A stretch of DNA of 64,000 nucleotides from a virus. Location of the stretch: IMG/VR virus record IMGVR_UViG_3300042384_001374, positions 12,100 through 76,099 of that record. The stretch is one strand, 5' to 3'. The notes under the pieces were generated by a model. It saw only the letters and a list, made by a program, of their open reading frames with translations. It did no database searches and was not told the origin of the DNA. Numbering within the stretch: the first letter of the stretch is position 1; each line of letters opens with the position of its first letter. Position numbers and translations under genes: made by a program. Positions 1-64,000 of the stretch are shown one piece after another.

Positions 1-195
1 GGAGTGGGCTCCATAATTGATCACGGCTTGCTCGGCAGTCAGGGTGACCGGGGTTGCAAATGCTTGGTAAGTACCCGGCGCGGTCAGATACTTGACGGTT
101 GCCGTGATGGTGCCGGATGTGGCGAAATAGCATGTTTTTCCCGGCGCAATATCCACAAGATAAGTTCCGGTAGCGGTGATGGTGAGCTTTTGCAT
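1..195 (-). CDS. hypothetical protein, partial (runs off window start); possibly small virion protein
   Basis: Manually read frame MQKLTITATGTYLVDIAPGKTCYF... is open from ATG at 195 to the edge; Thr/Ala-rich; downstream of TerL. Confidence 0.5.
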   Translation of the reverse strand, partial: MQKLTITATGTYLVDIAPGKTCYFATSGTITATVKYLTAPGTYQAFATPVTLTAEQAVINYGAHS

Positions 196-341
196 AAAAG
201 GGTGGGGTTACTACCCATTGACAGCGGGAGTGCCACTGTCTTGCTGAATCTACGGAGAATGTCAAGAAATCCTGCATAGATGACGGATTTCCATTCTGGT
301 GTAATGGGTAACATCTGCCTGATTTTAGCCGCAGCTAAAAC

Positions 342-3239
342 TCAACGCCGCATTTTGCTGCCGCAAGTAGTCGTCAAACCGATCTTCTGCTTCACTTTTT
401 CCCAGCCCCGGTTGGCCATCTTGCTGACCTTCTTCACTTCCTCTGAACGAAAGCGTCCCTTAGTGACAGCCTTCTCCACCAACAACAGGAAGGCGTCAGC
501 GCGGTCGGGCGATTTTTTCAGCCGCTTCTTCGCTTCGTCCTTACCCTCCACCCGCACGGTGCGGCCTTCCTTGGCGTGATACTCGCGCTCCACCAGCTCG
601 GCCATCGTCTCAATTGACAATCCGCTGATCTGGTTGGAACGGATGAACTCGGCCGGTTGAATCCACAACTCTGAGTTTTTGTTGTAATAGGTGCAGTCTT
701 CGTTGCGAAAAAGCACGGTGCGGTCGGACGCCTTGCCTTGGAAATTGACCTTCTGCACCGCAGGCGACCACTCCACGTCCACGATGTGCCCAAACGGAGT
801 GCCCGCTCCGGTGTTGTCGTGGATGGCGTCGCACGGTTTTACTCCCATTTGGATGCCCATGTCCCGCCACTTGCGAATAATCTGGTAGCTGAGCGGGGTG
901 GTCTTGTCGGTGATGTCGTCCTCGATGGTGGTTTCAAGGCAAACGTGCAGATGATCGCGGCCGTTTACCTTCCCAAGCTTGCCGAAAGCCGCTTGCGAAC
1001 GGTCGCCGCCGCGTGAAAACGACGGGTCCAGCGATTCGAGAATTTCCGGATGCGTGTCCCACGCTGGTTCGATTTGGCTCAGGGCGCACGAAATGAGAAA
1101 CTCAGTTTCGGAGTAGATCGAATTGGCGGAACCGTCCGGGCACCAGAACGCCTTGACGAACCGGTAGTAACCCCGCGACTTCTTGCCGCCTCGTTGACCC
1201 GCAATGCGGTCGCAATACGCCTGATCCGGCTGCCAATGAAACTTGTGTCCATCCGGGTGGGTAATGCGCGGGCTTTCTTCAGCATTAAAGCGCACGCATT
1301 TGCCGTATTTGGTGCGCCAACGCATCTGGGATTCGTTCACCGACTTCCAGCCCTCGTCAGGTTCGCAGAGGTCGCCGAATGGATCGGTGAGCTTGTCCGG
1401 GTTGGCCATGCCTGCAAATGTCAAAGTTTCGTTGGAAATCAAGTTTTCGGAAGCAGTCTTAAGGATACCCGGATGCAGCTCGTTGAACTCGTCCGCCGCC
1501 ACAACCACCACCGGGTTCTTGATTCCGAGCAGCTCTTTGGATGCTTCCTCCCCGTCTGCTTTGCCCGCCGCCTTAAGCACGATGCCCGAGTTGCGCCACA
1601 GTTTGCCGTTGGCATCCACTCCCTTAATGTAGCCGTCCGAGTCAATGAGCTTGCCGGGACAACCCATGATGGACGCCTGCCCCCACAATTGAGTGAGCGA
1701 CTTCCAAACCCGCATTCGAGCGTCTTGTTTGGTGGTAGACATGATGATGAACCAAGTCTCAGACGGGCGACCCCAGTAGGCCATCAACCCGTAAAGAGCC
1801 ACCGCGTCGCTCTTGCCCGAGTTGTGATGAATTACCCCTTCCGCAAAGTAGTGCCCCTGAATTGGCACGGTCACATCGTAGAACTCGCAAATCCCAAGAT
1901 TGGTGATTGACTCCACCTGTGGAAGTGAGACCATCAAATACGATGAAACATCAGAATAAAGGCTGGAGCAAGCATGTGGAACGGAATCAAAAAATTGCGG
2001 ATCTGTTCCGAGAGATGAAAAGCACCCGTCTGGTTGCTGACGAGGTTGGAATGTCGGTGAAAATGATTGGCTATATCCTGAACCGGCAGGGCATTCCGAC
2101 ACCAAGGACTGGAATGCGCTGTAACCCTTACGCAGCTTGCGACCGAAACTCAGCGCTAGTGCTAAAAATGTGCTCCGAAAGCTCCACTCTGAACGAGATG
2201 GCGGAGGCAGTTGGAACCGTAGGGCGGGAGGTGAAGAAATTCCTTCGTCGGAATGGCGTGACAAAAGAGTTTCCAAAAGCTCCGCACACCGGAGATCGTC
2301 ATCACCAATGGAAGGGCCGGACGGTGGACAAGGACGGCTACATTCTGATTCATCACAAAGGTCATCCGAATGCGCGGAAGCACAGCCACTTTGTTCTGGA
2401 ACATCGTCTGGTGATGGAAAGCGCTCTAGGCAGGCATCTATTGCCAACTGAAGTCGTTCATCACCGCGATGGAAATAAGCAGAACAACCAGATTGAAAAT
2501 CTCCAGTTGTTTGCAAGCAATGGAGAGCATCTTGAAGTGGACCTTGCTGGACGGTGCCCGAAATGGAGCGAGGAAGGGAAGGCTCGTATCCTAGAAGCGA
2601 CGCGCCAACGCTGGCTTCGCGAGCACGCTTCCAGCCGTCCGGAGTCAGAATTAAGTGGTCTCCAGTGCATTTGAACGATTTTCCATTGCTGAGCCGAAAT
2701 TCAAACATCTCGGCCTTTCCTTTGAGGTAAGGAGTTTCGGCCAGCTCCGGACCATTCAGCGTCATAACCCACGGTCGCTCACCCGCATCAGAGAGTTCTT
2801 TGATCGTCGGTTCCTCCCATGTGGTCGGATCAAAAATCCGGGTGTCTCCTGAAACGCAAGACGAGCACCCGGCATAGCCGACAAAATTCTTCTCTCCCTT
2901 ATCGGTGATGCACTCGCGCAAAATCGTCTCGGTCCATTCGTTCCAGATAATACGCCTGATCGAGCCGGGGCAGTTGAACGACAGGTCGATGGCTCGGCGT
3001 AGGTAACGCCAGCGGTCGTCCTTGGTCGGCGGTGCACCCGTGCGAGAGCCTCCACGCCACTCAGCTTGGAAGCACATGAACAGACAGGCCGTCAGCTCGG
3101 ACGTTCCATTCGGAAAACCAGCCCCGTCCAACCAAACCGAGCCATCGGCATCAACTGTGTAAGGCGCAGGTTCAAAGAGCCCTTGCGGGCTGGGCGCTAT
3201 CGCTGTGGTCATGCCTTCCACTACCAGACATTCAACCAA
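342..3239 (-). CDS. terL: terminase large subunit, interrupted by an intein in the Walker A motif
   Basis: Spliced Walker A GCSS|SGKS, Walker B VVVAADE, coupling motif ANP, RNase H-like nuclease region (LDPS..GGDRS, DNTGAG, SPDRADA). Confidence 0.9.
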   Translation of the reverse strand: MVECLVVEGMTTAIAPSPQGLFEPAPYTVDADGSVWLDGAGFPNGTSELTACLFMCFQAEWRGGSRTGAPPTKDDRWRYLRRAIDLSFNCPGSIRRIIWNEWTETILRECITDKGEKNFVGYAGCSSCVSGDTRIFDPTTWEEPTIKELSDAGERPWVMTLNGPELAETPYLKGKAEMFEFRLSNGKSFKCTGDHLILTPDGWKRAREASVGASLLGYEPSLPRSISGTVQQGPLQDALHCLQTTGDFQSGCSAYFHRGDERLQLAIDACLERFPSPDDVPEQSGCASAHSDDLCDESECSRPCPPSGPSIGDDDLRCAELLETLLSRHSDEGISSPPALRFQLPPPSRSEWSFRSTFLALALSFGRKLRKGYSAFQSLVSECPAGSGYSQSFSPTFQPRQQPDGCFSSLGTDPQFFDSVPHACSSLYSDVSSYLMVSLPQVESITNLGICEFYDVTVPIQGHYFAEGVIHHNSGKSDAVALYGLMAYWGRPSETWFIIMSTTKQDARMRVWKSLTQLWGQASIMGCPGKLIDSDGYIKGVDANGKLWRNSGIVLKAAGKADGEEASKELLGIKNPVVVVAADEFNELHPGILKTASENLISNETLTFAGMANPDKLTDPFGDLCEPDEGWKSVNESQMRWRTKYGKCVRFNAEESPRITHPDGHKFHWQPDQAYCDRIAGQRGGKKSRGYYRFVKAFWCPDGSANSIYSETEFLISCALSQIEPAWDTHPEILESLDPSFSRGGDRSQAAFGKLGKVNGRDHLHVCLETTIEDDITDKTTPLSYQIIRKWRDMGIQMGVKPCDAIHDNTGAGTPFGHIVDVEWSPAVQKVNFQGKASDRTVLFRNEDCTYYNKNSELWIQPAEFIRSNQISGLSIETMAELVEREYHAKEGRTVRVEGKDEAKKRLKKSPDRADAFLLLVEKAVTKGRFRSEEVKKVSKMANRGWEKVKQKIGLTTTCGSKMRR
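1821..2858 (-). mobile_element. intein (346 aa) in TerL
   Basis: Starts CVSGDTRI (block A), has block B KCTGDH, ends FYDVTV..GHYFAEGVIHHN followed by Ser+1. Confidence 0.93.
1943..2674 (+). CDS. HNH homing endonuclease with two N-terminal HTH-like repeats, antisense within the intein
   Basis: GYILI..HP...VLEHRLVME..LGRHL...EVVHHRDGNKQNNQIENL is an HNH_3-type motif; ATG at 1943. Confidence 0.9.
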   Translation: MKHQNKGWSKHVERNQKIADLFREMKSTRLVADEVGMSVKMIGYILNRQGIPTPRTGMRCNPYAACDRNSALVLKMCSESSTLNEMAEAVGTVGREVKKFLRRNGVTKEFPKAPHTGDRHHQWKGRTVDKDGYILIHHKGHPNARKHSHFVLEHRLVMESALGRHLLPTEVVHHRDGNKQNNQIENLQLFASNGEHLEVDLAGRCPKWSEEGKARILEATRQRWLREHASSRPESELSGLQCI

Positions 3240-3253
3240 CCGAAAAGACTTTT

Positions 3254-3508
3254 TTAGCCACGACTAAAATCGCACTTCGGCAACATAGACGCAAGTTTGT
3301 CAAATTCAGCTCGATTCCTTTCGATCCAGACGCGCTCCACTTCTTCTTGAAAGAATCGAATTACCTCACGCATCTGATTCCTCTTTATCTCACTCGTTGC
3401 AGCGACGCTAGGAGCCGCTTGAACTTCAACTGCGGCACATAGTGAGGGAGCGATAAACGGAGCGCTCACAGCGCCCGTCAGCAGGGTAAAGAAGGAACGT
3501 CTTTTCAT
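3254..3508 (-). CDS. hypothetical protein with twin-arginine-like N-terminus
   Basis: MKRRSFFTLL followed by a hydrophobic stretch. Confidence 0.55.
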   Translation of the reverse strand: MKRRSFFTLLTGAVSAPFIAPSLCAAVEVQAAPSVAATSEIKRNQMREVIRFFQEEVERVWIERNRAEFDKLASMLPKCDFSRG

Positions 3509-3557
3509 GGTGGTGGAAAAAAACCGGGCTGGCCGCAGTTCAACACATCCTCTCCAC

Positions 3558-3902
3558 CTAGTCAATCCCGCTTTCATCGTTCTCGTTTTCGTTTTGGCAG
3601 ACTTGGCAAATGCACGAATACCCGGTGTTTACGCCGCCTTTTTCAATCAACTCTTTCACCTCGGCGTCCGACAAATCCATTTCCTCTTTCATCTGATTCA
3701 GCAGCTCAACCGGGGCGTTCTCATATGACCCCGGCGCTTCCCCATGCCACGTTAAATCCTCCCCCTCCCAGTCCACCGCAAACCCGGTTTCAAGCATGCA
3801 TTCCGGATCAGCCGGGAACTCCGCTCCACACCAGTCACAAAGCCACAGCACGGGTTCAAGTTCCATAAACCGCATTCCAGACCCAGATATCTTGAATGTC
3901 AA
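3558..3902 (-). CDS. hypothetical Zn-binding acidic protein
   Basis: CDWC and CICQVC motifs; start uncertain. Confidence 0.55.
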   Translation of the reverse strand: MTFKISGSGMRFMELEPVLWLCDWCGAEFPADPECMLETGFAVDWEGEDLTWHGEAPGSYENAPVELLNQMKEEMDLSDAEVKELIEKGGVNTGYSCICQVCQNENENDESGID

Positions 3903-4177
3903 GCTGTCGGTAATTCTTTAGCCACGGCTAAAACCCAGTTGCCAATCACCCATGAACATCAAACCGCTTTGTCGCTCACCAAACGTCAATCCGCGTACAT
4001 CAAACGAATTTTTTTAGCCGGGATTTTTTTATTTTTCGTGAGTGATTTTTTCTGAATCTGTCACATGGAACCCATGCTGTCATCCTCGTCCCTGTGACAT
4101 CTCGCGCAACAGAGGAGACACCCGTCGCCCCTGCAAGCCACTGAGATACAACACAACACCAATAGAACGATACGACA

Positions 4178-4396
4178 ATGAACAAGATCAACATCACCAT
4201 CCAACAGTCAGCCTACCACGCACAGCTTCAGAACCTTGAGACACGAAGACTCAGCATCCTTGCGTTGGCGCGCACTGGCACACCTGATGTGCCTGCGGGT
4301 AACGCTAATGGTCAGGGTCCACTCATTGATGCACTCAAGGAAGTAGAACGTGAGATGGCGCGGGTATTCACGCTGTCGATGACGAGCTGGCATTGA
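4178..4396 (+). CDS. hypothetical protein
   Basis: ORF after an A/C-rich leader. Confidence 0.55.
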   Translation: MNKINITIQQSAYHAQLQNLETRRLSILALARTGTPDVPAGNANGQGPLIDALKEVEREMARVFTLSMTSWH

Positions 4397-4430
4397 CTGC
4401 ATCGCGGAGCCTGACCGCACAACAGGCAGT

Positions 4431-4733
4431 TTACCACTTGGCTTTGTCGGCCCAGTAGGCTGCACTCATCTTGCCCTTGGCGATGTTCTTGCCGTGGCGT
4501 GACTTGAAGCTCGCACGCTTGTCCTTCATCGCTTGGGATTCACCCTTCTTCGGAGCGCCTGCGGTCTTTGCGCCTTGCTCGCCAAAGCGGATGGTCTTCA
4601 CCTTCTCACCCACCTTGGCCACTACGATGTGGCTCTTTTTCGGGTGGGCGGGTGTGCGCTTCGGTTTGTTGACGCCGCTGACTCCGGCTCTCTTGACTGC
4701 GGATGCGGCTTTACTGGTTGGCTTTGCGCTCAT
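4431..4733 (-). CDS. conserved basic phage protein
   Basis: NKPKRTP.HPKKSH.V....IRFG.QG...SFK.RH...SAAYWADK.KW is a pattern common in aquatic phages. Confidence 0.75.
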   Translation of the reverse strand: MSAKPTSKAASAVKRAGVSGVNKPKRTPAHPKKSHIVVAKVGEKVKTIRFGEQGAKTAGAPKKGESQAMKDKRASFKSRHGKNIAKGKMSAAYWADKAKW

Positions 4734-5366
4734 GCAGCAAGCGTAAAACAAAGCGCCAATCGCATGCAATCCTTTTCCCTCGCTCGGTGGACACCACTGA
4801 GCCCTCTAGGGAATCTAGAGACACGCACCAGCCGTGAACCTACGCTGGCTTTACACGTATGAAAGACATCATCTATGAACTGGGTCAAGTGGCCCTGAAG
4901 ACCATTTGGCTCGCCTTGGCGGTTGCAGCCGTCATCGGTGTGCTCAAGGCAATGTCTTGGGCCGACACTGGTATGCGCACCCTTGGCATCGAGGAGGTGC
5001 AGCCATGATCCACTATTCGTCGCCCGATTGGGTAGGTGAGATGCTGGTCATGCTTTACGGCGGTGAGCAGTTGGAGTTTGAGTTTTAGCCACGGCTAAAC
5101 GAGTTGGAGCGCCAGTCAATTGGCTGGTGTCTCCTTCTCCTTTCGGGTGCGCGGGTCGAGAGCTAGGCTCTCCCTGCGGTGGTTGGTTTGGGCTGGGCCC
5201 TGAATCCCCAGTCGTGATCCCATCCCATCCCGTATTGTATTTACGATATCAATCATTCTGAGAGGTAAGAGGCTGCTGCTTATTGTCTTTATTGGTCGTC
5301 TGAGGGTTCTCAGGCACTTCGCGCTATTGCGAAGGCAAGACCAATGCGACACAACCACACACGTCC

Positions 5367-5612
5367 ATGAGCCGATACATCACCACCACCAAGTCAGGTC
5401 AGTCCTTCAGCTACGGATTCGACGACTGCGGCATTCCCGGATACTTCCTGTCCAACGACGAGTCTGATTACGACACACGCGCCTTCATGGCTGACGAGGA
5501 TTGCTGCCTCTCACGCGGCCAAATTCTCGACATGATGAACTTCATCAACGAGATTGGCGGCTTTATCCCACAAGCTCACATCGACGCCATTGCGCTCGAT
5601 CTGCCTTTTTAA
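5367..5612 (+). CDS. hypothetical protein
   Basis: Clean ORF after an AC-rich leader. Confidence 0.6.
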   Translation: MSRYITTTKSGQSFSYGFDDCGIPGYFLSNDESDYDTRAFMADEDCCLSRGQILDMMNFINEIGGFIPQAHIDAIALDLPF

Positions 5613-5960
5613 ACGACTGTTTGACACTTCGCAGAGTGGCCCTTCGGGGTTAATGCGGCAGTCAGGTCACACTGGCTCTGGTCACAAGCCCAGACAACAA
5701 AAATAGTTTTGAAGTGGTTTCATTGATAACACAGTCACTTGTGAATCCTTAGTAAACCACTCAAGTTACTATTGTCTTGATCTAACGCTGACCCTCCCAC
5801 TATCCTTGGTACAGCGCTAAGCGGGTGTGCACCTCGCCTAATCTCCTCGCTTCAACTCAAATTCATCACACAGGGAAGGCTTAAGAGTCTTATTTGAACC
5901 CCTGATTACTTCAGTATTCCGAATGGTTCGCCTGATTTGCAGCTTGGCTAAAACGTACAC

Positions 5961-6434
5961 TCAGTCATCAGACACGCGAGGGGAGAAGCCGACAGCGGTA
6001 AGGATGGCAAGGTTGACGTTACCGGACGATTGGTTTTCCTCGGGAGGGGTGATGGCTTCGTTCATGAGCTTGGCGGCTATTGCGGCCTCGCCGAACGACT
6101 GCGGGACGGGAGCCATAGCGAAGAAGCGTTCAAGCGACTTCTTGGCCCCTTGGAAAACGGTTTCTCGTGCCTGTTCCTTGCGAGCGACCCACACGGTGGC
6201 TGCTGCGGCTGCGGGATCGTCCTTAGAGAGTTCGCCGCGCACGCCACGTTGGATGCGTGCAGGGGTGCACCATTGCTCTTGTGAGGCGCGGTCCTTGATG
6301 GTTTGCACGACCACGGGATACTGCGATGCAATGGCTTCGTAGGCTTCGCCGGATTCGGCGCGGGCCTTAACTTCGAGCCACTGCGTCTTGCTCATCTTCG
6401 GTTTAGCCTCTGGCTGTGGTGTGCTGTCATCCAT
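5961..6434 (-). CDS. putative terminase small subunit
   Basis: N-terminal HTH (YEAIASQYPVVVQTIKDRASQEQW) plus helical region; same strand as and upstream of TerL. Confidence 0.55.
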   Translation of the reverse strand: MDDSTPQPEAKPKMSKTQWLEVKARAESGEAYEAIASQYPVVVQTIKDRASQEQWCTPARIQRGVRGELSKDDPAAAAATVWVARKEQARETVFQGAKKSLERFFAMAPVPQSFGEAAIAAKLMNEAITPPEENQSSGNVNLAILTAVGFSPRVSDD

Positions 6435-6568
6435 GCGCGATGCTTACCATTCTCTCTCATCCGCTGCAATGCTCTTTCCTTGCCCTGCTGCAATGCCTGT
6501 GGCGCGTTTAAATGCGCGTCCGGGCACTGTGTCCCCAAACCACTCTCCAAACCATAGAATCCACACGT

Positions 6569-6820
6569 ATGACCACACAACAAGCCATCCAAACCAATGC
6601 CAACATCTCCTACATCGAACCCGGTGATGACGGCATTACACCAGTAACCATTACTGTCAGCGCATGGGAAGCCATCGCTCTCACCGCACCATCGTATGCA
6701 CGCGCCAACCTCAAACTCCGAACCAATGGGCAGGACATTCTCCAACCCACATTCGAGCAAATGCTTGACGACTACCTCGTCGTTCACTGGGCAACCATCC
6801 AGCCTTTTAGCCGTGGCTAA
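6569..6820 (+). CDS. hypothetical protein
   Basis: ORF whose stop lies inside an 18-bp palindrome. Confidence 0.6.
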   Translation: MTTQQAIQTNANISYIEPGDDGITPVTITVSAWEAIALTAPSYARANLKLRTNGQDILQPTFEQMLDDYLVVHWATIQPFSRG

Positions 6821-6835
6821 AATCAAACGCCTCTC

Positions 6836-6855
6836 ATAGCCCTTCGGGCGTGAGA
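6836..6855 (+). promoter_or_regulatory. triloop hairpin element 1 (AGCCC-TTC-GGGC-GTGAGA)
   Basis: One of 7 copies of AGCSC-NNN-GSGC-KKGRRR; lies upstream of the 615-aa ORF. Confidence 0.6.
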
Positions 6856-6895
6856 AGCAACCACTCTCCCAAACAAAGAAAGACACACGCACCAA

Positions 6896-8743
6896 ATGAA
6901 GACTACATCAGCTAGCACTTATGCCTCCGCGTTCATCGACACGATGGCGTATTCCGACATCAACGGCAACGTCGCCGAGTCAATCGAAGACGCGCTTGCC
7001 GCCAACTTCAGCCGTGACTTGTTCACGCCCACCCACAACCTGCCTGCCGACATCTTCAAATCAGACGAACTGGTTCACGTCATCAAGCCATCGTTGGTCA
7101 GGACAATGGCCCAAGAACTCGCCGCGTTCCACGACCGCCGCCGCTTGGCAGACGCGCGCTGGACCCAAAAATCCACGTTGTTCTCAAACTTCGGCCGCTG
7201 GCTGCAAGCGGACGAGAAGGCCATCGTAGCCAATGCCAAGGAAGGCTTGGAATCAGTTGAGGACCGCTTGGGCGTCCTGCCCTACGTAGTCGAAAAGATC
7301 CGCTCACGCAAAGCGTGGAAAGACGAGCAAAACGTCGCGCAAGACCCAACGAATTATGCGGACACCTCGCTCGACTACGATCTGCCGCCACGCACCAAAG
7401 GACGCTCGCACGCTCCGGCGTATTACAGCATCACCGGACCAAGCGGTCGCACCATCGACCTGAGCCAACCGCACAACGCGTTCAAGCCGATCCTCTCATC
7501 CAATCCAAACGATGCGTTCCGACGCTTCATCACCCGCTTGGGTGTGGACCGCAAAGGCGGCGAGACCGAGTTGCTAAACCTGTTGCTCAAGGCCGACAAA
7601 GTGACTTGGGTCAATGCCAACGGCGAACCGTGCAGCGACTACAAGTGGCTGCCGAGCTACGTCAGCTCAATGCGCAACGGTGTGTGGTTCGTGATGGTCG
7701 GCTGGAAGCTCAACCCAAAGTGCCAATACGGCCAGTTCCACCGCGAGCTGCCTGACGGTTCGATGGTGATGCCGTTCATCGAGAACGCATCCGGCGAGCT
7801 TGAGCCATTCATCCCCGGCGTCCACATGGAGTCGGACATCCTCACCACTTCGCAACTCGACTACAAGCTGCTCTGCGAAGACAGCGGCATGGCAATCGTG
7901 GATAAGAACGAGGACATCGTCGATTACATGAACGAGTCGGAAGAACTCGTCATGGAAGGCTTCATCCGCGACGACGACCACGCCGAAGAGGAGGTTGACA
8001 ACTGGCTGCTAATTCAAGCTGCGTCCGAAATGGACCGGATGATCGACCTACGAGTCGGTTCGGCAGTGTGGCTGATCGACGGCTTCGACGATCAGGTGTT
8101 CACGCACACCCGCAGTGTAGGTGCAGAGTGCCACAAGCTAAAGATGCTCATCCGCGACAAAAAAGCTCAAATTGCCGCATTCGTCACATCAACGCCACCT
8201 GATGGTTTCGATGCTGAGTCGCGCAATGCCGAAGGCAAAGACCTCGCCTATGCCTTGGAAGCACTCCAGAGCAAGCTCACGTCCACCCGCGCCAACTACC
8301 GCTTGGCCAGTGAGGATTTGAAAGCGCAAACGCGTCAAACACTCTGGGAAGATCGCCTGCCACGCGAATGCGTAGGCACACCACGCTCGTCAGCTCCGGA
8401 TGCCTTCAGCGCACCATTGCCAACAAGTGTGAATGTGCTGGGCGGGCATCCCATGGCAGGTGCGAACGTGACGGTCATTCAAGGTGCGTCTAACGAGCCG
8501 CGCAACATCGCGATTTTAGCCAAGGCTAAAGTAAACGCGGTCGAACGCATCGTCCCAACCGCCAATCCGATGCGCTTGTTGCAAAACGGCCTCACACGCC
8601 TCTGCACCACACCTACGGGCAATGTATCCACCCGGATGGCTGCAAAGCCTCCTGTGCGTCACACAACACCCGCAAACGCATCACCAAAGCTCAAGCGCAC
8701 ATTGCTGCGCATGATGCTCGGTGGCAAGCCGCTGAATGCATAA
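6896..8743 (+). CDS. large hypothetical early protein (615 aa)
   Basis: Long ORF; no motif recognised. Confidence 0.8.
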   Translation: MKTTSASTYASAFIDTMAYSDINGNVAESIEDALAANFSRDLFTPTHNLPADIFKSDELVHVIKPSLVRTMAQELAAFHDRRRLADARWTQKSTLFSNFGRWLQADEKAIVANAKEGLESVEDRLGVLPYVVEKIRSRKAWKDEQNVAQDPTNYADTSLDYDLPPRTKGRSHAPAYYSITGPSGRTIDLSQPHNAFKPILSSNPNDAFRRFITRLGVDRKGGETELLNLLLKADKVTWVNANGEPCSDYKWLPSYVSSMRNGVWFVMVGWKLNPKCQYGQFHRELPDGSMVMPFIENASGELEPFIPGVHMESDILTTSQLDYKLLCEDSGMAIVDKNEDIVDYMNESEELVMEGFIRDDDHAEEEVDNWLLIQAASEMDRMIDLRVGSAVWLIDGFDDQVFTHTRSVGAECHKLKMLIRDKKAQIAAFVTSTPPDGFDAESRNAEGKDLAYALEALQSKLTSTRANYRLASEDLKAQTRQTLWEDRLPRECVGTPRSSAPDAFSAPLPTSVNVLGGHPMAGANVTVIQGASNEPRNIAILAKAKVNAVERIVPTANPMRLLQNGLTRLCTTPTGNVSTRMAAKPPVRHTTPANASPKLKRTLLRMMLGGKPLNA

Positions 8744-8760
8744 GCCCTTCGGGCGGGAGA
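8741..8760 (+). promoter_or_regulatory. triloop hairpin element 2
   Basis: TAAGCCC-TTC-GGGC-GGGAGA. Confidence 0.6.
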
Positions 8761-8940
8761 TGAAAATGTCAGGAGAGAGTGGCGGGTTCGCAAGGACTTG
8801 CCGCTCTCTTGTCTGAAAGGGGCCTTGCGACATCGGGCCTGCAATAGCAAATCGACACGCAATACGAATACAGACAAACAGGGGGCGCGACCTGAACGCG
8901 CAACACAACAACCAAACTAGAATCGAACCTACCAAACATC

Positions 8941-9417
8941 ATGAATTCAGAAACCAACATCGAAAACACTGAGGCCCAAATCGAATTCCCAACCGCCGAG
9001 CTGACCGTCAACACGGGCTACATCAAACTGGAAGAGTCGCAAGACACTCCGGCCACCGTCATCACCGCCGAGCCACGCGTCAATGCAGGCGGCAAGCCAT
9101 TCATCGCCCTCACGCTTCAACTCGCCGAAGGCCGCACCAGTCACAAAATGTGGGTTAGCACCCCGGCAGCCGCTGCAAATACACTGCGCCAACTCAACCG
9201 CGCATTCGGCATCAAGGCGTTCACCGAGTTGCCATCCATCGTCGATCAAAAGTGCAGCATTAGCTCGCGCTTCGACGACTACTCGCAGCGCATCACGGTG
9301 GCATACATCAACCGCTACAACGAACACGCCAACGACGTAGTGGACCTGTCCAGCCTTGACGCGCTTGCCGCATCCGTGCCAGAAACCACAACCGACCTCG
9401 CAAGCGTCGAATTCTGA
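8941..9417 (+). CDS. putative single-stranded DNA-binding (OB-fold) protein
   Basis: Beta-rich core, acidic tail ending in Phe (DLASVEF). Confidence 0.5.
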   Translation: MNSETNIENTEAQIEFPTAELTVNTGYIKLEESQDTPATVITAEPRVNAGGKPFIALTLQLAEGRTSHKMWVSTPAAAANTLRQLNRAFGIKAFTELPSIVDQKCSISSRFDDYSQRITVAYINRYNEHANDVVDLSSLDALAASVPETTTDLASVEF

Positions 9418-9439
9418 TTCCCCCCCCCAACCCCCCCAG

Positions 9440-9477
9440 CCCGCCTGTGCTTAACCGCGCAGGCGGGTTTTCTTTTT
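9440..9477 (+). terminator. intrinsic terminator
   Basis: CCGCCTGTGC-ttaacc-GCGCAGGCGG followed by a T-rich tract. Confidence 0.7.
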
Positions 9478-9491
9478 GTGACACTTCAATC

Positions 9492-9845
9492 ATGAAAACC
9501 ACCAAAATCAGATCAATCTTCACACGCAGCCACGCGCAACTCCGCAAAGCCCGACGTGAATACATCAACACGCAGCGCCACGCCATCCTGCAATCCGCCG
9601 GAAACGACGTAATGCACGCTGCCATCTTGGAGATGATCGACTCGGGGCTCTATGCCAAGCCTGCGTCACGGCCCAAATCCGAGCGCTCGTTCCACGACTT
9701 CCGGTTCTCAGTCGCCAGAGCCATCTGGCAAATCGAAAAAGAAATTTGGGGAGCTGAACTCGTTGGGCAATGGCATTTCTGGACCACCCGCAATGGGTTC
9801 GACATGCAGTTTGGCCGCAACCTCAAACAGCAAAAAATCGCATGA
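9492..9845 (+). CDS. hypothetical protein
   Basis: ORF from MKTTKI. Confidence 0.6.
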   Translation: MKTTKIRSIFTRSHAQLRKARREYINTQRHAILQSAGNDVMHAAILEMIDSGLYAKPASRPKSERSFHDFRFSVARAIWQIEKEIWGAELVGQWHFWTTRNGFDMQFGRNLKQQKIA

Positions 9846-10219
9846 AAACCCGCATCTTGCTCCACCTTGGCTGCCTATTACGCCGTCCGTCCCACCTTGT
9901 TTGGCATTTACGCGGCATCTTACGTGAGTTTGCGCATTGACTCGACGTTTAGCCACGGCTAAAACTTTTCACACATCAATCATTCTATGAAAACAGAAAC
10001 CTCCACCTACGTTCCCGGCTACTGGGTGCGCCGCTAAACCAACATGACAACAATCCCCACACCCCCTGAAGAATCCGGCACTGCACGCCGCGACCGTCAT
10101 CAAGTCCATCAAACGTTGATGGAGGAACAAAAAGCCCGCATCGTCACCGCCCGCGAGCGGCACAAGCGCGACCACGGCCGCATCCGCTCGTATTCAGGGA
10201 ATTTCTACTAATTTTCCAA

Positions 10220-10558
10220 GCGGCTGTAATGGTTTCGACGTAACTGGAAGACATCAAATAGCATGCAGGGGTTGATCGACTGGCCCCTTTAACAAGTCGA
10301 TCACAGACCAACTGGCAAATTGGAACTCGCGGCCTAAGCCGCAAAACGGTTGGTGAAGCGCCCGCTCCGCACCAACTACAAACCGGGCAACCAAACGCAA
10401 CTCAGCGGCGTAAAGACTGAGTGGTGGAGGATGAAAGGAGCTGCACCACAGCGCCAATCGTCCCTCGGACTGGCCCACCGTGAAGGGCCAACCCATAAGC
10501 ATGTTTGAAGTTTGATAAAAAACAGTTGCGGACGCGGGTTCGACTCCCGCCAGCTGCA
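10220..10558 (+). ncRNA. ssrA: tmRNA
   Basis: 5' GCGGCTGTAATGGTTTCGAC; 3' GGACGCGGGTTCGACTCCCGCCAGCTGCA; 7-bp acceptor stem with G3-U70; GCATG/AGCATGT helix; tag frame GKLELAA* at 10314-10337. Confidence 0.92.
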
Positions 10559-11058
10559 TTATCTTGGGTTGCGCCATATACGCACGATTCACCGACGTAA
10601 TCGGTGACCCCATATCCATCCATCGACGTGGGCGCGCAAAGTCGCGTTGTTTGAAGTAAAAGGCGAAATGCTGCCAGCTTCATTAAAACTACCTTGGCAC
10701 ACAAGCTAGCTACTTGTCACAGCATGTGGAAAATTGCGATGAAGTGTGAGCGACCTGCGGTGGATGGACATGGGGTTAAAGTTTGAAATGTAGCTTTCTC
10801 CCCACGGGACTTAATGACAACTCGCCCGATACCATGTGTTCCTTTGTCCGCTTCGCCCTCGTAAGGGGCCATTCAATAATCTGCGTCTGAAAACTGGACA
10901 GGAGCCGAAGGACCAAGGAGCACCTTGATAATCCTTCCCTGCCTGGTTCATAACGACGATCATGACAGGCCACCATTTTCTCAATGCCATGCTGCCCTTG
11001 GAACGGAATGCGTATCCTAGGAACGTCGCGTCCCTCTCGGGGCGGTGTGGCACCTCAT

Positions 11059-11148
11059 GAAGCAGCTAGTGTATGTGACGTTCCGACAAGACAGTGACAC
11101 GCCCTCAGTAGGAAGGAATGCGTCGGTGCAATTCCGGCCTGCTTCACC
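11059..11148 (+). ncRNA. tRNA-like RNA (non-canonical)
   Basis: Acceptor GAAGCAG/CTGCTTC-ACC, T-arm GTCGG-TGCAATT-CCGGC, no canonical anticodon arm. Confidence 0.5.
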
Positions 11149-11179
11149 TTTCTTTTTAGCCACAACTAAAATTCACACC

Positions 11180-11371
11180 ATGAGCCAACTCATCGAAGGT
11201 CATTCGTTTCTGACACACCGACCCAAAGCCACTTGCCGCGTGCTGTGGCGCGTCGCAAACAAGTTTGGAACAAGATACCGCTGGGATAAACAAACCTGCC
11301 TTCACGCCACACAAGCGGACGCGTATAAAGCCGTTGGCCTAGATCCAAACCAAGCTCCAAAAAAACCATGA
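11180..11371 (+). CDS. hypothetical protein
   Basis: ATG just after a palindrome; ATGA overlap with next gene. Confidence 0.55.
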   Translation: MSQLIEGHSFLTHRPKATCRVLWRVANKFGTRYRWDKQTCLHATQADAYKAVGLDPNQAPKKP

Positions 11372-11670
11372 CACCTGAAAAACAACGTGTAGCCATCGCG
11401 GAAGCGTGTGGGTGGAAGTGGGAAAGGCTTTGGACAGGAGAATTACATGGAAAACCTGTCGGAGAACAAGGGCCATTCCGTGAATTGCCCGACTACCTAA
11501 ACGACCTGAACGCGATGCACGAAGCGGAAGAATCACTGCATGGAAATCAATATGTGGAATACACAAATTTGCTTATTGAAATCGAAGGCAGCTTATTTGG
11601 AATCAGGGCAACTGCCGCAGAACGCGCCGAAGCTTTTTTAAAAACTCTCAATCTCTGGATTAAATCATGA
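11368..11670 (+). CDS. conserved phage hypothetical protein
   Basis: AIAEACGW...PDYLNDLNAMHEAE...ATAAERAEAFL pattern seen in phage small proteins. Confidence 0.7.
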   Translation: MTPEKQRVAIAEACGWKWERLWTGELHGKPVGEQGPFRELPDYLNDLNAMHEAEESLHGNQYVEYTNLLIEIEGSLFGIRATAAERAEAFLKTLNLWIKS

Positions 11671-12251
11671 AAACCATCAACACTCTCGGGGAAAACTTTG
11701 AGAAACGGCATCAATTTTTGCTGCAAATTGCCAAGTTAAACGAGGTGGCCATCTGCGGAGGCTGCGCTGCAGCCATTTCGAAAGACCGTCAGGATTACAT
11801 CCCAGCCGATCTCGATCTGGTTACCACCAAGGCCAACGCGCTGCGGTTTGTCGATGCGCTCAACCACTTCCTTTTGGACAAGCAGGTCCACTACCGAATC
11901 TATGCCAACTGCCACAACGACTTTGTGCCAACACCAGCGACAGCACACTTCCGCATCCAATGCCCGTTCTGGGTGCCGGTTTGCTTGTTTATCATCCCGC
12001 ACGACAAGTTCCGCTATTACCGCATCCAAGGCGGGCATCTACTCCAGTTGCCGCAAGACGTGAAACAAGCAGCGGACGCCCTCACCGAGCGGGACGAAAA
12101 GCCGCGCCTCGCCAACGAACTGGCCGAAAAATTTGAAAACAACACCGAACAAATGGATTTGAACGACGACTACCACGACGTGTTCTTCGATCAGGAACCT
12201 GTCGAGTCTAATCCTTTCAACGGCCCCCAATCTTACACCCAATCTTTATGA
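11667..12251 (+). CDS. putative nucleotidyltransferase-fold protein
   Basis: AICGGCAAA...PADLDLV resembles the Pol-beta superfamily GG..A...DxD motif. Confidence 0.55.
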   Translation: MKTINTLGENFEKRHQFLLQIAKLNEVAICGGCAAAISKDRQDYIPADLDLVTTKANALRFVDALNHFLLDKQVHYRIYANCHNDFVPTPATAHFRIQCPFWVPVCLFIIPHDKFRYYRIQGGHLLQLPQDVKQAADALTERDEKPRLANELAEKFENNTEQMDLNDDYHDVFFDQEPVESNPFNGPQSYTQSL

Positions 12252-12520
12252 ACCGCCAAGAAGCCGTCGAATTGCTCCCGCTCATCGAAGCGTTCATCGC
12301 CGGAGAGACGATCCAATATCTGCAACACGCTGAAAAAAATCAAGCCCTTAGCGTGTGGCGGGACATAGATGACGTGCTCTTCACGGACGTTCCGCAGAAC
12401 TACCGAGTCAAGCCCACGCCTAGAGAGTGGGACATGTGGATAACTCCCAAAGGGGAGCTGACCACTAACAGCGACATGCTAATGCGCGAGTCAGTGCGGG
12501 TCCGTGAAATTCTTGACTAA
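12248..12520 (+). CDS. hypothetical protein
   Basis: Coupled ORF (AFIAGETIQY...YRVKP). Confidence 0.7.
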   Translation: MNRQEAVELLPLIEAFIAGETIQYLQHAEKNQALSVWRDIDDVLFTDVPQNYRVKPTPREWDMWITPKGELTTNSDMLMRESVRVREILD

Positions 12521-12664
12521 ATCTCTCGTTGAACGCCGCGACGAGCCAACAACGCGCTAGGCCGTGCTGATCGCCTGCCTGTCCGTGAAGCCGGGCAGCC
12601 ACCCAACCCGAACCGGATACGCTTCCTGCTTGCAGCTCCGGGTTCATTTCCCATCATCCGTCCC

Positions 12665-12850
12665 ATGAGCGAACCATCCAAACCTGAGCCGGGCACTAAA
12701 GCGTCGCGACTCGCAGCCGCCAACGAACGCGTCATCTTCTGGAAAATCTGGGCAGAAGAAAGCATCGCGCCTGAATCCAAGGCCTATTTCAAATCACGTT
12801 TAAATCACTGGGAACGGACAGTGCAGCACATTGAAAACGAACCTGTTTAG
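12665..12850 (+). CDS. hypothetical protein
   Basis: ORF with TAG inside a palindrome. Confidence 0.5.
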   Translation: MSEPSKPEPGTKASRLAAANERVIFWKIWAEESIAPESKAYFKSRLNHWERTVQHIENEPV

Positions 12851-13032
12851 CCACAACTAAAATCCCATGAAAGTTACCATTGCCGTCATCATACTGCTTT
12901 TGATTGCCGGGCGTTGCACAAGAAGCGCACGCAAAAGCGCTCTTGACGCGTCTAAGCCCATGTATGGCACCAAGTGTCAGCCAGATGCTTCAAAGCCTTT
13001 CTGACCTGCCTACAGCATCCACAAATCCCGCT

Positions 13033-13052
13033 TAAGCGCGTTGCGCGTGGGA
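13033..13052 (+). promoter_or_regulatory. triloop hairpin element 3
   Basis: TAAGCGC-GTT-GCGC-GTGGGA. Confidence 0.6.
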
Positions 13053-13096
13053 AATAATCGTCTCCAGTCTCAAAACCAAGAAAGAACCACAAAATC

Positions 13097-14281
13097 ATGA
13101 CCTCAAACATCCCCATCCAAACCAAAAAAGCCATCTTCTGGAACTCGTCCATCATTGAGCCCGCCGCTTGGGAGCTTCATGGCGTTTCCAGCAAAGATAA
13201 CCCGGACACCGCCATTGGCAGATTCGGGACTGGTGCTTGTTACTACATTGCCGTGCTGCTGCGCACCGGTCACAAGGTTTCCATCAAGGCCGCTGAGCAA
13301 TGGTATCATTTCGGGTTGATTGACATGGAGTTTCGCGGCAAGGAATTCCAGCGCGTCACTTGCAATGGCAAGGAGTTGTCGTTCACCACCCACTACGGCG
13401 TCAACTGGACCGTAGATCAAGCATACCGCGAAGTTTACGCCAACTGCGCGGATGAAGGCGGCATTCACTTTGTCGGAGAGCCGATGGATGACGGCACTTC
13501 CATCATCATCGAAGGTGAAGGCGTCCTTGATTCGATGGGCCGACACGAAGAAATCTTTGTCGGCAACCGCGAGCCGTTGGCCGAAACCAAAATTGCCCGA
13601 ATCTACGAAGGCTCCGGCACCATCTACTTTCGCGGCGTCAAAGTGGGCGAGATTGAAAACGCGATGTTTTCTTACGAAATCCTCAACGATTTGGAGCTGA
13701 CCGAAGATCGCTCGATCAAACATCAATATCGGATTCCACAAGAAATCGGCAGAATGGTCTGCACCCAATTGAAAGACAAGAATTTGATTCGCCTCACTCT
13801 GGTTGCGAACGAATCCCGGTGGGAACACAAAATCGACTTTGACTGGACCACATGGAGTTCGGAATTCACCGAGGTTGCCACCGATTTGTGGAAAAACTCG
13901 CCGACCAAGCTGAACAAGCATGTTTTTAAAATGCTTCGAAAAAAAGTCAAAGACATCGGTTGGGAGGCCCGCGATATGGATGAGGACAAGGAAATCATGC
14001 TCGAAAAAGCCAAGGACTTCTTGAAACGCGCCGGATATGAAGTGACCGTCCCCATCAAGCTGGTGAGCAATGAAGACCAAAACAATATCGCGTTCTACTT
14101 CAACGACACCATCCACTTGACCGACAAGTCATTCGAGGAAGGCATGTTCCAATTGGTCCGCACGTTGATGGAAGAGAATTTTCATGCGTGGGGACACCTC
14201 GATTGCTGCCGCTCATTTGAAGATTTCCTTCAAAAAGAACTCATCAAGCAGGCGTCAAAACGTCTGCGTGACCCACTTTAA
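13097..14281 (+). CDS. GHKL-type ATPase with possible C-terminal zincin-like region
   Basis: GVSSK...AIGRFGTG lid motif, AYREVYANCADE; C-terminal TLMEENFH. Confidence 0.65.
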   Translation: MTSNIPIQTKKAIFWNSSIIEPAAWELHGVSSKDNPDTAIGRFGTGACYYIAVLLRTGHKVSIKAAEQWYHFGLIDMEFRGKEFQRVTCNGKELSFTTHYGVNWTVDQAYREVYANCADEGGIHFVGEPMDDGTSIIIEGEGVLDSMGRHEEIFVGNREPLAETKIARIYEGSGTIYFRGVKVGEIENAMFSYEILNDLELTEDRSIKHQYRIPQEIGRMVCTQLKDKNLIRLTLVANESRWEHKIDFDWTTWSSEFTEVATDLWKNSPTKLNKHVFKMLRKKVKDIGWEARDMDEDKEIMLEKAKDFLKRAGYEVTVPIKLVSNEDQNNIAFYFNDTIHLTDKSFEEGMFQLVRTLMEENFHAWGHLDCCRSFEDFLQKELIKQASKRLRDPL

Positions 14282-14299
14282 AAAAATACAGCTATCATC

Positions 14300-14704
14300 A
14301 TGACCGACATCAACACGTCACGCCCCAAAGGACTTCCAGAAGAATTTTCCAATCCACCACCAGCTCCAGAAGGAATGCGCTGGAAATATCGAGGAATTGG
14401 ATGGGAAGCACCTTCTGAAACAATCTCGGCCAATTACAAAGACGGAAATTGGCACATCGCTCGCGCGTTCGGAAGCATCCTCCATCATTATCTCGAAGCG
14501 ATTCCCATCAAGCCAAAACCACAAGTGTGGACGTTTGAAAGCAAAGGTTGGCAAGAAATCAACAACTTGCGCAAGCAAATCAAAGATTTGACCACAATGC
14601 ATTTTTACCAGCGCGATCAAATCAACGAGCTTGAAGCACGCTTGAACGAAGCACTTTGTTTGCTCAATTCCATTGCTGAAATCGCCGAACAACGCGAACT
14701 TTAG
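14300..14704 (+). CDS. hypothetical protein
   Basis: W.YRG.GW..HYLE module plus coiled coil. Confidence 0.65.
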   Translation: MTDINTSRPKGLPEEFSNPPPAPEGMRWKYRGIGWEAPSETISANYKDGNWHIARAFGSILHHYLEAIPIKPKPQVWTFESKGWQEINNLRKQIKDLTTMHFYQRDQINELEARLNEALCLLNSIAEIAEQREL

Positions 14705-14715
14705 CCGCGACTAAA

Positions 14716-14922
14716 ATGACTCTTGATTCAAATGGCAAACAAGTAAAAGCGGGCGACTTCATCACCAGTGCGTATGGCATCCCCCCTAAGGCCATCCGGG
14801 GCGAAGTGTTCCGCAAAAATGGAAGACTGCGCGTGCTGACGCCCGGTCACAATCCGGCGGAATGTTCGTTGGTAACTTTCAGGAAATGTCTCGGCGATTT
14901 CTGGAAAGAAGAAATAGGATAA
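14716..14922 (+). CDS. hypothetical protein (SH3/YopX-like start)
   Basis: DSNGKQVKAGD motif. Confidence 0.55.
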   Translation: MTLDSNGKQVKAGDFITSAYGIPPKAIRGEVFRKNGRLRVLTPGHNPAECSLVTFRKCLGDFWKEEIG

Positions 14923-15160
14923 AACCCTACCTTTGCCAAAATCCTTTGACAAAATCCGACAAAAACCATATAGCCGGGTGAACTACGAAGTTCACAGGGC
15001 AGCGCCCGCCGCAGCAAGTAGTCGGATCAGCGTCAAGATCCATCAAATCAAGTCCCCGTGCGAGAGTAAGAATGTTTTCCCCGAACATCGACTCCCACGG
15101 GGCTTCTTGCGTACATTCATCACCAGAAAACCGAACATGAACCTAATCTGTCAAAACACC

Positions 15161-15433
15161 ATGACCGGCATCAAAAACATCTCAACTTTCTACTTTGACA
15201 CAGGTGTCCGTCCTGAAAACCGATTGCACTTGCCGGACAAAGCTGTGTGGCGAGGCACCATGCAATTTCCATTCGAGTGCGAAAATGTCCCGCAAAACGC
15301 CACTTTGATGTTTCTTTGCGACAATCCAAAGTCTTTTGAATCTGAAGCAGATAACGTCATCGTACGTAAACTTTTGCCGGGTTCCGGAATGATTTCCAAA
15401 TACGCTTATTTCCGTCTTTCTTTGCAGCTATGA
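15161..15433 (+). CDS. hypothetical protein
   Basis: ORF; start uncertain. Confidence 0.5.
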   Translation: MTGIKNISTFYFDTGVRPENRLHLPDKAVWRGTMQFPFECENVPQNATLMFLCDNPKSFESEADNVIVRKLLPGSGMISKYAYFRLSLQL

Positions 15434-15633
15434 GCTTCAAGCTACAAATCCTTGCCAATCTGTGCCAATGTGGCTCTGGTGAGCCTTGGTGGCGTCTCTA
15501 CGACGCTTCCGCAATCTATGTAGCAAGAGTGTGCGACGTGTGTGAAGCAGCCGTAAAAAGCAAATACAGGCCCGAAATTTTCTCAGATCCGAACTACGAA
15601 ACCGATGAACCGAAAGAACCTGAAGAATTTTAG
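15430..15633 (+). CDS. small Zn-finger protein
   Basis: CQCGSG...CDVC. Confidence 0.6.
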   Translation: MSFKLQILANLCQCGSGEPWWRLYDASAIYVARVCDVCEAAVKSKYRPEIFSDPNYETDEPKEPEEF

Positions 15634-15669
15634 CCACGACTAAACCCCAACCTTAACCAAAACACCACC

Positions 15670-16077
15670 ATGGGATCAAGAGGAAACACCTACCTGACAC
15701 ATCGCAACGACAAGTCGCAAGCCATCACCGATCACATCGACCTTTACTGGCACTCTGACGGCCACAACAACGAAAATTACACCCGCATTGGCCTCAAGGC
15801 TTGCAAGCCACGCTGGAACGATCCTTCTTACGGCACCGCGATGTTTCTCGGCGCTTTGGATGCCGCTAAAAAATGGCCGTCCGGAATCAGCATCGGTTCG
15901 TTCGATGACAACGAGCATGATTTGTTCGAAGTGTGCTGGACCGATAGAAAAGTCCGCAAGTGGCCAAGGAATGCGCACGCTAAAAGCGATATTCTCAATG
16001 ATTTGTCAAAAGCCCTTGAATCTTGGACGTTTCAAGAATTTGTTGATTTTGTGGTTGCTTTACCCGATTTAGAGTAG
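15670..16077 (+). CDS. hypothetical protein
   Basis: MGSRGN...LYWHSDG phage motif. Confidence 0.7.
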   Translation: MGSRGNTYLTHRNDKSQAITDHIDLYWHSDGHNNENYTRIGLKACKPRWNDPSYGTAMFLGALDAAKKWPSGISIGSFDDNEHDLFEVCWTDRKVRKWPRNAHAKSDILNDLSKALESWTFQEFVDFVVALPDLE

Positions 16078-16502
16078 TAATTCCTTGCCCGTCGAGAGGT
16101 TGCCACTAATCGACAAAGGCTTTGGAGTTGTAGTTGAAAGACCGATTCCAGAAGAACCCGCCCGGTAATGGCAACCTCCCGGTGCGGGTTTTTCATTTTC
16201 CTTCGATCACACGGGTTCGCCGACAGTGTGAGGAGCAGGTAAAAAGTTCGCGACATCGTCCGGTAACGCGGGCTTCGTGGGCAAAGGGGGCAACCTCATG
16301 CTTGAAACAATCTTCAAAACAGGGTGGCGATTCACGCGTTCTTAGCCACCCGCAAGACAAAATGAAAGACGGGACACCTCAGGGGGCCTATACGGATGAC
16401 GACCGATTGAGAGAAGATTGGGAGGGAAGGGGTAAGAGCCAGACTTCTCCGCCAAGCGACCAAGTAATCCTAGGAGCCTTAAGGTGTCCCTAAGAACGCG
16501 CT

Positions 16503-16943
16503 TTGCCCAGTTTCCTTGAAAGCCTGCCGGATGACGACAAAAGAAAACACACCACCAACCCGACAACAGCACTAAACGCCACGCCCACCGTGAGACAGCA
16601 CTTCACAACTTCAGGCAAGCTGACTTTCGGAAAACACCGTGGGAAGTCGTACAAGGAAGTGTTGTTCAAAGATCCTTCGTGGATCAAGTGGGCCGGCCTC
16701 AACATCGACGGCTTCAAAGAAGCGGTGGCGGCACTTAACAAGCCGGTCAAGCCGAAGCCAAAGCCCAAGCGCCAAACTAAAGAACAAGCGGCCGCAACCG
16801 CCGCCTTCAATAAACTCACCCACAACGAACGCTTGGCCATGATAGCTGAGCGCGTTCGCGCTAGGGAATGGATGGACGAACCGCTCGTTCACGGTTTTCT
16901 TGATTCGTTCACAGCTTTTGACCCTAAAACCGCTCCTTATTAA
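16503..16943 (+). CDS. protein with DUF3820/ExoX C-terminal-like domain
   Basis: LTFGKHRGKSYKEV...DPSWIKW; start uncertain. Confidence 0.6.
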   Translation: MPSFLESLPDDDKRKHTTNPTTALNATPTVRQHFTTSGKLTFGKHRGKSYKEVLFKDPSWIKWAGLNIDGFKEAVAALNKPVKPKPKPKRQTKEQAAATAAFNKLTHNERLAMIAERVRAREWMDEPLVHGFLDSFTAFDPKTAPY

Positions 16944-16946
16944 ATC

Positions 16947-17183
16947 ATGCCATCCTTCTCTCTAGACTTTGAAGTTTACTGCGGCACTTGCGGCGCGGGA
17001 CTTTGCAATCAATCCAATACCCGAACATCGCGTCATCGAGGCGAGCCCCAAGTGACGGTGGAAGTGTGTCAAGACTGCGTACAAAAAGCACTTGCTCCGC
17101 TAGAAGACAAAATTGAGCTGCTTGAGTCGCAACTGGAAGACGCTCAAGAGCAAATCAGCCAACTCGAAGAACTCGTTTCTTGA
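16947..17183 (+). CDS. Zn-finger plus coiled-coil protein
   Basis: CGTCG...CQDC. Confidence 0.65.
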   Translation: MPSFSLDFEVYCGTCGAGLCNQSNTRTSRHRGEPQVTVEVCQDCVQKALAPLEDKIELLESQLEDAQEQISQLEELVS

Positions 17184-17200
17184 GCCCTCCGGGCGTGGGG
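17181..17200 (+). promoter_or_regulatory. triloop hairpin element 4
   Basis: TGAGCCC-TCC-GGGC-GTGGGG. Confidence 0.6.
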
Positions 17201-17228
17201 AATAAATGTTCACCATCAAACAAACAAC

Positions 17229-17456
17229 ATGACACTAGCCCAACTCATCGAAGCCTGCGGAGACGACGTGACTTTTCAAGTCCTTAACGCCTGTCTGCAC
17301 GGCAACCAAAAACTGACCAAACACGGCACCCAAATCACCTTTATTGCACCGGGCATCGAATTAGTAGATTTAGTGCGCAAAGAACCCGATCAAATGGGAT
17401 TTGTAGTGTGGTTGCCAGGATCTAAGGTCAGGGAAATTCAAAATTCGTTGGAATGA
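17229..17456 (+). CDS. hypothetical protein
   Basis: ORF after a hairpin element. Confidence 0.6.
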   Translation: MTLAQLIEACGDDVTFQVLNACLHGNQKLTKHGTQITFIAPGIELVDLVRKEPDQMGFVVWLPGSKVREIQNSLE

Positions 17457-17780
17457 TTGTGCTCGCCTTCTTTTTCTCAGGCATGGCCGTATTGCTCTTC
17501 CAGCAGGCCGTAGAAGCCTTCAAAAGAGTTTACTGCGACTGGACAGCCATCCTTACTTACAAGCCCGTCAAATGCCGCTACAAGCCCCACAAATCTTACT
17601 CCGTCATTTTCAAAGCATGAAGCTTTTCAAACTCCGGCTTCGTTTGAAGTCCGCCCGCAAAAAACTCGCCGAGCAAAAAGAAATAAATCGCAAGCTCTAC
17701 GAGCAACTTTCCGTTTCTACCGCCAAGAACAAAACTCTTTACGCCGACAACGTCACACTCAGATGGAACGCACGCAACCC

Positions 17781-18143
17781 ATGAATCCAATCAACTTGGC
17801 ACTTGTTTCAAATGGCTGGAAAATATGGCCCAATCCATTTGGTGAAAAACAAACGACTTTTTTGGCTAAAAGCTTTGAAGGTCACGCTAAATGTCGATGT
17901 AACGAAACAAAAAACAAACAAATTGAAATCTACCACCACCACCCGCAAACAATCAGCGGTCACCATCTCTACGCTACATGGAGCATTGAATGCAATGGAG
18001 AGCTTCCTGATGGTGAATGGCTAAGAATAAAAGTTGGTGGGCTTACAGATTTAAAAACCATTGAAGAAATGGTCGAAAGACTGCTTTTTATTTGGGATCA
18101 CGCTGTTTCCATCACCCCAAAAATCCCTAAACATGACCGATAA
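17781..18143 (+). CDS. hypothetical protein
   Basis: Coupled ORF. Confidence 0.6.
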   Translation: MNPINLALVSNGWKIWPNPFGEKQTTFLAKSFEGHAKCRCNETKNKQIEIYHHHPQTISGHHLYATWSIECNGELPDGEWLRIKVGGLTDLKTIEEMVERLLFIWDHAVSITPKIPKHDR

Positions 18144-18414
18144 CTCGCCTATCAACATCTCCAAACAGCCGGTGCCTGAAGGTTGGATTCTCATCGCAGG
18201 CAAAAACCTCACCAACATCGCTCGCCCCGCCAAAATTGCGTTCCGCATTGCAGAGTCATCACCCGCAAAATGCGGCCACCCAATTTCCGCAGGCATTATT
18301 ATCCAAACACAGGACAAAGAAGCGTGGGATGCGGCACAAGCCAAAAGCGAAGCCCGCAGAATCAGAGAGTCTGTTTATCCATCCCGCACCAAAAAAACCT
18401 CTAGCAAACCATGA
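18133..18414 (+). CDS. hypothetical protein
   Basis: Coupled ORF. Confidence 0.55.
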   Translation: MTDNSPINISKQPVPEGWILIAGKNLTNIARPAKIAFRIAESSPAKCGHPISAGIIIQTQDKEAWDAAQAKSEARRIRESVYPSRTKKTSSKP

Positions 18415-18887
18415 ACACGTCCGTCATCATCCCCGCCAAGATCCAAAACACCGCTCCGAAACCGACAAAATCCCAGCTTGCCGAAGCTTTGTTGGATCGC
18501 GCTTTCAAAGCACATGTAGCCAATGAAGCTGAAAAAGAACTCAAGCGTTCCGCATTGGAAGAAGAAGGATTCAAATTGGTCATTGAGGAGTTCAAAAAAG
18601 TCATTCCAAAATCGGAAAACATCAATTTTTACAACCAATGGAGACCCGGTTGCGAAGCAAGCGTGACTGTTTCCGTAACGTCGGCCAAAATCAAAGCCAT
18701 CCAAATCAAACTATCCAAGCTTCACGAATGCAGCTTCGACCGGGACGGAACCAAAAAGCGCATCACCGATGGCCTCAAAACCCCCAATCCGTTGCTTGGC
18801 AATGAAGACACGGCCAAAGCTCTGGACGCGCTCCTTGCCACTTTGATGGCTCCGCAAACACCCGCTTTGATTACCGTAGATGTATGA
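18411..18887 (+). CDS. hypothetical protein
   Basis: ATGA-coupled ORF. Confidence 0.65.
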   Translation: MNTSVIIPAKIQNTAPKPTKSQLAEALLDRAFKAHVANEAEKELKRSALEEEGFKLVIEEFKKVIPKSENINFYNQWRPGCEASVTVSVTSAKIKAIQIKLSKLHECSFDRDGTKKRITDGLKTPNPLLGNEDTAKALDALLATLMAPQTPALITVDV

Positions 18888-18904
18888 GCGCGTTGCGCTT
18901 GAAA
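18885..18904 (+). promoter_or_regulatory. triloop hairpin element 5
   Basis: TGAGCGC-GTT-GCGC-TTGAAA. Confidence 0.6.
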
Positions 18905-18914
18905 AAAATTTGTC

Positions 18915-19124
18915 ATGATTATCCAACCCAAACTCAACTTTGCCTTGCTCGGCACGGGATACGACAAGCAAAGGCTTGATAACACCCGCACCTACACCGC
19001 TCGACTAGCTATCAACCAGCCCGACTGGCAAAAAATGGGCAAGGTTTTCGTTTCGTTCGACAACGATGACGAAGAGCCATCCATACTGCTTAAACGCAAC
19101 GACTACGACATCATCGAAGCTTAA
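18915..19124 (+). CDS. hypothetical protein
   Basis: ORF between a hairpin and a palindrome. Confidence 0.55.
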   Translation: MIIQPKLNFALLGTGYDKQRLDNTRTYTARLAINQPDWQKMGKVFVSFDNDDEEPSILLKRNDYDIIEA

Positions 19125-19189
19125 TTTTAGCCGTGGCTAAAAAACCGCTTTCAAAGCCTGCCTCATCCCGCCACGTTCCCAACTATTCC

Positions 19190-20041
19190 ATGACCGATCA
19201 ATTCAAAAAACAACTCCAAAGCTTTCCAAGTCCGTTTTTACGGGCAATGCAGAACAACGTTTACACCAAAGGTGATTCGCAGTTTAGCGTCACCCAGTTG
19301 ATCGGCCCTCCGCAGCGAACATGGCTGGCGACACTACACGAGAAGCAGGAGACGCCTTACAGCTCGTTCGCCGCCTTCCTCGGCACCGCAATGCACGCTG
19401 TCTTGGAAGCCAACGTAGACCCATCACAAGGCGAAATCGCGGAAGAGCGCATGTTCGCCACCATCTGTGGAGCCAAAGTGAGTGGCCAGCTCGACCATCT
19501 TGAGAAAAAAACGTTGTTCGATTATAAGACGACACGCGGAGCGCAAGACGCGATGAAGCCAGACCACCGAACACAGGTAAATGCGAACGGCTACCTTGCC
19601 ACCCTCAACGGACACGAAGTGGAGCATGTCGCCATCGTTTACATCCAAATGGATTGGTCCTACATGCAGAGTAGTTTAAACCCTCTGTATCCTCAAAGCC
19701 CTTACAAAATCTTTGTTGAAGACTACGACCAGCAAAGCGCTATTGATTTTTTCAACCGCGCCATCCCCGAACACCTCGCCGCGCTCGAAGGAAAGCCCCG
19801 CGAATGCACACGAGACGAAAAATGGCAAAAAGACGACAGCTACGCTCTGATGAAAACCGGAGCCAAGCGGGCATCCAAAGTTTGCTCTACACGCGCCGAA
19901 GCCGAATCTTTGATCAAGCCCGGCCAGTTCATTCAAGAACGTCCCGGCGAACGCACTTTTTGCTCTTCGTTCTGTGGATTCAATCAATGCCCTCAAAAAA
20001 AGCGTGAAGACGCGAAATCTGTAAAACCAGAAGAACCATAA
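19190..20041 (+). CDS. PD-(D/E)XK / Cas4-like exonuclease
   Basis: FSVTQL, GTAMH, E.R, GQLD...DYKT, C-terminal CSSFCGFNQC. Confidence 0.8.
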   Translation: MTDQFKKQLQSFPSPFLRAMQNNVYTKGDSQFSVTQLIGPPQRTWLATLHEKQETPYSSFAAFLGTAMHAVLEANVDPSQGEIAEERMFATICGAKVSGQLDHLEKKTLFDYKTTRGAQDAMKPDHRTQVNANGYLATLNGHEVEHVAIVYIQMDWSYMQSSLNPLYPQSPYKIFVEDYDQQSAIDFFNRAIPEHLAALEGKPRECTRDEKWQKDDSYALMKTGAKRASKVCSTRAEAESLIKPGQFIQERPGERTFCSSFCGFNQCPQKKREDAKSVKPEEP

Positions 20042-20195
20042 ACTCCGATACCTGCTTTTGTTTGATGTTTATCGTCTTAATCGGTGGTTGCTCGTTTACC
20101 GCACATTCATGGCACAATGTCCTCAAAGAAGAAAAACGAACCCAATCGGTCGAACGCCTCGAAATCCTCAAAACCACCGGAAAAATTCCTGAACG

Positions 20196-20654
20196 ATGAA
20201 AAAGAAATTGATCAAGCCCGTGTTGAAGCGTGAAGAACGCTGGAAACTTGGCAAGCTGACCTGTGCCGAGCTTGCCGAGTTGGTGGTCGCCGCGCTGGAA
20301 ACCGACATCAAGCGCAATGACACGAACGAAGCGCTGCGCCTGCGCTACGCCCACGCGCGCAACCTCGAACTGCTCAAGCTGTGCGGCACGCTTAAGGCGT
20401 CCTACCATGCCGCCCACTGCCGCACGGCCGTCCACTTCACCAAGGTGCCTACGTTGGTGCTGACGGCCACCGGAGGCAAGCCTAAGGCGTCTTCGATGCC
20501 GCCGTTCACCGCGTCACTCAAAAAGCTGGCCGCTCAACACGGGGTTGTCATCCATCGTTTTGGTAAAGGCGCTTTCATCCTCGCCAAAAATCCCCCAAAG
20601 CCTAAACCCGTCACTACTGGCCTTTGTGACAAATCATTCAGTCTTGTCCGTTAA
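20196..20654 (+). CDS. basic hypothetical protein
   Basis: ORF. Confidence 0.6.
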   Translation: MKKKLIKPVLKREERWKLGKLTCAELAELVVAALETDIKRNDTNEALRLRYAHARNLELLKLCGTLKASYHAAHCRTAVHFTKVPTLVLTATGGKPKASSMPPFTASLKKLAAQHGVVIHRFGKGAFILAKNPPKPKPVTTGLCDKSFSLVR

Positions 20655-20671
20655 GCGCGTTGCGCTTGGGA
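20652..20671 (+). promoter_or_regulatory. triloop hairpin element 6
   Basis: TAAGCGC-GTT-GCGC-TTGGGA. Confidence 0.6.
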
Positions 20672-20731
20672 ATTAAGAGCTTTCCAATTTGTTTTAGTTT
20701 CGGCTAAAATCCACACCAACCACACACATTC

Positions 20732-21340
20732 ATGCAAACCTCAGAATCCATTTCAGAAATCGCCGGAGCCATGGTGCTCGCCCAGCAGGCGATGCTTCCG
20801 CTCATCAAGGACAGCAACAACCCGTTTTTCAAATCCAAGTATGCCGACCTCCAAGCAGTCACCGAGGCGTGTTACCCGGCGCTTCAGGCCAACAGCATCT
20901 GCGTGATGCAGTCGGCGGAGTCGCTTGGAGCACTCGGAATCAACATCAAGACCCGCCTGATCCACAAGAGCGGCCAGTTCATCGAGACCGAGTGCGCCAT
21001 CCCGCCTGCTGGCCAAGACCCACAGAAATACGGCTCAGCCGTCACTTACGGCCGCCGTTACGGACTCCAAGCTGCCGTGGGACTCGCCGCGATTGACGAC
21101 GATGGGGAAAGCGCCATGAACCGCAACGCCACCAAGCCAGCCGCACAACCCGAAACCACACCCACCCCGTCCGCCACCAACAACGACCCGGCAGTCGTGG
21201 AAAAAATCACCTCGGTGTTTTGGCAGCAGACCACATTGGCCGGGCTTAACGAAATGATGGCGTTGGCCAAAACCAAAGGCTACGGCACGCACAAGGACGT
21301 GGTGTCCGCCTACGACGAGCTAAAGGTCAAGCTCGCCTGA
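20732..21340 (+). CDS. erf: ERF-family single-strand annealing protein
   Basis: NPFFKSKYADL...H.SG...Q.YGSAVTYGRRYGL.A..G....DDDG signature. Confidence 0.92.
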   Translation: MQTSESISEIAGAMVLAQQAMLPLIKDSNNPFFKSKYADLQAVTEACYPALQANSICVMQSAESLGALGINIKTRLIHKSGQFIETECAIPPAGQDPQKYGSAVTYGRRYGLQAAVGLAAIDDDGESAMNRNATKPAAQPETTPTPSATNNDPAVVEKITSVFWQQTTLAGLNEMMALAKTKGYGTHKDVVSAYDELKVKLA

Positions 21341-21356
21341 TTCCCCCCCCACCAAT

Positions 21357-21457
21357 GAAGCGGCGGCGTGAAGAAGTCCTAAGCACGCAGTCTGTGAAAG
21401 GCTGGAGGGAATTCACTCAACCTCGGCTTGCCGGTTTAAGGCCCGGCCCGCTTCACC
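21357..21457 (+). ncRNA. tRNA-like RNA (non-canonical)
   Basis: Acceptor GAAGCGG/CCGCTTC-ACC, D-like stem GCGTG/CACGC, T-like arm GCCGG/CCGGC. Confidence 0.5.
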
Positions 21458-21485
21458 CACTCTCACCACACACAAAACAAACGAA

Positions 21486-21767
21486 ATGTCAGAACAATAC
21501 CAAATCAAAGGAACCGTCAAGCTGGTCGGTCAAACCGAACAAGTCAGCGACAAGTTCAAGAAGCGCCAAGTCGTCATCACCACGCCGGATGAAAAATACC
21601 CGCAGGATCTGGCGGTTGAATTCACGCAAGACAAATGCTCTTTGCTCGACGCCATCAACGTCGGCGACGAAGTGACCGCTTCCATCAACCTGCGCGGCAG
21701 CGAATACAAAGGTCGCTATTACGTCAACCTGACCGGCTGGAAGATCGAGACCGACCAACCATTCTGA
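21486..21767 (+). CDS. DUF3127-family SSB-like protein
   Basis: FKKR..V....KYPQ...EFTQDKC..LD...GD.V..SINLRG.EY...YY..L.GWKI. Confidence 0.85.
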   Translation: MSEQYQIKGTVKLVGQTEQVSDKFKKRQVVITTPDEKYPQDLAVEFTQDKCSLLDAINVGDEVTASINLRGSEYKGRYYVNLTGWKIETDQPF

Positions 21768-21771
21768 TCCA

Positions 21772-22239
21772 TTGGCCAGCATCCACCAACTCACGACGGC
21801 GGTAAACGGCCAAGACTTCATGACCATCGACAAGGTCACGGTGTCGCGCCAGATGCCGCCGAAAACGGCTCGAAACAACAAGCTGTATTCGTTCGTCGTG
21901 CTGAAAAGCGCGGGGTCTGAAATCACGCTGTCGTTGTGGGACGATGCCGCCAAGTGGAAGTTGCCAGAAGGCGAGATGACCCTGCGCGGTAAGTTCGTCA
22001 AAGAAGACTACCAAGGCAAGCCGTCGTTGCGTTGCGAAGACCTGAGCCCGCCTGAAGGAGCCACGGAGTTCGCCGCGTCCGAGATTGTCGCGGCAGTCAC
22101 CAAGCCCTCCATCAAGGATTGCCTTGACGCAGGGATTCGATGCGCCGACTACATGGTCACCAAAAAGCGGCCGGAACTTGCACCTACGGCTTTCACCTTC
22201 GGAGCCAACGCCCTGCTTGCAGGACATCGGCTTGAATGA
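21772..22239 (+). CDS. OB-fold-like hypothetical protein
   Basis: Beta-rich, ITLSLWDD...EDYQGKPSL; start uncertain. Confidence 0.5.
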   Translation: MASIHQLTTAVNGQDFMTIDKVTVSRQMPPKTARNNKLYSFVVLKSAGSEITLSLWDDAAKWKLPEGEMTLRGKFVKEDYQGKPSLRCEDLSPPEGATEFAASEIVAAVTKPSIKDCLDAGIRCADYMVTKKRPELAPTAFTFGANALLAGHRLE

Positions 22240-23569
22240 CTTGGAGACGCCGAGCTAGGAGCAAGAGGGTTCGAGTCCCTCCGGTGTTCTCCCTCACCTT
22301 CCCCTGCTGCGTTCACCGTGCAGACAGACAGACCGGGAAGACACGGTGCTCGTTGCAGGTTTGCGTTCTTTGTCGTTTGTGACCTGCAACGAGTTTTCTT
22401 TCTGCCGTTTCAGCATGCTTGACACCGCCAAAAATTTTCAACAAAAACGGGCATGGCAAAAACCAAAGCAAAACCCACCAAAGGCGGTGGCAAAGGCATG
22501 GGCAAAGGTTGCAAAACCTGCTAATGCGTCAGAGTTGCCGGTCTCTTCAAAACCGGATTATTTTCTACTGCTCCAGCAGCAAGCGGCTTGCCGCGACCTG
22601 TAAAGCATGGCCAACAACACTGGAGGAAGAAGGCCCCAAAAAACGTTTTGGTAAATGCGGTGAACCATCACCAATAGCGTGAAATCGGTGACACATCGGA
22701 AAGACGGTGCCTTAGGCATGGAGTGGCGCGGTCGTAAGCCGCAGTTCACACCCATAAAACCGACAGTAGCGTCAAGCTGTCACCGGATACGGTCACCGGA
22801 CTTTTTTTAGCCACGACTAAACCAGCGCTCGGGATGACTCAGATAATCCTACTATGAGCTGCGGAGTGCGCGCCCTGAAACTCCCGGCAAGCAAATGTAG
22901 ACATATCCTCTGATGACCAGTCCGGGAAAGTAGCGGACACACCTTCCTCCGTGACCATGGATAGCATGGAACGAAGCGCCAGCAAGTGGGCGAGCCACAA
23001 GAGAGGTCCGTGCTTAGGCGGAACCCTGATCCAGACCGGGAATTATCTAGACGCACATGACAGCGGAGCGATACGCGCTGTCACTTCAATGGTCGGCGTC
23101 TGAGAAGGGTATCGAGTTTGGGGCACGGCCCACGCGCAAGCGGTCATAACAGTCCTCAATAACGACGAGCTAGCCCGGCCACCCCTTTCCTTTCACATCT
23201 TTTGATATTGCACAAATCCTGATTTTCACCTACATCCAACCATCAACGGGAAGGACGTTGCCACTAATGAGCTTAGCCGGGGGGCAAGCTTGGTGCGGTG
23301 GTAGCATCCTTCCCGCCTTTTTTTATGACAATCTACCTCTACAAAACCGCGAAAACTGGAAATGCGCTTCAACAGGCCAAATTGCATCGCGTCCATGAAG
23401 ATTCGGCGATTCAAGCATTGCTGGGACTGATGGTTTTAGAGGAAGAAAATAATCTCGTATTGGTTTTGCTGGACGGGGCCAAATTGGATCGACAAATGAT
23501 CATCGAAAATCTTTGTTTCAACCGCGTTCCGGTCATTCTCATCGTGGCTTCCTCTTTCATCCAGTTCAA

Positions 23570-23959
23570 ATGATCCTATCCGACAAAGCCTTAAAGCTGC
23601 TCCGACTCGCACTCAGCGAAGTGAATCCACATGAGGCAGCCAGCGCGGCCGTTATGTTCATGGCTGAACTCAGGCGTGAAGGAATTACAGCGGAACGGTT
23701 CGAAGGATCGCCAGTGCCGAAAGGCTTCACCCGTGTGAAACGTGAGGATGCTCGTCCTGCGGCTTCAATGCCTCATGCGGGACAAAGCGCCAGCCAAGAC
23801 ATTCAAACGCCTTCTAGGACATCTCAAGCACCAAAGAACAACTCTTACGGAGCCTACGAGGGAGAACAGTTGCAGTGGGTATATGAAAACCGTCACCGAC
23901 TCTCGAAAAAGATGGCTGCTGCCGTCGTCGAGGAGATGGAGGCGCGTGGATTAATCTAA
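23570..23959 (+). CDS. hypothetical protein
   Basis: KLLRLALS...HEAASAA (DUF2786-like start). Confidence 0.55.
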   Translation: MILSDKALKLLRLALSEVNPHEAASAAVMFMAELRREGITAERFEGSPVPKGFTRVKREDARPAASMPHAGQSASQDIQTPSRTSQAPKNNSYGAYEGEQLQWVYENRHRLSKKMAAAVVEEMEARGLI

Positions 23960-23968
23960 ATTTTAGCC

Positions 23969-24223
23969 ATGACTAAAAAACAACATCCACTTTGCGACAT
24001 GTCCAAACCATGGGGCGTGATCAAGTTTGTCCACTTTCGTGACGGCTCCGAAAGGAAATTTTACTCCATGGTCAACAAAATGACAGGCAACCGCATGACG
24101 GCGTTTGATAACGATCCTCCGGGAATTAATGACCCGATGCCATGGATCAAATCGGTGTTCAAGGACATCAGCAAGAAAGCCACCAAAGTTATCGAATACC
24201 AAGGCACCAAGCACTTCCAATGA
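23969..24223 (+). CDS. hypothetical protein
   Basis: ATG inside a palindrome. Confidence 0.55.
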   Translation: MTKKQHPLCDMSKPWGVIKFVHFRDGSERKFYSMVNKMTGNRMTAFDNDPPGINDPMPWIKSVFKDISKKATKVIEYQGTKHFQ

Positions 24224-24534
24224 AAAACTACATGCTCGATGTTGCCTTCACGGTTGAAGGTCCGTGGGACGAAATGGAAGATATTCCTACCGAACAAATT
24301 CTTCTCGGTCTTCAACGCCGACTCACTTCGCTTCTTGAGGCACACACCAACAAAACCGAAGACGTTACCGAAGCTTTCGGTTTTTGCGATTCCTACGAAA
24401 TTGGCGACCCTCCAATTAGTTCCTTTCGTGAAGTGTTGCAACCCAACCCGATGAGAGGTAAGTGGGGAACTGTAATTGAAGCTGATGGGACAGAACGTCC
24501 TGCTGAACCTAATCCCAACTGGAAAACTCCATGA
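24220..24534 (+). CDS. hypothetical protein
   Basis: ATGA-coupled ORF. Confidence 0.6.
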   Translation: MKNYMLDVAFTVEGPWDEMEDIPTEQILLGLQRRLTSLLEAHTNKTEDVTEAFGFCDSYEIGDPPISSFREVLQPNPMRGKWGTVIEADGTERPAEPNPNWKTP

Positions 24535-25010
24535 AAATCATTCTCGCAATCGACCCCGGCAATAAACAAAGCGGATGGGCGTGTGTTCAAGACGGCAAGT
24601 TGGTCGGAAGCGGCGTGCTCCCGAACAACGAATTGCTGCATCTCAGCGCTTTCCAGACGGCCGACGTGCTGGCTATCGAGTGGATACAGGCGATGGGCAT
24701 GGCGGTAGGTCAAGAGGTGTTTCAAACATGCATGTGGGTCGGGCGGTTTGTTCAGGTCGCAAAAACTTTACAAAACCGTCCAGAAATCCGTTTAGTGCCA
24801 CGCGGAGTCATCAAGCATCACCACTGCGGAAAAACAACCGCTAAAGACGCAAACGTCACTCAAGCACTGCGCGACAAGTATGGCGAAAAAGGAACCAAGA
24901 AAGCTCCCGGCTACTTCTTCGGAGTTTCGTCTCACGCATGGCAGGCGTTCGCCGTCGCCGCTTATATCATCGAAGGCGGAACCCACGCCAACGAAATACA
25001 CCCTCTATGA
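24531..25010 (+). CDS. RuvC-like Holliday junction resolvase
   Basis: ILAIDPG...SGWA, LAIE, K...CG...AKD, AFAVA. Confidence 0.8.
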   Translation: MKIILAIDPGNKQSGWACVQDGKLVGSGVLPNNELLHLSAFQTADVLAIEWIQAMGMAVGQEVFQTCMWVGRFVQVAKTLQNRPEIRLVPRGVIKHHHCGKTTAKDANVTQALRDKYGEKGTKKAPGYFFGVSSHAWQAFAVAAYIIEGGTHANEIHPL

Positions 25011-25351
25011 TAACGTCCAAACAAGAAAAAGCCGCCGCCATTTATCAAGCCACACTTGCTGTCGCTTCATTTTACAACATCCAAGCCTCTTTGTTGTTGT
25101 CTGAATCCTCATCCAAAAGCAAGCAGCTCAACCGAGGACGAGGTTTGCTGATGAGCCATTTGTTTCGTCAAGGAATGTCGCACGTTTCCATTGGCCGCAT
25201 CGTGCAACGATCCACTGACACCGTGCGCACTGGAATTACCCGAGCCGATCTCGATGTCACCGCAGACGAACGCCAGTTAATGGCGGTGTTGCCATTCATT
25301 CCCCATACCATTTTAGCCACAATTAAAAAGCCCTCCGGGCTTGAGAAGTGA
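25007..25351 (+). CDS. DnaA C-terminal-like HTH protein
   Basis: VASFYNI....LL...R...M......GMSHVSIGRIVQRSTDTV. Confidence 0.55.
   Translation: MITSKQEKAAAIYQATLAVASFYNIQASLLLSESSSKSKQLNRGRGLLMSHLFRQGMSHVSIGRIVQRSTDTVRTGITRADLDVTADERQLMAVLPFIPHTILATIKKPSGLEK
25327..25346 (+). promoter_or_regulatory. triloop hairpin element 7
   Basis: AAAGCCC-TCC-GGGC-TTGAGA. Confidence 0.6.
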
Positions 25352-25394
25352 TTGTATCCTCTCCCAAAACAAACAACCCCAAAACACCAGAAAC

Positions 25395-26399
25395 ATGTCT
25401 CATTTAATTCAATCCCGCGACCGACAATCCGCAAAAACACAAGCTTGGCACGGCTTGACGACCATCGTTGACGATGTCAATCAATCCTCTGCCTTTGGCT
25501 GGGATGTCGTTGAAACGCCAATTCTCTACCGGGTTCCAAATCCAGAGCAGCCCGGTCAGGAAAAAATCATTGAGCACCCGAAATACATGCAGCTTGTCGC
25601 CAACGACGATTACCTGCCCATCGGTGAGCCATACAACAAGGACACCTACACCCCGTCGTCGATCAAGATGCTATGGGAGATCGTGCGCCTCGGTATGGGC
25701 GATACGCCGCACACCATCGAAAGCGCTGGGTCTGTCGACGACCGTCGCAAAACGTTCATCAGCCTCAAGGTGAGTGACGGCTTTACCATCGGTGACCGTG
25801 AGTTCAAGGACTACATCACGTTGCTCGACAGCTTCGACAAATCGTGCTCGCTCACCTGCCTTTATTCGTCGATCTGCGTGGTTTGTGCCAATACCTACGG
25901 GGCCGCGATGCGGACTGGTAAGGAAGTGGGCAAAGCTAAGCACACCAAGATGATCGACCTGAACGTGCAGCGCTTAATCGACGCCATTGACGCGTTTTCC
26001 GGCACAAGCGCCCATTTCAAGGGTTTGATGCAGGAAGCGTTTGTAACCCCGTGCTCACGAGACGAAGCCCGCGCATGGCTCACCGGCATCGAAGGTCGCA
26101 ACATGGACCGCCCAACCAACGGGTTGCTCCAAAAGTCGGCTCGGATGGCTGATTTGTTCGAGCGCGGCAAGGGCAACGAAGGACGCACCCGTCTGGACGC
26201 GTTTTCGGCGCTCACCGACTTTCACAGTCATGAGTCTTCCAACCGCAAGGGCGAGGACGCGCAATACATGTCCAGCGAGTTCGGCGCGTCGGCTGTCATC
26301 AAGACGCTCGCAGCCAGCCGCTTCAAAGAGGACTGGGAGAAAAATACGCGTCACGGCAACGCGCTGCTCGAACAAGACCGCGTAGCTCTCACCAACTGA
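25395..26399 (+). CDS. DUF932-family protein
   Basis: AWHGL, ESAGS, YITLLDSFD.S, VVCANT, KHT, AFSALTDF.SH. Confidence 0.85.
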   Translation: MSHLIQSRDRQSAKTQAWHGLTTIVDDVNQSSAFGWDVVETPILYRVPNPEQPGQEKIIEHPKYMQLVANDDYLPIGEPYNKDTYTPSSIKMLWEIVRLGMGDTPHTIESAGSVDDRRKTFISLKVSDGFTIGDREFKDYITLLDSFDKSCSLTCLYSSICVVCANTYGAAMRTGKEVGKAKHTKMIDLNVQRLIDAIDAFSGTSAHFKGLMQEAFVTPCSRDEARAWLTGIEGRNMDRPTNGLLQKSARMADLFERGKGNEGRTRLDAFSALTDFHSHESSNRKGEDAQYMSSEFGASAVIKTLAASRFKEDWEKNTRHGNALLEQDRVALTN

Positions 26400-26422
26400 C
26401 TTTTAGCCACAACTAAAATACA

Positions 26423-26635
26423 ATGCCACACTACGAAATCGAAATCACAGCCAAAAAAATGATCTGCGTCGAAGCCGACGATGAAGATGAAGCTCTGGAA
26501 ATCGCAGAAGAAAATGTTGGTATGGGTTGGGACACGTCAAATGTCCAAACCGAAGACGAATACGACGAAAGCAACCCGCACCACGCTAAGTGGATTGCAG
26601 AATACAAACGCAACGGTGAGTTTTATTCAAATTAA
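26423..26635 (+). CDS. small acidic protein
   Basis: VEADDEDEALEIAEE motif. Confidence 0.7.
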   Translation: MPHYEIEITAKKMICVEADDEDEALEIAEENVGMGWDTSNVQTEDEYDESNPHHAKWIAEYKRNGEFYSN

Positions 26636-26787
26636 ATCTTCCTTGATGGCCGCATAGCGGAGTCAGGAAACGTGCATACGGACAAAGGCCCGGAAAATGG
26701 CATTGATGTCGTCTCAAGGCTTCGGACGGAACCGCTACAACGTCATGGTAGCGCCGCAAACGGTAAGCGGCCCTAGCTTTCAAAACA

Positions 26788-27120
26788 ATGAACACCTCAT
26801 TCACTCCCGGTTCTTGGAGCGTCTTCAATCCAAGGCTTCGAACCAATCCTTCGTCAGAGCATCGACTTCTTGTCGTTCATCCTGACGGAGAGCGCATCAT
26901 AGCCCGCATGGACGAAGGCTTCGTTAATGGGAAAGGAACTATGACGCTGAAAGAAAGAGAGGCCAACGCCCGCCTTATAGCGGCCAGCCCAGACCTTCTT
27001 TCGGCGATTCAGGAAATGTATTCCATGTTCTACGCCCACGAACAATACGACGACAACTCCGCAGCCGCAGTCAAGCTCGCCCGCGCCTCCATTAACCTAG
27101 CCACTGGACAAGAGCCATGA
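26788..27120 (+). CDS. phage protein of TPGPW...ANARLIAAAP family
   Basis: FTPGSW...EANARLIAASPDLL. Confidence 0.75.
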   Translation: MNTSFTPGSWSVFNPRLRTNPSSEHRLLVVHPDGERIIARMDEGFVNGKGTMTLKEREANARLIAASPDLLSAIQEMYSMFYAHEQYDDNSAAAVKLARASINLATGQEP

Positions 27121-27338
27121 AAGTGTGCCACAGCCAAATCACCCCCCGTCTCGACCATTTCAAGGCGGAAGAGCGCGGCGCGATGGTTTCCATCATGGCG
27201 GTAGGACATCTCGTCTCTATCAAAGTCCAAGACAAAAACGGCAAGGGGTTTGATCGGATGATTTCCTTCAACGATCTAAACCGCTTGCTTTTCACCATCC
27301 CAGAACAACCCGACCGAGGATACAACCGAATCCCATGA
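27117..27338 (+). CDS. hypothetical protein
   Basis: ATGA-coupled ORF. Confidence 0.55.
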   Translation: MKVCHSQITPRLDHFKAEERGAMVSIMAVGHLVSIKVQDKNGKGFDRMISFNDLNRLLFTIPEQPDRGYNRIP

Positions 27339-27541
27339 ACCAAGAAACCATAGCCCTTGTCTTCATGGCGGACGACACAAGATCCTTTTTCATTGAAGGG
27401 CCTCCTTTTGGGCCTCCTGAAAAGTGGATTAAGCAGTTTGTTGCTCACGTCGCAGAAGTGGAATATGTCGAAGTGTTCGAACTGGGTTCACGGGCTCATT
27501 TTTGGTGCAATCCAAACGTCTGTCCAGAAAATGAATTTTAA
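27335..27541 (+). CDS. hypothetical protein
   Basis: ATGA-coupled ORF. Confidence 0.55.
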   Translation: MNQETIALVFMADDTRSFFIEGPPFGPPEKWIKQFVAHVAEVEYVEVFELGSRAHFWCNPNVCPENEF

Positions 27542-27544
27542 TTT

Positions 27545-27892
27545 ATGAATCCGCCCGCACCCGATCAACCCACAAAAGACCAGCTCATTGAATTATTTTC
27601 AGTTTTCAATACAGTCTCCGGAGCATTGCAGCTCGACATCAGCCGGGTAATGGCTACCAAACCAGATGTCGCTGCACAGCTCAAAAAACAATTCGAAAGC
27701 AACGAGCAAGACCAAACGTGGGCGATGGATCAAGCCGCTTACCAATACCTGAAAATCTTCCCTCTCGCCCAAATGAACCGCACCAACATGTTTTGCCGAC
27801 TTGCCGCACTGCATTCCGGGTTGACCGGCGACCCGCTGATGCGCGAGGTGTTTGAGGAAGTCAACCGGAGGGTCATCGACAAAGATTTATGA
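27545..27892 (+). CDS. hypothetical protein
   Basis: ORF. Confidence 0.6.
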   Translation: MNPPAPDQPTKDQLIELFSVFNTVSGALQLDISRVMATKPDVAAQLKKQFESNEQDQTWAMDQAAYQYLKIFPLAQMNRTNMFCRLAALHSGLTGDPLMREVFEEVNRRVIDKDL

Positions 27893-28227
27893 TCAAAACA
27901 CCATTTACTTCCGGGCCTTGGACATATGATCCTTTCATTGATACTTTCAGCATCGGAATGATTGCAGTAGGCCCTGATCCAGACAATTATCCAGTTGCCC
28001 ATGTTGAATCGTGGAATGGAGACGGTCCTGACTGTGAAGAAGCCAAGCGTGCTCTTGCCAATGCTCGTCTAATTTCCTCCGCGCCACGCATATTTCACGC
28101 TCTGCAAAATCTCGTTGCTTCATTTGACGGGGGCGGAGCCTTCGGCGGGAAAGAATGGGGATACAACCGAAAGTTTGCCATCGAAGCCCGCGCCGCGCTT
28201 GCTGAAGCTCTCGGTGAATCCGCTTGA
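27889..28227 (+). CDS. second TPGPW...ANARLI family paralogue
   Basis: FTSGPW...ANARLISSAP. Confidence 0.75.
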   Translation: MIKTPFTSGPWTYDPFIDTFSIGMIAVGPDPDNYPVAHVESWNGDGPDCEEAKRALANARLISSAPRIFHALQNLVASFDGGGAFGGKEWGYNRKFAIEARAALAEALGESA

Positions 28228-28264
28228 ATTCCATTTTAGCCACGAATAAAACAACCACTCAATC

Positions 28265-29461
28265 ATGACCACCACACCAACTCCGCTCTACTACGACAAC
28301 TGCCTGCTCACCGAAGACGATTTGCCCAATCTCGCCGCCGAGCACAAAATTCCATTCACTGATCTGCAAAAAGCCTGCGAGCAAATCCGCAGCAAAGGCG
28401 AAGTGCTTTACAGTCTGTATCCAAACACCACGCGAGAGCGGCTGCGGACGTTCGCAGCGTCCATCACCTTTGAGCCTGATGAAGCTTTGGATTACACCCC
28501 CGGAGAAGACCCCACTCCATGCCTTGTTGTAAATAGTCCGCAGGAGGCAGCCACAACGTCTTTGGTCACCGTTGAGGCACATACTGACGCCGAAGCAGTT
28601 CAAAGCCCGCTAAAGCCGCGCAGCAAAGCAAAGAAAAGCAAACTGGAAGAATCCGTGTTCGATCTCGCAGCCGAACTTTACGATGAAGAAGAAAATGATG
28701 AATCCACCGAACCTGCCCCGGTCACCCAGCGCGACGAAGTGGTGGAAAGCGCTTCCGTTGCGCTAATGCAGGCAATGGTCGGTGACAGCGCCTCGTTCAT
28801 CATCACCGAGGAAGGCATCTGCTCCATCAACCCGGCGCACCCGCCTACCTTGGTGCATTCCTACCAAGTCGTCTCGTCTGTCCTACGCTTGTCTGACCTG
28901 TCTGACAAAGTAAACGACAAAGGCTGCTGGATGCTTGGCTCAATCCTTGCTGCGTTGGAAGACTACCACGGAGAAAACTTCAACGTCGGACAGGTGTGCG
29001 AGCAAACTGAAAAAGCAGAAAACACCATCCGCACTGCACTGTCTGTGTTCAAAGCGTTCAAAGACAAACGTTACAACCTGTCATTCAGTTCGCACAAGGA
29101 AGGATTTCACATGAAAGCCCCGCTGGAAGTGAAAAAGCTCATCCTGCACAAAGCCGAAACTTACGAACTGACCACCAAGCAAATTCGGGCGCTCGGCAGC
29201 GTGTATCGAGCGATGGAAGACGACACCACCATTCGCAACATCCGCAGCAAACAGCAGGCTTTGGATTTGGTTTCGGCGGTGGAAAGCGTCAAAGTGAAGT
29301 GGTTGGTCTATGAAGACGGCAGGATGGTCGAGCTAACTCGCACAGACGGCTCAACCCCAGACGGTCAGATGGCCATCAATCTAAAAGACAAAGTGTTCTT
29401 CATCAACGGCGAAAAAGCCGGAGAGGTGGAACGCATCGGCGTCAAAAAAGCCGTGAAGTAA
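28265..29461 (+). CDS. hypothetical protein (398 aa) upstream of helicase
   Basis: Long ORF; flanked by two palindromes. Confidence 0.75.
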   Translation: MTTTPTPLYYDNCLLTEDDLPNLAAEHKIPFTDLQKACEQIRSKGEVLYSLYPNTTRERLRTFAASITFEPDEALDYTPGEDPTPCLVVNSPQEAATTSLVTVEAHTDAEAVQSPLKPRSKAKKSKLEESVFDLAAELYDEEENDESTEPAPVTQRDEVVESASVALMQAMVGDSASFIITEEGICSINPAHPPTLVHSYQVVSSVLRLSDLSDKVNDKGCWMLGSILAALEDYHGENFNVGQVCEQTEKAENTIRTALSVFKAFKDKRYNLSFSSHKEGFHMKAPLEVKKLILHKAETYELTTKQIRALGSVYRAMEDDTTIRNIRSKQQALDLVSAVESVKVKWLVYEDGRMVELTRTDGSTPDGQMAINLKDKVFFINGEKAGEVERIGVKKAVK

Positions 29462-29505
29462 AATTGATTTTAGCCGCAACTAAAACTGAAAGGAGCACCC
29501 GACCC

Positions 29506-30930
29506 ATGAGCAAAATAAAGAATCTCAGCGAAGACATCACCAAAGCGCCACCACATGCAATAGGACCTGAAAAATCCACTCTTTCATCTATGTTGCAAGA
29601 ACCCGGACGATTTATCCGGCAAGCGCTCAATGAAAATCTAGTTGTTGACGACTATTACATTCCAGCCCATCGCCATCTTTATCAATTTTTGCTCAAACTT
29701 CACGAACAAGGAGAGCAAATCGAATTGGTGTCACTGGTCCAGCGGCTACTTGACAACGGGCAGCTTGATCGAATTGGAGGCGCGTCGACACTTGCCGAGC
29801 TGCATAACTACGCTATCGGACACAGCCATTTCTCTCTTCATTTGTCTCAAGTGAAAGACAAAGCGGTGCTGCGGGAAATCATCCGAAAAGCAAACGCACA
29901 AATCCGTGCGGCTTACGAACAGCCCGATGAAGTCAAAGAGCTGGTCAACCAGCTTGCTTCGGACGCCGCTGAAATGGCGGTGAAGACCGAAAACCGGGCG
30001 TCCGATTTCAAAAAGTATCGCGAACAAATTGTCACTCCGGATTCGATGAAAGAACAAGTGGTCAGCTACCTCAACGGCGACCGGGTGCTTGGTGGAGACG
30101 GCTTTTTCCTTTCCCCGTTCGATCTCGCATTCCGCAAGCACGAGTGGACGGTGTGGTGCGGAACGAGCACCCACGGCAAATCGCAAGCCGTGCAGAATCA
30201 GCTCGCTTGGCTTGCATCGCTCGGCCGCAAGTCGATCATCGCTTCGCTGGAGCAGCCGCCCGAAATCACGCTTGGTCAAATCCTCAAGGCAATGACCGCC
30301 TACAAGGACATCGCAAGAAGCGAGGAATTCGAACCGGCGTGGGGCTACATAAACACCCAGATCCAGATGTATCGCGGGCAACGCAAGACCAGCCCGAAGC
30401 ATCTCATCGAAACCTTTCGTCAAGCCTATCTGAACAACGGCACGGACACCGGGGTGATTGACAACCTGATGTGCCTGCAAGTGGATAGAGGCGACAACTC
30501 GGCCTTGGCGAACGCCATCGACATGTTCCGGGTGTTTGTTTCGGAGTATCCATTTCACCTTCATCTTGTCGTCCACCCCCGCAAACCGGGAGGCAACGAA
30601 TCACCCAACCGCGCACCCACCCAAGCCGACATCCGTGGACCGGCAGAAATCGGCGATCAACCGAACAACGTCATCGTCATTTCCCGAGACTTGGACAAGA
30701 GCCGAAAGCTCGCCGAGATGGAAGCGGGGCATTTCTCCAAGCTCGAACGCGAAGCCTTCTGGCAAAGCACTCCCTGCGGCAAGATTGCGGTTGAAAAGCA
30801 GCGCATGACCGGCTCGATGCCCATCAAGCACACTTGGTTTGACCCGGTTTGCAACCAGTTCATGGATCACCCCGGCAAAGCCAGACCGATGTTCTTGATT
30901 CCACCGTGGGAGGTTGAGCCTTTGGCTTGA
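29506..30930 (+). CDS. replicative SF4 helicase with DnaB N-terminal domain
   Basis: PPHAIGPEKSTLSSML (DnaB N-term), Walker A GTSTHGKS, SLE, IDNL, LVVHPRK, DIRG, KQR. Confidence 0.88.
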   Translation: MSKIKNLSEDITKAPPHAIGPEKSTLSSMLQEPGRFIRQALNENLVVDDYYIPAHRHLYQFLLKLHEQGEQIELVSLVQRLLDNGQLDRIGGASTLAELHNYAIGHSHFSLHLSQVKDKAVLREIIRKANAQIRAAYEQPDEVKELVNQLASDAAEMAVKTENRASDFKKYREQIVTPDSMKEQVVSYLNGDRVLGGDGFFLSPFDLAFRKHEWTVWCGTSTHGKSQAVQNQLAWLASLGRKSIIASLEQPPEITLGQILKAMTAYKDIARSEEFEPAWGYINTQIQMYRGQRKTSPKHLIETFRQAYLNNGTDTGVIDNLMCLQVDRGDNSALANAIDMFRVFVSEYPFHLHLVVHPRKPGGNESPNRAPTQADIRGPAEIGDQPNNVIVISRDLDKSRKLAEMEAGHFSKLEREAFWQSTPCGKIAVEKQRMTGSMPIKHTWFDPVCNQFMDHPGKARPMFLIPPWEVEPLA

Positions 30931-31091
30931 GAGCTTAGTATGAACGATTCAGTCACTCTTTGTTCTTTCTGCAACAAACCAGCAACCACCTATCACATTC
31001 CGCCCAATGTAAACAGCAAAACCTTCGCTGCCATCCCACTTTGCGGCGGCGATCATCGCGGCGGCGTCCGAACCAAAAAGAAGTCTAAAAA

Positions 31092-31466
31092 ATGCGCGAC
31101 ATAGCCATGATGGAAATTCACCGGAGGACCAAAGGGGTGGGCCGCAGCAAGCCGGGCGACATCTCTGGTTGTTTCGACATTGCGATGGGCCACAACCGCT
31201 ACGCAGGCCCGAGAACAGCCGTGTGCAAGGTGATGGTGAAGCAAGGTTGGGAGTGCTTGACCATCGCAATCAAATACCGGGTCAGGAGCCGCCTCTACGA
31301 ACGGGCTCCCAATCCGTCTGAAGAAGCTCGCCTGTTGCCGCTGTTCTTCCACGAATGGGAGCTGCCCATCCGGGTGTTTGTGATGCCAATCGACATCGAC
31401 GCACCCGCAAGATATTTGCTTTCTGAACGCAGCAACCAACTTATGGATCATTTACCCCAATTTTAG
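31092..31466 (+). CDS. hypothetical protein
   Basis: ORF ending at a degenerate palindrome. Confidence 0.5.
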   Translation: MRDIAMMEIHRRTKGVGRSKPGDISGCFDIAMGHNRYAGPRTAVCKVMVKQGWECLTIAIKYRVRSRLYERAPNPSEEARLLPLFFHEWELPIRVFVMPIDIDAPARYLLSERSNQLMDHLPQF

Positions 31467-31485
31467 CCAAAACCAAAAACATTTC

Positions 31486-31755
31486 ATGTCATCCACCGAA
31501 CAAATCCTTGCCGAGCGTCCAGCGACTCACGGCCGCTTTGAGGACAACTCGCGCATCACCTGCGACATCATGCAGGTGCTTCAACAATCTCCAAACTGGA
31601 AATTGACTTCTCCAACCATCAAAGTTGGAACCATCATGATCGTCCACAAATTAGCCCGCGCTTTCTCCGGTGATTTGAACTATTCCGATCATTGGCTTGA
31701 CGTGGCAGGTTATGCCAGTCTGATTTTCGACACCAACCAACAACCAACCAACTGA
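31486..31755 (+). CDS. DUF6378-like protein
   Basis: IL.ER..THG.F...KLAR..SGD....DHWLDVAGYA. Confidence 0.8.
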   Translation: MSSTEQILAERPATHGRFEDNSRITCDIMQVLQQSPNWKLTSPTIKVGTIMIVHKLARAFSGDLNYSDHWLDVAGYASLIFDTNQQPTN

Positions 31756-31759
31756 CATC

Positions 31760-32278
31760 ATGCTCTCACGAATCCACGTTCTCACTGAAAAGCTCACTGC
31801 CGCCACCGCTCCGATTTTCATGGAGCACAAAACCTACGATGACATTCTTGCCGCCATGTGTTTGTTGATGGCGCGTATTGTGCAGTCAACTCCGGAAAAA
31901 GGTCAGGAACTTCAAGTTTTAGACAACGCTCAAAACCAAATTTCCCATGCTCTCACGCAATTCCTCAAGCTTGAAGAACAAATTATCAACGCCCGTGCGG
32001 CCGAAAGGGACCGGGCTCGGAAACTCGTTGAAGACGGCATTGCTGGTTTTGGAGATCTTACCGTCGTCAACGGAAATGAGTTTGGACCCGCTTTTGTCGG
32101 AAAGCCAGTTGCCATTGAAGCAGAAACCATTTTGCAAATTGACGACAGGCTCCCAGAAGATGATGAATTTCCCGATTCATTCGAAGCGACCAGTTCCAAA
32201 GATCAAAACGACATGGCCAGCGACATTGAAGACGGCTACAACCCGGACGGCCCGAGAAGTTACGCACAAGGCATTTAA
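31760..32278 (+). CDS. hypothetical protein with acidic tail
   Basis: ORF. Confidence 0.65.
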   Translation: MLSRIHVLTEKLTAATAPIFMEHKTYDDILAAMCLLMARIVQSTPEKGQELQVLDNAQNQISHALTQFLKLEEQIINARAAERDRARKLVEDGIAGFGDLTVVNGNEFGPAFVGKPVAIEAETILQIDDRLPEDDEFPDSFEATSSKDQNDMASDIEDGYNPDGPRSYAQGI

Positions 32279-32651
32279 AAAAGCCCGCAAGCAGTCCGCT
32301 GGCGCTCAGCGTCGCAAAGCCCTAGAAGCCTCTTACAAAGCTGCCTGTGAGGAAATACATCCTGAAGCCGTTTGTGCCGTCTGCGGCGTCCGTAGCGAAA
32401 GCGCAGGCATGGAGCGCCATCACGTCGCGGGCCGCCGTAAAGCCAGCATGTGCTTCTTCGTTCTGCTCCACACCCCGTGTCATCACGAAAGGGTCCACGC
32501 CAATCCCAAATGGGCCGAAGCAAACGGTTTGCTCTGGAGTGGTCGCAACTCTAAAACCCTTACTCTTGCCGACGCAAACCGACTTCTGGCTTTAATGCCG
32601 CACCCGCCAAGCGATTGCATTCCTCGCTGGATCAAGCACACGCCTCAATAA
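32160..32651 (+). CDS. HNH-like nuclease
   Basis: CAVCG...ERHHVAGR...PCHHERVHANPKWA; start uncertain. Confidence 0.65.
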   Translation: MMNFPIHSKRPVPKIKTTWPATLKTATTRTAREVTHKAFKKARKQSAGAQRRKALEASYKAACEEIHPEAVCAVCGVRSESAGMERHHVAGRRKASMCFFVLLHTPCHHERVHANPKWAEANGLLWSGRNSKTLTLADANRLLALMPHPPSDCIPRWIKHTPQ

Positions 32652-32655
32652 ATTT

Positions 32656-33051
32656 ATGACCAACACACCTACACTCGACCAACTCGAAGCCCTTGTCCTA
32701 GAATGGGGAAAAGCCAAAGGCATTCTCGAACACGCTACGCCAGAATCCCAGTTTCGCAAAACTCTGGAAGAGGTTCAAGAAATTGCAGACGGACTTGAAT
32801 TTGGAATTGATGAAGAAATTCTGGATGGTATCGGAGACACGGGGGTAACTCTAATCTTGCTTGCCGCCCTTAAAGGCTGGACGTTCCGTCAGTGTCTTGC
32901 GCACGCCTACGGCATTATTTCCAAACGCACCGGACGAATGGTTGATGGAATGTTCGTGAAAGATGTTCCGTCAAGCGATGATGACCTTGGTGAACTAGAC
33001 GCGTCCAAAGCTTGTCGTGTGGGTGATGAACCCTGCGAAAGCTGCCAATAA
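32656..33051 (+). CDS. MazG-like NTP pyrophosphohydrolase
   Basis: WG..KGI...Q..KTLEEV.E...DGIGD..VTL...CL..AY..I..RTG.M.DG.FVKD. Confidence 0.85.
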   Translation: MTNTPTLDQLEALVLEWGKAKGILEHATPESQFRKTLEEVQEIADGLEFGIDEEILDGIGDTGVTLILLAALKGWTFRQCLAHAYGIISKRTGRMVDGMFVKDVPSSDDDLGELDASKACRVGDEPCESCQ

Positions 33052-33283
33052 TTTTAGCCACGGCTAAACAAATCCCGTCCGTAAACAATCGGACAAATGA
33101 CCGAAGCGTGATTGCAAGCGCGTGACGGCAAGAAGCCTATATGGTAAGTGGCTCCCCATCTGCTCGGCGTGGTAACAACTGACCGGGCGCATTCTCCAGC
33201 CAACCCAACTCATAAGCGAACATTACATCGGCCGCGCCGCCGAAGCTGCCGCCCGAGCCCGTCACAACCGAATCCACAAACCA

Positions 33284-33904
33284 ATGAAAAAGACCGCCAA
33301 GAAAAAGACCGCCGCCAAGAAAGTTCCAAGCAAGCAGGCCCGCGCCTTCTCGCAAGCCTTGGAGACATTCAAGAAGCCTGAGTCCCCAATCGAACTTCAG
33401 CACGCGGAACACCTGCTTGTTCGTAAAATTGGTCAGGTGATAAAAGAACCGGCTGACAGCTTTGTGGATTTGCCTAATTCCGATCCAGTTCCAGAGCATG
33501 CCGAAAATTGGGAATCCGTGCCCAACTACGGCCCTTCCACCGAAGTGGACGAAGAAGCGATGGCTCGCGAGGTGTTGTTTGGCGAGATGCCAGTTTCTGA
33601 TGCTCATGCAGCAGCCGTAGAAGCGTCGCCGCCTAACCTTGGCCACATAGTGCCACAAACCACACCCGACGCGCCACAAACGCCCCTACACGACGAAAAG
33701 CTCGGACAAAACCTTAAACCATCCGAAACCACCGACGATCAACTCGACCCAGAGCAACTCGCCAACAACATTGAGCTGCTGATCGACTCGCTCAACTTCA
33801 TCCACGACCGGGGATGGCTGCGCAAAATGCAGGAAAAAGACATCCAAATCGTCAAAGCCCGCATTAAGTGCGGACGCAAAATTATCAGTCAACTCCGCAA
33901 CTAA
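33284..33904 (+). CDS. hypothetical protein
   Basis: Lys-rich start, low-complexity body. Confidence 0.6.
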   Translation: MKKTAKKKTAAKKVPSKQARAFSQALETFKKPESPIELQHAEHLLVRKIGQVIKEPADSFVDLPNSDPVPEHAENWESVPNYGPSTEVDEEAMAREVLFGEMPVSDAHAAAVEASPPNLGHIVPQTTPDAPQTPLHDEKLGQNLKPSETTDDQLDPEQLANNIELLIDSLNFIHDRGWLRKMQEKDIQIVKARIKCGRKIISQLRN

Positions 33905-33921
33905 TTTTAGCCACGACTAAA

Positions 33922-34134
33922 ATGGAAGAGATCAACCTTGCCGCGCCTAACCAGCAAAAAAAAAGCGGCTTTATTCTGCGTCCAACCCCGGACCCGGAAC
34001 CTCCCGTCGTCGTTCCGTGCTGCCAATACGTTCTTACCGATACCCAAGAATACTCAGTATTCTGGAATCCTTTCAACAAAGTAGTGCAATGTCACAACTG
34101 TGGACACATCTGGACCCCGGAATCCATCAAGTGA
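33922..34134 (+). CDS. small Zn-ribbon protein
   Basis: CC...WNPFNKVVQCHNCG. Confidence 0.6.
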   Translation: MEEINLAAPNQQKKSGFILRPTPDPEPPVVVPCCQYVLTDTQEYSVFWNPFNKVVQCHNCGHIWTPESIK

Positions 34135-34445
34135 GCAAAAAACCCAAAACCAAAAAAATCGGAGTCAAGGAACTGCTTGCGCTTTTAGGTGCTGATCCAA
34201 ACGAAGCTATCCCAACCGGACTGCGCGAAGCGGAATGGGCCACGCAATTAGAAGGCTGTGAACATGAGCCCGTCGGGCTTGGGAAATGCTCAACAACCAG
34301 CAAGGTAATGTTCTTGTCATTCTCTCAAGCCAAAGCCGCCAGCAAGCGCCGTCTCAAGCGCGGATCAAATGCCAACGCTTTCCGGATTTATCTGTGCCCG
34401 GATTGTTCGCACTTTCACATGACCAGCCAAGTCAAACGCTCATGA
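34131..34445 (+). CDS. hypothetical protein
   Basis: K..F.....A...RIYLCPDCSHFHMTS. Confidence 0.6.
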   Translation: MSKKPKTKKIGVKELLALLGADPNEAIPTGLREAEWATQLEGCEHEPVGLGKCSTTSKVMFLSFSQAKAASKRRLKRGSNANAFRIYLCPDCSHFHMTSQVKRS

Positions 34446-34614
34446 CTGAAACCCTACCACATAAAAAAGACGACCAAGACTTCATCGACAAACACGGCCG
34501 CAACCACACTTGCGAATGCGGTTTGACCAACATTTGGAGCCCACGTTTCGACATGTGGATGTGTTCCGGTAACCTCGCCAAATACAAAGCACTCTACAAA
34601 AATTCCCTTGAAGT

Positions 34615-34836
34615 ATGAATTCCATCTGCCACTACAAAGAAAACGAACAAGGATATTGGAATTCCGATTGCGGCAAAACATTTGACTCGATCACTTGGCA
34701 CGATTATGCCCGCGATTTTATTTGGTGTCCCTATTGCGGATCTGAAATGAATTCTGAAATGCACATGTCAAAACAAGACCTTAAAGAAGATCGCGGCGAC
34801 CGGGCGCATCAAGAAAGGAAAGATGACGAAGAGTGA
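34615..34836 (+). CDS. small Zn-finger protein
   Basis: WNSDCG...WCPYCG. Confidence 0.65.
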   Translation: MNSICHYKENEQGYWNSDCGKTFDSITWHDYARDFIWCPYCGSEMNSEMHMSKQDLKEDRGDRAHQERKDDEE

Positions 34837-35042
34837 GCGCAAAAAAGAAAACAGCCCAGCACGTTTATGCGCTAAAAGTCAGCGAGATCCTAAAAAAGCT
34901 GGGAATCCCTGAGGCCAAACAAGACAAATTCGGAAATCCTTATATCAACCCGGAATATTTGACGCGCCTTCCAGTTACGGTAAAATCTGATTACCAGTCA
35001 AAAGATTGCCACCGGGTAATTTTCAAGCTTTATAAGCAATAG
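34833..35042 (+). CDS. hypothetical protein
   Basis: GTGA-coupled ORF. Confidence 0.55.
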   Translation: MSAKKKTAQHVYALKVSEILKKLGIPEAKQDKFGNPYINPEYLTRLPVTVKSDYQSKDCHRVIFKLYKQ

Positions 35043-35169
35043 AAACAACCAAAAAACCCAAAATCATGACTACCATTGACATTGTAATTTTAATTTGGTC
35101 CGCCGTCATCGGCGTAATTTTCATTTTTTGGCATGTTTTTATCAGCGGGAGAAGGGGACGATAACTTTT

Positions 35170-35577
35170 ATGGAAAATACAATACAAAGCGAAGTAACGT
35201 TGCCATGCACGCCTAGTGATGCATTTAAAATGGTGGAATTCATTCGCCGATACAATAGGTGGAGGCGCGGCGACGAATCGCTTGAGATGGAATCACCGAA
35301 AGCCATTGGAGATGCCCTTGATGCTGTTTGCAGCTTTATAGAAACTCTAGAACGCGAGCAAGACGAATGGGTCGCCAAAGCGGTAGAGCTATGCGCCGAG
35401 CGGGAATCCAATGCCATGCAGGCGTTGGCGTATAAAGCCGAGCGGGACGAGGCGCGTGCAATGGCGCGTGACATGCGGAACCAGCTCGAAAAGGCATCAA
35501 CGGCCCGACTGCTCTTTCCTTCCGAGAACGCTGGGGGCCATGCGCCCGGAGTAAAAGATCAAGCCAATGAAAAGTAA
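35170..35577 (+). CDS. hypothetical protein reading into the first attC-like site
   Basis: YNRWRRGD...PKAIGDALD plus coiled coil (ERDEAR). Confidence 0.7.
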   Translation: MENTIQSEVTLPCTPSDAFKMVEFIRRYNRWRRGDESLEMESPKAIGDALDAVCSFIETLEREQDEWVAKAVELCAERESNAMQALAYKAERDEARAMARDMRNQLEKASTARLLFPSENAGGHAPGVKDQANEK

Positions 35578-35618
35578 CAGAAAAGCTTCTCCGGGTCGTA
35601 TGCGCTCCCTTGTTCGTC
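35523..35618 (-). repeat. attC-like site 1
   Basis: CGAGAAC..catgcg cccggag/ctccggg T cgtatg C gctccctt GTTCGTC. Confidence 0.8.
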
Positions 35619-35902
35619 CGTGGCAGGAACTCGCGACCCATGCTGACAAAACAATCACGCCGACCGTGGGTGAGACGCTGGAATACCTCTGGGATGGCTA
35701 CCGTGGAGAGGGGCAATGGAGGTCATGCACGATCACACGGATTGATGAGGGGCAATCATGGACGCGACTCCATGCCCGAATGTATTGGGGTTTCGATCAC
35801 GCGGATCGCCACCCACGCGAACAAATACTGCACCCACGGGCATTCCGTCGGACGAACGCTAGGGCTATGACGCCAGCAACTGAATCAGACCATGGAAAGT
35901 AA
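35567..35902 (+). CDS. cassette 1 hypothetical protein
   Basis: Starts in site 1, stops in site 2. Confidence 0.65.
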   Translation: MKSNRKASPGRMRSLVRPWQELATHADKTITPTVGETLEYLWDGYRGEGQWRSCTITRIDEGQSWTRLHARMYWGFDHADRHPREQILHPRAFRRTNARAMTPATESDHGK

Positions 35903-35944
35903 CAGAAAAGCTATTGAGGGTCGGGCATCAGCCCCTTGTTCTCG
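35851..35944 (-). repeat. attC-like site 2
   Basis: GACGAAC...T cgggcat C agcccctt GTTCTCG. Confidence 0.7.
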
Positions 35945-36251
35945 GTCTTTTGATGACCTACTGGAGAGCTTGGACGCATGGATCGAGGACGCGCTAAAAG
36001 GCTCGAAGCCTATCGGACTAACGCTATCCCGCGCCCGCACCACCATCACCGATCAAAGGGATAGGATCGGGGAAATCTTCGATGCGTTGGAATGCCAGAA
36101 TAAGGAAGTGGAAAAGCTCCGCGCCGCCATCCGAAACCTCCGCGATGTAAAGGGACGCCATCATACGCAAATCGCCACGGAACAACTCTTCGCCCTTCTT
36201 CCCGAGAACGATGAGCCCATGCGCGGCGAAAATGGAACGAATATGAAATGA
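35892..36251 (+). CDS. cassette 2 hypothetical coiled-coil protein
   Basis: Starts in site 2, stops in site 3. Confidence 0.65.
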   Translation: MESNRKAIEGRASAPCSRSFDDLLESLDAWIEDALKGSKPIGLTLSRARTTITDQRDRIGEIFDALECQNKEVEKLRAAIRNLRDVKGRHHTQIATEQLFALLPENDEPMRGENGTNMK

Positions 36252-36294
36252 AATTGAGGAGCTTCTGGCCGTCGAATGCGGCGGCTTGTTCTCT
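36203..36294 (-). repeat. attC-like site 3
   Basis: CGAGAAC...gccg T cgaatg C ggcggctt GTTCTCT. Confidence 0.75.
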
Positions 36295-36328
36295 GAATCA
36301 GCCCGAATAACACGAACGACGACGATCA

Positions 36329-36538
36329 ATGAAAGACGAAGATATAGCCGATGCCGAAGCGCAAGGATTTGCTTCCCTCAAGTGGGACGCCGCCGAAAAT
36401 CGAGATATCAAAACCGCCCTTGAAATGCAAAAGGCGGAAACGGAATCACTTTGCCGTCTGGCGAAGATGATTGAACAACCCGACCCGGAAGATCCAACGA
36501 AAGCCGCCGACTGGTGGAAACCTGAAACCGACCAATGA
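36329..36538 (+). CDS. cassette 3 gene a, hypothetical
   Basis: ORF, ATGA-coupled to next. Confidence 0.6.
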   Translation: MKDEDIADAEAQGFASLKWDAAENRDIKTALEMQKAETESLCRLAKMIEQPDPEDPTKAADWWKPETDQ

Positions 36539-36948
36539 AAAACAACCGCACGCAAAAAGAAGTGATCCAAGAACGCCAACGAAATGCCGGGTCCAATATC
36601 GCGGCGTATCTGCCAAAACCTCCTGGATCGTATGGAAACCCTTACGAACGGCAACAGACCGCAAACAAGCCGCAGCATCTACGTCCTGATTCGGAAGGCT
36701 GGTGGTGGAGGCTTTGTAAGGGCGAGTGGGAATGCGGCAAGGCTGAATACATCCAGTGGGAAGACGCTGGAGAACCCGAACAAGAGCGAGTATTAGCGTG
36801 GTCCCGTGGAGGATGTTACACGCGATGCGACCAAATCAACCTTCGCTTGGACTCTGGGACACGCTGGTTCAAAGCAACTCCGCCCATCTTGGATTCAGAG
36901 AACACAACCAGCCCATCTACGGGCGCAACTGAAAAAGATCATGAGTGA
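36535..36948 (+). CDS. cassette 3 gene b, hypothetical
   Basis: PDSEGWWWR motif; stops in site 4. Confidence 0.6.
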   Translation: MKNNRTQKEVIQERQRNAGSNIAAYLPKPPGSYGNPYERQQTANKPQHLRPDSEGWWWRLCKGEWECGKAEYIQWEDAGEPEQERVLAWSRGGCYTRCDQINLRLDSGTRWFKATPPILDSENTTSPSTGATEKDHE

Positions 36949-36993
36949 GAAAATGGAAAGCGATAGCCCGTTAGATGCGGCGACTTGTTCGGC
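36897..36993 (-). repeat. attC-like site 4
   Basis: AGAGAAC..catcta cgggc/gcccg T tagatg C ggcgactt GTTCGGC. Confidence 0.8.
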
Positions 36994-37306
36994 TCTTCTT
37001 GATGCCTCGCTCGACCTGCTCGCCGGATGGTGCGATGCCGTGAAAAACGGCGGCACTGGGTGGGATGATTGGGACGGATGGTATAAAGACGCCTGCTATC
37101 GCCCCGGCCCGCTGCGCGAACTGATCGATGCTCGCATAGCGAAGATCGCCGCCGATGAATCTGAATGTCCGAGATGCCATGCAACGCGCACATATTACGA
37201 CGGGTGGAACTGTCCGACTGAAGGATGTGATTCTTTGCCGAACGCATCAGCGATGGCACCGCCGCCCCAGCGGCTGCCATCCACGAAGGACGTTCCCGGC
37301 GGTTGA
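36941..37306 (+). CDS. cassette 4 hypothetical protein with Zn finger
   Basis: GTGWDDWD.WYKDA; CPRC..C....C. Confidence 0.65.
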   Translation: MSEKMESDSPLDAATCSALLDASLDLLAGWCDAVKNGGTGWDDWDGWYKDACYRPGPLRELIDARIAKIAADESECPRCHATRTYYDGWNCPTEGCDSLPNASAMAPPPQRLPSTKDVPGG

Positions 37307-37326
37307 CCATCCGCGTCTTGTTCTGG
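37237..37326 (-). repeat. attC-like site 5
   Basis: GCCGAAC..gatgg ca ccgccg/cggcgg T tg A ccatc..ctt GTTCTGG. Confidence 0.8.
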
Positions 37327-37349
37327 GTCTTTTTGGGGGCGCGAAAAAA

Positions 37350-37401
37350 TATGAGAATCTCATAAAATAAATGTTGACCTTGTGCGAGAATCTCGTAATG
37401 T
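37350..37401 (+). promoter_or_regulatory. sigma70-like promoter with two inverted-repeat operators
   Basis: TTGACC(37374)-16 bp-TAATGT(37396); TATGAGAATCTCATA at 37350 and CGAGAATCTCG at 37385. Confidence 0.7.
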
Positions 37402-37447
37402 CTCCCCAGTTGCACGACGCAACGCCAACACCAAACCAAACACGAAA

Positions 37448-37720
37448 ATGAAAATCACCATCAGCCACGACCAAGACAGCATCGACCCATCCGCCACCTA
37501 CTCCGACGAGCAATTCGTGGAAGTCCGCAAGGCTCTCGAAGCCGAATACGAAAAGGCCATCCTCGCCGAATACCCCGAAGCCGAAATCGACTTCAGCGGC
37601 ACTGACACCACCTACGCGATCCGCGTAACCGGAACCGAAATGGATGACCCGAGCGAGATTGAGGAGAACGTGCAAAGCATCTGCGAAAGCGTCTTCGAAA
37701 CCGGAAACTTCTGGATCTAA
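37448..37720 (+). CDS. cassette 5 small highly acidic protein (anti-defence candidate)
   Basis: 90 aa, very D/E-rich, followed by an HTH gene. Confidence 0.7.
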   Translation: MKITISHDQDSIDPSATYSDEQFVEVRKALEAEYEKAILAEYPEAEIDFSGTDTTYAIRVTGTEMDDPSEIEENVQSICESVFETGNFWI

Positions 37721-37905
37721 TGTTCGCCGATCAACTCAAAGATGAGCGCAAACGCCTCGGCCTGACACAGGCCGGGGCGGATGCCGTCCTCGATACCTGT
37801 CGGGGACAGGTAGCCGCATGGGAAAGCGGACGCAACACGCCGCACGTCCTCACTCAGGAGGGAGCCTTGGCACGCCTCCGCAACCGGAAGACTCCGCGCA
37901 AATGA
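37720..37905 (+). CDS. XRE/Cro-type HTH regulator (Aca-like)
   Basis: LKDERKRLGLTQ..A...L......VAAWESGRNTP. Confidence 0.85.
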   Translation: MFADQLKDERKRLGLTQAGADAVLDTCRGQVAAWESGRNTPHVLTQEGALARLRNRKTPRK

Positions 37906-37912
37906 TTCTTCC

Positions 37913-38035
37913 CCAGAACGCAATAGGTGAGGCACGGGCGGACAACGCCAGCCCGCCACAAGATCAAAATCTCTAATCACATGGAAACTCCGAATCAAAC
38001 CGACCCGCCCGTTGACCTCGACCGCCTTGTTCGTC
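37913..38035 (-). repeat. attC-like site 6
   Basis: CCAGAAC..gagg ca cgggcgg/ccgcccg T tg A cctc G accgcctt GTTCGTC. Confidence 0.8.
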
Positions 38036-38280
38036 CTTCTTGGTTCAAGGGGGACGCGGCTTGCGACTGGCATGAAGATGCTGGCCACGAGAACGGCAGC
38101 TACTACTGCAAGTGCCTCGACTGCGATGCTGACTTCGTGGGGCATAAACGCCGCCACATCTGCCGCAAATGCCACTACGAAGCCAAGGCCAGATATGACG
38201 CTCTGACCCCCGAAAAACGGGCGGCATTTGATGAAAAACGAAACGCCGAAATCAGGGCATTCTTTGAGACGAACGCCTAG
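37981..38280 (+). CDS. cassette 6 Zn-finger protein
   Basis: DW.ED..HENG.Y.CKCLDC...F.GHKRR..CRKC. Confidence 0.7.
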   Translation: METPNQTDPPVDLDRLVRPSWFKGDAACDWHEDAGHENGSYYCKCLDCDADFVGHKRRHICRKCHYEAKARYDALTPEKRAAFDEKRNAEIRAFFETNA

Positions 38281-38356
38281 CTCATGCACCCGCCCATGAA
38301 AGACTCCGAATCAAACAAAGACGCTCCGGCGGGTTGCATGAAGCGACTTGTTCGTC
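38268..38356 (-). repeat. attC-like site 7
   Basis: GACGAAC..gct catgca cccgcc/ggcggg T tgcatg A agcgactt GTTCGTC. Confidence 0.8.
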
Positions 38357-38541
38357 CTCTTTATTCGATGCAGCGATGCAGGAAGGATAATTCCAGATAC
38401 GGGAAAATCCACTTCGCGCATCATGAATTCGAAACGCTTTGTGGGCTGACTACGGATTCCGACTGGTGGGTTCTCACAAACAGGCATGACGGCGATGCGA
38501 CATGCGCAAAATGTATTAAGACGAACAGCAGTTGTTCGTAG
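38296..38541 (+). CDS. cassette 7 Zn-finger protein
   Basis: H......TLCG...TCAKC. Confidence 0.65.
   Translation: MKDSESNKDAPAGCMKRLVRPLYSMQRCRKDNSRYGKIHFAHHEFETLCGLTTDSDWWVLTNRHDGDATCAKCIKTNSSCS
38520..38540 (-). other. attI-like simple recombination site at array end
   Basis: ACGAAC-agcagtt-GTTCGT, inverted cores with a 7-bp spacer and no long stem. Confidence 0.45.
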
Positions 38542-38600
38542 TGCCCGACCGCACGAATAATCAGCGAAGCAAATAATGAAATTTTAGTTGAGGCTAAAAC

Positions 38601-41600
38601 CTATTTGTTTTCTTTGCGAATCACCTCGCGCATTTCGGCGCGCTTTTCCGCTCTCGGCTCTCTGGCAAACGGAATAGCTTCAAATGTCAAATAGGTGGCC
38701 GCGTCCAGCAACGAAGCCGCCCGGTTGCGTTGCGCTTCCCTGCTCATCAAATATTGCGAAGTAAGGACGCCCGCTTCCAGCGCGTCGTGAGCCATAGCGG
38801 TAGGTGCGGTCAAGTCAGCCAGTGAACCGTGCCACGAGTCTTTGTAAGAGCGAATGGTAACACCGTTCTTGTCGTAGCTTCCAAAGCCTGCTTTAAGCTG
38901 TTTGCGATTAAACGTGTTGTTTAATCCAGCGGCTCCGGCAATTGCCATCGGGTTAGTGACGGTTTTCTGCACCAACCCGGAGACCGGTGCGTAACCCGCC
39001 ATTACCCCCAGCACTGGCACTGCTGTGGTTAGTTCCAGCAAGCTTCTGGAAGCAATTTCAGCAAATGCCGACGCCTGCGCCGCGTCTGCTTTTTTGGTCT
39101 GGTCAAACAATTCCCGTTTGTTGCCAAACGTGATGGTTTTAATGACTTCGCCGAGCATAGAGCTTTTTTTGTCCACGAACATCCACTCGTTGGCGAGTTT
39201 CTGAGCTTTTTTCTGGGCCTTGTCATCATCGTCGCCGCCTGCCAAAAAAAACAAATAAGACACCATTGGCACCAGCATTTGAAGCTTAAACGGGTAAAAC
39301 AAAATGTTTTGGGTCAGTGAGGTGACCACGTTCTCCAGCGCCTCTTTCTTGGTTTCCGCGTCAGCCTTTTCATCAAACAAAATGGGCACCAAAACCGAAG
39401 TGTTGGACGCCATGCTCGACGTGTGATTGCTGAAGCGCACCATCGAACGCCACAGCGCGTTGCGGCCGGGCGAAGATGTCCGGTTCTGAAACATCCACGA
39501 TTTCTTGCTTTGGTCCGACTGAGCCATCACATCGTTCACCTTGCGCCGGGCGTTGCTCTTTGCCATCGCGGTGGGCTCGACGTTCGATTTGACCACGTCG
39601 GCCGGTTCCATCTTCATCTGGTCAGCCAGCTCGACAATGAACATCGCCGTGGACAAGTAGGACTCACCCTTGCCAATAGTCCAATGAAGCGCCTTCTCGC
39701 CGAGCTTTTCGTATTCCCGAAGCCCTTTGCCAGCAAGGTTCTTGGCCGTGCTTTTCCCAAACCTGACTTGGCTGTGCATGATGTCACGCGCCACATCCGC
39801 GCCGTCCGCCGAGCGGTAATACACCGAACGGTCGGTCTTGCGGACAAACTCCCGAGCCTGTTCATTGAATTTTCGGTCGGTGATCAGCTTTTGCAGGATG
39901 CTGAAGTATTGCGCTGCTTGCTTGCCCTTTCCAACCGCAATCTTGCCAGCGGCATACCCTACTGAAGGGCCTGTCGTCTGGTTCCAAACTTGTTGAAGGC
40001 TCGCCAAAGCCCGGACTATGTACAACGATCCGAGAAAGCGCATTGCTTCCGCGCCACCCGTGTTGCTCACTCCGTTGGCAGCGTCGTTTTGGAGGATCGT
40101 CTCGTTTTCTTCCGCGATGGCGGAAAGAGCTTGGCGAAACTTTTTAATCTCGTCCTCAGCTTCCTGCTTGGCTTTGCGCTGGGCCGGATCGTTCCAGTCG
40201 ATGTCGTCAGGAATCATCTCGTTCGCTTTATTGAGAAAGTCACCGTCTTTGATGGTGTTCACGCCGTGCTCATCCTGCACCACGCGGCCGAGTGAACGCC
40301 GCAGCACCTCGTAAGTCGGAGTGACGTTCAGCTTATAGATAGCGTCGTCCAAAAGCGAAAGCGGCGCGGTAAGTCCGTTCAATGAAATCGGACGGAACGG
40401 ATTGCGGGAGTTGAAGTAGCCACCCTTGCCGTAGCCGCCGAAGAACGACGAGTCCTTCAACGACACCATGTCGATGGGGTCGGCGATGAAGCGGTCGGAA
40501 CTGACCTGCTGCTCTGCCGGGTCGGGGCGTGCCGCGTAACCAACACGCAGCGGCACGGACGAATAGGTAATCTTGAATGCCTCCTTAGCGTCGTCCCGCC
40601 ACGACTCGCCCGTCACCATGCGCTCGCCCTTCAGCAACTCGCCCGGCTGCTTGTCCACCGCCGCATCCTGCGACAACATCGCCATGGTAAGCTGCATCGC
40701 GCTACTGATGTCGGCAAACGACCTGTTGAGCTGCTGGGCATATCCTTCGACCGCAGCCTCGTTACCCAGAGTGACTTTCGATTCAAGCAGTGCAATGAAT
40801 TTGTCCGTCAGCTCTTTCGCTATTTCCGGCGAGCTAATGATGGTATTCGAAATGCCGGATTCCAGCATCCATCCGCGAACTTCCCGAGCCAGTTCCAAAT
40901 CACGGATCATGTCGAGATTATCCGCGTTCCAGTAGCGGTTCAGTTTTGGAATTACTTTGCCGGTCGGAATAGGATTTTTGTTCGCATCCAAAACAGCCTT
41001 GCCATCCGGGCCTTTTACCAGCTCGCCAAAATACAATCCTTGCGCCCGATTCAGGTTTTCCAACTCGTTCAGTCCACGCCCGATGTCGGTAACCAAGCGG
41101 TTGGTCGCCGTCTCGCGGTGCATTCCGAATGCTGTGTCGATGCCTCGGAACACCGAAATGAGGTAGCCGATGGTTTGGTCTTTGGCGTTATTACCAATCG
41201 GCTTGGCCGCCTTGACGATCTTTTCCTCCTCCGCTTTTTTGGAAGTCTCATAGCCTTGGCGTCCGCTGGTGCCGTCGATGCCATATTCGATGAAGTCTTG
41301 CAAATGGATAGCGGCTTGGCGGGCAGCGAAGTTGCGGCGGAACTTGCTACGAATGCGAGCGTCTTGGTGATGCAAGAATTTCAAGGCTCCCAATTCCAGA
41401 GCATGCTTCTTGCCGTCAAACGATACAAAATCAGTAATCAGGCACTTCTGGATTTCTATTGCTTCAATTTCGGCGAACGCCAGCGAAAACACCGGCTCCA
41501 CCCGGAAAGCAAGCATCCGGCTGACATCCATGTCCTTGACTGAAGATCCGCCCACTTTGGCGAACTCGCCCGAATCAATCGACTTCAACAAGGTTTTGAT

Positions 41601-44600
41601 CTTAGCCTTGGTGCTGTCGCTAAGCCGGGTGTCGCCGTGCGCGATGACCAACCGTTCGATCATGTAACCAAATTGGTCGAGCTGCTTCTTAGACACGTCG
41701 CCAGTCAGGTCGGCGGTGCGTTTTGCACCAGTAACCGAACTCATCGCGTCGTCCAGCCATGTCTGCATGCCTTTCCGCCAGTCGTCCGAAAATGCCTTAG
41801 CGGCTTCACCTTTTTTCAGGTTTTGTTTAGCCGGACTAAAATCAGCGCCGTCAAAATCCTTGCCAACTTCTTTTTCAGTTCCGGCAAGGAAGTAAGAATA
41901 AGACCCTTGCGCTGGCACACCTTGATTGACTGGCAGTGCATCAAGGATAATGCGCTCCATCTCACGGTTGACGTTGCGCTTGGTAATCTTTGGAAAGTGC
42001 TGCATCAACAACTCGCGGGCGTTGAGCGGCATCATGATCACCTTCTCGCCCTCTTGGTTGATGAGAACACCCAGCTTTTCCTTCCGGAGCTGGTGACTCT
42101 TTGGCAGGTTGATTTGTTTGACGCGGTTTTGGGCGGTGCGGGTCAGGGTGAGTGCCTCTTCCGGGTCGGACAGGTAGGCTGCGGCGTCGGCCGTCATGCC
42201 CTTGTATTGCGCTTCCTGCGCGTCGGAGTGGGCGTCCTGCATCACCTCTTTGACAATTTGCTCCTCAAGCTGCACCAAGTCCACCGCTTGGTTGATGGCT
42301 TTGAGTGGGTCAAAGTTCATGAATTGGTCGCGAGAGCCCCGAACAAACTTGTAGGCGTCCTCAATGCGGTTTTCAGACTGCTCAGTAAGAGCTGTAATGA
42401 CGGCTTTCTGTCGTATCCAGTAGTCTCTGCGGGACATAGTGCCAGACGGCTCGCTTGAAGCGCTTGCAGGTGCCTGAACGTCGTCAGAAACAGGCGGCAA
42501 GGGGTTTGTCAGTGTCAGCTGTGCTTTGTATGTCACTTTTTCGTCGATTGCCTTGGTCAATAAACCTCCAGACTGATCGTTTTTTTGACCCTGCGACGCC
42601 CGCCCCGAATAATAACCCATCCCCACTGGCACTTTGCCTTTGTTGCTGTCGATGACGGACAGTTCGTTGCGAGTCTGCTCCAGTTCGCGCTCCACCCGTC
42701 CGAGGTAAATGGCAGCTTCCTTACGGCCCTGTTCCTGCTCCACGCTGCGGGCCTTACTGGAAAGCAGCGCCCGTGCTTGGTTGGTAGTCAAAGCGATGTC
42801 TTGAAGGGCTCTTTGAAGATCCACTCCAATCAAAACCTGTTGTTTTTGAGTGGATAAATTCTCAAAATTGCGAGCAGCACGAAAGATTTCATCAATTGAT
42901 TGTTCAGGATCAGAAACAAAACCTTCGTTACTATCCAGCAACTTGTTAATTTCCTCGTCGATAAACGCGGGCAAGTCAATGGTTTCGTTCTTCATCAACT
43001 CCTCTGACACCATCCGCATGAACGCGTTGGTCTGCATCTTTGGTTTAGCCCCGGCCGTCACCCCTTGGGTAATCTCACGGACCATGTTGTCCATAAACCC
43101 TTGGGCAAACTTGCGGCCGTTGAGCATTCCAGACAGCGAGTTCATTACGTCGGTTTGTTCCTGACGCGTGAAATCGTCGGTTTCCTTGAATGTTTTTAAA
43201 CGGAACCCGCTCAGATTCGCTTTTTTCGGGTCCACCCCGGTCCAGCGCATCACTTGACGGGCGTGCATCTCGGCGTGCGAGTTGAAGATGGAAACGTGCA
43301 GGTTGAACAAACGGGCAGCGTCGCTGATGCGGCTGTTGATGCCTTGCGTGTCGCCCTGTGGCAGCTCGTTGTTCTCGTCCGGAGTGAGCAGGGTGTTGCG
43401 TTCGCGGACCAGCGCGCCGATGGCGTTGGCTTGTTTGTAAAGCCCGTCCACCGCCGCTTTGAGCTGCGGGTTGTTTTCCATGCCCTCGGTGAGCATCAAA
43501 TGCACGACATGCCCAAGATTCGCCGCATTACCGGAATCATCTTTCATCATTTCCGCAAAACGGGTGACGTGCGCCACCACCATGTCCCGAGTCTCCGCTT
43601 TCAGAGATTCGGACCAGTCTTTAGCCGTGGCTAAAAGGTTTGCACCTTCCGGGCTGTTGTCCAACAACTCCTGAAACGCCTGACCATTATCCGCTTCGTA
43701 AGCGCCGATCTCCGCCAGCAGCGCCTCGCGCAGCTCGTTCAGGCGAGTTTGGTTCTTTTCCAGCGTGTCGAGCGACAGCTTGGCTTCCAGCTCCGCTGCA
43801 TCCAGCACGCCAGCAGGCAGCGCCATCCGAATCGACTCCATCATCGCGTCGTCCAACGGCAAATTTACATCCACAAGCCCAAACCCGGACGCATCGGCAT
43901 CCTTTGAAAACTTAGAAATGGCCTTTTTCACAACCGCAGCACCCACCAGCGTCCGCACCGCAGGCGCACGCAGCAACAATGAACTGTTGGTCGAGTCGAT
44001 GTTTCTTTTTTGAAACGCGATGTTCTGTGACGTGCGACCGCTCACCTTTGGGATAGTCAGGTTGCGCATCTCACCGACATACATTTTGGTTGCCGCTTTC
44101 AGTCCTTTTTCAACGTTGCCTTGCAATGCTGGTCCCGCTACCGCAATGCGGAGCTTGTCAGTGCTGATGCCTTGGCCGGTCGGGTCAAGCGGGGCGCTCA
44201 GGATGTCGCTGGTCGTGCGTTCGTTGGAAGGAGCCATCGGGAATACCCCGCCAGCCGCTTTGCCCTGCTCTATGATGCGGGCAAGCCCGTTGAACAGGAA
44301 CGCGTCGGACGGATTGAGCCCGTTGCCTTGAAGCTCCTTGGCCAAGCGCTTGTTGATGCGCGGCGCGTCAGGACCAAAGCGGTTGGCTTTGCGGTCGTCG
44401 TCAAATTTTGTAGACTGGCGTCGGCCTTCCATTATTTCCTGAAGTTCTTCAAATGTCTTCGCTTCTTTGAGTGCTTCAATCTCCGGAGCGTCCGGGGTGC
44501 TATCATACCAGTTATAATTGTCGGATTCCTCCTCGTCCAACGTGACCGATTCTTCGGTGGCGCGGTCCACATGATCTTGATCGTGCTCTTGAGCGCCTGT

Positions 44601-47600
44601 GTTGGCCCGCAGGATGTTGCGGATGCCTTCCTGAAGCGCCAGCTCTACCGGCTCGGCCAGCAAAGTGTCGGCAAAGCCGTCCACTCCGATGTAAACCTTG
44701 TCGAACAACTCTTTGGCTTTCGGGTTAGTCAGCACTTCGGCGACAATCAGAATGTCAGACGCCGTCGATTGGTCGTCGCCAAACATGTTGATGAGAGCCC
44801 CGCCGTCACCATCCAAGCGCAGCGTGCGTCCAAGCTCAGCCACGTCAGACAAGTGTCCAGACGGGTCCGCCGCAATCGACTCGGGGAAGACGGCCGGGTC
44901 AAGCGACAGCCGGATGATCCGCGCCATCTCCGCAACCTGCCCGCGCACCGCTTCGTTCTTCGACGCGATCTTGAGCGACTGGGCGATGCCGCCGAAGCTC
45001 TCGGTGGCGTTTTTGTCCGGATTCTTCTGGCTACTTGGCGAATACACCACGTTTGGTCCGCCATCCGTTCCGGGGAAAATTTTGAAGCCAACATCATCCA
45101 ACCCGTAGCGAGTCACTTGGCTGTCCTTCGGCGACACGACCAACGTCTCGCCCGGAAACGTCTGGATGAGCTGTGACAAAATCGGGTTGCCGATGCCGTC
45201 GATGCCGTGGACCAGCATCGAGGCGTCATACACCATCACCTCGTCGTTGCTGGTCATGCTGCCCTTCAACATCCGGGCAATGGCATCAGACTCTTCTGGC
45301 GAAGCCATTGAATTGGTCTGCAAAGAACTTTTTGCCACTTTGCGATATTTTTTAACATCGCGTTTGACGGGTTTTTTCGGTGTTCCCTGCTTGACCTGCT
45401 CCAAGTAATGTTTTGAGTCAAAACGCTCACCCGCGCCATTTTCCAATGACCAGAATTTACTTCCCGATCCTTCAACGTAAGAAAGAATGGTATTGGATGA
45501 CTTTCCTTGCCATCCCTCACCACGATACGCCCATTGATAACCATTTTTGGCATTCGGAATTTTAGGCAGTCGGGAAAATAACAATTCCTCATCAACCGTT
45601 TCATTCACAATGAACTCTTCATCCGTTTCCACGTTTCCGCCAGAATACTTGGGAGGGTTTACACCCGGATTGTTAATGGTTCCGTTCGTATCCACGATTT
45701 CCTCAACCCGGCCAGCAGCCAGTTTAACCACAGCAAGCGCTCGGCCGATCTTGTGGCCCGCCTTAGCTTCTTCAACGATGGTCGCCTCAAACGACTGCTT
45801 AAGTTCCAACAAGCTCACTAGCACCGTCTCAACCGATGGGGTTTGCCCAGTCAAGTTGGATAGCTCTTTTTCCATTTCATCGTAGAACGCTTCCGGATTG
45901 CTCATGCTTTTGGCCAGCGGGAATGTGCCCCGGATGCCCTTGCGGACGAGCTGGCGTTGTTCGTCGCGGCTTTTGTGGTCGTTCTCCATTGCCCACAGGT
46001 CAAACAGGAAGGCACGTCCAGCGTCGATGTCGAGCGTGTCGCCGTTGCTCTGCGAACCAATCATCAAAGCGGCTCCGGTAAGCGCCATGCGGCGTTGGTT
46101 TTCGGGTCCAGCAGCTTGGTCGATGGCCACTTCGGCAGCCGTCTTCACGCGGTCACCGTCCAACGACTCCATCATGGATTGAACCGTTTCCGAACGATTA
46201 GTGCGCTTGTCGTCATCAAACACATTCGGGTCAGTAATGTTGCCCGTTTTGTTGTAGATCATCGGCATAACGCCTTCGCCCCGATTGGAACGGTTGATCA
46301 TCTCCAGAAGCTCAAAGGCGAAGTTGGAACCAAACACGTAGTCGCGCTGTTTTTCGTGGAACTTCATCAGCCACGAGAGGTTCGACAGGATGCGAGCGTC
46401 AATCGGAGCATCGCGCAGGCGCTCAAGCTCCGCATTGTCTCCCGTGTAGGAAGCTTCCCGCTGCCAGCGTGATCCCTCGAACGCCACGTTGTCACGCCAT
46501 TGCTGGTCGCGAAATTCTATCAGTGCCTTGTTGGTGAGGCGGGCCGCGTCGTTCGCACCATCCAAACGGGCACGCACGTTTACGATCATCCCGTCGAACA
46601 ACTCGGCTGCCACCACTCCGTGGTCTTTTGTAAGAACCATCTGCAAGTCGTCCAGCAAGCGGATCAGGCCGTTGGTTTCCGTCTCCCCGCCGATCTGACG
46701 CAGGAATGCCTTGTTGTTGAACTGACTTTCAATGAGCCCCTTCACCCGGCCCGCCAGTGTCTGTTTGCCGCCAAGCTCGGTGATAAGCGGCGCGAAGCCA
46801 TCGGCAATATCCTCCTTCGGCTGGCTGACCAATGCGACAGTTTCCTTGGCCCATGCTTCCATTTGGGAGACGTGCGCGATAAGCGCTTTGCGGGCTGGCT
46901 GGTTCTTGTCACCCTTGCCCTTGGCGAGCTTCTGCGCTTCGTTGGACGCTTTGAACACAAGGTCGTTGAACATCTTTACGTCCGCCGTGCGGAACGCGTT
47001 GGCGGCGCGATAGCGGTCAGCCCCGATCTCCGAATTAGTGTCCTTGGGCAAGGCAAAGCCCCCGGTGTGCCAGTAGGTGTCCGCTTCCTTGGTGTCACCA
47101 ATCTTGCCGTCCACCCAGTCCACGAAGAATTGGAGCCACTGCATGCGCCCGGCATAGGCGGCGTTGCTGTTGCCAGCAATTTCAATAACGGCACGCTCTT
47201 GGTTGTCCATCACCTGATCCGGAGTCAACGGGTCCATCCCCTTGCCTTCTTCATACCAATGCAGCTTTGGACGGAATCCGAGATAGCGGCCGGTGTCTTC
47301 AAAGCGCACGCCAAACGTATCGTTCTTGTTGCTAGACGGCGCGATGCTCGGTGCGGACAAGTTGTCCAATGCGGACGGGCTTGAGATGCTAGTCGGGAAG
47401 CTCAGGCCCTCACCGCGCCCTGTGCGAGCTTCGCGGTTCAGGTCGCGCATGCCCAAGCCAAATTCTTTCGGCCGCGTCCACACGTCCCCAAACGCAAGAC
47501 GCTGAAGGTTCTGGATCGAGCCGTTGTAAGTGTCCAGCGCTTCCTTAAACTGCATAAATTTTGACATCCGTTGAGACGACAAAGGAACTTCCGGGACATC

Positions 47601-50600
47601 CCATTGAACCGAAAAAGATTTGGCTTCAGCCTCCGAAGCGCTGCGACGTGCATCCGCAAGTTCAGTTTCGAGAATTTGTAATTGGTCGGCAACTTTAACC
47701 ATAGGCAACATCACATCATCAGATGTTGAAATAAGCGGCTCTGCCGTTCGTCCCATGTATGATGAATGCTGCTCCAAGTTGACAGAGCGTTCCAAAACCC
47801 GAGCTTTCAAACGCTTCATGATGGTCGTCACGTCATTCGGGTTGATGCCTTCACGGTCAAATGGATTCTCCAATCGAAACCTTTTAGCCGTGGCTAAAAT
47901 CGAACGACGCCCAATGTTCGTGCGCGGGTCCATCGCATTGATCAAAGTTTGATCGCGTCCAGCTTGCTTCAAGCGAAGCATCGCCATCTTTCCTTCAATC
48001 GCCCGGACACGTTGTTTGTGCATGACGGAAAGCTGGCGGTAATCTTCAGCCTGCTGTTCTTTCGGCACCGTGTTGTCGATGTGCTGACGGATGCGGGACA
48101 GCGTCTTGCCCGCATCAGGACCACCCAGCTCCAATGCCGGTGTGATGTCAAAGTCCATTGCCGCCATCCGTGCCTCCATTACCTGACGGTTGAGAAACAC
48201 CAAAGTCTTGGCCCGCTCAAAACCAGTTTGATCAGCTGACAAATCCGATTTTTCGTCGTTGATGTCGGCCAACAGCGCGTCAATGCGCTGCATCGCGGCG
48301 GACGTTCCCGAGTCGTCCAAAGCAAAATCGGCGACGTACTTCTCAAGGTAGTCTTTGATGATCGGTTTCAGGCTCATCGCCAGCGTCTCGCCGTCGATGT
48401 CGAACACGCTCTCGAACTTGGTGTTGGGGAACTGGTCCACGATTTGGCGCAACTCCGTCACCGCTTGGAAGTGCTCGGCGGTGATTTTGTTGCCCCACTT
48501 CAAGTGGGCCTCGGTGCCTTCGCGCTGCATCTCCAGCGTGCGCTCCAAAGCATCTTCCCGAGCGAAGTTCACGTCCCCTTGCACGCCAGCCTGACGGTAT
48601 GCTTGATCCAAGCGGAACAACATCTGTTGCTGGCTTTGCGGGAGCTGACCGATGGTCCAGCGCATCGCGAGGATGTTCTTAATCCGGTCGGAGTAGCGTT
48701 TCACCAACGCGGCCACCGTGTTAACCAGCTTGCCGATCTTGCCAGTCTCGTCCGCGTCCATGTTGATGGACCCTTGCAGCCACTGGCTTTCGTTGCGCAC
48801 CGCACGTTCAGTGTAAGAGCCGCTATGACGAAGCTGGTGCAGTTTGCGGATCAGTTCCGCCGCTACCGCGTAGTCTGCGCCCTTGACGAATTTCAGACCC
48901 TTAGCCTTGTCTTTTTCCTTCGGGTCCACTGAACGGCCGGGGTAGCGTTCCGCAGCCGTCTCAACCAGCAGTTTGTAAAATGGATGTTCCGGATTCTTGG
49001 CGATGTCCTTGTAGAGCTGTTCCAGTTCGGCGTCCTCAAAAACGTCCTTGGTGAGCAGGTGGAGCGTTTCTTCGTCCACCCAGTAAGCCAAGACCCGCGC
49101 CACATCGGCGGCAAGGATGTTTTTGGCCAAATCAGACGACATGTTCACCCCGGCGTATTGTTGGCGAAGTTGCTCCTTCAACTTACTGAAGTCCACCTCG
49201 ATGCGGTTGGTCTGCAAATTGGCCCTTAAGAAAGAAGCTCCTTCTTTAGACAAATCCAGCTCTGCCACTTTGTTTTTAAAGTTGGGCGATACCACATCCA
49301 TCACGCCGCTCAATGCCGAACGAACTTGTGAGACAGTAACGCTTCCATTGGCGATACCGGGAAGCAGCGGCTTGATCAGTTTCGCCGCTTCCGTAAGCCG
49401 GGTCTTGTTCCACTGGATGTTGCGCACCCCTTGGTTAAGCGTGCGCAGCGAAAGTCCTTCCGGCGACAGGCTGACTTTGCGGAACGTCCACTTGCCGTTC
49501 TTCGCAGAGTCGAGCACGAGAATGGAATCGGGCTCACCTTGGATCAGGACAGTCTGCCCCACTTTCACCGAGAGCGTCTGGCCCTTTGGGGCCTTGTAGG
49601 TGTAAACGATCTTCTCCCCCATGCCGTCCTGCACCGCGTTCTCCTTGGCGCGTTCCTGCTCGCTCTGCTCCTGCATGTTGACCCGCTCCCACTTGCCGCC
49701 AGCCTCGTCGGTCTGGCTCTGCTCGATGGTGTCGGACGCGACGATCAGAGCGCCCTCCGGGTCTACTGCGTCAATCGCGGAGCCCTCAAATTTTTCATCA
49801 GACACTTTGAGCGCATCCAGTTTGGCAATGGATGAATTGTTCTTCCTTTTCCTTCTTGGAAGACGCCGTTTGCCTTGACTTCTGTTTTGCGCTAACTGGC
49901 CATTCATTCCAAACGACCTGTATCCAAGCACCCGAGTTTTTGGAAACGCAGCGACATTTACCGAATCTTCGGAATTACCACTAAGCAAAATGACGTGGGT
50001 TGATGTTTCGCCAAGAACAAAGCCCGTATGTCCGCCCCAACCATTTTTCCCGCCAGTGGCCGGATTGTTGTTCCAAAGGACCGCAACGTCACCGTAAGAT
50101 GGAGATGTGGTTTTTTCACCCATATTCAAAAACGCTCTGGCTGAGAAGTTTTTAACGGACGACCCACCCTGTCTCAGTGACCATGATGTGAATGCGGTGC
50201 ACCATGGGAAAGTGGAAGGGCTCTGAGAAACGCCCAAGCTGACCAGCATCGACTTAATTCGAGATGAACTTTTCTCTTTTTCGTTAAGCAATGCGGCCCC
50301 GGCATTCACCGAAGGATCACTTCCCTGACGCAACCACCACTTGCTGATTTTTCCGGGCAAGACAATCGCGTCATCCGGCCCGAATTCATTGCTTGATGCG
50401 ATAAAGTTCTCGGTGGATTCAAGACTTGGCCCCACATTAGTCGTCTTTGTCTCCACCTCAACCAATGGCGCGGGAATATCAATGCTGACGATGGACGGAA
50501 AAGGAAGCGTCGACTCGTCAAGAATCGCTACGTTGTCTTTCGCCACCAACGGCAATTCATTGGAACTTGAATCAAACTCGGCATCTTCAAATTCATCCTT

Positions 50601-53600
50601 CGATTCAAAGACTGGAGCTTCATAAGAAACTTCCAAACTCGCCACCATTGGAGACAGCTCGGCCACCGAAGCGATTTCCTGATTGGTCGAGTTCGGAGCG
50701 ATAGAGATTCCGGCAATGGCAATGGCCATCATCTTGGCCGAAGTCCAAATCTTATCTCCAAAACGAGAAAGCTCTTTTGAAAATCCGCGAAGCCAAACAA
50801 GGAACTTGTCTTTGCTGCCAAACTTCAAAGCCTCCACCACGGCTGTATCAACCAACGTCGGAGCAGCTTTCCTGATTTCCTCCAAAGGAGCCTCATCAGG
50901 AAGTGTTTCAAGGCTCTCTGATTCTTTTTTAGTTTCAGCGATTTCCTTCAAATCCTTTTCGGAAACAGGCTCTTCAGCTTTTACTTCCGCTTTCGGTTCA
51001 ACCGGAGCAGTTGTTGCAGCCGGAACCTGAGGTAATGATTCTCTAAACCGTTGTAAAGCAGTAGCTAGTTTAGTGGCGCTCAAATTGTCCCTCATCGTTT
51101 TCACACGAATGTCGATGTCGGAGGCAATCAACTCCGAGTCGTCGTCATGCTTTTCCTGAAGCTCGCGCAGCAAACGCGGCTCCACCGTCACCTTGCCATC
51201 ACGCCCGACCCACAACCCGGTTTCTTTGATGCCGTCCATTTCGGCTTGGTGGCTGGATACGGTAAATCCTCCCGACGAAATGGTTTTGACCTTTGGCTTG
51301 GGCGCGACCGTCGCCTTATTGGTCGAATCAATCCGAACGGCATTGGCGGTGGCTTCTTCGTCTTTGGTAAGTGTGTCGGTAGACGATACTTCTGGTTTAG
51401 CCGTGGCTAAAGCCGGGTCAGATCCCGCAGGTTTTGCTCCACCACTTCCGGTGGGAGCAGATTCCACCCCTTTGCCTGCATCCGTTCCCGCATTGCTCGG
51501 GCTTTTTGCCACAGGCGTTTCCGCTGTACTGGTGTTGTTTTCATTAGATGGTGATGATCGAAGAAGAGAGGCTATCATTTCCGAGGCATCAACGCGACTC
51601 TTCTCGTCGCTCATTGATTCAGTGATACGTCCAAGTCTGGAAACTTGACTCTTCATTCGAGATAGCTCCGCTCCTTTTTGAGAATCATCCAAGCTCGCCA
51701 TTTTCTTGTAAGCCGTCGCAACCAACTTTTTAAGTTCAGGAGACGCTTCTTTCCATTCTTGAGCCCATGCTTTTTCCGCTGACTCTTGGCCTCCTCTAGC
51801 CAAAATGTCTTGGTGATGAAACACCTCTTCATCAATAACTATGTCAAGAACGGCCTCCCACGTATCTTTGAACTTTTTCTTGATCCGTGAAAGAAATCCG
51901 GGAGCCACACGAAGTTCTGATCCATCCATTGAAACCTGAATCTGTGGACCTTCAAATTGATTACCTCGAACCACTTTTAATCCTTTAGGAACTCTAGGTT
52001 GAATCTCTTTCGAGTCCTCTTCAAAATCAGCATCGTTTTTCCCGGCAATGTCTGACAAAGATTGCCCTCCTTCCGGTATTACGCTGGATTCATCCGTAGA
52101 AGGGGTCAAAGACGCGTCGGAAGCCTCCAGCTGGGACTCAGTGGCGGAAACAGAAGTGGATGCCGCAGGAGTGCTGGCTGGAGCCGTTGGCGTGGTGAGG
52201 ATTGAAGTAAAGCGATTGACACCGGGAATGTCCATTTCGCGGGCACTGGCAATTAACACCTGCGCCTTGTCTTGAATTGAAGTTTTGTCAGAAGCAAGAT
52301 ACTCAGCTAATGACTGAATTTCGAGCGTTTTTGGATCAGCGTTACCAAAAGTCTCAAACTTTTCGACGTTGGTTTTGATTTTCTTCCAAATCCCTTCTTG
52401 AGTTTGCAATGCATCTGACTTGCCGAAAATTTGGCGTGGATTGAGCGCGGCGTTTTGCGCCCCGCCAGCCGTGCCACCAATTGCTCCGAGAACCCCGGCC
52501 TTGATGTATCCCTGCCAGTTGTTTTGGATCTGTTCCCATTCAGCTTCGGTCCACGACTTCGAATCGTGAGACATCGACTGAATAGCTCCACTGATCACTT
52601 CGTCCATCATCTCCTCCACACCTTCCGCTACCACGTCATCGACAATGCCAAAGCCGTGAAGCCCAAGTCGTTTGCTGGTGGCGTCCATCGAAGCCGCCAA
52701 GCCGGTGCCAAACGCTTTACGCAAAGCGGCAGCGTCTGCCCCGGCAAACTTACCCAAAGCTTCCTGCGTCTCACGCATCATTGTCCCGCTACTCACCTTG
52801 GAGCGAATCGACTGAACCAAGCTTCCTCCAGTGTTTTGACCGCCATCCAGCAACCGCCCGGCACCCTTGGCGAACCGGTTCATGATGGAAGTGGCAATAA
52901 ACGCTCCAAGTCCGTCAGACACGCCATGGGTGACCGCCTCTTTGTGGGCCTCTTCCCGAGAGTTGGTGCGCTCGAATGCGTCGTTAAACGTGCGGCCGTA
53001 ACTCATGCCGCTGGCCTGCAATGAACCCAGAATCACTTCGGAGTCGGCAGCAATGGTTTTGACCAAGCCTCCAGCTTTCTGGCCAAGCGTTTTAGTTGTG
53101 ACTAAACCAGCCTCAACAGCGGCAACACGCTCAGCAGCCTTGATAGTAGCGCGAGACAATAATTGACCTTCAGCGCCAACCACATAACGAGAAGCGCCGG
53201 AAGCTCCAACCTTAACCAAACCCTTCCCCGCCAACGAACCACCCACGCCCATCGCAATAAATGAACCAATCTGCCCAGCCAGCTCGGTAAGGTCACGGCG
53301 GTTAATATCCACCCCAAACACGTCAAACTGCTTAGTGTTGTTGTAGGCTTTGCCTGAATCTGCAGCTAAGCCGCCCCATGCCTCCATCGGCGATGTGTAG
53401 TTGCCGCCGCTGCCGAGCCATAACGCCCCCGTGCCGGTCGCCATCAACGCGTCACGGAACGTTTCCGCCACTTCCTGACCCACTCCGTAGTTGTCTTTGT
53501 TGAAACGTTCTTTGTTCGCCTTAATGAACTCGTAGGCAGATGCTCCGGGCTTTGACATCGCCTCGTTGAACTCATCGTTCAGCGGCCGAGAGACAATCGC

Positions 53601-54443
53601 CCCCAGCACCCCGGCGTCGGCCGCAGCAAACGCATTCACCAACGTGCTGGCGTTCTTCTCCACGTTGTCGCGATGCTGCAAGCGCATCATCCGCTTTTCC
53701 GACTCGGGAATTTTCAACGCGTCAATCGACGCCTCCACCTTGTCAATCTGGGCGTAGAAGTCCGGGTTGATGATGTGCTGCCCTCCGACCTTTTCGATGA
53801 TGGTGTCGCCCATCTGGCCGGGCTGGAAGTCAGCAATCGACATGCGCCGAGACCATTCCTTTTTCAGCTCCTTGTTTTTAGGATCAATCTTGGCTGCTTC
53901 GTCGGTGATGTTGGCGTTGGCGTGTGCGACGTAGCCGTCCCACGACTGCGCTGCCAAATTGGTGCCGTCACCCAGCGCAGTAGTTTCCTTGCGCCAGTCG
54001 TCCATTTCACTCAGCGGGTCAAAAGCCTTCGGCTTGGGTTGGGCTTGGGTGAAGTCGTCCACCCAAGGCGATGTCTGCCACTTGCCCGAGTAGTCGTCCA
54101 TGTAAATGCCGCCTTCCGGGTCCTGTGCGGCCGTTTGGAGGAGCTGCTTGGTCTTGGTCACGTATTCCTGTCCTTTGCCGGTCAACGTGCCAGCAGACGA
54201 CCACACGGGCGCTTGAATAAGCTCGCCCTTGGCATCCACAGAATCCACCAGCTTGTCGCGTTTGCCTTCCAGCTCGGTGAGGAACGCATTCATCGCCCGG
54301 TCCACCAACGCGGGACGAGCTTCCGGAGAAGCGCTGATCCACGACGGCGCGCGAAGCAGGTTGGTGGGGTTGGTGAAGTCGTCGTAGTTCTCCACTTCAG
54401 TCTCAACTTCTGCCGGGCTGCCATCGGGGTCCATGAAGGTCAT
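38601..54443 (-). CDS. giant (5280 aa) multidomain virion/ejection protein with CHAP-like peptidoglycan hydrolase domain
   Basis: Last gene of the structural arm; PWCTAF..GD..V..GGHTGF..LSGN domain at about 49.9-50.3 kb; two DEExxH zincin-like segments; Gly/Ala-rich N-terminal region. Confidence 0.85.
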   Translation of the reverse strand: MTFMDPDGSPAEVETEVENYDDFTNPTNLLRAPSWISASPEARPALVDRAMNAFLTELEGKRDKLVDSVDAKGELIQAPVWSSAGTLTGKGQEYVTKTKQLLQTAAQDPEGGIYMDDYSGKWQTSPWVDDFTQAQPKPKAFDPLSEMDDWRKETTALGDGTNLAAQSWDGYVAHANANITDEAAKIDPKNKELKKEWSRRMSIADFQPGQMGDTIIEKVGGQHIINPDFYAQIDKVEASIDALKIPESEKRMMRLQHRDNVEKNASTLVNAFAAADAGVLGAIVSRPLNDEFNEAMSKPGASAYEFIKANKERFNKDNYGVGQEVAETFRDALMATGTGALWLGSGGNYTSPMEAWGGLAADSGKAYNNTKQFDVFGVDINRRDLTELAGQIGSFIAMGVGGSLAGKGLVKVGASGASRYVVGAEGQLLSRATIKAAERVAAVEAGLVTTKTLGQKAGGLVKTIAADSEVILGSLQASGMSYGRTFNDAFERTNSREEAHKEAVTHGVSDGLGAFIATSIMNRFAKGAGRLLDGGQNTGGSLVQSIRSKVSSGTMMRETQEALGKFAGADAAALRKAFGTGLAASMDATSKRLGLHGFGIVDDVVAEGVEEMMDEVISGAIQSMSHDSKSWTEAEWEQIQNNWQGYIKAGVLGAIGGTAGGAQNAALNPRQIFGKSDALQTQEGIWKKIKTNVEKFETFGNADPKTLEIQSLAEYLASDKTSIQDKAQVLIASAREMDIPGVNRFTSILTTPTAPASTPAASTSVSATESQLEASDASLTPSTDESSVIPEGGQSLSDIAGKNDADFEEDSKEIQPRVPKGLKVVRGNQFEGPQIQVSMDGSELRVAPGFLSRIKKKFKDTWEAVLDIVIDEEVFHHQDILARGGQESAEKAWAQEWKEASPELKKLVATAYKKMASLDDSQKGAELSRMKSQVSRLGRITESMSDEKSRVDASEMIASLLRSSPSNENNTSTAETPVAKSPSNAGTDAGKGVESAPTGSGGAKPAGSDPALATAKPEVSSTDTLTKDEEATANAVRIDSTNKATVAPKPKVKTISSGGFTVSSHQAEMDGIKETGLWVGRDGKVTVEPRLLRELQEKHDDDSELIASDIDIRVKTMRDNLSATKLATALQRFRESLPQVPAATTAPVEPKAEVKAEEPVSEKDLKEIAETKKESESLETLPDEAPLEEIRKAAPTLVDTAVVEALKFGSKDKFLVWLRGFSKELSRFGDKIWTSAKMMAIAIAGISIAPNSTNQEIASVAELSPMVASLEVSYEAPVFESKDEFEDAEFDSSSNELPLVAKDNVAILDESTLPFPSIVSIDIPAPLVEVETKTTNVGPSLESTENFIASSNEFGPDDAIVLPGKISKWWLRQGSDPSVNAGAALLNEKEKSSSRIKSMLVSLGVSQSPSTFPWCTAFTSWSLRQGGSSVKNFSARAFLNMGEKTTSPSYGDVAVLWNNNPATGGKNGWGGHTGFVLGETSTHVILLSGNSEDSVNVAAFPKTRVLGYRSFGMNGQLAQNRSQGKRRLPRRKRKNNSSIAKLDALKVSDEKFEGSAIDAVDPEGALIVASDTIEQSQTDEAGGKWERVNMQEQSEQERAKENAVQDGMGEKIVYTYKAPKGQTLSVKVGQTVLIQGEPDSILVLDSAKNGKWTFRKVSLSPEGLSLRTLNQGVRNIQWNKTRLTEAAKLIKPLLPGIANGSVTVSQVRSALSGVMDVVSPNFKNKVAELDLSKEGASFLRANLQTNRIEVDFSKLKEQLRQQYAGVNMSSDLAKNILAADVARVLAYWVDEETLHLLTKDVFEDAELEQLYKDIAKNPEHPFYKLLVETAAERYPGRSVDPKEKDKAKGLKFVKGADYAVAAELIRKLHQLRHSGSYTERAVRNESQWLQGSINMDADETGKIGKLVNTVAALVKRYSDRIKNILAMRWTIGQLPQSQQQMLFRLDQAYRQAGVQGDVNFAREDALERTLEMQREGTEAHLKWGNKITAEHFQAVTELRQIVDQFPNTKFESVFDIDGETLAMSLKPIIKDYLEKYVADFALDDSGTSAAMQRIDALLADINDEKSDLSADQTGFERAKTLVFLNRQVMEARMAAMDFDITPALELGGPDAGKTLSRIRQHIDNTVPKEQQAEDYRQLSVMHKQRVRAIEGKMAMLRLKQAGRDQTLINAMDPRTNIGRRSILATAKRFRLENPFDREGINPNDVTTIMKRLKARVLERSVNLEQHSSYMGRTAEPLISTSDDVMLPMVKVADQLQILETELADARRSASEAEAKSFSVQWDVPEVPLSSQRMSKFMQFKEALDTYNGSIQNLQRLAFGDVWTRPKEFGLGMRDLNREARTGRGEGLSFPTSISSPSALDNLSAPSIAPSSNKNDTFGVRFEDTGRYLGFRPKLHWYEEGKGMDPLTPDQVMDNQERAVIEIAGNSNAAYAGRMQWLQFFVDWVDGKIGDTKEADTYWHTGGFALPKDTNSEIGADRYRAANAFRTADVKMFNDLVFKASNEAQKLAKGKGDKNQPARKALIAHVSQMEAWAKETVALVSQPKEDIADGFAPLITELGGKQTLAGRVKGLIESQFNNKAFLRQIGGETETNGLIRLLDDLQMVLTKDHGVVAAELFDGMIVNVRARLDGANDAARLTNKALIEFRDQQWRDNVAFEGSRWQREASYTGDNAELERLRDAPIDARILSNLSWLMKFHEKQRDYVFGSNFAFELLEMINRSNRGEGVMPMIYNKTGNITDPNVFDDDKRTNRSETVQSMMESLDGDRVKTAAEVAIDQAAGPENQRRMALTGAALMIGSQSNGDTLDIDAGRAFLFDLWAMENDHKSRDEQRQLVRKGIRGTFPLAKSMSNPEAFYDEMEKELSNLTGQTPSVETVLVSLLELKQSFEATIVEEAKAGHKIGRALAVVKLAAGRVEEIVDTNGTINNPGVNPPKYSGGNVETDEEFIVNETVDEELLFSRLPKIPNAKNGYQWAYRGEGWQGKSSNTILSYVEGSGSKFWSLENGAGERFDSKHYLEQVKQGTPKKPVKRDVKKYRKVAKSSLQTNSMASPEESDAIARMLKGSMTSNDEVMVYDASMLVHGIDGIGNPILSQLIQTFPGETLVVSPKDSQVTRYGLDDVGFKIFPGTDGGPNVVYSPSSQKNPDKNATESFGGIAQSLKIASKNEAVRGQVAEMARIIRLSLDPAVFPESIAADPSGHLSDVAELGRTLRLDGDGGALINMFGDDQSTASDILIVAEVLTNPKAKELFDKVYIGVDGFADTLLAEPVELALQEGIRNILRANTGAQEHDQDHVDRATEESVTLDEEESDNYNWYDSTPDAPEIEALKEAKTFEELQEIMEGRRQSTKFDDDRKANRFGPDAPRINKRLAKELQGNGLNPSDAFLFNGLARIIEQGKAAGGVFPMAPSNERTTSDILSAPLDPTGQGISTDKLRIAVAGPALQGNVEKGLKAATKMYVGEMRNLTIPKVSGRTSQNIAFQKRNIDSTNSSLLLRAPAVRTLVGAAVVKKAISKFSKDADASGFGLVDVNLPLDDAMMESIRMALPAGVLDAAELEAKLSLDTLEKNQTRLNELREALLAEIGAYEADNGQAFQELLDNSPEGANLLATAKDWSESLKAETRDMVVAHVTRFAEMMKDDSGNAANLGHVVHLMLTEGMENNPQLKAAVDGLYKQANAIGALVRERNTLLTPDENNELPQGDTQGINSRISDAARLFNLHVSIFNSHAEMHARQVMRWTGVDPKKANLSGFRLKTFKETDDFTRQEQTDVMNSLSGMLNGRKFAQGFMDNMVREITQGVTAGAKPKMQTNAFMRMVSEELMKNETIDLPAFIDEEINKLLDSNEGFVSDPEQSIDEIFRAARNFENLSTQKQQVLIGVDLQRALQDIALTTNQARALLSSKARSVEQEQGRKEAAIYLGRVERELEQTRNELSVIDSNKGKVPVGMGYYSGRASQGQKNDQSGGLLTKAIDEKVTYKAQLTLTNPLPPVSDDVQAPASASSEPSGTMSRRDYWIRQKAVITALTEQSENRIEDAYKFVRGSRDQFMNFDPLKAINQAVDLVQLEEQIVKEVMQDAHSDAQEAQYKGMTADAAAYLSDPEEALTLTRTAQNRVKQINLPKSHQLRKEKLGVLINQEGEKVIMMPLNARELLMQHFPKITKRNVNREMERIILDALPVNQGVPAQGSYSYFLAGTEKEVGKDFDGADFSPAKQNLKKGEAAKAFSDDWRKGMQTWLDDAMSSVTGAKRTADLTGDVSKKQLDQFGYMIERLVIAHGDTRLSDSTKAKIKTLLKSIDSGEFAKVGGSSVKDMDVSRMLAFRVEPVFSLAFAEIEAIEIQKCLITDFVSFDGKKHALELGALKFLHHQDARIRSKFRRNFAARQAAIHLQDFIEYGIDGTSGRQGYETSKKAEEEKIVKAAKPIGNNAKDQTIGYLISVFRGIDTAFGMHRETATNRLVTDIGRGLNELENLNRAQGLYFGELVKGPDGKAVLDANKNPIPTGKVIPKLNRYWNADNLDMIRDLELAREVRGWMLESGISNTIISSPEIAKELTDKFIALLESKVTLGNEAAVEGYAQQLNRSFADISSAMQLTMAMLSQDAAVDKQPGELLKGERMVTGESWRDDAKEAFKITYSSVPLRVGYAARPDPAEQQVSSDRFIADPIDMVSLKDSSFFGGYGKGGYFNSRNPFRPISLNGLTAPLSLLDDAIYKLNVTPTYEVLRRSLGRVVQDEHGVNTIKDGDFLNKANEMIPDDIDWNDPAQRKAKQEAEDEIKKFRQALSAIAEENETILQNDAANGVSNTGGAEAMRFLGSLYIVRALASLQQVWNQTTGPSVGYAAGKIAVGKGKQAAQYFSILQKLITDRKFNEQAREFVRKTDRSVYYRSADGADVARDIMHSQVRFGKSTAKNLAGKGLREYEKLGEKALHWTIGKGESYLSTAMFIVELADQMKMEPADVVKSNVEPTAMAKSNARRKVNDVMAQSDQSKKSWMFQNRTSSPGRNALWRSMVRFSNHTSSMASNTSVLVPILFDEKADAETKKEALENVVTSLTQNILFYPFKLQMLVPMVSYLFFLAGGDDDDKAQKKAQKLANEWMFVDKKSSMLGEVIKTITFGNKRELFDQTKKADAAQASAFAEIASRSLLELTTAVPVLGVMAGYAPVSGLVQKTVTNPMAIAGAAGLNNTFNRKQLKAGFGSYDKNGVTIRSYKDSWHGSLADLTAPTAMAHDALEAGVLTSQYLMSREAQRNRAASLLDAATYLTFEAIPFAREPRAEKRAEMREVIRKENK

Positions 54444-54494
54444 GAACTTTGTGTATCCTGATTATCTCGAAACGTCGAGAACTTCAAGCGGGTT

Positions 54495-55961
54495 TCAGAA
54501 GTCCTTTTTCGACGCACCCGCCCCAACCGGTGGTGCCATTTCGTCAAACCGATTTAGCACATCCTCAATGGTCGCGTCCTCATCCAGCCCGATGTTGACC
54601 TGACGGCCGTCCTCAACAATCCGTTCAGCTTCTTTCATCCGGTCAAACTTAGTGCCTGAAACAGCCAGCCGCTCCCTGAGTTTGGTGGAGTATTCCAAAT
54701 TGGCCAACCGGCGCTCCGACACGTTGGCTGAATTCAAACGAATTTTCATCTCGTCGTCTTCCTTTTTCACCTTGCGTGCGTCCTCCTTGATTTTTCGTTC
54801 GTTCTCGAAATTGGTGTATTCGCGCTGGAAGTGGGCGGCTTGGCCGGACGCTTTTGCGCGGAGCAGGTAAATTTCCCCGGCGAGCTTTTTCTTGGCCTGT
54901 GGGTCTTCGCTGTTCGCCAGCGCTTCCAGTTTGCCAATGGATTCGGTGAAGTCGGCAGTGAGCTGGTTGACGGCCTCTTCCGAGTCGTTGTAGCCCTTTA
55001 CTTTCTCGACGTAGCTGCGGAACGACTGCATGTCGCCACCCTTTTTCATGATGGCGGCAGCGGCGTTGGTGACAAAAGCGTCGCGCTCGGCCCGGTCTCT
55101 TGGTAGGCTGGACAAATCAAAGCCGGTGCTCTTGAGCGTGTTACGCAAAAACTCGAGGTTGTCGATGTCGGTGTATGACTTCAGGTTCTTCACTTGGTTG
55201 CCAATGGCAATGCCGCCGGTAATCTCGGCCAACGCCCGCAAGTTGTTGCGGTCATCTTCGCTGTCCTTGGGCAAAAGCGGGATCGTCTTGATCAACTTGT
55301 CGCGAGTCTCACGGTCTTCGCCAAACGCATTTATGCTGAAAATATTCTCCCCCAGCTTGGACGTGTCCTGATTATCAAACTGGTAGTTGGTCAACTCGAT
55401 TTGCTTTTGGGTCAACTTTGCTTTCTCAACAGCGTTGCCAAACTCCATGTCCTGCAACTTGGCCTTTTCATCAAACTTGGCGTCGTTGTATTCAACTCCA
55501 CGCATGTCCAAATCCATTTGCTTGGAACGCAGCGTGTTTTCCTTGGCGTCTAACACCGCACGGTCACCCGCCAACATCACCACGCGGGATTTGTTGATGA
55601 GGTCGTTGTTCAATTCGGACGGGTTGTTGATCGCCCTGTCACGCATCGCAGCCGCACGTTGTGACTCGTTCATGCCAGCCGTGCCGCGAACAAACCCAGA
55701 GTAGCCGTCAAACTCATCCTGTTCGGCCGCAGCCACGTCTTCGTCGCGTTGTTCGCGCCTGCCCTGCCTTGACCGCATTGAAAGCGTCTGGCGGCGCTCC
55801 AGCATGTCGGCAAGGGCCATCTGCTCGGGCAGCACGTCCATGTTGGCGTAGCCCTGCGCGATATAGCCCGCTCCAGACGCGTTGGCTTGAGGCGAAAGCA
55901 TTTCGTTGGCGTCGCGGTCGATGGCGCGGTCGGTGTCAGTCAGGTAGGGTGTGTAGGGCAT
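54495..55961 (-). CDS. putative internal virion protein
   Basis: Helical/coiled-coil 488 aa upstream of the giant protein. Confidence 0.65.
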   Translation of the reverse strand: MPYTPYLTDTDRAIDRDANEMLSPQANASGAGYIAQGYANMDVLPEQMALADMLERRQTLSMRSRQGRREQRDEDVAAAEQDEFDGYSGFVRGTAGMNESQRAAAMRDRAINNPSELNNDLINKSRVVMLAGDRAVLDAKENTLRSKQMDLDMRGVEYNDAKFDEKAKLQDMEFGNAVEKAKLTQKQIELTNYQFDNQDTSKLGENIFSINAFGEDRETRDKLIKTIPLLPKDSEDDRNNLRALAEITGGIAIGNQVKNLKSYTDIDNLEFLRNTLKSTGFDLSSLPRDRAERDAFVTNAAAAIMKKGGDMQSFRSYVEKVKGYNDSEEAVNQLTADFTESIGKLEALANSEDPQAKKKLAGEIYLLRAKASGQAAHFQREYTNFENERKIKEDARKVKKEDDEMKIRLNSANVSERRLANLEYSTKLRERLAVSGTKFDRMKEAERIVEDGRQVNIGLDEDATIEDVLNRFDEMAPPVGAGASKKDF

Positions 55962-55998
55962 CGGAATGAGTGGTCGTTTTAGTTGCGGCTAAAATAAA

Positions 55999-57741
55999 TC
56001 AGCGGGGAAGCGGGCGAGATGAAGCAGATGCGTATTCATCAAGAGCGGCTCGATACTCACGCAGGTTTCCAATCACCGAACGCTGTTTTCCGGGCTTTAA
56101 AACACTCGCGCTTCGATTGCCTTCAGCGTCTTTTTTCATGCTCCATCCAGTAGTCGGCCCGTAATACGATTCATTTACTCTTGTCACAATATTACGATTG
56201 CCTTTGGAGTCTTTCTCAACACCAAGAGAATTGTAAGTATCATCAGGTCCACCGTAAGCGCTTTGATAAAGCCGCTGTTTCTGGCCCATGTTTTTAGCAT
56301 CAGGATCAAACGTATCGTAATCCACGTCTTCCGGAAGCGCTGGGTCGGCGCGTTGGTCCATGAACAAACGCTTAACATTTCCTAAGCTTGCGTTATAATA
56401 AGTATTCTTTTCAAGATCGGAAAAATAGTCGGCCCATTGCTTTTTCTGGACTACAAGCGCCTTGTTGTTTTTGTCCTGCGTTGTTTTTAGCCTATCAGCG
56501 GATGCGGCTTTACTAGCTTCATACTTAGCGATGCGGTCTTTTTCGGAAGCGTCAAGATCCGCCATGACCTTTCTGGTGCGCTCAACAGAAGCTCCAGCAC
56601 GTTCGCTGGCATTCTTAGCCCTTCCTTCAATATCACCAAGCCCAACCGGATCGCCGCCAGCAAGTTCGTAGACATTTTGCTCAATGTTATCAACCGTCTT
56701 GCGGGCTGACTCTTTGCCTTGCTTGCCCGCATCCTTACGTTGCTGTGGAGTGAGCCCGGCCATGTTTTTGCGAATGGCGGCGATTTGCTCGGGGCTAAAT
56801 CCGGGTCCAAGATTTGCAATGGCGGTGTCCACTTTGGAATCTGACTCGCCGAACTCAGCATCATATTTTTTCTTGCCCACTTGAGCATCTGTTTCCCAAC
56901 CCATGCGCTTTTGAATTTGCTCACGTGAAACGTCAAGTTGGTCACCGCGTTGATAAGCTCTGTCGCGAGCTTCACCATCACCTTCTTTGATAGAAGTAGA
57001 ACGGTCGAGGTCTGCGGCAAATTGCTGTCTGGCATTTGGAGGAGCTGTTCCGTCCGCACGGGCTTTAGCCGCTGAACCAAATGCTCCTGACGAAGCAGAC
57101 TCTTGCCGTTTGCGTGCCTCTGTCTCAGTAAACGACTCTGTAGAGTTTTTGGGCAAACTTGCAGTGTCCTGATTTCCATAAGACCGATCGCGATCAGCAA
57201 CAGCAGCGGCCATTGCCCCATCTCCCAAATCAGCAAAAAGAGCCTCTTGACCATTGATGATCATTGGATCGTTAAAGCTTTGACCGTTCTTTGTTGGGTT
57301 TGAATCCAAACCGGGAGTAGATGGACCTCGATCCAAACCCGGAGTCTCCAAGCGGTTTTTTGGCGTCACCGAATCTGCCGGAGGCGCTTCGTTGATCATC
57401 CCGTTGTTGGCCCGGCCAATGTTGCCAAAGTCACTCCTAATTTTTGCCCCCTTGATGGTGCCATCAGCCACCCGTTGCTCGCGGTCGTCCGCGTTGGTAA
57501 TACCTCCGGTTCCCTGAAACCCCTGCCCGCTGATCGACTGACGCAGACTGTTGAATGCAGCAGCCGATTTGGCGTCGCCTTTTCGAACAGCACGGTTGAT
57601 GTTGCGATCAAGCCGCTCGCCCATTTTCACCTTGTCACGCTGGACCTTCTCAGCCCGACGCAACTCGTCGCGCCTCTTAAAAGATCCTTCGCCAAGTGCG
57701 CTTTGCGATCCGTTGATTGCATTCCAGTCGGGAGTTACCAT
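55999..57741 (-). CDS. putative internal virion protein
   Basis: Charged, low-complexity 580 aa in the structural cluster. Confidence 0.65.
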   Translation of the reverse strand: MVTPDWNAINGSQSALGEGSFKRRDELRRAEKVQRDKVKMGERLDRNINRAVRKGDAKSAAAFNSLRQSISGQGFQGTGGITNADDREQRVADGTIKGAKIRSDFGNIGRANNGMINEAPPADSVTPKNRLETPGLDRGPSTPGLDSNPTKNGQSFNDPMIINGQEALFADLGDGAMAAAVADRDRSYGNQDTASLPKNSTESFTETEARKRQESASSGAFGSAAKARADGTAPPNARQQFAADLDRSTSIKEGDGEARDRAYQRGDQLDVSREQIQKRMGWETDAQVGKKKYDAEFGESDSKVDTAIANLGPGFSPEQIAAIRKNMAGLTPQQRKDAGKQGKESARKTVDNIEQNVYELAGGDPVGLGDIEGRAKNASERAGASVERTRKVMADLDASEKDRIAKYEASKAASADRLKTTQDKNNKALVVQKKQWADYFSDLEKNTYYNASLGNVKRLFMDQRADPALPEDVDYDTFDPDAKNMGQKQRLYQSAYGGPDDTYNSLGVEKDSKGNRNIVTRVNESYYGPTTGWSMKKDAEGNRSASVLKPGKQRSVIGNLREYRAALDEYASASSRPLPR

Positions 57742-57769
57742 GGTGATTTTTTTAGTTGTGGCTAAAGTT

Positions 57770-58426
57770 TTAGAAAAACTGCTTCGGTTGACGGCGCAGG
57801 CTCGAATCCAAGCCCATGTAATACTTCTTCACCCCTTCGGTCTGGCGCTCGCTCAGGCGCATGAAAGCTTCCATTTCGCCCCATTTTTGGTTGCCCCTGT
57901 CCACGTCGCCGTTCAGTTCGTAAATTACCGCTTGGATGGCGCACTTAAGCCCGCCAAGTCCTTCAATGGGCACAAGATCGTCGTCAGCCAGCATCGGAGG
58001 CTCTTTTTTCAACAGCACAAAATAAGGCCCACCATCCAACGTGAAACCAATTGGAGCCCGATATTTACGCAGTCTCGCTCCCTCATCTTCGATGGTGCCG
58101 TAATCGACAAACTGCAAGTCGCCGCCGTTAATCTTGTCCTTGTAAAGAATAGACTTGTCCGCAATCGACCATCCTCGCTGGCCCGTTCTAAACCCCAATG
58201 CTCCAGAAAACATTTGCTCGTCAAAACGAATGAAATATTCGTTCGTTTCGGCATCAAGAATCCATTCGTCATCTTCAATTTGAAACTCCTCGGTGGTTCC
58301 GGGGTAACGACCCATCTCAAAAATCCGGTCTACCGCTTCTTGGATAGCTGCTTCAATCGTGTGATTGTTGGTCGCCAGCCCGGCAAATCGAGTCTGGGCT
58401 TCAAGGAATGTCATTAGTCTGGCCAT
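57770..58426 (-). CDS. putative head-tail adaptor/tail tubular protein
   Basis: Size, position and IQEAVDRI..G..PG pattern. Confidence 0.45.
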   Translation of the reverse strand: MARLMTFLEAQTRFAGLATNNHTIEAAIQEAVDRIFEMGRYPGTTEEFQIEDDEWILDAETNEYFIRFDEQMFSGALGFRTGQRGWSIADKSILYKDKINGGDLQFVDYGTIEDEGARLRKYRAPIGFTLDGGPYFVLLKKEPPMLADDDLVPIEGLGGLKCAIQAVIYELNGDVDRGNQKWGEMEAFMRLSERQTEGVKKYYMGLDSSLRRQPKQFF

Positions 58427-58505
58427 GGTTTTCTTGCGGCAGTATGCAAATTACGGATGTCTTTACAAGAACGGAGTTTTTAGCCGTGGCTAAACAGAAT
58501 TTTAA

Positions 58506-59825
58506 TTACGAAGGAGCCACCGCAACAACAATTTGACTGGTGCCCGTGCTTTTGAGCCAGACCACTGGAGAAGCAGCCCCTTCTTGCGTGGAGGCCCCCA
58601 GCGCGGTCCAGCCGGTAGTTCCAACCGTCGAAGCGGTGAGGTTGCCCGTGTGCTGCGAGCCGATGGTGACGACCGCTCCGTTTGCGCTAGCGACAAACCC
58701 AGAGTCGGCCTCAAGCGCAGCGGCAAGCAGGATGGCCACTTCGTCGGCAGTAGCGTTGGGGGTCAAGGTGATAGGTAACCGTCGGTCGAAGGTTCCGGTC
58801 GGCGGCGTGGCTCCTGTGTCGGCTCCACCTGTCAGAGTGGCAGCCGAAAGAGTTAGCCCAGCACCAGTTTTTTCTAGGGTGATTTCATTACCCGAAACCC
58901 CCGGAGCGTCGGCGGTGAGGGTAATCACTCCAGAAGCTTCGTTGGAGGTGACTCCGGCGATAGCCTCGACCAGTGCTTCAAGTTGGCTAATATTGGAAAA
59001 CTGAAAAGCTCCCGGAGAGGAATCGATGTAAGAGAGCAGGGTGCCGTTCACCGTGACACTAGAAGTGTCCGTGCCTCCGGTCAAAGTGCCTCCGGAAATG
59101 GACATGGTGCCCGTGTTGCCAAGACCGAGCACCAGCGTGATGTTATTACCTGCGGTGCCAGGAGTGGCTGCGGTGAGATTGATGTTTGATCCAGCTACAA
59201 CAGAGTTCACGTCGGCCACATCCTCAATCCGCTCTTCAAGTTCGCCAATGTTGGAGAACTGAAAAGTCCCCGGAGAGGAAGCGACTTTGGTAAAAGTGGT
59301 GCCATTGACAATAATTGTATCACCATTGGCCGGAGCGCCGAAGGTGATAATCCCCGTGGCGGCTAACCCCAAAGCTGGCGTCCCGTAGGTGATAGTGCCG
59401 GACGCTTTCACGCCTGCGTCGAACCAAGGCCAGACAATGTTACCTCCCACTCGAACACCTGGTTCGTGAAGCACCAGATATTTACCGTTAAGCGATCCGT
59501 TCACGTCAGCTTGGGTGGTCAAGGTGGTGACTTCGCGGAGACCCTCCACATCGAGACGCAGCAGAGTGGACTCTCCCGCTTCCTGCAAGCGGAAGGGGTA
59601 GGTCGAGCCACCAATGCCGATCTTGATGGGGTCACCGGAGACCAGTTTGATGCACACCACCTTGGGGGTAATAATGTCCCCAAGATCGACGGCTTCGTCA
59701 GTGGTGGTGACCGTCACCGCGTCGGTCGAAAACGAGGACTCGCCGCTGATGATTTGGGTGGCGGCGGTCATGTTGAGCCCGCTTTCAAGGTGGACGATGG
59801 CAAGTTGTGTTTGAATGGTGCTCAT
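58506..59825 (-). CDS. virion structural protein with duplicated beta-rich domain
   Basis: Thr/Gly-rich; internal repeat VNGT...SSPG.FQFSNI..LE...ITLTA..PG..GN.ITL. Confidence 0.7.
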   Translation of the reverse strand: MSTIQTQLAIVHLESGLNMTAATQIISGESSFSTDAVTVTTTDEAVDLGDIITPKVVCIKLVSGDPIKIGIGGSTYPFRLQEAGESTLLRLDVEGLREVTTLTTQADVNGSLNGKYLVLHEPGVRVGGNIVWPWFDAGVKASGTITYGTPALGLAATGIITFGAPANGDTIIVNGTTFTKVASSPGTFQFSNIGELEERIEDVADVNSVVAGSNINLTAATPGTAGNNITLVLGLGNTGTMSISGGTLTGGTDTSSVTVNGTLLSYIDSSPGAFQFSNISQLEALVEAIAGVTSNEASGVITLTADAPGVSGNEITLEKTGAGLTLSAATLTGGADTGATPPTGTFDRRLPITLTPNATADEVAILLAAALEADSGFVASANGAVVTIGSQHTGNLTASTVGTTGWTALGASTQEGAASPVVWLKSTGTSQIVVAVAPS

Positions 59826-60427
59826 TTGTTTGGGAAAGTTTCAAGGATTTCAAGCGTGTTGGTGATTGACCCGGAGGAGAAATCATCGTCAAAGTCTTGT
59901 TTGTGAGTTAGTTTTCTGCCAGTAAAAGTGATCGTAAACTCTGAGTTGATGAAAGGAAAATACCAATGACGGAAATAGAATTTGTTGCGGTGAATAAATA
60001 ACTCGTAGTCGTATTGGGAATTGGCCGGAGGAAGGTTGCCAGTGGATTCTTCAAAGTAATTCCAGTAAAAACTATGATCAAAATCATTTAAAGGTCGCCG
60101 CATTTGATCTAGAAAATTTCTTGCCCGAATAAAAGGGAACCTGCCTTTGTTCTCCTCTTTCTCATCTCCGGCCAAAAACTTCCACTGAGTTTGAATCTGC
60201 TCAAAACTCGGGTCAATAGATGGTGATGGGTCTGCGGTGAACTCGTATTTAAGTAAGCGTCGTTTTACATTAAAGGCCCAATCACCCCAGTCTTTAGGGT
60301 CCATTTCTACAGGTCCCGCAGTTTCAAAACCAGTTAAACTGGTCGCTTCAAAATAAGCATCGCTGACCATACTGAAGGCTTTGCCTTTAGGGCAAAGAAG
60401 AATACCAGCGCCTTTCTTTATGTTCAT
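59822..60427 (-). CDS. hypothetical protein (low GC, aromatic-rich)
   Basis: Coupled ORF. Confidence 0.65.
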   Translation of the reverse strand: MNIKKGAGILLCPKGKAFSMVSDAYFEATSLTGFETAGPVEMDPKDWGDWAFNVKRRLLKYEFTADPSPSIDPSFEQIQTQWKFLAGDEKEENKGRFPFIRARNFLDQMRRPLNDFDHSFYWNYFEESTGNLPPANSQYDYELFIHRNKFYFRHWYFPFINSEFTITFTGRKLTHKQDFDDDFSSGSITNTLEILETFPNK

Positions 60428-60849
60428 TTAACTTCAGAGGGTGATGATTTACAAAGGACATCGGTTTGATAAATCTTGCCATTCTTCCAAAAAAAACACT
60501 TTAGTTCGACACTAATTGGAACATCCTTGGCTTTGCCACCCGGTTGAGGCAGTGCGGCACCTGGCAGGTTAGCGCTGCGGCGGGCACCGAGCTCTTCGCG
60601 GCGGTGCTTGCTCAGCGGGCGGGCGTCACCTTCGCGGCGGTTGTCGCTGGCGTAGCGTTCAAGCTCGTTGCTTTTGGTGCGTTCGTCCCGCTCGCGTTGC
60701 AGCCGCTCGCGTGTGTCTTCCGGCGTGGAAGGCTGGTCGGTCTTGCCATCGAGCACGGCGAGCCGCTGCAAGGCCCCGGAGAGTTCGGCGCGGAGCTTGT
60801 CGAGTTCGGCGTTGACCGGGGCTAGGGCGTTGGCGACTTCATTTTCCAT
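60424..60849 (-). CDS. hypothetical protein
   Basis: Coupled ORF with coiled coil. Confidence 0.65.
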   Translation of the reverse strand: MENEVANALAPVNAELDKLRAELSGALQRLAVLDGKTDQPSTPEDTRERLQRERDERTKSNELERYASDNRREGDARPLSKHRREELGARRSANLPGAALPQPGGKAKDVPISVELKCFFWKNGKIYQTDVLCKSSPSEVK

Positions 60850-60852
60850 GGA

Positions 60853-62487
60853 TCAGGCGAGGTTGTCGGCGTTGAACACTTCGACGGTGACAAAGGAATG
60901 GTTGTATTTGAACTGACGCACATTCATGTCCATTAGGTAAAAGCCGCTTTTGGGGATGGCAGTCGGCCCCTGAACAGCAGGCAACCGAGTCGGGGAAACC
61001 GCGCCGAAAGCGGTCCCCGAGGTGGTCTTGGTAGCGGTGATTGAGCCAACCAGCGTGTTGAACATGCTCATGAAGGCGGTGGCACTTACCGGTTGGATCT
61101 TTTGGGTGCCACCAGTGATGGTGATCTTGCCATGGATACACGGCGGAATTTGAACGCTGCCGTTGTTGAGGTTGAGCTGGAAGTTGTCGGAGGTGCCCCG
61201 ATCCGATCCTTGTGAGGTGATGCCTTCCTCGCTATTCCATGATCCTTCCAGTCCGATTTGGACGTTGCTGCTGACACTGACCGATTGCGCGACGGTGGAG
61301 ATGGTTTCCGACTCAGGCTTAAAAACGGGCCACAGTTTCACCGTGCTGCCAACAATGGTTGTGAGCTTGGCTAGAACCGCAGCGGTAGTGATCGGGTTAG
61401 GTAGGTAAATCTCAATCCGCTCGCCAAAAAGGTTACGGGAAGCAATGTCGCGAAACTTCAGTTGGATTTCCGGGGCGATGCTCGCCGAAGAATTGGCACT
61501 GTCGTCAGCGCTTTTGCTAAGAGAAAACGAATCCCCAGAAGCGGTTTTGAAAAAGAAATAATCCTGAGTGCCAATGCTGTATCCAGAGTTCCAAACTACG
61601 TTGATTGAAAGCAGCTCGCGGGGCAGGTCGTCAAGGTTGACGCGCACTGGATAACGGTTGACGTAGGCCGCAAGCGCCTCGGTGGGGGTGACTTCCACCA
61701 CTTTAAGCGAGCGGTCTTGGTTGACGATTTGGAAGGAAGTGTTGGCGGCGTTAAAGTCGCTGCCAACAGGAGGCGCGACGAATTTCTCGGTGCGCTTGAT
61801 CTGGGCGTTGAGTTGATCGTTCCACTCGGAAGCGGTAAGTTCCACCCACGTTGGAATGGTGCTGGTCTCCTTAATGCTCTTGCCATTACCAAGAGGTGAA
61901 ACGCTGGATCGGACAACTTGCAAACCAGAATCGGCGACGGTTCCATCAATAACCACAATCTCCGTCGTGTCCGCAATTTGCCGTTCGACGTAAGCTTGTT
62001 TCCCTACCAATGGTTCAGCATTCTCCGAGATGACCTCGGTTACGGTGATCTTCAACGCCTTGCCAGTATTGTCCTGCTGCTCGACGATTGAAGAAATCAA
62101 GTCGCCGATCATGGCCTCCGGAAGGGTTTCCGGAGTTACGTCATACTTCACTTTGGTTTGACTGACTTGACCACGAAACTTGGCGGGAATGAGGTTGTCG
62201 CGGGAGTTGCTGCGAGTGGTCCACGTTGGCGAAGTCTCCAAGTTTTGAAAAATCCAAAACAAGTCAGACGAATTTTTCATCGGCTCAAAGTCCACCAGAA
62301 CGTAACCGGGGAATAAATCCGACTCACGCTTGGCCAGCCCAATTTGGTCGATGGGCGTGCCCCACGGCTTGTTTGGATACTTTGTAGCCAAATTGGTCGA
62401 CATTAGCACCATCACAACGTGTTGGTTCACGTTAGGGTCCATGACCTCCACAATCCGCGGGGTGTTGAAGGGTGGGTCGTTGGCCAT
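60853..62487 (-). CDS. putative virion structural (tail) protein
   Basis: 544 aa, Ser/Thr-rich, beta-type. Confidence 0.65.
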   Translation of the reverse strand: MANDPPFNTPRIVEVMDPNVNQHVVMVLMSTNLATKYPNKPWGTPIDQIGLAKRESDLFPGYVLVDFEPMKNSSDLFWIFQNLETSPTWTTRSNSRDNLIPAKFRGQVSQTKVKYDVTPETLPEAMIGDLISSIVEQQDNTGKALKITVTEVISENAEPLVGKQAYVERQIADTTEIVVIDGTVADSGLQVVRSSVSPLGNGKSIKETSTIPTWVELTASEWNDQLNAQIKRTEKFVAPPVGSDFNAANTSFQIVNQDRSLKVVEVTPTEALAAYVNRYPVRVNLDDLPRELLSINVVWNSGYSIGTQDYFFFKTASGDSFSLSKSADDSANSSASIAPEIQLKFRDIASRNLFGERIEIYLPNPITTAAVLAKLTTIVGSTVKLWPVFKPESETISTVAQSVSVSSNVQIGLEGSWNSEEGITSQGSDRGTSDNFQLNLNNGSVQIPPCIHGKITITGGTQKIQPVSATAFMSMFNTLVGSITATKTTSGTAFGAVSPTRLPAVQGPTAIPKSGFYLMDMNVRQFKYNHSFVTVEVFNADNLA

Positions 62488-62529
62488 GAGGAAGTGTTAC
62501 GGGATTTCGGACTTCTTGGGAAGGCTGAA

Positions 62530-63084
62530 TTATGCCTCGTTGCTGGAGATGGCCCCGGAGGCTGCGACGTGGAACGGGCGGCAGGCACCCGGTGTTACTG
62601 AGTAGGGCGGGCGACGGGCGGCGAGCAGGCGACTCTTGTTGATCCGGTTGATGCACACCTTGTTGCTCTGGTTCCCACCGATGACGTGGTAGGCGGTGGC
62701 GTCCTCGGCGATGTAGAAGCCGACGTGGCCACCACTGCCACGGGCGAACACCAACACGTCGCCCAGCGAGGGCTGCGGCGATTTGTATCCATATTTGCTC
62801 CAGTTACGCGCCCACAGCGGGTTGGCGACCACCTCGGCCGGGTGCTTGAGGCGACGCAACGTGATGATGGCGGCAAACAGGCCGCACCACGGGATGTCGT
62901 CGTCGCTGAAGCCTGAGACCTTGACCCCGGCTTGGTTCAGTTCATCCCTCCAGCCGATGATGGTGCGGTTGCTGCCCTTGCCGACCACCTCGGCGGTGCC
63001 GTGTTCGGCGAGCGCGAGCTTGATGGTGTTGGGCAGGCCGCGCAGTTTGAGGAGCCATTGATATCGGGGCGGGAGGGTTATCAT
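62530..63084 (-). CDS. endolysin, TIGR02594/CHAP-like cysteine peptidase
   Basis: DDIPWCGLF...ARNW...GDVLVF.R..GGHVGF...VIGGNQSN; real start MITLPP. Confidence 0.85.
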   Translation of the reverse strand: MITLPPRYQWLLKLRGLPNTIKLALAEHGTAEVVGKGSNRTIIGWRDELNQAGVKVSGFSDDDIPWCGLFAAIITLRRLKHPAEVVANPLWARNWSKYGYKSPQPSLGDVLVFARGSGGHVGFYIAEDATAYHVIGGNQSNKVCINRINKSRLLAARRPPYSVTPGACRPFHVAASGAISSNEA

Positions 63085-63158
63085 AGGAGGAGGATGAACA
63101 TGACAATGCAGGACCAGAACAGCAGGCAATAGAGGATGCTTTTGCCGAGGCTGGTCAT
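63081..63158 (-). CDS. 25-aa hydrophobic peptide (possible lysis membrane peptide)
   Basis: MTSLGKSILYCLLFWSCIVMFILLL, with ATGA overlaps to both neighbours. Confidence 0.55.
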   Translation of the reverse strand: MTSLGKSILYCLLFWSCIVMFILLL

Positions 63159-63583
63159 GGCTCGGGTTGCGGCTCCGGTTCCGGTTCCACCTCTGGTTCT
63201 GGTTCCGCCGCGAAATCGACCACCGAGAACACGCCATCGGCCAGCACAATCTCCCGCCGTTGTTCCGCGAGCTTTTCCGACAGCGGGCGGGTATCGACGC
63301 TGGCACTAACGGGCGGGATGCCGGATGCGGAGAGCACGGCGTTGATTCCGCCGATGAGTTGGTTGAGTCCCTCGCCCTGCGCGGCGTGCGAGCTGGTGAG
63401 CGCCTCCATCTCAGCGGGGCCGAGGTCGTTACCGAACGCCGCGAGCAGGTCATTCGGCATGCCGAGGATCGTGCGATTGATGCCGTTGAGTTGGCCAGCG
63501 GCGGCGGCGTAGTGCGAGCGGGCGTTGACGGCGGCGTCAGCCATCTGTGCGGCGGCGAGGGTGGTGGGGGTTTGGAGTGGCAT
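63155..63583 (-). CDS. hypothetical protein with PE-repeat tail
   Basis: Ala-rich ORF downstream of the fibre gene. Confidence 0.65.
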   Translation of the reverse strand: MPLQTPTTLAAAQMADAAVNARSHYAAAAGQLNGINRTILGMPNDLLAAFGNDLGPAEMEALTSSHAAQGEGLNQLIGGINAVLSASGIPPVSASVDTRPLSEKLAEQRREIVLADGVFSVVDFAAEPEPEVEPEPEPQPEP

Positions 63584-63609
63584 GGTGTTAGTTTAGCTTG
63601 AAGATATTT

Positions 63610-64000
63610 TTACCAAGCGAGCGCAATGCGCGTCCATGTGTTGGTCGCTGTGCAGACATAGAGGTAATTCGCATCCCGGACGATGGTTCCGGCGACTCCG
63701 GTGGCGATTGCACTGGCAGGGGTGGTTGATGTCGGCAGGATAATGGAGCCGCTGGCGGTGAGGTTGGCGGTTTCTATTGTGCAGGTATCCCAGCCCGCAT
63801 TGCTTCTGAATCTAACAAGACCGTCCGAGGGTGATGATACGGCTGACCTACTTCCCCCGTTAAATGTGATAGCTCCTGCGGATAAAGTTGCACTAACGGT
63901 GGCGTTTCCAGTGGTGGTTGTGGCCCAAGTCCCAGCGCTAGGAACGCTGAATTGCGTCGCCCCCGCCCTCTGCAAATTTGTAGGTCCATTCGCCGTAACC
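63610..64000 (-). CDS. tail fibre-like protein, C-terminal part
   Basis: Ends TPAS..ATG..GTI..D.NYLYVC.ATNTW.R..L.W, a common fibre C-terminal module. Confidence 0.65.
   Translation of the reverse strand, partial: VTANGPTNLQRAGATQFSVPSAGTWATTTTGNATVSATLSAGAITFNGGSRSAVSSPSDGLVRFRSNAGWDTCTIETANLTASGSIILPTSTTPASAIATGVAGTIVRDANYLYVCTATNTWTRIALAW

Follow-up and report, generated by a model that had tools for sequence, protein, structure and literature searches.

How can a phage gene that is presumably indispensable carry a second gene running backwards through its middle, and is either of the two overlapping reading frames more than an accident? The question is raised by the large terminase subunit gene (terL) in a 64,000-nucleotide stretch of the virus record IMGVR_UViG_3300042384_001374 (positions 12,100 to 76,099; hereafter the window), in which the terminase is interrupted by an intein and an endonuclease is encoded on the strand opposite to that intein. 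With terminal repeats and a length of 76,099 bp the genome is complete, and we assume that this terL is the phage's sole terminase gene and hence essential. The terminase frame and its exteins are placed as follows.

342–3239, minus strand: TerL precursor reading frame, 965 aa when counted from the TTG at 3239 as in the open reading frame list
2859–3212, minus strand: N-extein, stopping at the first half of the Walker A motif (..AGCSS), as placed by alignment with intein-less alleles
342–1820, minus strand: C-extein, opening with the other half of Walker A, SGKS, as placed by the same alignment

The real start of TerL is probably the ATG at 3212, which is supported by an alignment in which TerL homologues begin near MT..APSP. 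The gene is named TerL because of its position and because 7 of 30 family members match phrog_2 (terminase large subunit), the best at E 3e-18; the TerL homologue P0123 gives E 0.0011. The exteins of the window themselves have a direct match in neither Pfam nor PHROGs, and a profile search of them against solved structures gave a marginal terminase match (E 0.051). A tblastn search of GenBank phages with the whole TerL returned no match, and viral contigs scanned with the C-extein as a single query sequence yielded near-identical fragments only; 90 homologues were retrieved in all, most of them lacking an intein and 575–615 aa long.

The element between the exteins has three parts.

1821–2858, minus strand: class-1 intein of 346 aa, C1 ... 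HN followed by Ser+1, identified by Pfam PF14890, precise insertion and invariant residues
2574–2858, minus strand: N-terminal splicing domain (residues 1–95), with block B T65-x-x-H68 at 2655–2666
1941–2573, minus strand: in-frame linker (residues 96–306), the reverse reading of the endonuclease gene, stop-free and predicted to be disordered
1821–1940, minus strand: C-terminal splicing domain (residues 307–346), comprising blocks F and G and ending in HHN

Consistent with the initial annotation of a 346-aa TerL intein with normal splicing blocks, Pfam Intein_splicing (PF14890) matches the element at E 5e-10 and its motifs include C1, block B T65-G-D-H68 and a terminal H345-N346 followed by Ser+1, the serine of SGKS. 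C1, H68 and N346 are invariant in 69 intein relatives, and an HMM of the C-terminal blocks matches the C-terminal splicing domain in all relatives. Alignment with intein-less homologues shows that the intein splits Walker A precisely after AGCSS and before SGKSD, a junction that is ungapped in P0123, P0126, P0127, P0128 and P0145. Both splicing domains are modelled by AF2 with high confidence (pLDDT 95–99 for residues 1–95 and 97–98 for residues 307–346), and the best Foldseek matches of the intein model are the mini-inteins Mtu RecA and Ssp DnaB (E 2e-7, rmsd ~2 Å). With its nucleophile, block B, C-terminal HN/+1, precise insertion and predicted HINT fold, the element has the hallmarks of a class-1 intein and looks competent to splice. 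The linker has a pLDDT of 41–57, no predicted secondary structure and no Pfam match, and is enriched in Ser (17%), Pro (9.5%) and Cys (5.2%) relative to the exteins (6.9%, 4.5% and 2.6%), so that its earlier description as a Ser/Pro/Cys-rich and unrecognisable centre also stands.

The opposite strand of this linker tells a different story.

1943–2674, plus strand: HNH endonuclease gene, 243 aa plus stop, identified by Pfam HNH_3, PHROG and AF2; its product comprises two helix-turn-helix (HTH) bundles (aa 6–48 and 65–103), a ββα-Me HNH domain (aa 126–200) and a helix (aa 210–231)

The open frame, the match to Pfam HNH_3 (PF13392; 37.6 bits against a cut-off of 24.8) and the predicted fold (mean pLDDT 88) agree in pointing to the intact antisense HTH-HTH-HNH protein of 243 aa that had been proposed from the sequence, and 12 PHROG HNH families match it, the best at E 6e-25. 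Seventeen columns are invariant among 39 sequences 30–66% identical to that of the window, including H154, N182, N186, N193 and H196, which we take to be the catalytic histidine and the structural Asn/His residues of the HNH fold. The top solved structure in a Foldseek search is I-HmuI (PDB 1u3e; TM 0.25–0.34), a match that is strong in probability (0.99) and weak in E-value (0.14), covering 96 columns of a multi-domain model, which limits the global score. The gene is single-copy in the genome and is the sole plus-strand gene amid ~18 kb of minus-strand late genes. Its stop codon (2672–2674) overlies intein codons 62–63, confirming the reported overlap of its 3' end with block B (2655–2666), across which the last ~23 HNH codons run as an unconstrained tail. 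Both frames are open across 732 bp, in keeping with the >700 bp stated before.

An open frame of this length opposite a real gene is not a product of chance. When the synonymous codons of the HNH gene are permuted, the intein frame acquires 5.1 stops on average, and the probability of none is 0.0007; when codon order is shuffled, the average is 10.5, and not one of 20,000 shuffles is stop-free. In the remaining two antisense frames there are 8 and 12 stops. The relatives tell the same story, as the best 80 HNH relatives on viral contigs all lie antisense in a long open reading frame (80/80), in identical codon phase and inside inteins, which together with the permutation tests rejects a chance open frame. 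For 89 distinct embedded HNH genes, synonymous permutation predicts ~5.2 stops each and all have none. Embedded copies show 0 stops in 21,612 codons of the intein phase against 4.63 per 100 codons in free-standing relatives, a contrast in which the embedded class is partly defined by its open frame, making the 80/80 count and the permutation tests the fair comparison rather than the bare zero. Avoidance of stops is also visible in the HNH protein, where none of 334 Phe residues in embedded copies and 30 of 126 in free-standing ones belong to Phe-[IMTNK] dipeptides.

Where the two genes overlap, it is the HNH protein and not the in-frame linker that is under selection. The comparison of both frames across homologues that had been called for gave a pN/pS of 0.43 for the HNH frame (pS ~0.75, saturated; pN 0.2–0.47) versus 1.53 for the intein frame, and nucleotide differences by HNH codon position are 0.386, 0.293 and 0.619. 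The codon-position signature flips at intein residue ~86, the N-terminal domain being normal up to ~85, and reverts at ~306; between residues 86 and 305, third-position divergence in the TerL frame falls to 0.12–0.45 (0.12–0.32 in most 20-codon windows) versus 0.65–0.70 in the exteins. The sole demand on the intein frame would be to stay free of stops, satisfied through codon choice and the absence of Phe-[I/M/T/N/K] from the HNH protein.

The arrangement is widespread. The HNH clade comprises at least 127 clusters at 50% identity (E ≤ 1e-30) in environmental phages of many lineages, and in bacterial and archaeal assemblies ~27 of the 29 best HNH relatives likewise lie antisense in a long open reading frame in the same phase. 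A total of 113 loci also match HMMs built for the intein N- and C-terminal blocks, and the 85 distinct inteins (269–400 aa) all have C1 ... HN followed by S/T/C and sit almost all in Walker A. Identities among the HNH proteins go down to ~35% with the phase fixed in every copy; judged from these sequences, the arrangement is old and stable. The suggestion that it is an intermediate toward split inteins is not supported, given this fixed phase and the lack of any split-intein form around 55 free-standing relatives. In a split intein the halves lie on two polypeptides; terL of the window and all 113 embedded loci have a single uninterrupted open reading frame. Longer proteins carrying the HNH domain in frame were not found at E ≤ 1e-10, which is weak evidence of absence.

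Evidence for mobility comes from exteins and from host genes. An intein-less TerL allele 89% identical to that of the window has a contiguous AGCSSSGKSD, and the extein tree requires at least six gains or losses, each intein-bearing allele being sister to an intein-less one, a patchiness that could equally reflect recombinational losses as gains. The same cassette occurs in the P-loops of AAA, SNF2 and Sno-like helicases, and in 25 pairs the HNH proteins are 45–64% identical and the splicing domains 46–57% while the exteins are unalignable. This supports the interpretation that intein and HNH gene move as a unit between unrelated host genes. Their physical linkage means that co-inheritance alone is no proof that the HNH protein targets the insertion site. 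Purifying selection on the HNH gene and movement of the cassette between host genes agree with the initial annotation of the locus as a double-coded mobile element.

Independent expression of the nuclease is suggested by a candidate promoter that lies antisense to the intein C-terminal domain.

1907–1934, plus strand: sigma-70-like promoter candidate, with TTGACT at 1907–1912, a 16-nt spacer, TG at 1926–1927 and GACCAT at 1929–1934

The HNH ATG follows 8 nt beyond the -10 element, which suggests a leaderless or near-leaderless mRNA. A generic promoter scan of 1400–3400 called no site because the -10 element of the window (GACCAT, 3/6 matches) is weak, and the promoter claim rests on conservation across loci: the -35 element has an invariant ATTGA among 11 family members, where TerL third positions are also more conserved (0.65–0.76 vs 0.47), and a promoter score of at least 9 is reached in 63% of 81 distinct loci versus 4–5% of controls (Wilcoxon p ~1e-10). 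The earlier proposal that nuclease expression is uncoupled from late terminase expression is favoured by this position-conserved candidate, seen across 81 loci, and by the gene being the lone one on the plus strand, and would hold by inference.

Building on the anatomy, selection pattern, folds, patchy distribution and movement among host genes, we infer how splicing, promoter use, cleavage specificity and homing may fit together. We posit, with a probability of roughly 0.8, that the locus is one selfish cassette of two genes sharing the same DNA, a splicing intein and a separately expressed antisense homing nuclease. Translation of the terminase would run through a class-1 intein in the Walker A P-loop, whose HINT halves would fold together with the ~210-residue middle acting as a passive disordered tether, and self-excision would restore the GCSS-SGKS P-loop and so retain a functional terminase. 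The HTH-HTH-HNH protein would be expressed from its own promoter, independently of the late operon, and would most likely cut or nick intein-less P-loop alleles of co-infecting relatives; repair off the intein-bearing copy would spread intein and HNH gene jointly (homing). The carrier would be immune because the insertion destroys the target site.

Other explanations differ mainly in what the plus strand is for. The phage could have co-opted the HNH protein as a terminase-associated packaging nuclease like HK97 gp74, or as a weapon against competitors, rather than its serving as a homing engine. Purifying selection on the HNH gene would fit such a role, and terminase-adjacent HNH genes are known packaging co-factors according to PMC3592412; however, the gene is missing at this locus in close relatives whose intein-less TerL is 89% identical, and the same clade also occupies the inteins of proteins unrelated to packaging, the AAA, SNF2 and Sno-like helicases. 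A packaging HNH of the HK97 gp74 type, which would stand alone with or without an intein and be tied to terminase function, was rejected on these two observations, the absence of the gene from intein-less sister alleles and its presence in non-terminase ATPase inteins. The HNH gene moreover always accompanies an intein. Action against competitors would depend on the cleavage that also drives homing and hence is not truly a rival, leaving co-option as a whole unlikely. Less likely still is that the HNH frame is an inert relic of a past invasion within an intein that lives on as a working mini-intein whose linker is long, a fate for such frames that has been discussed by Gosselin et al. An unexpressed antisense frame would gather stops fast, and this one combines saturated synonymous sites (pS ~0.75) and a pN of only 0.2–0.47 with 17 invariant columns among the 39 relatives, a confident fold and a position-conserved candidate promoter.

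The convergent candidate promoter within terL could also be read as driving a transcript that acts mainly as an antisense RNA tuning terminase expression, with the protein secondary. That reading cannot explain purifying selection at the protein level or the conserved catalytic residues, and we consider it very improbable. An assembly or inversion artefact, or a dead terL, has nothing but the oddity of the layout to recommend it; over 100 independent contigs share this layout and phase, among them those of two kinds of viable phages in culture, and the record, with its terminal repeats, represents a complete genome, so that the chance of an artefact is close to negligible.

The selfish cassette with its antisense nuclease belongs to a known type of arrangement, and the caution that out-of-frame phage intein nucleases might already have been published proved correct, as LAGLIDADG, VSR-like and EndoVII versions exist. 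Antisense LAGLIDADG frames in the inteins of Synechocystis DnaX and a Chloroflexus SpoVR-like protein go back to Gorbalenya 1998 and Gogarten 2002, as relayed in bioRxiv 10.1101/2025.01.02.630785. The same preprint describes actinophage inteins, terminase ones included, with antisense LAGLIDADG and antisense VSR-like nucleases, and gives HNH solely as an in-frame type. Shared with those inteins are an opposite-strand nuclease between the splicing blocks, an open intein frame, an unstructured in-frame middle, a preference for terminase P-loops and a proposed origin in a free-standing nuclease gene invading an intein. Selection on the nuclease frame is likewise found here along with a complete opposite-strand nuclease frame and an open intein frame, and the nuclease is of neither the LAGLIDADG nor the VSR-like type; it is HTH-HTH-HNH (HNH_3), occurs in environmental phages of many lineages rather than actinophages, and is accompanied by a conserved internal candidate promoter. 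A cyanobacterial dnaX intein with an out-of-frame (+2) LAGLIDADG (bioRxiv 10.64898/2026.09.14.751524) is similar in its P-loop ATPase host, disordered in-frame linker, confident fold in the other frame, omega <1 in the nuclease and >1 in the intein frame, and sporadic distribution, and differs in having a same-strand nuclease of another family in a cellular gene.

More distant parallels share single elements of the layout. Fractured genes (Dassa et al. 2009, PMC2677866) also have a separate nuclease gene at the place where an intein would carry its endonuclease, and the same proposed origin, but are split inteins with the free-standing nuclease between the halves, in contrast to the one continuous polypeptide here. 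ShiLan-type HNH insertions in phage methylase genes (PMC11855218) resemble the present locus in their other-frame HNH, stop-free host frame and being missed by gene callers, and differ in lacking splicing domains and in sharing the strand of the host gene. I-HmuI, a phage group I intron HNH homing endonuclease, likewise combines an HNH domain with helix-turn-helix DNA-binding modules but differs in domain order, is 24% identical over the 96 aligned columns (E 0.14) and is intron-encoded on the sense strand. In Gorbalenya 1998, as described in later preprints, and in the Gogarten-lab preprints of 2025 and 2026, antisense or out-of-frame intein nucleases are of the LAGLIDADG, VSR-like or EndoVII types only, and our literature search found no report of an antisense HNH in an intein. 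Real, maintained by selection and widespread among uncultured phages, the layout is the HNH version of an arrangement described for other nucleases.

A wider reading, to which we give an even chance, is that one ancient backwards entry of a free-standing HNH gene into a mini-intein founded all copies. The result would be a self-contained cassette that carries its own promoter, the -35 box being spelled by the codons for the conserved V-S-I motif of the intein. With the P-loop coding sequence, which is universal, as its target, this cassette would have hopped among terminases, AAA ATPases and SNF2/Sno-like helicases. Among the non-canonical inteins of phages this class may outnumber all others, having gone unnoticed since gene callers are unable to report genes nested entirely antisense within another.

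Cultured viable phages with the same layout, Pseudoalteromonas phage PHS3 and the Pectobacterium phage Ymer group, open splicing, promoter use and homing to direct test. The locus also offers a clean example from nature of coding on both strands where the one constraint on one frame is to avoid stops, leaving an imprint of forbidden dipeptides and restricted codon choice on its partner protein. Terminase genes of this kind are routinely mis-annotated as fragmented or "hypothetical", which affects phage classification and terminase-based phylogenies. More generally, a free-standing nuclease captured in either orientation can make an intein mobile, and backwards capture can be stable and successful rather than a rare accident, which bears on "splicing first, nuclease later" views of intein origins.

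The large terminase (TerL) of this phage is interrupted by an intein whose putative homing nuclease, an HNH protein, is encoded on the opposite strand, confirming the observation made in the initial annotation. The elements concerned are:

342-3239, minus strand: TerL precursor, a single ORF of 965 aa
1821-2858, minus strand: intein of 346 aa, residues 128-473 of that ORF
1943-2674, plus strand: HNH gene of 243 aa, matching Pfam HNH_3 above cut-off and 12 PHROG HNH families

The intein begins with Cys, carries a T-G-D-H block B, ends in His-Asn followed by Ser, and matches Pfam Intein_splicing (E 5e-10). Alignment with intein-less homologues places its insertion point exactly between AGCSS and SGKSD, within the Walker A loop. 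The terminase ORF is listed with a TTG start (3239) that is probably unused; homologues begin where the ATG at 3212 lies, and this ATG is probably the true start. HNH codon positions 1, 2 and 3 lie opposite intein positions 1, 3 and 2, respectively. The HNH gene starts 1–2 codons ahead of the C-terminal splicing domain, and its stop lies over intein codons 62–63, such that the final HNH codons cross block B, as originally described. An embedded sub-group (P0008, P0011, P0013 and P0017) has nucleases of 287 aa, with ~45 additional N-terminal residues resembling a third helix-turn-helix module.

Both frames are open as first reported, the 965-aa TerL ORF running through the intein and the 243-aa HNH antisense to it, and this is not a product of chance. 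The remaining two antisense frames of the HNH region contain 8 and 12 stops. When synonymous HNH codons were shuffled among themselves, the intein frame acquired 5.1 stops on average and stayed free of them in just 0.07% of trials; recoding to terminase codon usage left the frame stop-free in 0.4%, and shuffling codon order did so in 0 of 20,000 trials. The same holds for 89 distinct embedded HNH genes, where ~5.2 stops each were expected under synonymous permutation and none was observed in any. Embedded genes have 0 stops in 21,612 antisense codons compared with 4.63 per 100 codons in the same phase of free-standing relatives (those lacking intein flanks), although "embedded" is partly defined by the open frame, so that the fair evidence is the permutation test and the finding that in each of the 80 best viral loci HNH lies antisense within a long ORF, in one codon phase throughout. 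Dipeptides of Phe and a following Ile, Met, Thr, Asn or Lys, which force an opposite-strand stop and are for that reason absent from embedded HNH (0/334 Phe), are frequent in free-standing relatives (30 of 126 Phe).

The two frames differ in selection. Ser, Pro and Cys are, as noted at the outset, enriched in the in-frame central part of the intein (17%, 9.5% and 5.2% versus 6.9%, 4.5% and 2.6% in the exteins). In the overlap core, compared across 12 terminases of the window's family, pN/pS was 0.43 for the HNH frame, with synonymous sites saturated (pS ~0.75), and 1.53 for the intein frame. Third-position divergence was 0.62–0.74 in the exteins and intein residues 1–85, fell to 0.12–0.45 over residues 86–305, where positions 1 and 2 were more variable than position 3, and returned to 0.51–0.55 over residues 306–345 and 0.68 in the C-extein. 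Purifying selection thus acts on HNH at the protein level, and the linker is constrained solely to stay open. The final ~23 HNH codons show the codon-position pattern of the intein and form an unconstrained tail. The AlphaFold2 model of the intein, built with 69 relatives, has pLDDT ≥95 for residues 1–95 and 307–346, and 41–57 without secondary structure for residues 100–306; it matches the mini-intein splicing domains of Mtu RecA and Ssp DnaB (E 2e-7). The HNH model (mean pLDDT 88) combines two bundles of three helices with a beta-beta-alpha core and a helix at the C-terminus, supporting the proposed HTH-HTH-HNH architecture. Among solved structures it best matches that of the homing nuclease I-HmuI, at a probability of 0.99 but an E of 0.14 over 96 columns.

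A word-indexed search returned 272 HNH homologues, and a full HMMER scan gave 7,414 cluster representatives at E≤1e-10, of which 127 passed E≤1e-30. Loci were collected with the HNH profile (160) and a single sequence (9). In bacterial and archaeal assemblies, ~27 of the best 29 loci likewise have HNH antisense in a long ORF in the same phase. HMMs built here for the N- and C-terminal blocks of the intein also matched 113 loci, yielding 85 distinct inteins of 269–400 aa, all with a Cys start and His-Asn end before Ser, Thr or Cys, and nearly all within GxxxxGK[ST] motifs. No intein flanks were found around more distant, free-standing HNH_3 relatives, in which the phase is not unusually permissive; the single phase of embedded HNH thus points to one origin. 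A Polaromonas sp. CG9_12 contig (L049:337-953) holds a decayed copy, an 84-aa HNH remnant beside an intein N-domain broken over two frames.

Cultured phages share the arrangement and are mis-annotated. Pseudoalteromonas phage PHS3 (KX912252.1) has a continuous 708-aa ORF (..GGAG / CVHPDT...VHHN / SGKS..), antisense to which an "HNH endonuclease" is annotated; the annotated "terminase large subunit" comprises the last 391 aa of the ORF only. The same HNH was matched in Pectobacterium phage Ymer, six sister Pectobacterium phages and Dickeya phage Setonix; in Ymer (OP748252.2), the member of this group whose layout was read in detail, a similarly built 754-aa "hypothetical protein" has a 232-aa antisense HNH that is not annotated. 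For the window's own terminase, the public gene call (P0122, 342-1934, 530 aa) starts inside the intein, indicating that automatic callers split or truncate the terminase where a nested HNH is present.

The 90 terminase homologues are mostly 575–615 aa without an intein, the closest intein-less one (P0123) being 89% identical overall. On a tree of 76 extein alleles, intein-bearing alleles require at least six gains or losses, and each of them pairs at short distance with an intein-less sister (L002/P0170, L092/P0165, L004/P0145, P0125/P0126 and window/P0123). In 25 cross-family locus pairs, HNH is 45–64% and the splicing domains 46–57% identical, while the exteins are unalignable. Beyond terminases, the intein with its antisense HNH occupies P-loops of the following ATPases, of which the Sno-like helicases reach 2,790 aa:

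L014, L022: AAA or AAA_2 ATPases
L018, L019, L024: SNF2-type helicases (SNF2/Helicase_C)
L033, L040: Sno-like helicases (AAA_34)

This distribution is the pattern that would be expected of a homing element directed at the conserved coding sequence of the P-loop, an idea proposed before for extein switching by Gosselin et al. A 967-aa terminase homologue (P0174; identity 60% in the C-extein and 48% overall) contains another kind of intein, a canonical one with an in-frame LAGLIDADG nuclease (Pfam Hom_end, Hom_end_hint) at the GK/S boundary, three residues beyond the window intein's site, so the P-loop motif of one terminase family has been targeted by two unrelated inteins.

The phage record is a complete genome (76,099 bp, terminal repeats) with single-copy HNH, the sole plus-strand gene in the first ~18 kb of the record, a region otherwise made up of minus-strand late genes. 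In the window, this late block is followed by a plus-strand early/middle block (~6.9 to 37 kb) and a giant gene, whose product is probably an N4-like virion RNA polymerase, suggesting an N4-like phage.

38601-54443, minus strand: giant ORF of 5,280 aa
1907-1934, plus strand: candidate HNH promoter, TTGACT (1907-1912), 16 nt, TG (1926-1927) and GACCAT (1929-1934), with the ATG 8 nt downstream

ATTGA of the -35 box is invariant in 11 family members despite the overlying terminase codons (intein V-S-I motif), whose third positions are conserved at 0.65–0.76 versus 0.47 in the exteins. Promoter scores ≥9 occur upstream of HNH in 63% of 81 distinct loci, while each of two control regions reaches this score in 4–5% (Wilcoxon p ~1e-10). 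In most cases the -10 box ends 90–119 nt from the boundary between intein and C-extein. A short GGAGG-containing leader precedes HNH in other sub-families. The window's own -10 is weak and was not called by a generic promoter scan, for which reason promoter use and a leaderless mRNA are what we infer from sequence.

Antisense LAGLIDADG nuclease ORFs within inteins are reported to have been described by Gorbalenya (1998) and Gogarten (2002), as cited in a 2025 preprint (bioRxiv 10.1101/2025.01.02.630785). That preprint found antisense nuclease ORFs in inteins of actinophages as well; it adds VSR-like nucleases in antisense and EndoVII-like ones in frame 3, and lists HNH as in-frame only. The initial caution that out-of-frame nucleases may already have been reported was therefore well placed. 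A dnaX intein (bioRxiv 10.64898/2026.09.14.751524) follows the same logic as the window intein, with a disordered linker and frame-dependent omega, and phage methylases contain hidden out-of-frame HNH genes without inteins (PMC11855218). Full-text literature searches returned no account of an HNH gene lying antisense in an intein, and the Ymer phage genus paper does not mention inteins. The suggestion of an intermediate toward split inteins is not supported. The core of the initial proposal, a double-coded mobile element with a nuclease that would be expressed independently of the late terminase genes, is supported. The window type differs from known non-canonical inteins in being HNH, large and widespread, with its own candidate promoter. 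We accordingly file it as an HNH type of an already known kind of non-canonical intein, in which the HNH variety, its breadth and its putative own promoter are the new part.

Follow-up and report, generated by a model that had tools for sequence, protein, structure and literature searches.

Clusters of attC sites without an integrase (CALINs) have already been described in phages, and their attC sites are recombined by the bacterial integrase IntI1 (Qi 2023; PMC9892861). The published examples, TJE1 and PH101, have the classical gene orientation, each CALIN holds at least two predicted sites, and short inverted GTT motifs were reported at array boundaries. In classical and sedentary chromosomal integrons (IntI, attI, attC), including the Vibrio arrays, the bottom-strand attC hairpin carries AAC/GTT triplets, an unpaired central spacer, unpaired bases at positions 16 and 23/24, a variable loop and staggered R boxes. 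Two further precedents bear on our locus. The PeSL mobile regulatory cassettes of T4-type phages (PMC2839356, PMC4122927) also involve small unknown genes in plastic regions flanked by conserved stem-loop motifs, with shuffling thought to go through circles. Synthetic attC sites, whose function depends on structure, have been written into protein-coding DNA and tested in vivo (Nivina et al. 2020, PMC7439510).

Here we analyzed a window of 64,000 nt (IMGVR_UViG_3300042384_001374, positions 12,100 to 76,099) from the genome of a lake-water phage. We confirm the central claim of a sequence-only reading, that seven imperfect hairpins in this window form an integron-like cassette array. Seven sites of 83-117 nt, measured from AAC to GTT, and a 15-nt end site bound seven gene cassettes; the starts given in the sequence-only reading lie 3 nt before each GAAC. 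As in the published phage CALINs, the sites are co-oriented, bound small gene units and lie in a genome with no integrase. The locus comprises the following features.

35170-35577, + strand: g0, the last backbone gene, whose final 16 codons and stop lie inside site S1.
35526-35615, + strand: S1, attC-like site (bottom-strand sense on +), marking the left end of the variable array; descriptor 15/15 pairs, covariance model 66.2 bits.
35567-35902, + strand: g1 (111 aa), gene of cassette 1, with its ATG in the S1 loop and its stop in the S2 loop; no family match.
35854-35941, + strand: S2, attC-like site with the weakest stem of the seven; missed by the rigid descriptor, covariance model 37.8 bits, E 1.7e-6.
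35892-36251, + strand: g2 (119 aa), gene of cassette 2.
36206-36291, + strand: S3, attC-like site; descriptor 13/15, covariance model 43.9 bits.
36329-36948, + strand: two-gene cassette 3, with g3 (36329-36538) and g3b (36535-36948).
36664-36681, + strand: relic 5'-arm-like half site inside g3b, complementary to the 3' arms of S3 and S4.
36900-36990, + strand: S4, attC-like site; descriptor 14/15, covariance model 35 bits with filters off.
36941-37306, + strand: g4 (121 aa), gene of cassette 4, whose central domain has 260 relatives.
37240-37323, + strand: S5, attC-like site with three unpaired bases; descriptor 15/15, covariance model 52.7 bits.
37374-37905, + strand: cassette 5, with its own promoter-like TTGACC-16-TAATGT (37374-37401), encoding acidic g5 (37448-37720) and the HTH protein g5b (37720-37905); HTH_31/HTH_3 and weak DinI-like matches, all below Pfam cut-offs.
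37916-38032, + strand: S6, attC-like site of a multi-copy hairpin type; descriptor 15/15.
37981-38280, + strand: g6 (99 aa, Cys/His-rich), gene of cassette 6.
38271-38353, + strand: S7, attC-like site; descriptor 15/15, covariance model 58.2 bits.
38284-38541, + strand: g7 (85 aa), gene of cassette 7, whose last codons and stop are supplied by S8.
38523-38537, + strand: S8, a mini site (GAAC, 7 nt, GTTC; fold z -4.0) at the right end of the array, probably the attI-like landing junction.

The geometry of the sites agrees well with that of attC bottom strands. On the + strand each reads AAC, a 5-7 nt spacer, 3 bp, one unpaired base, 6-7 nt, an unpaired T, a stem, a variable loop, a 5-nt spacer, then GTT. 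One unpaired base lies 8 nt before GTT (C, C, C, C, C, G, A in S1-S7), and the unpaired T lies 6-7 nt further in, in 7 of 7 sites. With the cores forced to pair, S1, S3, S4, S6 and S7 fold as one long imperfect hairpin, while S2 and S5 need hand or descriptor pairing because their free minimum-energy fold differs. A single descriptor taken from published attC spacing (unpaired bases at positions 16 and 23 or 24 counted from the 3' end, and 5-nt spacers; PMC5027507) scores 6 of the 7 sites at 13-15 of 15 pairs and also finds 10 real attC sites of the Vibrio anguillarum integron on phage MK672802, against about 1.5 hits in shuffles of the genome. On the + strand of the whole 76-kb genome, every core-closed hairpin at -10 kcal/mol or lower lies in the array, where shuffles give about 3 per genome on both strands. 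A covariance model scored without filters over 33000-40000 finds all seven sites at E <= 1.5e-7 and nothing else significant; with default filters over the whole window it finds six, S4 being lost to the filters, and nothing else at E <= 1. This model, built from phage sites, does not score the Vibrio attC sites at E <= 1, and the strict RYYYAAC/GTTRRRY consensus is not met at the base next to the triplet, which before AAC is G in 28 of 36 sites and T in 5. GAAC/GTTC, proposed as the core in the sequence-only reading, is only the commonest form, as relatives also use canonical TAAC/GTTA.

Covariation indicates selection on this structure. Among 59 distinct sites from many phage contigs, 94.2% of cells are paired against 64.7% in shuffles, and all 15 stem pairs have changes on both sides. 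The covariation score is 0.678 against 0.161 (0 of 500 shuffles) and 0.03-0.11 for slid partners, and AAC and GTT are near-invariant. The flanks follow the staggered rule expected of R boxes: the bases after each GTT pair with those before the next AAC at all seven junctions, with runs of 3-8 nt beyond GTTC/GAAC. Over 41 consecutive pairs in 16 records, the mean complementary run is 4.1 nt with the next site against 0.83 nt with a site's own flank. In the mechanism proposed below, the exchange point lies inside the R box, and the bases after each GTT would therefore belong to the same cassette as the bases before the next AAC and pair only in the circular form.

Natural variants place array turnover at the cores. 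Contigs from other lakes, about 99% identical to the backbone on both sides of the array, run into other sequence exactly at the first and last AAC cores. In the runs labelled X4 and X6, contigs of 12-13 kb match 33800-35531 at about 99.4% identity and then continue into unlike sequence. A 641-nt contig whose first 603 nt are unlike the window joins at 38524, and contigs of 5.7-6.5 kb match the backbone from 38534 onward at about 99% identity; the loose ends at S8 in X4 and X6 fall before 38524/38528, and backbone identity resumes at its AAC. Further loose ends fall at cores, at 36210 (X2 and X4), 37237 (X4), 37914/37916 and 38033 (37916 and 38033 in X2) and 38357 (X2). This evidence consists of contigs and not raw reads. 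The letters shared at these joints are far shorter than an assembler's word, so they are not repeat chimeras.

One cassette and one hairpin type are also shared among unrelated phages, with similarity ending at the cores. Contigs L009-L014 come from a phage with a different backbone (VRR-NUC nuclease plus SNF2 helicase) and share only 37914-38278 with the window, that is S6+g6, at 88% identity. The g6 protein has 27 homologues, whose conserved core runs from the GTTC-encoded LVRP to the GAAC-encoded TN, and substitutions by codon position against L009 are 4/6/24. An exact 26-mer of S6 occurs in nine viral contigs that share only this hairpin, with similarity confined to 37916-38033. The syntenic relative G001 has no array at this position and carries its g6 relative elsewhere between two sites, while contig L016 has the g6-type and cassette 5-type cassettes in the opposite order. 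Not every junction lies at a core, however. The g3/g3b boundary lies outside the cores, as does the left edge of the g3 block shared with viral contig L047, in which g3 alone recurs at 84% nt identity; L015 and L016 share g6 only from the GTTC side, and the g6 unit in L016 breaks the flank rule; and differences between L009 and L011 lie at a ribosome-binding site. The sequence-only reading took the absence from the array of an 18-bp palindrome common in the rest of the early arm as consistent with foreign origin. The absence is real (27 copies in the window, none between 33921 and 38583), but it is weak evidence, since gaps of 3.6-5 kb occur elsewhere.

As the sequence-only reading observed for the window, there is no tyrosine recombinase, and we extend this to the complete genome; no PF00589 match was found in G000, G001 or G004-G012. 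The suggestion that a recombinase might be encoded elsewhere now has a likely source, as in 8 other viral contigs the same site family lies directly upstream of an integron-integrase-like gene. In G021, a real phage with terminase, portal and tape-measure genes, a 349-aa gene lies 210 bp from a 12-13-site array of this family. Its best NCBIfam match is the integron integrase model TIGR02249, at 180 bits, and its best solved relative is VchIntIA 2A3V, at E 1.4e-32. G024 has the same arrangement (226 bits). Both scores are below the curated TIGR02249 cut-off of 265, and the IntI-specific segment of these proteins is about 10 residues shorter than in the Vibrio enzyme. All 7 viral loci retrieved with this protein, one of which is G021 itself, have 3-12 sites directly upstream on the integrase strand. 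The enzyme family has at least 392 members with Pfam PF13495+PF00589, one of them filed at NCBI under an uncultured Caudovirales phage. Relatives of g5b at 63-68% identity sit inside the integrase-linked arrays L134, L135 and L137, and junctions analogous to S8, of the form xAAC|AG..., lie just before the integrase gene in L134, L135, L136 and L138.

With good though not complete confidence, we interpret 35526-38537 as an integron-type gene-cassette array that lacks its own integrase, a CALIN in the published sense. We propose that each site folds from the + strand as an attC bottom strand and that two sites recombine to release a circle made of one hairpin followed by its gene or genes, which re-enters at another site or at the end junction S8. 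The action of an IntI-like enzyme on these sites, its supply in trans and the existence of circular intermediates are all inferred; the enzyme would most likely come from a co-resident or co-infecting phage of the integrase-bearing kind, less likely from a host integron. The genes lie on the bottom strand, inverted relative to classical cassettes, and are read through from upstream phage promoters. The site loops carry the stop codon of one gene and often the ATG of the next, and leaders and tails of the small proteins are thus encoded by the site arms.

It is possible, though unlikely, that the array is instead a classical CALIN captured from the bacterial host, either as a piece of its chromosomal integron or as cassettes inserted by its own IntI, with any further exchange dependent on a host integron. 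The published recombination of phage CALINs by IntI1 and the absence of an integrase here would agree with this. However, the genes lie on the opposite strand to those of the real Vibrio array used as a control, and their stops and starts are built into the sites. Every relative of the cassette, the hairpin and the integrase that we could place lies in a viral contig or a phage-like metagenome contig, and a scan of 185,579 species genomes with the g6 family found only distant zinc-ribbon matches and no array, although the host itself is unknown.

A more doubtful alternative is that the hairpins are primarily RNA or regulatory elements at gene junctions, serving translational coupling, processing or stability, with gene units shuffled by ordinary homologous recombination between conserved motifs, as proposed for PeSL cassettes (PMC2839356). 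Because the bottom strand is the coding strand, every mRNA carries the hairpin; stops and starts sit in the loops, and some junctions lie at the GTTC side or outside the cores. This reading does not explain the staggered flanks, the exact attC spacing of the unpaired bases, the invariant AAC/GTT triplets or the constant linkage to an IntI-like gene, and no promoter-like or terminator-like excess was found in the sites. An RNA role may well coexist with recombination. A dead relic, merely inherited, is the least likely reading: despite the missing integrase, the weak S2 stem and the half site in g3b, backbones about 99% identical carry different array content in other lakes, and six of the seven sites keep 13-15 of 15 stem pairs.

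Phage arrays of this kind are already known, but the present one differs from TJE1 and PH101 in its seven sites plus an end site, its inverted genes with stop and start codons inside the sites, the natural-variant evidence of turnover at the cores, the cassettes and hairpins shared between unrelated phages, and the linkage of the site family to its own IntI-like enzyme family in phages; their sites, unlike these, were tested with IntI1. Relative to classical integrons, the array in relatives likewise lies upstream of the integrase gene with the bottom strand on the integrase strand, as in the Vibrio control, but cassette genes run towards the integrase gene on its strand and not away from it, and the base next to the triplet is mostly G/C rather than Y/R. 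PeSLs are promoter-plus-terminator motifs exchanged by homologous recombination, whereas these sites show attC geometry and linkage to an IntI-like recombinase. Compared with the engineered sites embedded in coding sequence, the sites here are natural and overlap the ends of two genes. We take the array to belong to a lineage of integron-like systems carried by lake-water phages. Near-identical phages carry different units at the same spot and other phages carry the same kind of array next to an integron-type integrase, so phages appear to run their own gene-swapping system.

The cassette array occupies the last 3 kb of the + strand gene block in a complete 76,099-bp virus record with direct terminal repeats, and the runs in which this record occurs are lake-water metagenomes. 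A long block of + strand genes ends at 38541 and is followed by a single convergent ORF that abuts the array. The sequence-only reading of this region as an integron-like cassette array with GAAC/GTTC-core attC sites is confirmed as an observation and supported as an interpretation. The features are as follows.

35526-35615 (+), site S1
35854-35941 (+), site S2
36206-36291 (+), site S3
36664-36681, a sequence inside g3b, the second gene of cassette 3
36900-36990 (+), site S4
36941-37306 (+), g4, the gene of cassette 4
37240-37323 (+), site S5
37340-37905 (+), cassette 5
37916-38032 (+), site S6
38271-38353 (+), site S7
38523-38537 (+), S8, a 15-nt mini site
38601-54443 (-), the 5280-aa ORF

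Each of the seven sites runs from a GAAC to a TTGTTC and, with the cores paired, all share one layout: a 5-bp closing box, an internal loop of 5-7 nt on the 5' side and 5 nt on the 3' side (GCCTT is the commonest 3' spacer), 3 bp, one unpaired base on the 3' arm, 6-7 nt of stem, an unpaired T, 6-7 bp, and a loop of 30-60 nt. The window sites are 83-117 nt long, and the in-array sites that we tabulated span 76-128 nt. Free minimum-energy folds of S2 and S5 do not give the hairpin (for S2 over a range that was cut short), and constrained folds and a pairing descriptor were used instead; a crude whole-site fold scan was uninformative. On the + strand of the whole genome, every core-closed hairpin at -10 kcal/mol or lower lies in this array, while shuffles give about three per genome on both strands. 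Rfam returned only chance-level matches, and a blastn search of 35000-39000 against 50,697 cultured-phage records found none.

Published work on attC places the exchange between the A and C of the only conserved triplet and describes three unpaired features: extrahelical bases, a central spacer and a variable terminal structure. The extrahelical bases lie at G16 and T23 in attC-aadA7, and at G16, A20 and T24 in attC-oxa2 (PMC5027507). We wrote that spacing as a descriptor and ran it on a positive control, the start of the Vibrio anguillarum chromosomal integron carried on phage MK672802, where it finds 10 real attC sites on the strand opposite the cassette genes. The same descriptor finds 6 of the 7 window sites on the + strand at 13-15 of 15 pairs (four are perfect) and four sites in a relative, against about 1.5 hits in shuffled genomes; by hand pairing, all seven fit. 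The inner unpaired base is T in every case, whereas the outer base is mostly C rather than G. The AAC and GTT triplets are present in all seven sites, but the extended RYYYAAC/GTTRRRY consensus fails at the base next to the triplet: before AAC it is G in 28 of 36 sites, T in 5, C in 2 and A in 1, and after GTT it is C in 25, A in 6 and G in 5. Canonical GGCTAAC/GTTAGCC occur in two relatives, contigs L016 and L053.

The + strand is therefore the bottom-strand equivalent, and the cassette genes lie on it, which is the reverse of the Vibrio control and of the classical layout, in which the ORF lies on the top strand with its attC downstream. The ORFs tile on +, and g6, the gene of cassette 6, is truly coding on that strand, as its substitutions against a relative fall 4/6/24 by codon position.

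The structure of the sites is conserved while their sequence varies. RNAalifold on a MAFFT alignment of 24 sites predicted no pairs, because differences in spacer length put the 5' arms out of register, and we then built a covariance model from 12 sites of equal layout with a structure given by hand. This model finds 69 sites (59 distinct) in 29 sources, and within each record they all lie on one strand. With default filters it finds six window sites; with filters off it finds all seven and nothing else significant in 33000-40000. In the resulting alignment 94.2% of cells pair against 64.7% in shuffles, the three triplet pairs are kept in 59, 58 and 59 of the 59 sites, and all 15 stem pairs show changes on both sides, with a covariation score of 0.678 against 0.161 in shuffles (0 of 500 reached it) and 0.03-0.11 for slid partners. 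That alignment was fitted to the model, which favours the structure; an independent tabulation of 36 descriptor hits shows the same variety of pair types. The model does not score the Vibrio attC sites, so membership by sequence profile is lineage-specific or unproven.

The flanks of the sites carry the signature of a circular cassette, in which the R'' of one site pairs with the R' remainder of its neighbour. A script confirms that the 3-8 nt after each GTTC are the reverse complement of the bases before the next GAAC at all seven junctions. Over 41 consecutive site pairs in 16 records, the flank after GTT pairs with the flank before the next AAC for 4.1 nt on average, with a run of 4 nt or more in 31 of the 41 pairs, against a mean of 0.83 nt with a site's own flank.

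The units between the sites also behave as cassettes. The g6 protein family has 27 members at 60-94% identity and is conserved from the LVRP encoded by TTGTTCGTCC to the TN encoded by ACGAAC, while the leaders and tails beyond those points are unrelated. Contigs L009-L014, from a phage with a different backbone (a VRR-NUC nuclease and an SNF2 helicase lie downstream), share only 37914-38278 with the window at 88% identity, that is S6 plus g6, from one AAC core to the next. An exact 26-mer of S6 occurs in nine viral contigs whose similarity to the window is confined to 37916-38033; one of them, G008, is a complete 59.7-kb phage with eight sites and no backbone protein in common with this phage. 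G001, a complete, syntenic but distant relative, has nothing at the array position and carries its g6 relative 8 kb away between two sites, with flanks GTTCTCGCG/CGCGAGAAC and GTTCTCGG/CCGAGAAC. A scan of species genomes with the g6 family gave only distant zinc-ribbon matches in four metagenome-assembled genomes and no clue to the host.

Cassette 5 is self-contained, with a promoter-like TTGACC-16-TAATGT flanked by two GAGAATCTC-type inverted repeats, then a very acidic 90-aa protein and a 61-aa HTH protein (g5b) joined by TAATG. The same cassette type, with a different sequence, occurs in L016, where it lies after g6 and not before it as here, and in integrase-linked arrays. The central part of g4 (residues about 16-72) belongs to a widespread small domain with 260 relatives at E <= 0.001, usually at the C-terminal end of proteins of 65-250 aa, although no Pfam family passes its cut-off. 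PHROGs gave nothing for most cassette proteins. Nor did any of the three 1760-aa thirds of the 5280-aa ORF match a PHROG family, and we therefore do not call the phage N4-like. The C-terminal 499 aa of this protein found no close relative in viral contigs, but a 29%-identical match covers about 2420 residues in G001. A 16-bp palindrome, TTTAGCCNNGGCTAAA, occurs 27 times between 324 and 58494 when up to 2 mismatches are allowed, against 0.11 expected; it mostly lies at gene junctions, three exact copies sit inside the giant ORF, and none lies between 33921 and 38583.

Natural variants of this same phage show that the array turns over. We aligned Logan contigs of four other lake-water runs with 33800-39600. 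In runs X4 and X6, contigs of 12-13 kb match 33800-35531 with 10 differences and then continue for about 400 nt into unlike sequence, and run X3 has a 12.7-kb backbone contig that stops at 35486. At the other end, a 641-nt contig whose first 603 nt are unlike the window joins at 38524, and contigs of 5.7-6.5 kb match the backbone from 38534 onward with 10 differences in 1067 nt. Position 35531 is the GAACGC of S1, and 38524 is the AAC of S8. Further loose ends lie at 36210 (S3 AAC), 37237 (S5 flank), 37914/37916 (S6 AAC), 38033 (S6 GTTC) and 38357 (S7). These are contigs and not reads, stretches of the array without contig cover in runs X2-X6 are not used as evidence, and an X3 joint from 36540 to 37914 with only 24 letters on one side is not relied on. 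The letters shared at the joints are too few to create assembly chimeras, and the same backbone carries different array content, with joints at the cores.

No tyrosine recombinase is found in six frames of this genome (no PF00589 match), of G001, or of the nine S6-bearing records, so that the array, with seven sites and no integrase in the genome, corresponds to a CALIN (two or more attC sites with no integrase nearby) and not to a complete integron. To look for an enzyme elsewhere, we combined a degenerate 3'-arm pattern with the model; about three quarters of the 61 pattern hits had no site by the model and were dropped, and 12 more viral contigs with arrays were found, four of which encode tyrosine recombinases. 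One of them, G021, is a real phage with terminase, portal, tape-measure and replication-initiator genes, in which a 349-aa gene lies 210 bp from a 12-13-site array, with the bottom strands and the cassette ORFs on the integrase strand. The best NCBIfam match of that gene is the integron-integrase model TIGR02249, at 180 bits against a cut-off of 265, and its best solved relative is VchIntIA (2A3V), at E 1.4e-32 against 4e-23 for a Xer-like protein. It is 30% identical to the Vibrio integrase and keeps the catalytic residues and a W.WLFPS...RWH segment, a version of the IntI-specific segment that is about 10 residues shorter. A second viral contig, G024, has the same arrangement, at 226 bits. 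G021 also has a second, different integrase-like gene (phrog_1; contig L127, 4615-5862, +), presumably its lysogeny integrase, so the IntI-like gene is not its only recombinase.

With this protein as bait, all 7 viral loci returned (one of them G021 itself; L133-L138 are among the integrase-linked loci) have 3-12 sites immediately upstream on the integrase strand, and most inter-site intervals there are open on that strand. The last cassette of these arrays ends just before the integrase gene at a junction of the form xAAC followed directly by AG..., as in the L134-type junction, AAC followed by AGTTAATTATAGG. The left flank of this junction pairs with the preceding site, and its right half is identical between L134 and L135. 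S8, which reads GACGAAC and then AGCAG..., looks like the same kind of landing junction without the gene behind it. The enzyme family has at least 392 members of about 320 aa with PF13495+PF00589, one of which is filed under an uncultured Caudovirales phage. Relatives of g5b lie inside integrase-linked arrays.

Most likely, although this is inferred, the + strand of each site folds, an IntI-type enzyme supplied in trans cuts between AA and C, and site-by-site exchange releases circles of hairpin plus gene, which re-enter at S8 or at another site. The genes are probably read through from upstream, and only cassette 5 has its own promoter-like element. Five of the seven sites hold the ATG of the next gene and all seven hold a stop, so each site also acts as a stop/start joint. 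The sites do not resemble PeSL cassettes in combining an early promoter with a terminator stem-loop, as no promoter-like site lies in any of S1-S7 and terminator-like sites are not above shuffles.

Not every junction follows this rule. The g3/g3b boundary within cassette 3, the left edge of the g3 block shared with contig L047, the g6 block in L015 and L016 (shared only from the GTTC side) and the g6 unit in L016 all depart from exchange between AA and C. The sequence at 36664-36681 is complementary to the 3' arms of both S3 and S4 and looks like the remnant 5' arm of a lost site, which suggests that cassette 3 is a fusion of two units. Some differences among the L009-type contigs lie at ribosome-binding sites. 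In that phage, the slot between the VRR-NUC-like gene and the SNF2-type helicase (about 3000-3300 in L009; compared in L009, L011, L012 and L013) holds nothing, a small gene, or one of two different genes that look like methyltransferases by eye; its content differs by sample, and the junctions are at gene starts and not at hairpin cores. L010 lacks 1.67 kb relative to L009 (L009 233-1900), with a 5-nt microhomology at the joint, which is either an illegitimate deletion or an assembly artefact and is unrelated to the sites. Homologous recombination between similar hairpins and ordinary illegitimate events probably add to the shuffling.

Clusters of attC sites without an integrase are already known in phages: Qi et al. 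2023 (PMC9892861) reported 17 of them and showed that five of six tested sites recombine with attI1 under IntI1. In two full-text searches of the literature we did not find the reversed gene orientation, the stop/start use of the sites, the sharing among unrelated phages, the turnover between near-identical phages, or a linked IntI-like family in phages. It is somewhat more likely than not, and no more than that, that lake-water phages with unrelated backbones, lytic and temperate, share a phage-specific, mirror-image integron system with its own IntI-like enzyme clade of at least about 390 members. In such a system the attC-type sites would be written into the ends of the cassette genes so that each also supplies a stop and a start, a common pool of small accessory cassettes, perhaps counter-defence genes, would pass between phages, and integrase-less phages such as this one would be served in trans.

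Integrons are known as bacterial devices for capturing genes, and phage-borne attC clusters have been reported only as rare passengers. Here the site family is tied to its own IntI-like integrase in phages, the genes are reversed and translationally spliced into the sites, and array content turns over between near-identical phages in different lakes. The cassettes themselves are a defined, minable set of candidate host-takeover or counter-defence genes. If the chemistry is confirmed, phages would have a dedicated, shared mechanism for exchanging small accessory genes, which would be a concrete route to much of the unexplained variability of phage early regions and a natural example of recombination sites embedded in coding sequence.

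Follow-up and report, generated by a model that had tools for sequence, protein, structure and literature searches.

A phage-borne array of attC-type hairpins with inverted genes and reading frames that cross the sites

The window analysed here, 64,000 nt of a complete 76-kb phage genome, contains seven imperfect hairpins of the form GAAC...CTTGTTC, each 83 to 117 nt long, followed by a terminal half-site (Table 1). All seven hairpins are co-oriented on one strand and span no more than 2.9 kb. We consider it probable, at roughly 80%, that they are the attC sites of a phage-borne integron lineage in which the genes are inverted, each gene taking its start from its own site and its stop from the next. 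The analysis confirms the original observation and for the most part supports its interpretation. In the proposed mechanism, the + strand is the attC bottom strand and crossover would take place in the left-hand triplet, between AA and C, so that a cassette would consist of the C, the hairpin interior, the right box, and the ORF up to a closing xxxxAA. The genes lie on the bottom strand and are directed at attI and the integrase gene (intI), which is the reverse of classical cassettes. The start of an ORF would usually be an ATG within its own attC, in the purine-rich terminal loop. Having no stop of its own, the ORF would read through the recombination point, where AAC specifies Asn. Its stop would come from the next attC or from attI, beside or overlapping the next ATG. 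Whatever the cassette order, the outcome would be a gap-free chain of ORFs in a fixed register.

Table 1. Sites and cassette ORFs of the array (positions in the window; scores from covariance model R1)
Feature	Position	Strand	Length	R1 (bits)	Remarks
attC 1	35526-35615	+	90 nt	75.5	C0 stop 35575-35577 and C1 ATG 35567 inside
attC 2	35854-35941	+	88 nt	48.8	Contains C1 stop and C2 ATG 35892
attC 3	36206-36291	+	86 nt	77.7	Contains C2 stop
attC 4	36900-36990	+	91 nt	71.1	Left box GAACA; stop 36946-36948; ATG 36941 or 36953
attC 5	37240-37323	+	84 nt	39.2	Contains C4 stop 37304-37306, no start
attC 6	37916-38032	+	117 nt	44.7	Contains C6 ATG 37981
attC 7	38271-38353	+	83 nt	63.7	C6 stop 38278-38280; ATGs 38284, 38296
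Terminal half-site	38521-38539	+			ACGAAC-AGCAGTTGTTCGT; attI position; gives C7 its last 4 codons and stop
C0	35170..35577	+	135 aa		Most distal ORF; last 17 codons and stop read from attC 1
C1	35567..35902	+	111 aa		Cassette ORF
C2	35892..36251	+	119 aa		Cassette ORF
Two-gene cassette body	36329..36948	+			36329-36538 (69 aa) and 36535-36948 (137 aa)
C4	36941..37306	+	121 aa		Cassette ORF
Two-gene cassette body	37448..37905	+			90-aa weak DinI-like ORF and 61-aa HTH (XRE-type) ORF
C6	37981..38280	+	99 aa		Cassette ORF, Cys-rich
C7	38284..38541	+	81-85 aa		Cassette ORF; C-terminus KTN-SSCS, then stop

Site structure and related arrays

A first-pass annotation of this DNA had placed the seven sites, and all seven placements were confirmed, as were the loop motifs it had noticed to be common to sites 1 and 2 and to sites 6 and 7. 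Folded on the + strand, the sites have an R box of 5 to 8 bp, followed by an internal loop and by stems whose 3' arm carries single-base bulges; attC 2 folds poorly. The 3'-arm bulges described earlier are present in the window sites, but a conserved T of this arm that is bulged here is paired in some relatives. In most sites the R box reads xGAAC/GTTCx and not RYYYAAC/GTTRRRY, and the site lengths lie within the range of about 57 to 141 nt used as a criterion for attC. The pattern GAAC-N50-80-CTTGTTC matches nine times in the window against 1.6 expected, a count reached in no shuffle; site 6, at 117 nt, is too long for this spacing. Two further GAAC...TTGTTC candidates, both within the first 12 kb of the phage genome, were set aside as chance matches.

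A first scanner based on constrained folding matched reversed sequence just as often and was replaced by a covariance model built from the window sites. In the window this model finds the seven known sites only, and elsewhere it detects the element, arranged in co-oriented arrays, in more than 20 other viral records, several of them with five to nine sites. An alignment of 29 sites has 88.5% of its cells paired, compared with 26 to 50% in slid controls, and compensatory change is seen at ten pairs. None of the 29 aligned sites departs from AAC and GTT, and the cores GTTAGGC, GTTAGCC, and GTTATGC occur among the sites of relatives. Individual elements also recur between records: attC 3 is 83% identical to one site of an integrase-bearing record (G011), while attC 6 alone recurs at 97.7% identity in record L022, where it is flanked by unrelated genes. 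One cassette has been transferred laterally, as attC 1 and C1 together are found at 90% identity in an unrelated phage (G001). Other searches were less productive. No match was obtained by blastn of the array against GenBank phages, by tblastn with C1, or by alignment of C1 to genome contigs and metagenome contigs, and searches for related loci with C4 or with the C-terminus of the giant protein found nothing. A scan with the loop motifs returned 16 loci, of which only one (L016) is real. A host probe for G001, the 3' fragment of a tRNA-Thr, had no match among the genome contigs.

Integrase association and polarity of the sites

Two features of the related arrays support the identification of the hairpins as attC-type sites, namely their position beside integron integrases and the complementarity of their boxes. 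Between the outer 6 nt of a right box and the left box of the site that follows, 4.6 of 6 positions agree on average, with at least four matches in 43 of 48 pairs. Against its own left box the figure is 2.4 of 6, and 2.27 of 6 is found at random. Inspection by hand of adjacent sites in the window gave a box match of 7 to 10 nt in every pair. A right box is thus the complement of the left box in the following site and not of the one in its own site, which is the classical cassette signature.

In four related records (G007/G016, G023, and G011), about 40 nt separate the end of the array from an integron integrase gene downstream. One type of integrase, that of G007/G016 beside an array of the same family, scores 287 bits on TIGR02249 (protein L136:1141-2112), above the NCBIfam cut-off of 265. 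It aligns over its full length to VchIntIA/IntI4 (PDB 2A3V; E 1e-53), including a stretch that matches the insertion typical of IntI. The integrases of G023 and G011 reach 195 to 203 bits, which is under the cut-off, with TIGR02249 still their best family. DnaB and terminases are present in G016, making it a genuine phage. What closes these arrays is a lone half-site (xxAAC followed by AGY), with a co-directional intI about 40 nt beyond it. The window's own half-site has the junction GAAC-AGY, which also closes the arrays of G001, G016, and G023; in G011 the junction is CAAC-AGT. In G016, G023, and G011, intI follows this junction and runs in the same direction as the array ORFs. A tyrosine recombinase of G001 was considered as a diverged IntI and rejected, as it has no TIGR02249 match, scores 23 bits on PF00589, and is unlike the phage IntI. 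Neither an integron integrase nor any other tyrosine recombinase was found in the 76-kb phage genome itself, and the window array is therefore a CALIN, an attC cluster without integrase. Mobility of its cassettes would consequently depend on an enzyme acting in trans, presumably an IntI from the host or a co-infecting phage.

The absence of a recombinase from this phage would suit elements unrelated to integrons, with the likeness to attC being convergent. T4-type phages carry PeSL modules, in which a stem-loop is coupled to an early promoter and which rely on homology to recombine. Like PeSLs, the hairpins are repeated stem-loops at gene junctions in an accessory region of a phage, here within an early/middle gene block, and modular shuffling is common to both; processing sites of RNase III type could be imagined as well. 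An Rfam scan of positions 33000-39500 returned no match, and the G.T pairs are consistent on the + strand (at one position in 23 of 29 sites), as would also befit an RNA fold. We nevertheless regard such an origin as extremely improbable. The sites carry the integron core signature, with textbook cores such as GTTAGGC and GTTATGC in many relatives, the site family adjoins integron integrases in four records, and no conserved promoter motif lies within the sites. Complementarity of the outer boxes is found from one end of a cassette to the other and not inside the hairpin, which is explicable only by crossover inside the core.

Given an attC identity, the polarity of the sites can be read from four features, and all of them agree with the earlier proposal that the + strand is the attC bottom strand. 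Bulges number 179 on the arm opposite AAC compared with 46 on the AAC arm, and terminal loops are purine-rich on the + strand (59% purine); bulge side and an excess of loop purines are bottom-strand criteria of Nivina 2016 (PMC5027507). The attI/intI end of an array carries a lone half-site. Homology between phages runs from the left AAC through the site into the ORF, as seen between the window and G001, among L085, L103, and L143, and between L050 and L109. If instead the orientation were classical, with the + strand as top strand, crossover at the right-hand box between G and TT, and each cassette made of an ORF and its downstream site, then one would not expect the arrays beside intI to finish without a full site, on a cassette body and a single left half-site. 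Nor would four to five shared cassettes start from the left AAC and take in the ORF that follows, or a 95%-identical homologue differ in its tail alone. This arrangement is very unlikely on the whole, yet there are data in its favour. The box-complementarity test is equally compatible with either crossover side, and many similarities between records span the site alone and are silent on the matter. An ORF of L082 is 89% identical to one of L109, with homology that sets in at the right box and attC interiors upstream that are not shared, and distant C0 and C1 homologues have varied site-derived N-termini. From these cases it follows that cassettes are also exchanged at the right-hand box or that sites turn over rapidly, and the pairing of a site with its ORF is not permanent.

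Reading frames through the sites

The inversion of the genes relative to the usual cassette orientation, claimed at the outset, is borne out by substitution counts per codon position, which place coding on the + strand. Between C1 and its G001 counterpart (95% amino-acid identity), 28 of 32 substitutions fall at third positions of the + frame, and three further comparisons give 7/10, 19/27, and 16/21. Codon positions were used for this purpose because antisense frames are often open and a count of the longest open frame per cassette body was indecisive (36 vs 14).

In the window, translations of the ORFs verify that AAC is read as an in-frame Asn at the entries SEN, RTN, PEN, SEN, LPN, ETN, and KTN. 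Stop/start pairs proposed for the sites hold at 35577/35567, 35902/35892, 36948/36941, and 38280/38284-38296. The pair 36251/36248 in site 3 does not, as ATG 36248 opens an ORF of only 20 codons and the next real gene runs from 36329, outside the site. Coupling of a stop to a start inside the same site accordingly applies to four of the seven sites (1, 2, 4, and 7). Site 5 has no start inside and the next gene runs from 37448. Site 6 provides a start for the next gene and has no incoming gene, the HTH gene before it ending at 37905, 11 nt short of the site.

The layout is seen again in about two dozen other viral records, some of them with an integron integrase. In a survey of 75 sites, AAC is in frame with the incoming ORF at 61 of 65, in agreement with the first-pass annotation, and the stop of that ORF lies within the site at 57. 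A frame-0 stop is found within 69 of the 75 sites, whereas the other two frames have one in 35 and 48. Of 67 sites, 48 contain an in-frame ATG; the ATG overlaps the stop, at offsets of -8 to -1, in 24 of 41 sites, and in most surveyed sites the next ATG abuts or overlaps the incoming stop.

Homologues of the cassette proteins were predicted to keep a site-derived N-terminus and to vary after the terminal Asn, and close homologues do so, with the tail changing directly after Asn in C1 of G001 and in P0007, a protein 95% identical to C0. The C1 homologues P0001 to P0006 part ways after RRTN, and the majority of the 21 C0 homologues read end in xxN and a variable tail. The notion that a cassette owns its upstream site and start and borrows its tail is therefore upheld by close homologues and by the homology from the left AAC; the distant homologues with other N-termini, and the L082-L109 pair, do not follow it.

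Such a layout need not imply coupling. The inverted attC genes could be real and the stop/start arrangement a product of genome compaction, each gene being translated independently and the site-encoded tails being neutral. No Shine-Dalgarno motif was seen near the in-loop ATGs, some cassettes start outside the site (after sites 3 and 5, and in the last cassette of G016), and tails vary freely among homologues, all of which would suit compaction. We think this unlikely, as the frame rule and the stop/start overlaps depart far from what compaction alone predicts and stops are enriched specifically in frame 0. Moreover, the ATG sits in the unpaired loop, and the first codons of a gene pair with the last codons of the gene upstream. 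Use of the in-loop ATGs and translational coupling of successive cassettes are thus suggested by the layout, and we retain the reading in which inverted cassettes start in their own site and stop in the next. By eye, a TTGACC-17-TAATGT motif is present upstream of the two-gene body at 37448; it was unlisted by the promoter scan.

Relation to known integrons

In the integron model, cassettes enter in one orientation for expression from the Pc promoter at attI. The arrays described here share with classical integrons an imperfect hairpin with an AAC/GTT core, an unpaired spacer, bulges on one arm, and a variable loop, and crossover inside the core would likewise let a circularised cassette regain a perfect R box. 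Those related arrays that adjoin an integrase gene also have an attI beside the 5' end of intI and an IntI with a stretch aligning to the IntI-typical insertion. Classical ORFs lie on the attC top strand and point away from attI. Here, by contrast, bottom-strand genes read into attI and a co-directional, downstream intI, and a Pc reading out of attI cannot express them. Furthermore, the ORFs lack their own stop and continue in frame through the recombination point, the loop of the attC contains the start codon, and the core is mostly GAAC/GTTC.

Clusters of attC in phages have already been published, and their sites have been shown to be IntI1 substrates (Qi et al. 2023, PMC9892861). Those CALINs resemble the present one in belonging to phages of virulent type and in having several co-oriented attC and no intI. 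However, their sites have typical orientation or mixed directions, and in-frame junctions, in-site starts, or a lineage-wide inverted coding strand are not reported. The 'reverse' integron of Treponema denticola (Coleman 2004, as described in PMC4909258) also has intI and cassette ORFs in the same direction, but as summarised there its intI is upstream of the array and its ORFs run away from attI, whereas here the array is upstream and the ORFs run into attI and intI. We found no paper describing either an inverted coding strand or an in-frame junction in integrons. Virus Rctr41k, which has an IntI-like 'xerD', was examined as a case of the same architecture and rejected, as its model hits are weak and lie downstream of that gene on the other strand.

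We lean slightly toward treating these arrays as a distinct phage-associated integron class, with crossover in coding sequence at an Asn codon, start-only cassettes, and coupled operons directed into intI. The whole lineage keeps the recombination polarity and has its genes on the opposite strand; the crossover is built into an in-frame codon, and stop and next start share the hairpin loop. If translation is truly coupled, shuffled integron genes would have a second route of expression, and site-specific recombination would here routinely fuse open reading frames. If the class is distinct, phages would possess a combinatorial stock of accessory genes independent of any Pc promoter. As phages have this architecture, in some cases together with an integron integrase of their own, it bears on the exchange of small accessory genes among them and on the origin of new cassettes and attC sites. 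Such cassettes would be mis-assigned by gene callers and by integron finders built on the assumption of an ORF followed by its own attC. At the distal edge of the array, the 5' end of C0 (35170-35216) looks like a decayed attC loop and 3' arm, of repeat families D7 and D16.

The hairpins and their relatives

The first-pass annotation claimed seven attC-type hairpins in the window (sites 1 to 7), and these are real, as a pattern count and the fold agree. The pattern GAAC-N50-80-CTTGTTC has 9 matches against 1.6 expected, and the matches include 6 of the 7 sites; site 6, at 117 nt, is too long for it. On the + strand, the sites fold into an R box of 5 to 8 bp, an internal loop, and then 2 to 3 short stems with single-base bulges of the 3' arm between them. 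The large hairpin loop contains the stop of the upstream ORF and usually the next ATG.

A 39-kb viral record, G001, was found through a common loop motif, and further sites were then retrieved with a degenerate 3'-arm pattern, giving more than 20 distinct sites in other viral records. In an alignment of 29 sites, 88.5% of cells are paired, as opposed to 26-50% when the partners are slid, and there is compensatory change at ten pairs, which supports the predicted hairpin. The covariance model built from this alignment finds the seven known sites and nothing else in the window, and co-oriented arrays of 5-9 sites each in other records. The match between G001 and the window is limited to 35526-35860 (89.6% identity), and its exact ends are the left GAAC of site 1 and the left GAACGCT of site 2. 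Since only one site and its downstream ORF are matched, and the phage helicases share only ~45% identity, the unit has moved laterally. Near-identical sites also recur next to unrelated genes, and a copy of site 6 is present in record L022 at 97.7% identity; these may be attC families, as in chromosomal integrons, or may reflect right-box exchange. The 4,068-bp record L036 (G008), which is classed as having terminal repeats, has nine attC sites within 4 kb. Its first and last matches score identically, and a cassette array alone, in circular or tandem assembly, may make up the whole record.

Features of the window and of related viral records (a caret marks a junction)
Record	Position	Strand	Feature
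Window	342-3239	-	965-aa ORF carrying an intein splicing domain (Pfam PF14890)
Window	35170-35577	+	C0, most distal cassette ORF
Window	35526-38353	+	attC sites 1 to 7
Window	35567-35902	+	C1, cassette ORF downstream of site 1
Window	35516-35530, 36196-36210, 37906-37920		Pyrimidine motif TTC(C/T)TTCC ahead of left boxes
Window	38521-38539		Short palindrome ACGAAC^AGCAGTTGTTCGT, array end
Window	38601-54443	-	One 5,280-codon ORF converging on the array
G001 (L020)	1242-3180		Two-cassette array
L022	4302-5521		391-aa DEAD-box-type helicase gene
G016 (L139)	6322-10728	listed parts on one strand	Complete integron between replication and packaging modules: six attC sites, candidate attI, methyltransferase cassette, intI
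G016 (L139)	7407-8336		DNA methyltransferase cassette
G016 (L139)	8446-9035		Single cassette with two small opposite-strand ORFs (8452-8724, 8734-8931)
G016 (L139)	9757-10728		intI
G016 (L139)	9690-9757		Junction adjoining intI
L141	700-753		Junction adjoining intI
L142	630-681		Junction adjoining intI
G016			Array-end half-site GAGAAC^AGTTAAATTC
G023			Array-end half-site GAGAAC^AGTGAATTG
G011			Array-end half-site GCGCAAC^AGTAAATTCC
L144 (KX853513, Virus Rctr41k)	4680-5678		Gene annotated 'xerD integrase-like'

Cassette signature and integrases

Arrays in the window and in related records carry the classical cassette signature. The 6 bases outside GTT are complementary to the 6 outside the next site's AAC at a mean of 4.6/6 (at least 4/6 in 43 of 48 pairs), compared with 2.4/6 for the site's own left box and 2.27/6 for random pairs. 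Read by hand, all adjacent pairs in the window match over 7-10 bases. Because the outer boxes are complementary to the next site and not to their own, only crossover inside the core explains the pattern. Judged from their sequence, the hairpins are integron attC sites.

Tyrosine recombinases are encoded in 5 of the 22 site-bearing records, and integron integrase is the best family for four of these five. Over its full length, the protein of G007 and G016 aligns with VchIntIA (PDB 2A3V; E 1e-53). Its TIGR02249 score is 287 bits (cut-off 265), while the G023 and G011 recombinases fall under the cut-off at 195-203 bits. One stretch of VchIntIA covered in this alignment corresponds to what we take to be the IntI-typical insertion. 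G016 is itself a true phage and encodes a replisome organiser, DnaB, both terminases (small and large), and a tail fibre. The viral record from which the window is taken (bases 12100-76099) is 76,099 bp long and has direct terminal repeats, and it is therefore a complete phage genome. In six-frame searches, this genome gave no match to integron integrase (TIGR02249) or to tyrosine recombinases in general (PF00589, E up to 1).

Polarity of the sites and direction of the genes

By published criteria (PMC5027507), the bottom strand of attC is the one in which the cleaved AAC lies 5', the extrahelical bases are on the arm facing it, and the unpaired parts are rich in purines. The + strand had been read as this bottom strand, and bulge side, loop purines, array ends, and shared cassettes all agree. 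Across 75 non-redundant sites, the 3' arm of the + strand has 179 bulges and the 5' arm 46, the bulged bases are mostly T and C, and the loops are 59% purine. In each of G016, G023, and G011, a lone half-site terminates the final cassette body, and the intI start codon follows ~40 nt later on the same strand. Read on the complementary strand, this order of array, half-site, and intI becomes the classical one of intI, attI, and cassettes. A junction of the same type, GAAC^AGC, closes the arrays of the window and G001.

The junctions adjoining intI in L139, L141, and L142 have a common core, AAC^AGTnAATT, which is a candidate for the attI of this integron lineage. In G001, the array is flanked on one side by a tRNA-Thr 3' fragment, which is attP-like and accompanied by a promoter-like stretch, and on the other by a divergent tyrosine recombinase. 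This recombinase starts ~45 nt past the terminal GAGAAC^AGC junction, the position of intI elsewhere, and is not IntI-like.

In common cassettes, homology begins 2-3 nt ahead of the C in the left AAC and continues via the site into the ORF. The proposal that each cassette owns its upstream site is borne out by the window and G001, by L085/L103/L143, and by L050 and L109, where homology runs from the left AAC and the upstream genes differ. It fails for L082 and L109, which have an ORF in common at 89% identity but differ in the interior of the upstream site. The pairing of site and ORF is not permanent.

The genes had been described as running opposite to the usual cassette orientation, and codon-position counts do place them on the + strand. 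Between the window and G001, 28 of 32 substitutions in the C1 body are at third codon positions of the + frame, which is free of stops and gives 95% amino-acid identity; the - strand has stops in every frame. Three more pairs have 7/10, 19/27, and 16/21 substitutions at one codon position of a stop-free + frame, and two recognisable genes, the DNA methyltransferase cassette of G016 and the helicase of L022, are also on this strand. With the genes on the bottom strand, the direction of the cassette ORFs is thus towards attI and intI, the opposite of classical cassettes. This also differs from the 'reverse' integron of Treponema, in which intI lies upstream of the array, whereas the phage ORFs read into attI and intI. 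A Treponema-type reverse integron may be present in the GenBank entry of Virus Rctr41k, whose xerD-like gene is 39% identical to phage IntI and is followed downstream, on the opposite strand, by attC-model matches that are weak only. The opposite-strand ORF pair in one cassette of G016, which has AT-rich upstream DNA, looks like a self-expressed, toxin-antitoxin-like unit by layout only.

Stops, starts, and borrowed tails

Among sites preceded by 30 or more codons, AAC is in frame with the incoming ORF in 61 of 65 (expected one third), and the stop of that ORF lies within the site in 57. A frame-0 stop is found within 69/75 sites, as against 35/75 and 48/75 for the two other frames. The candidate attI junctions provide a stop too, 2-6 codons past the Asn. 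At least 48 of the 67 sites with an outgoing ORF contain an in-frame ATG; this overlaps the stop (offset -8 to -1) in 24/41 and lies no more than 8 nt from it in 34/41. From the layout alone, we infer translational coupling of the cassette ORFs. The in-frame Asn entries and stop/start coordinates listed for the window in the first-pass annotation were correct, and corrections were needed at three sites (3, 5, and 6). The helicase gene of L022 has its ATG in an attC loop and a site-encoded N-terminal peptide, and the layout is therefore not restricted to small accessory ORFs.

Homologues were expected to share a site-derived N-terminus and to vary after the terminal Asn. The G001 copy of C1 retains the N-terminus and its tail differs after ..RRTN, while P0007, a close homologue of C0, is 95% identical with differences only past the Asn. 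Most of the 21 proteins read in the C0 family end in xxN and a variable tail. Distant homologues of C0 and C1 have other site-derived N-termini, and the source given for one homologue is a Verrucomicrobiota metagenome-assembled genome. For the cassette proteins of the window, the only matches were weak, one to an HTH and one DinI-like.

It has already been published that virulent phages carry clusters of attC sites and that IntI1 recombines them (PMC9892861). In the literature, coverage of which was incomplete, we found nothing on bottom-strand cassettes, on a crossover codon read in frame, or on starts inside the site, and this is absence of evidence only.

In the window, a DnaB-like helicase gene precedes the array region, which stops 60 nt short of the stop codon of the convergent 5,280-codon gene. 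A CHAP/NlpC-like stretch can be seen by eye inside this gene. The pyrimidine motif that precedes several left boxes in the window also occurs at the G001 array end and upstream of the site 6 copy in L022.
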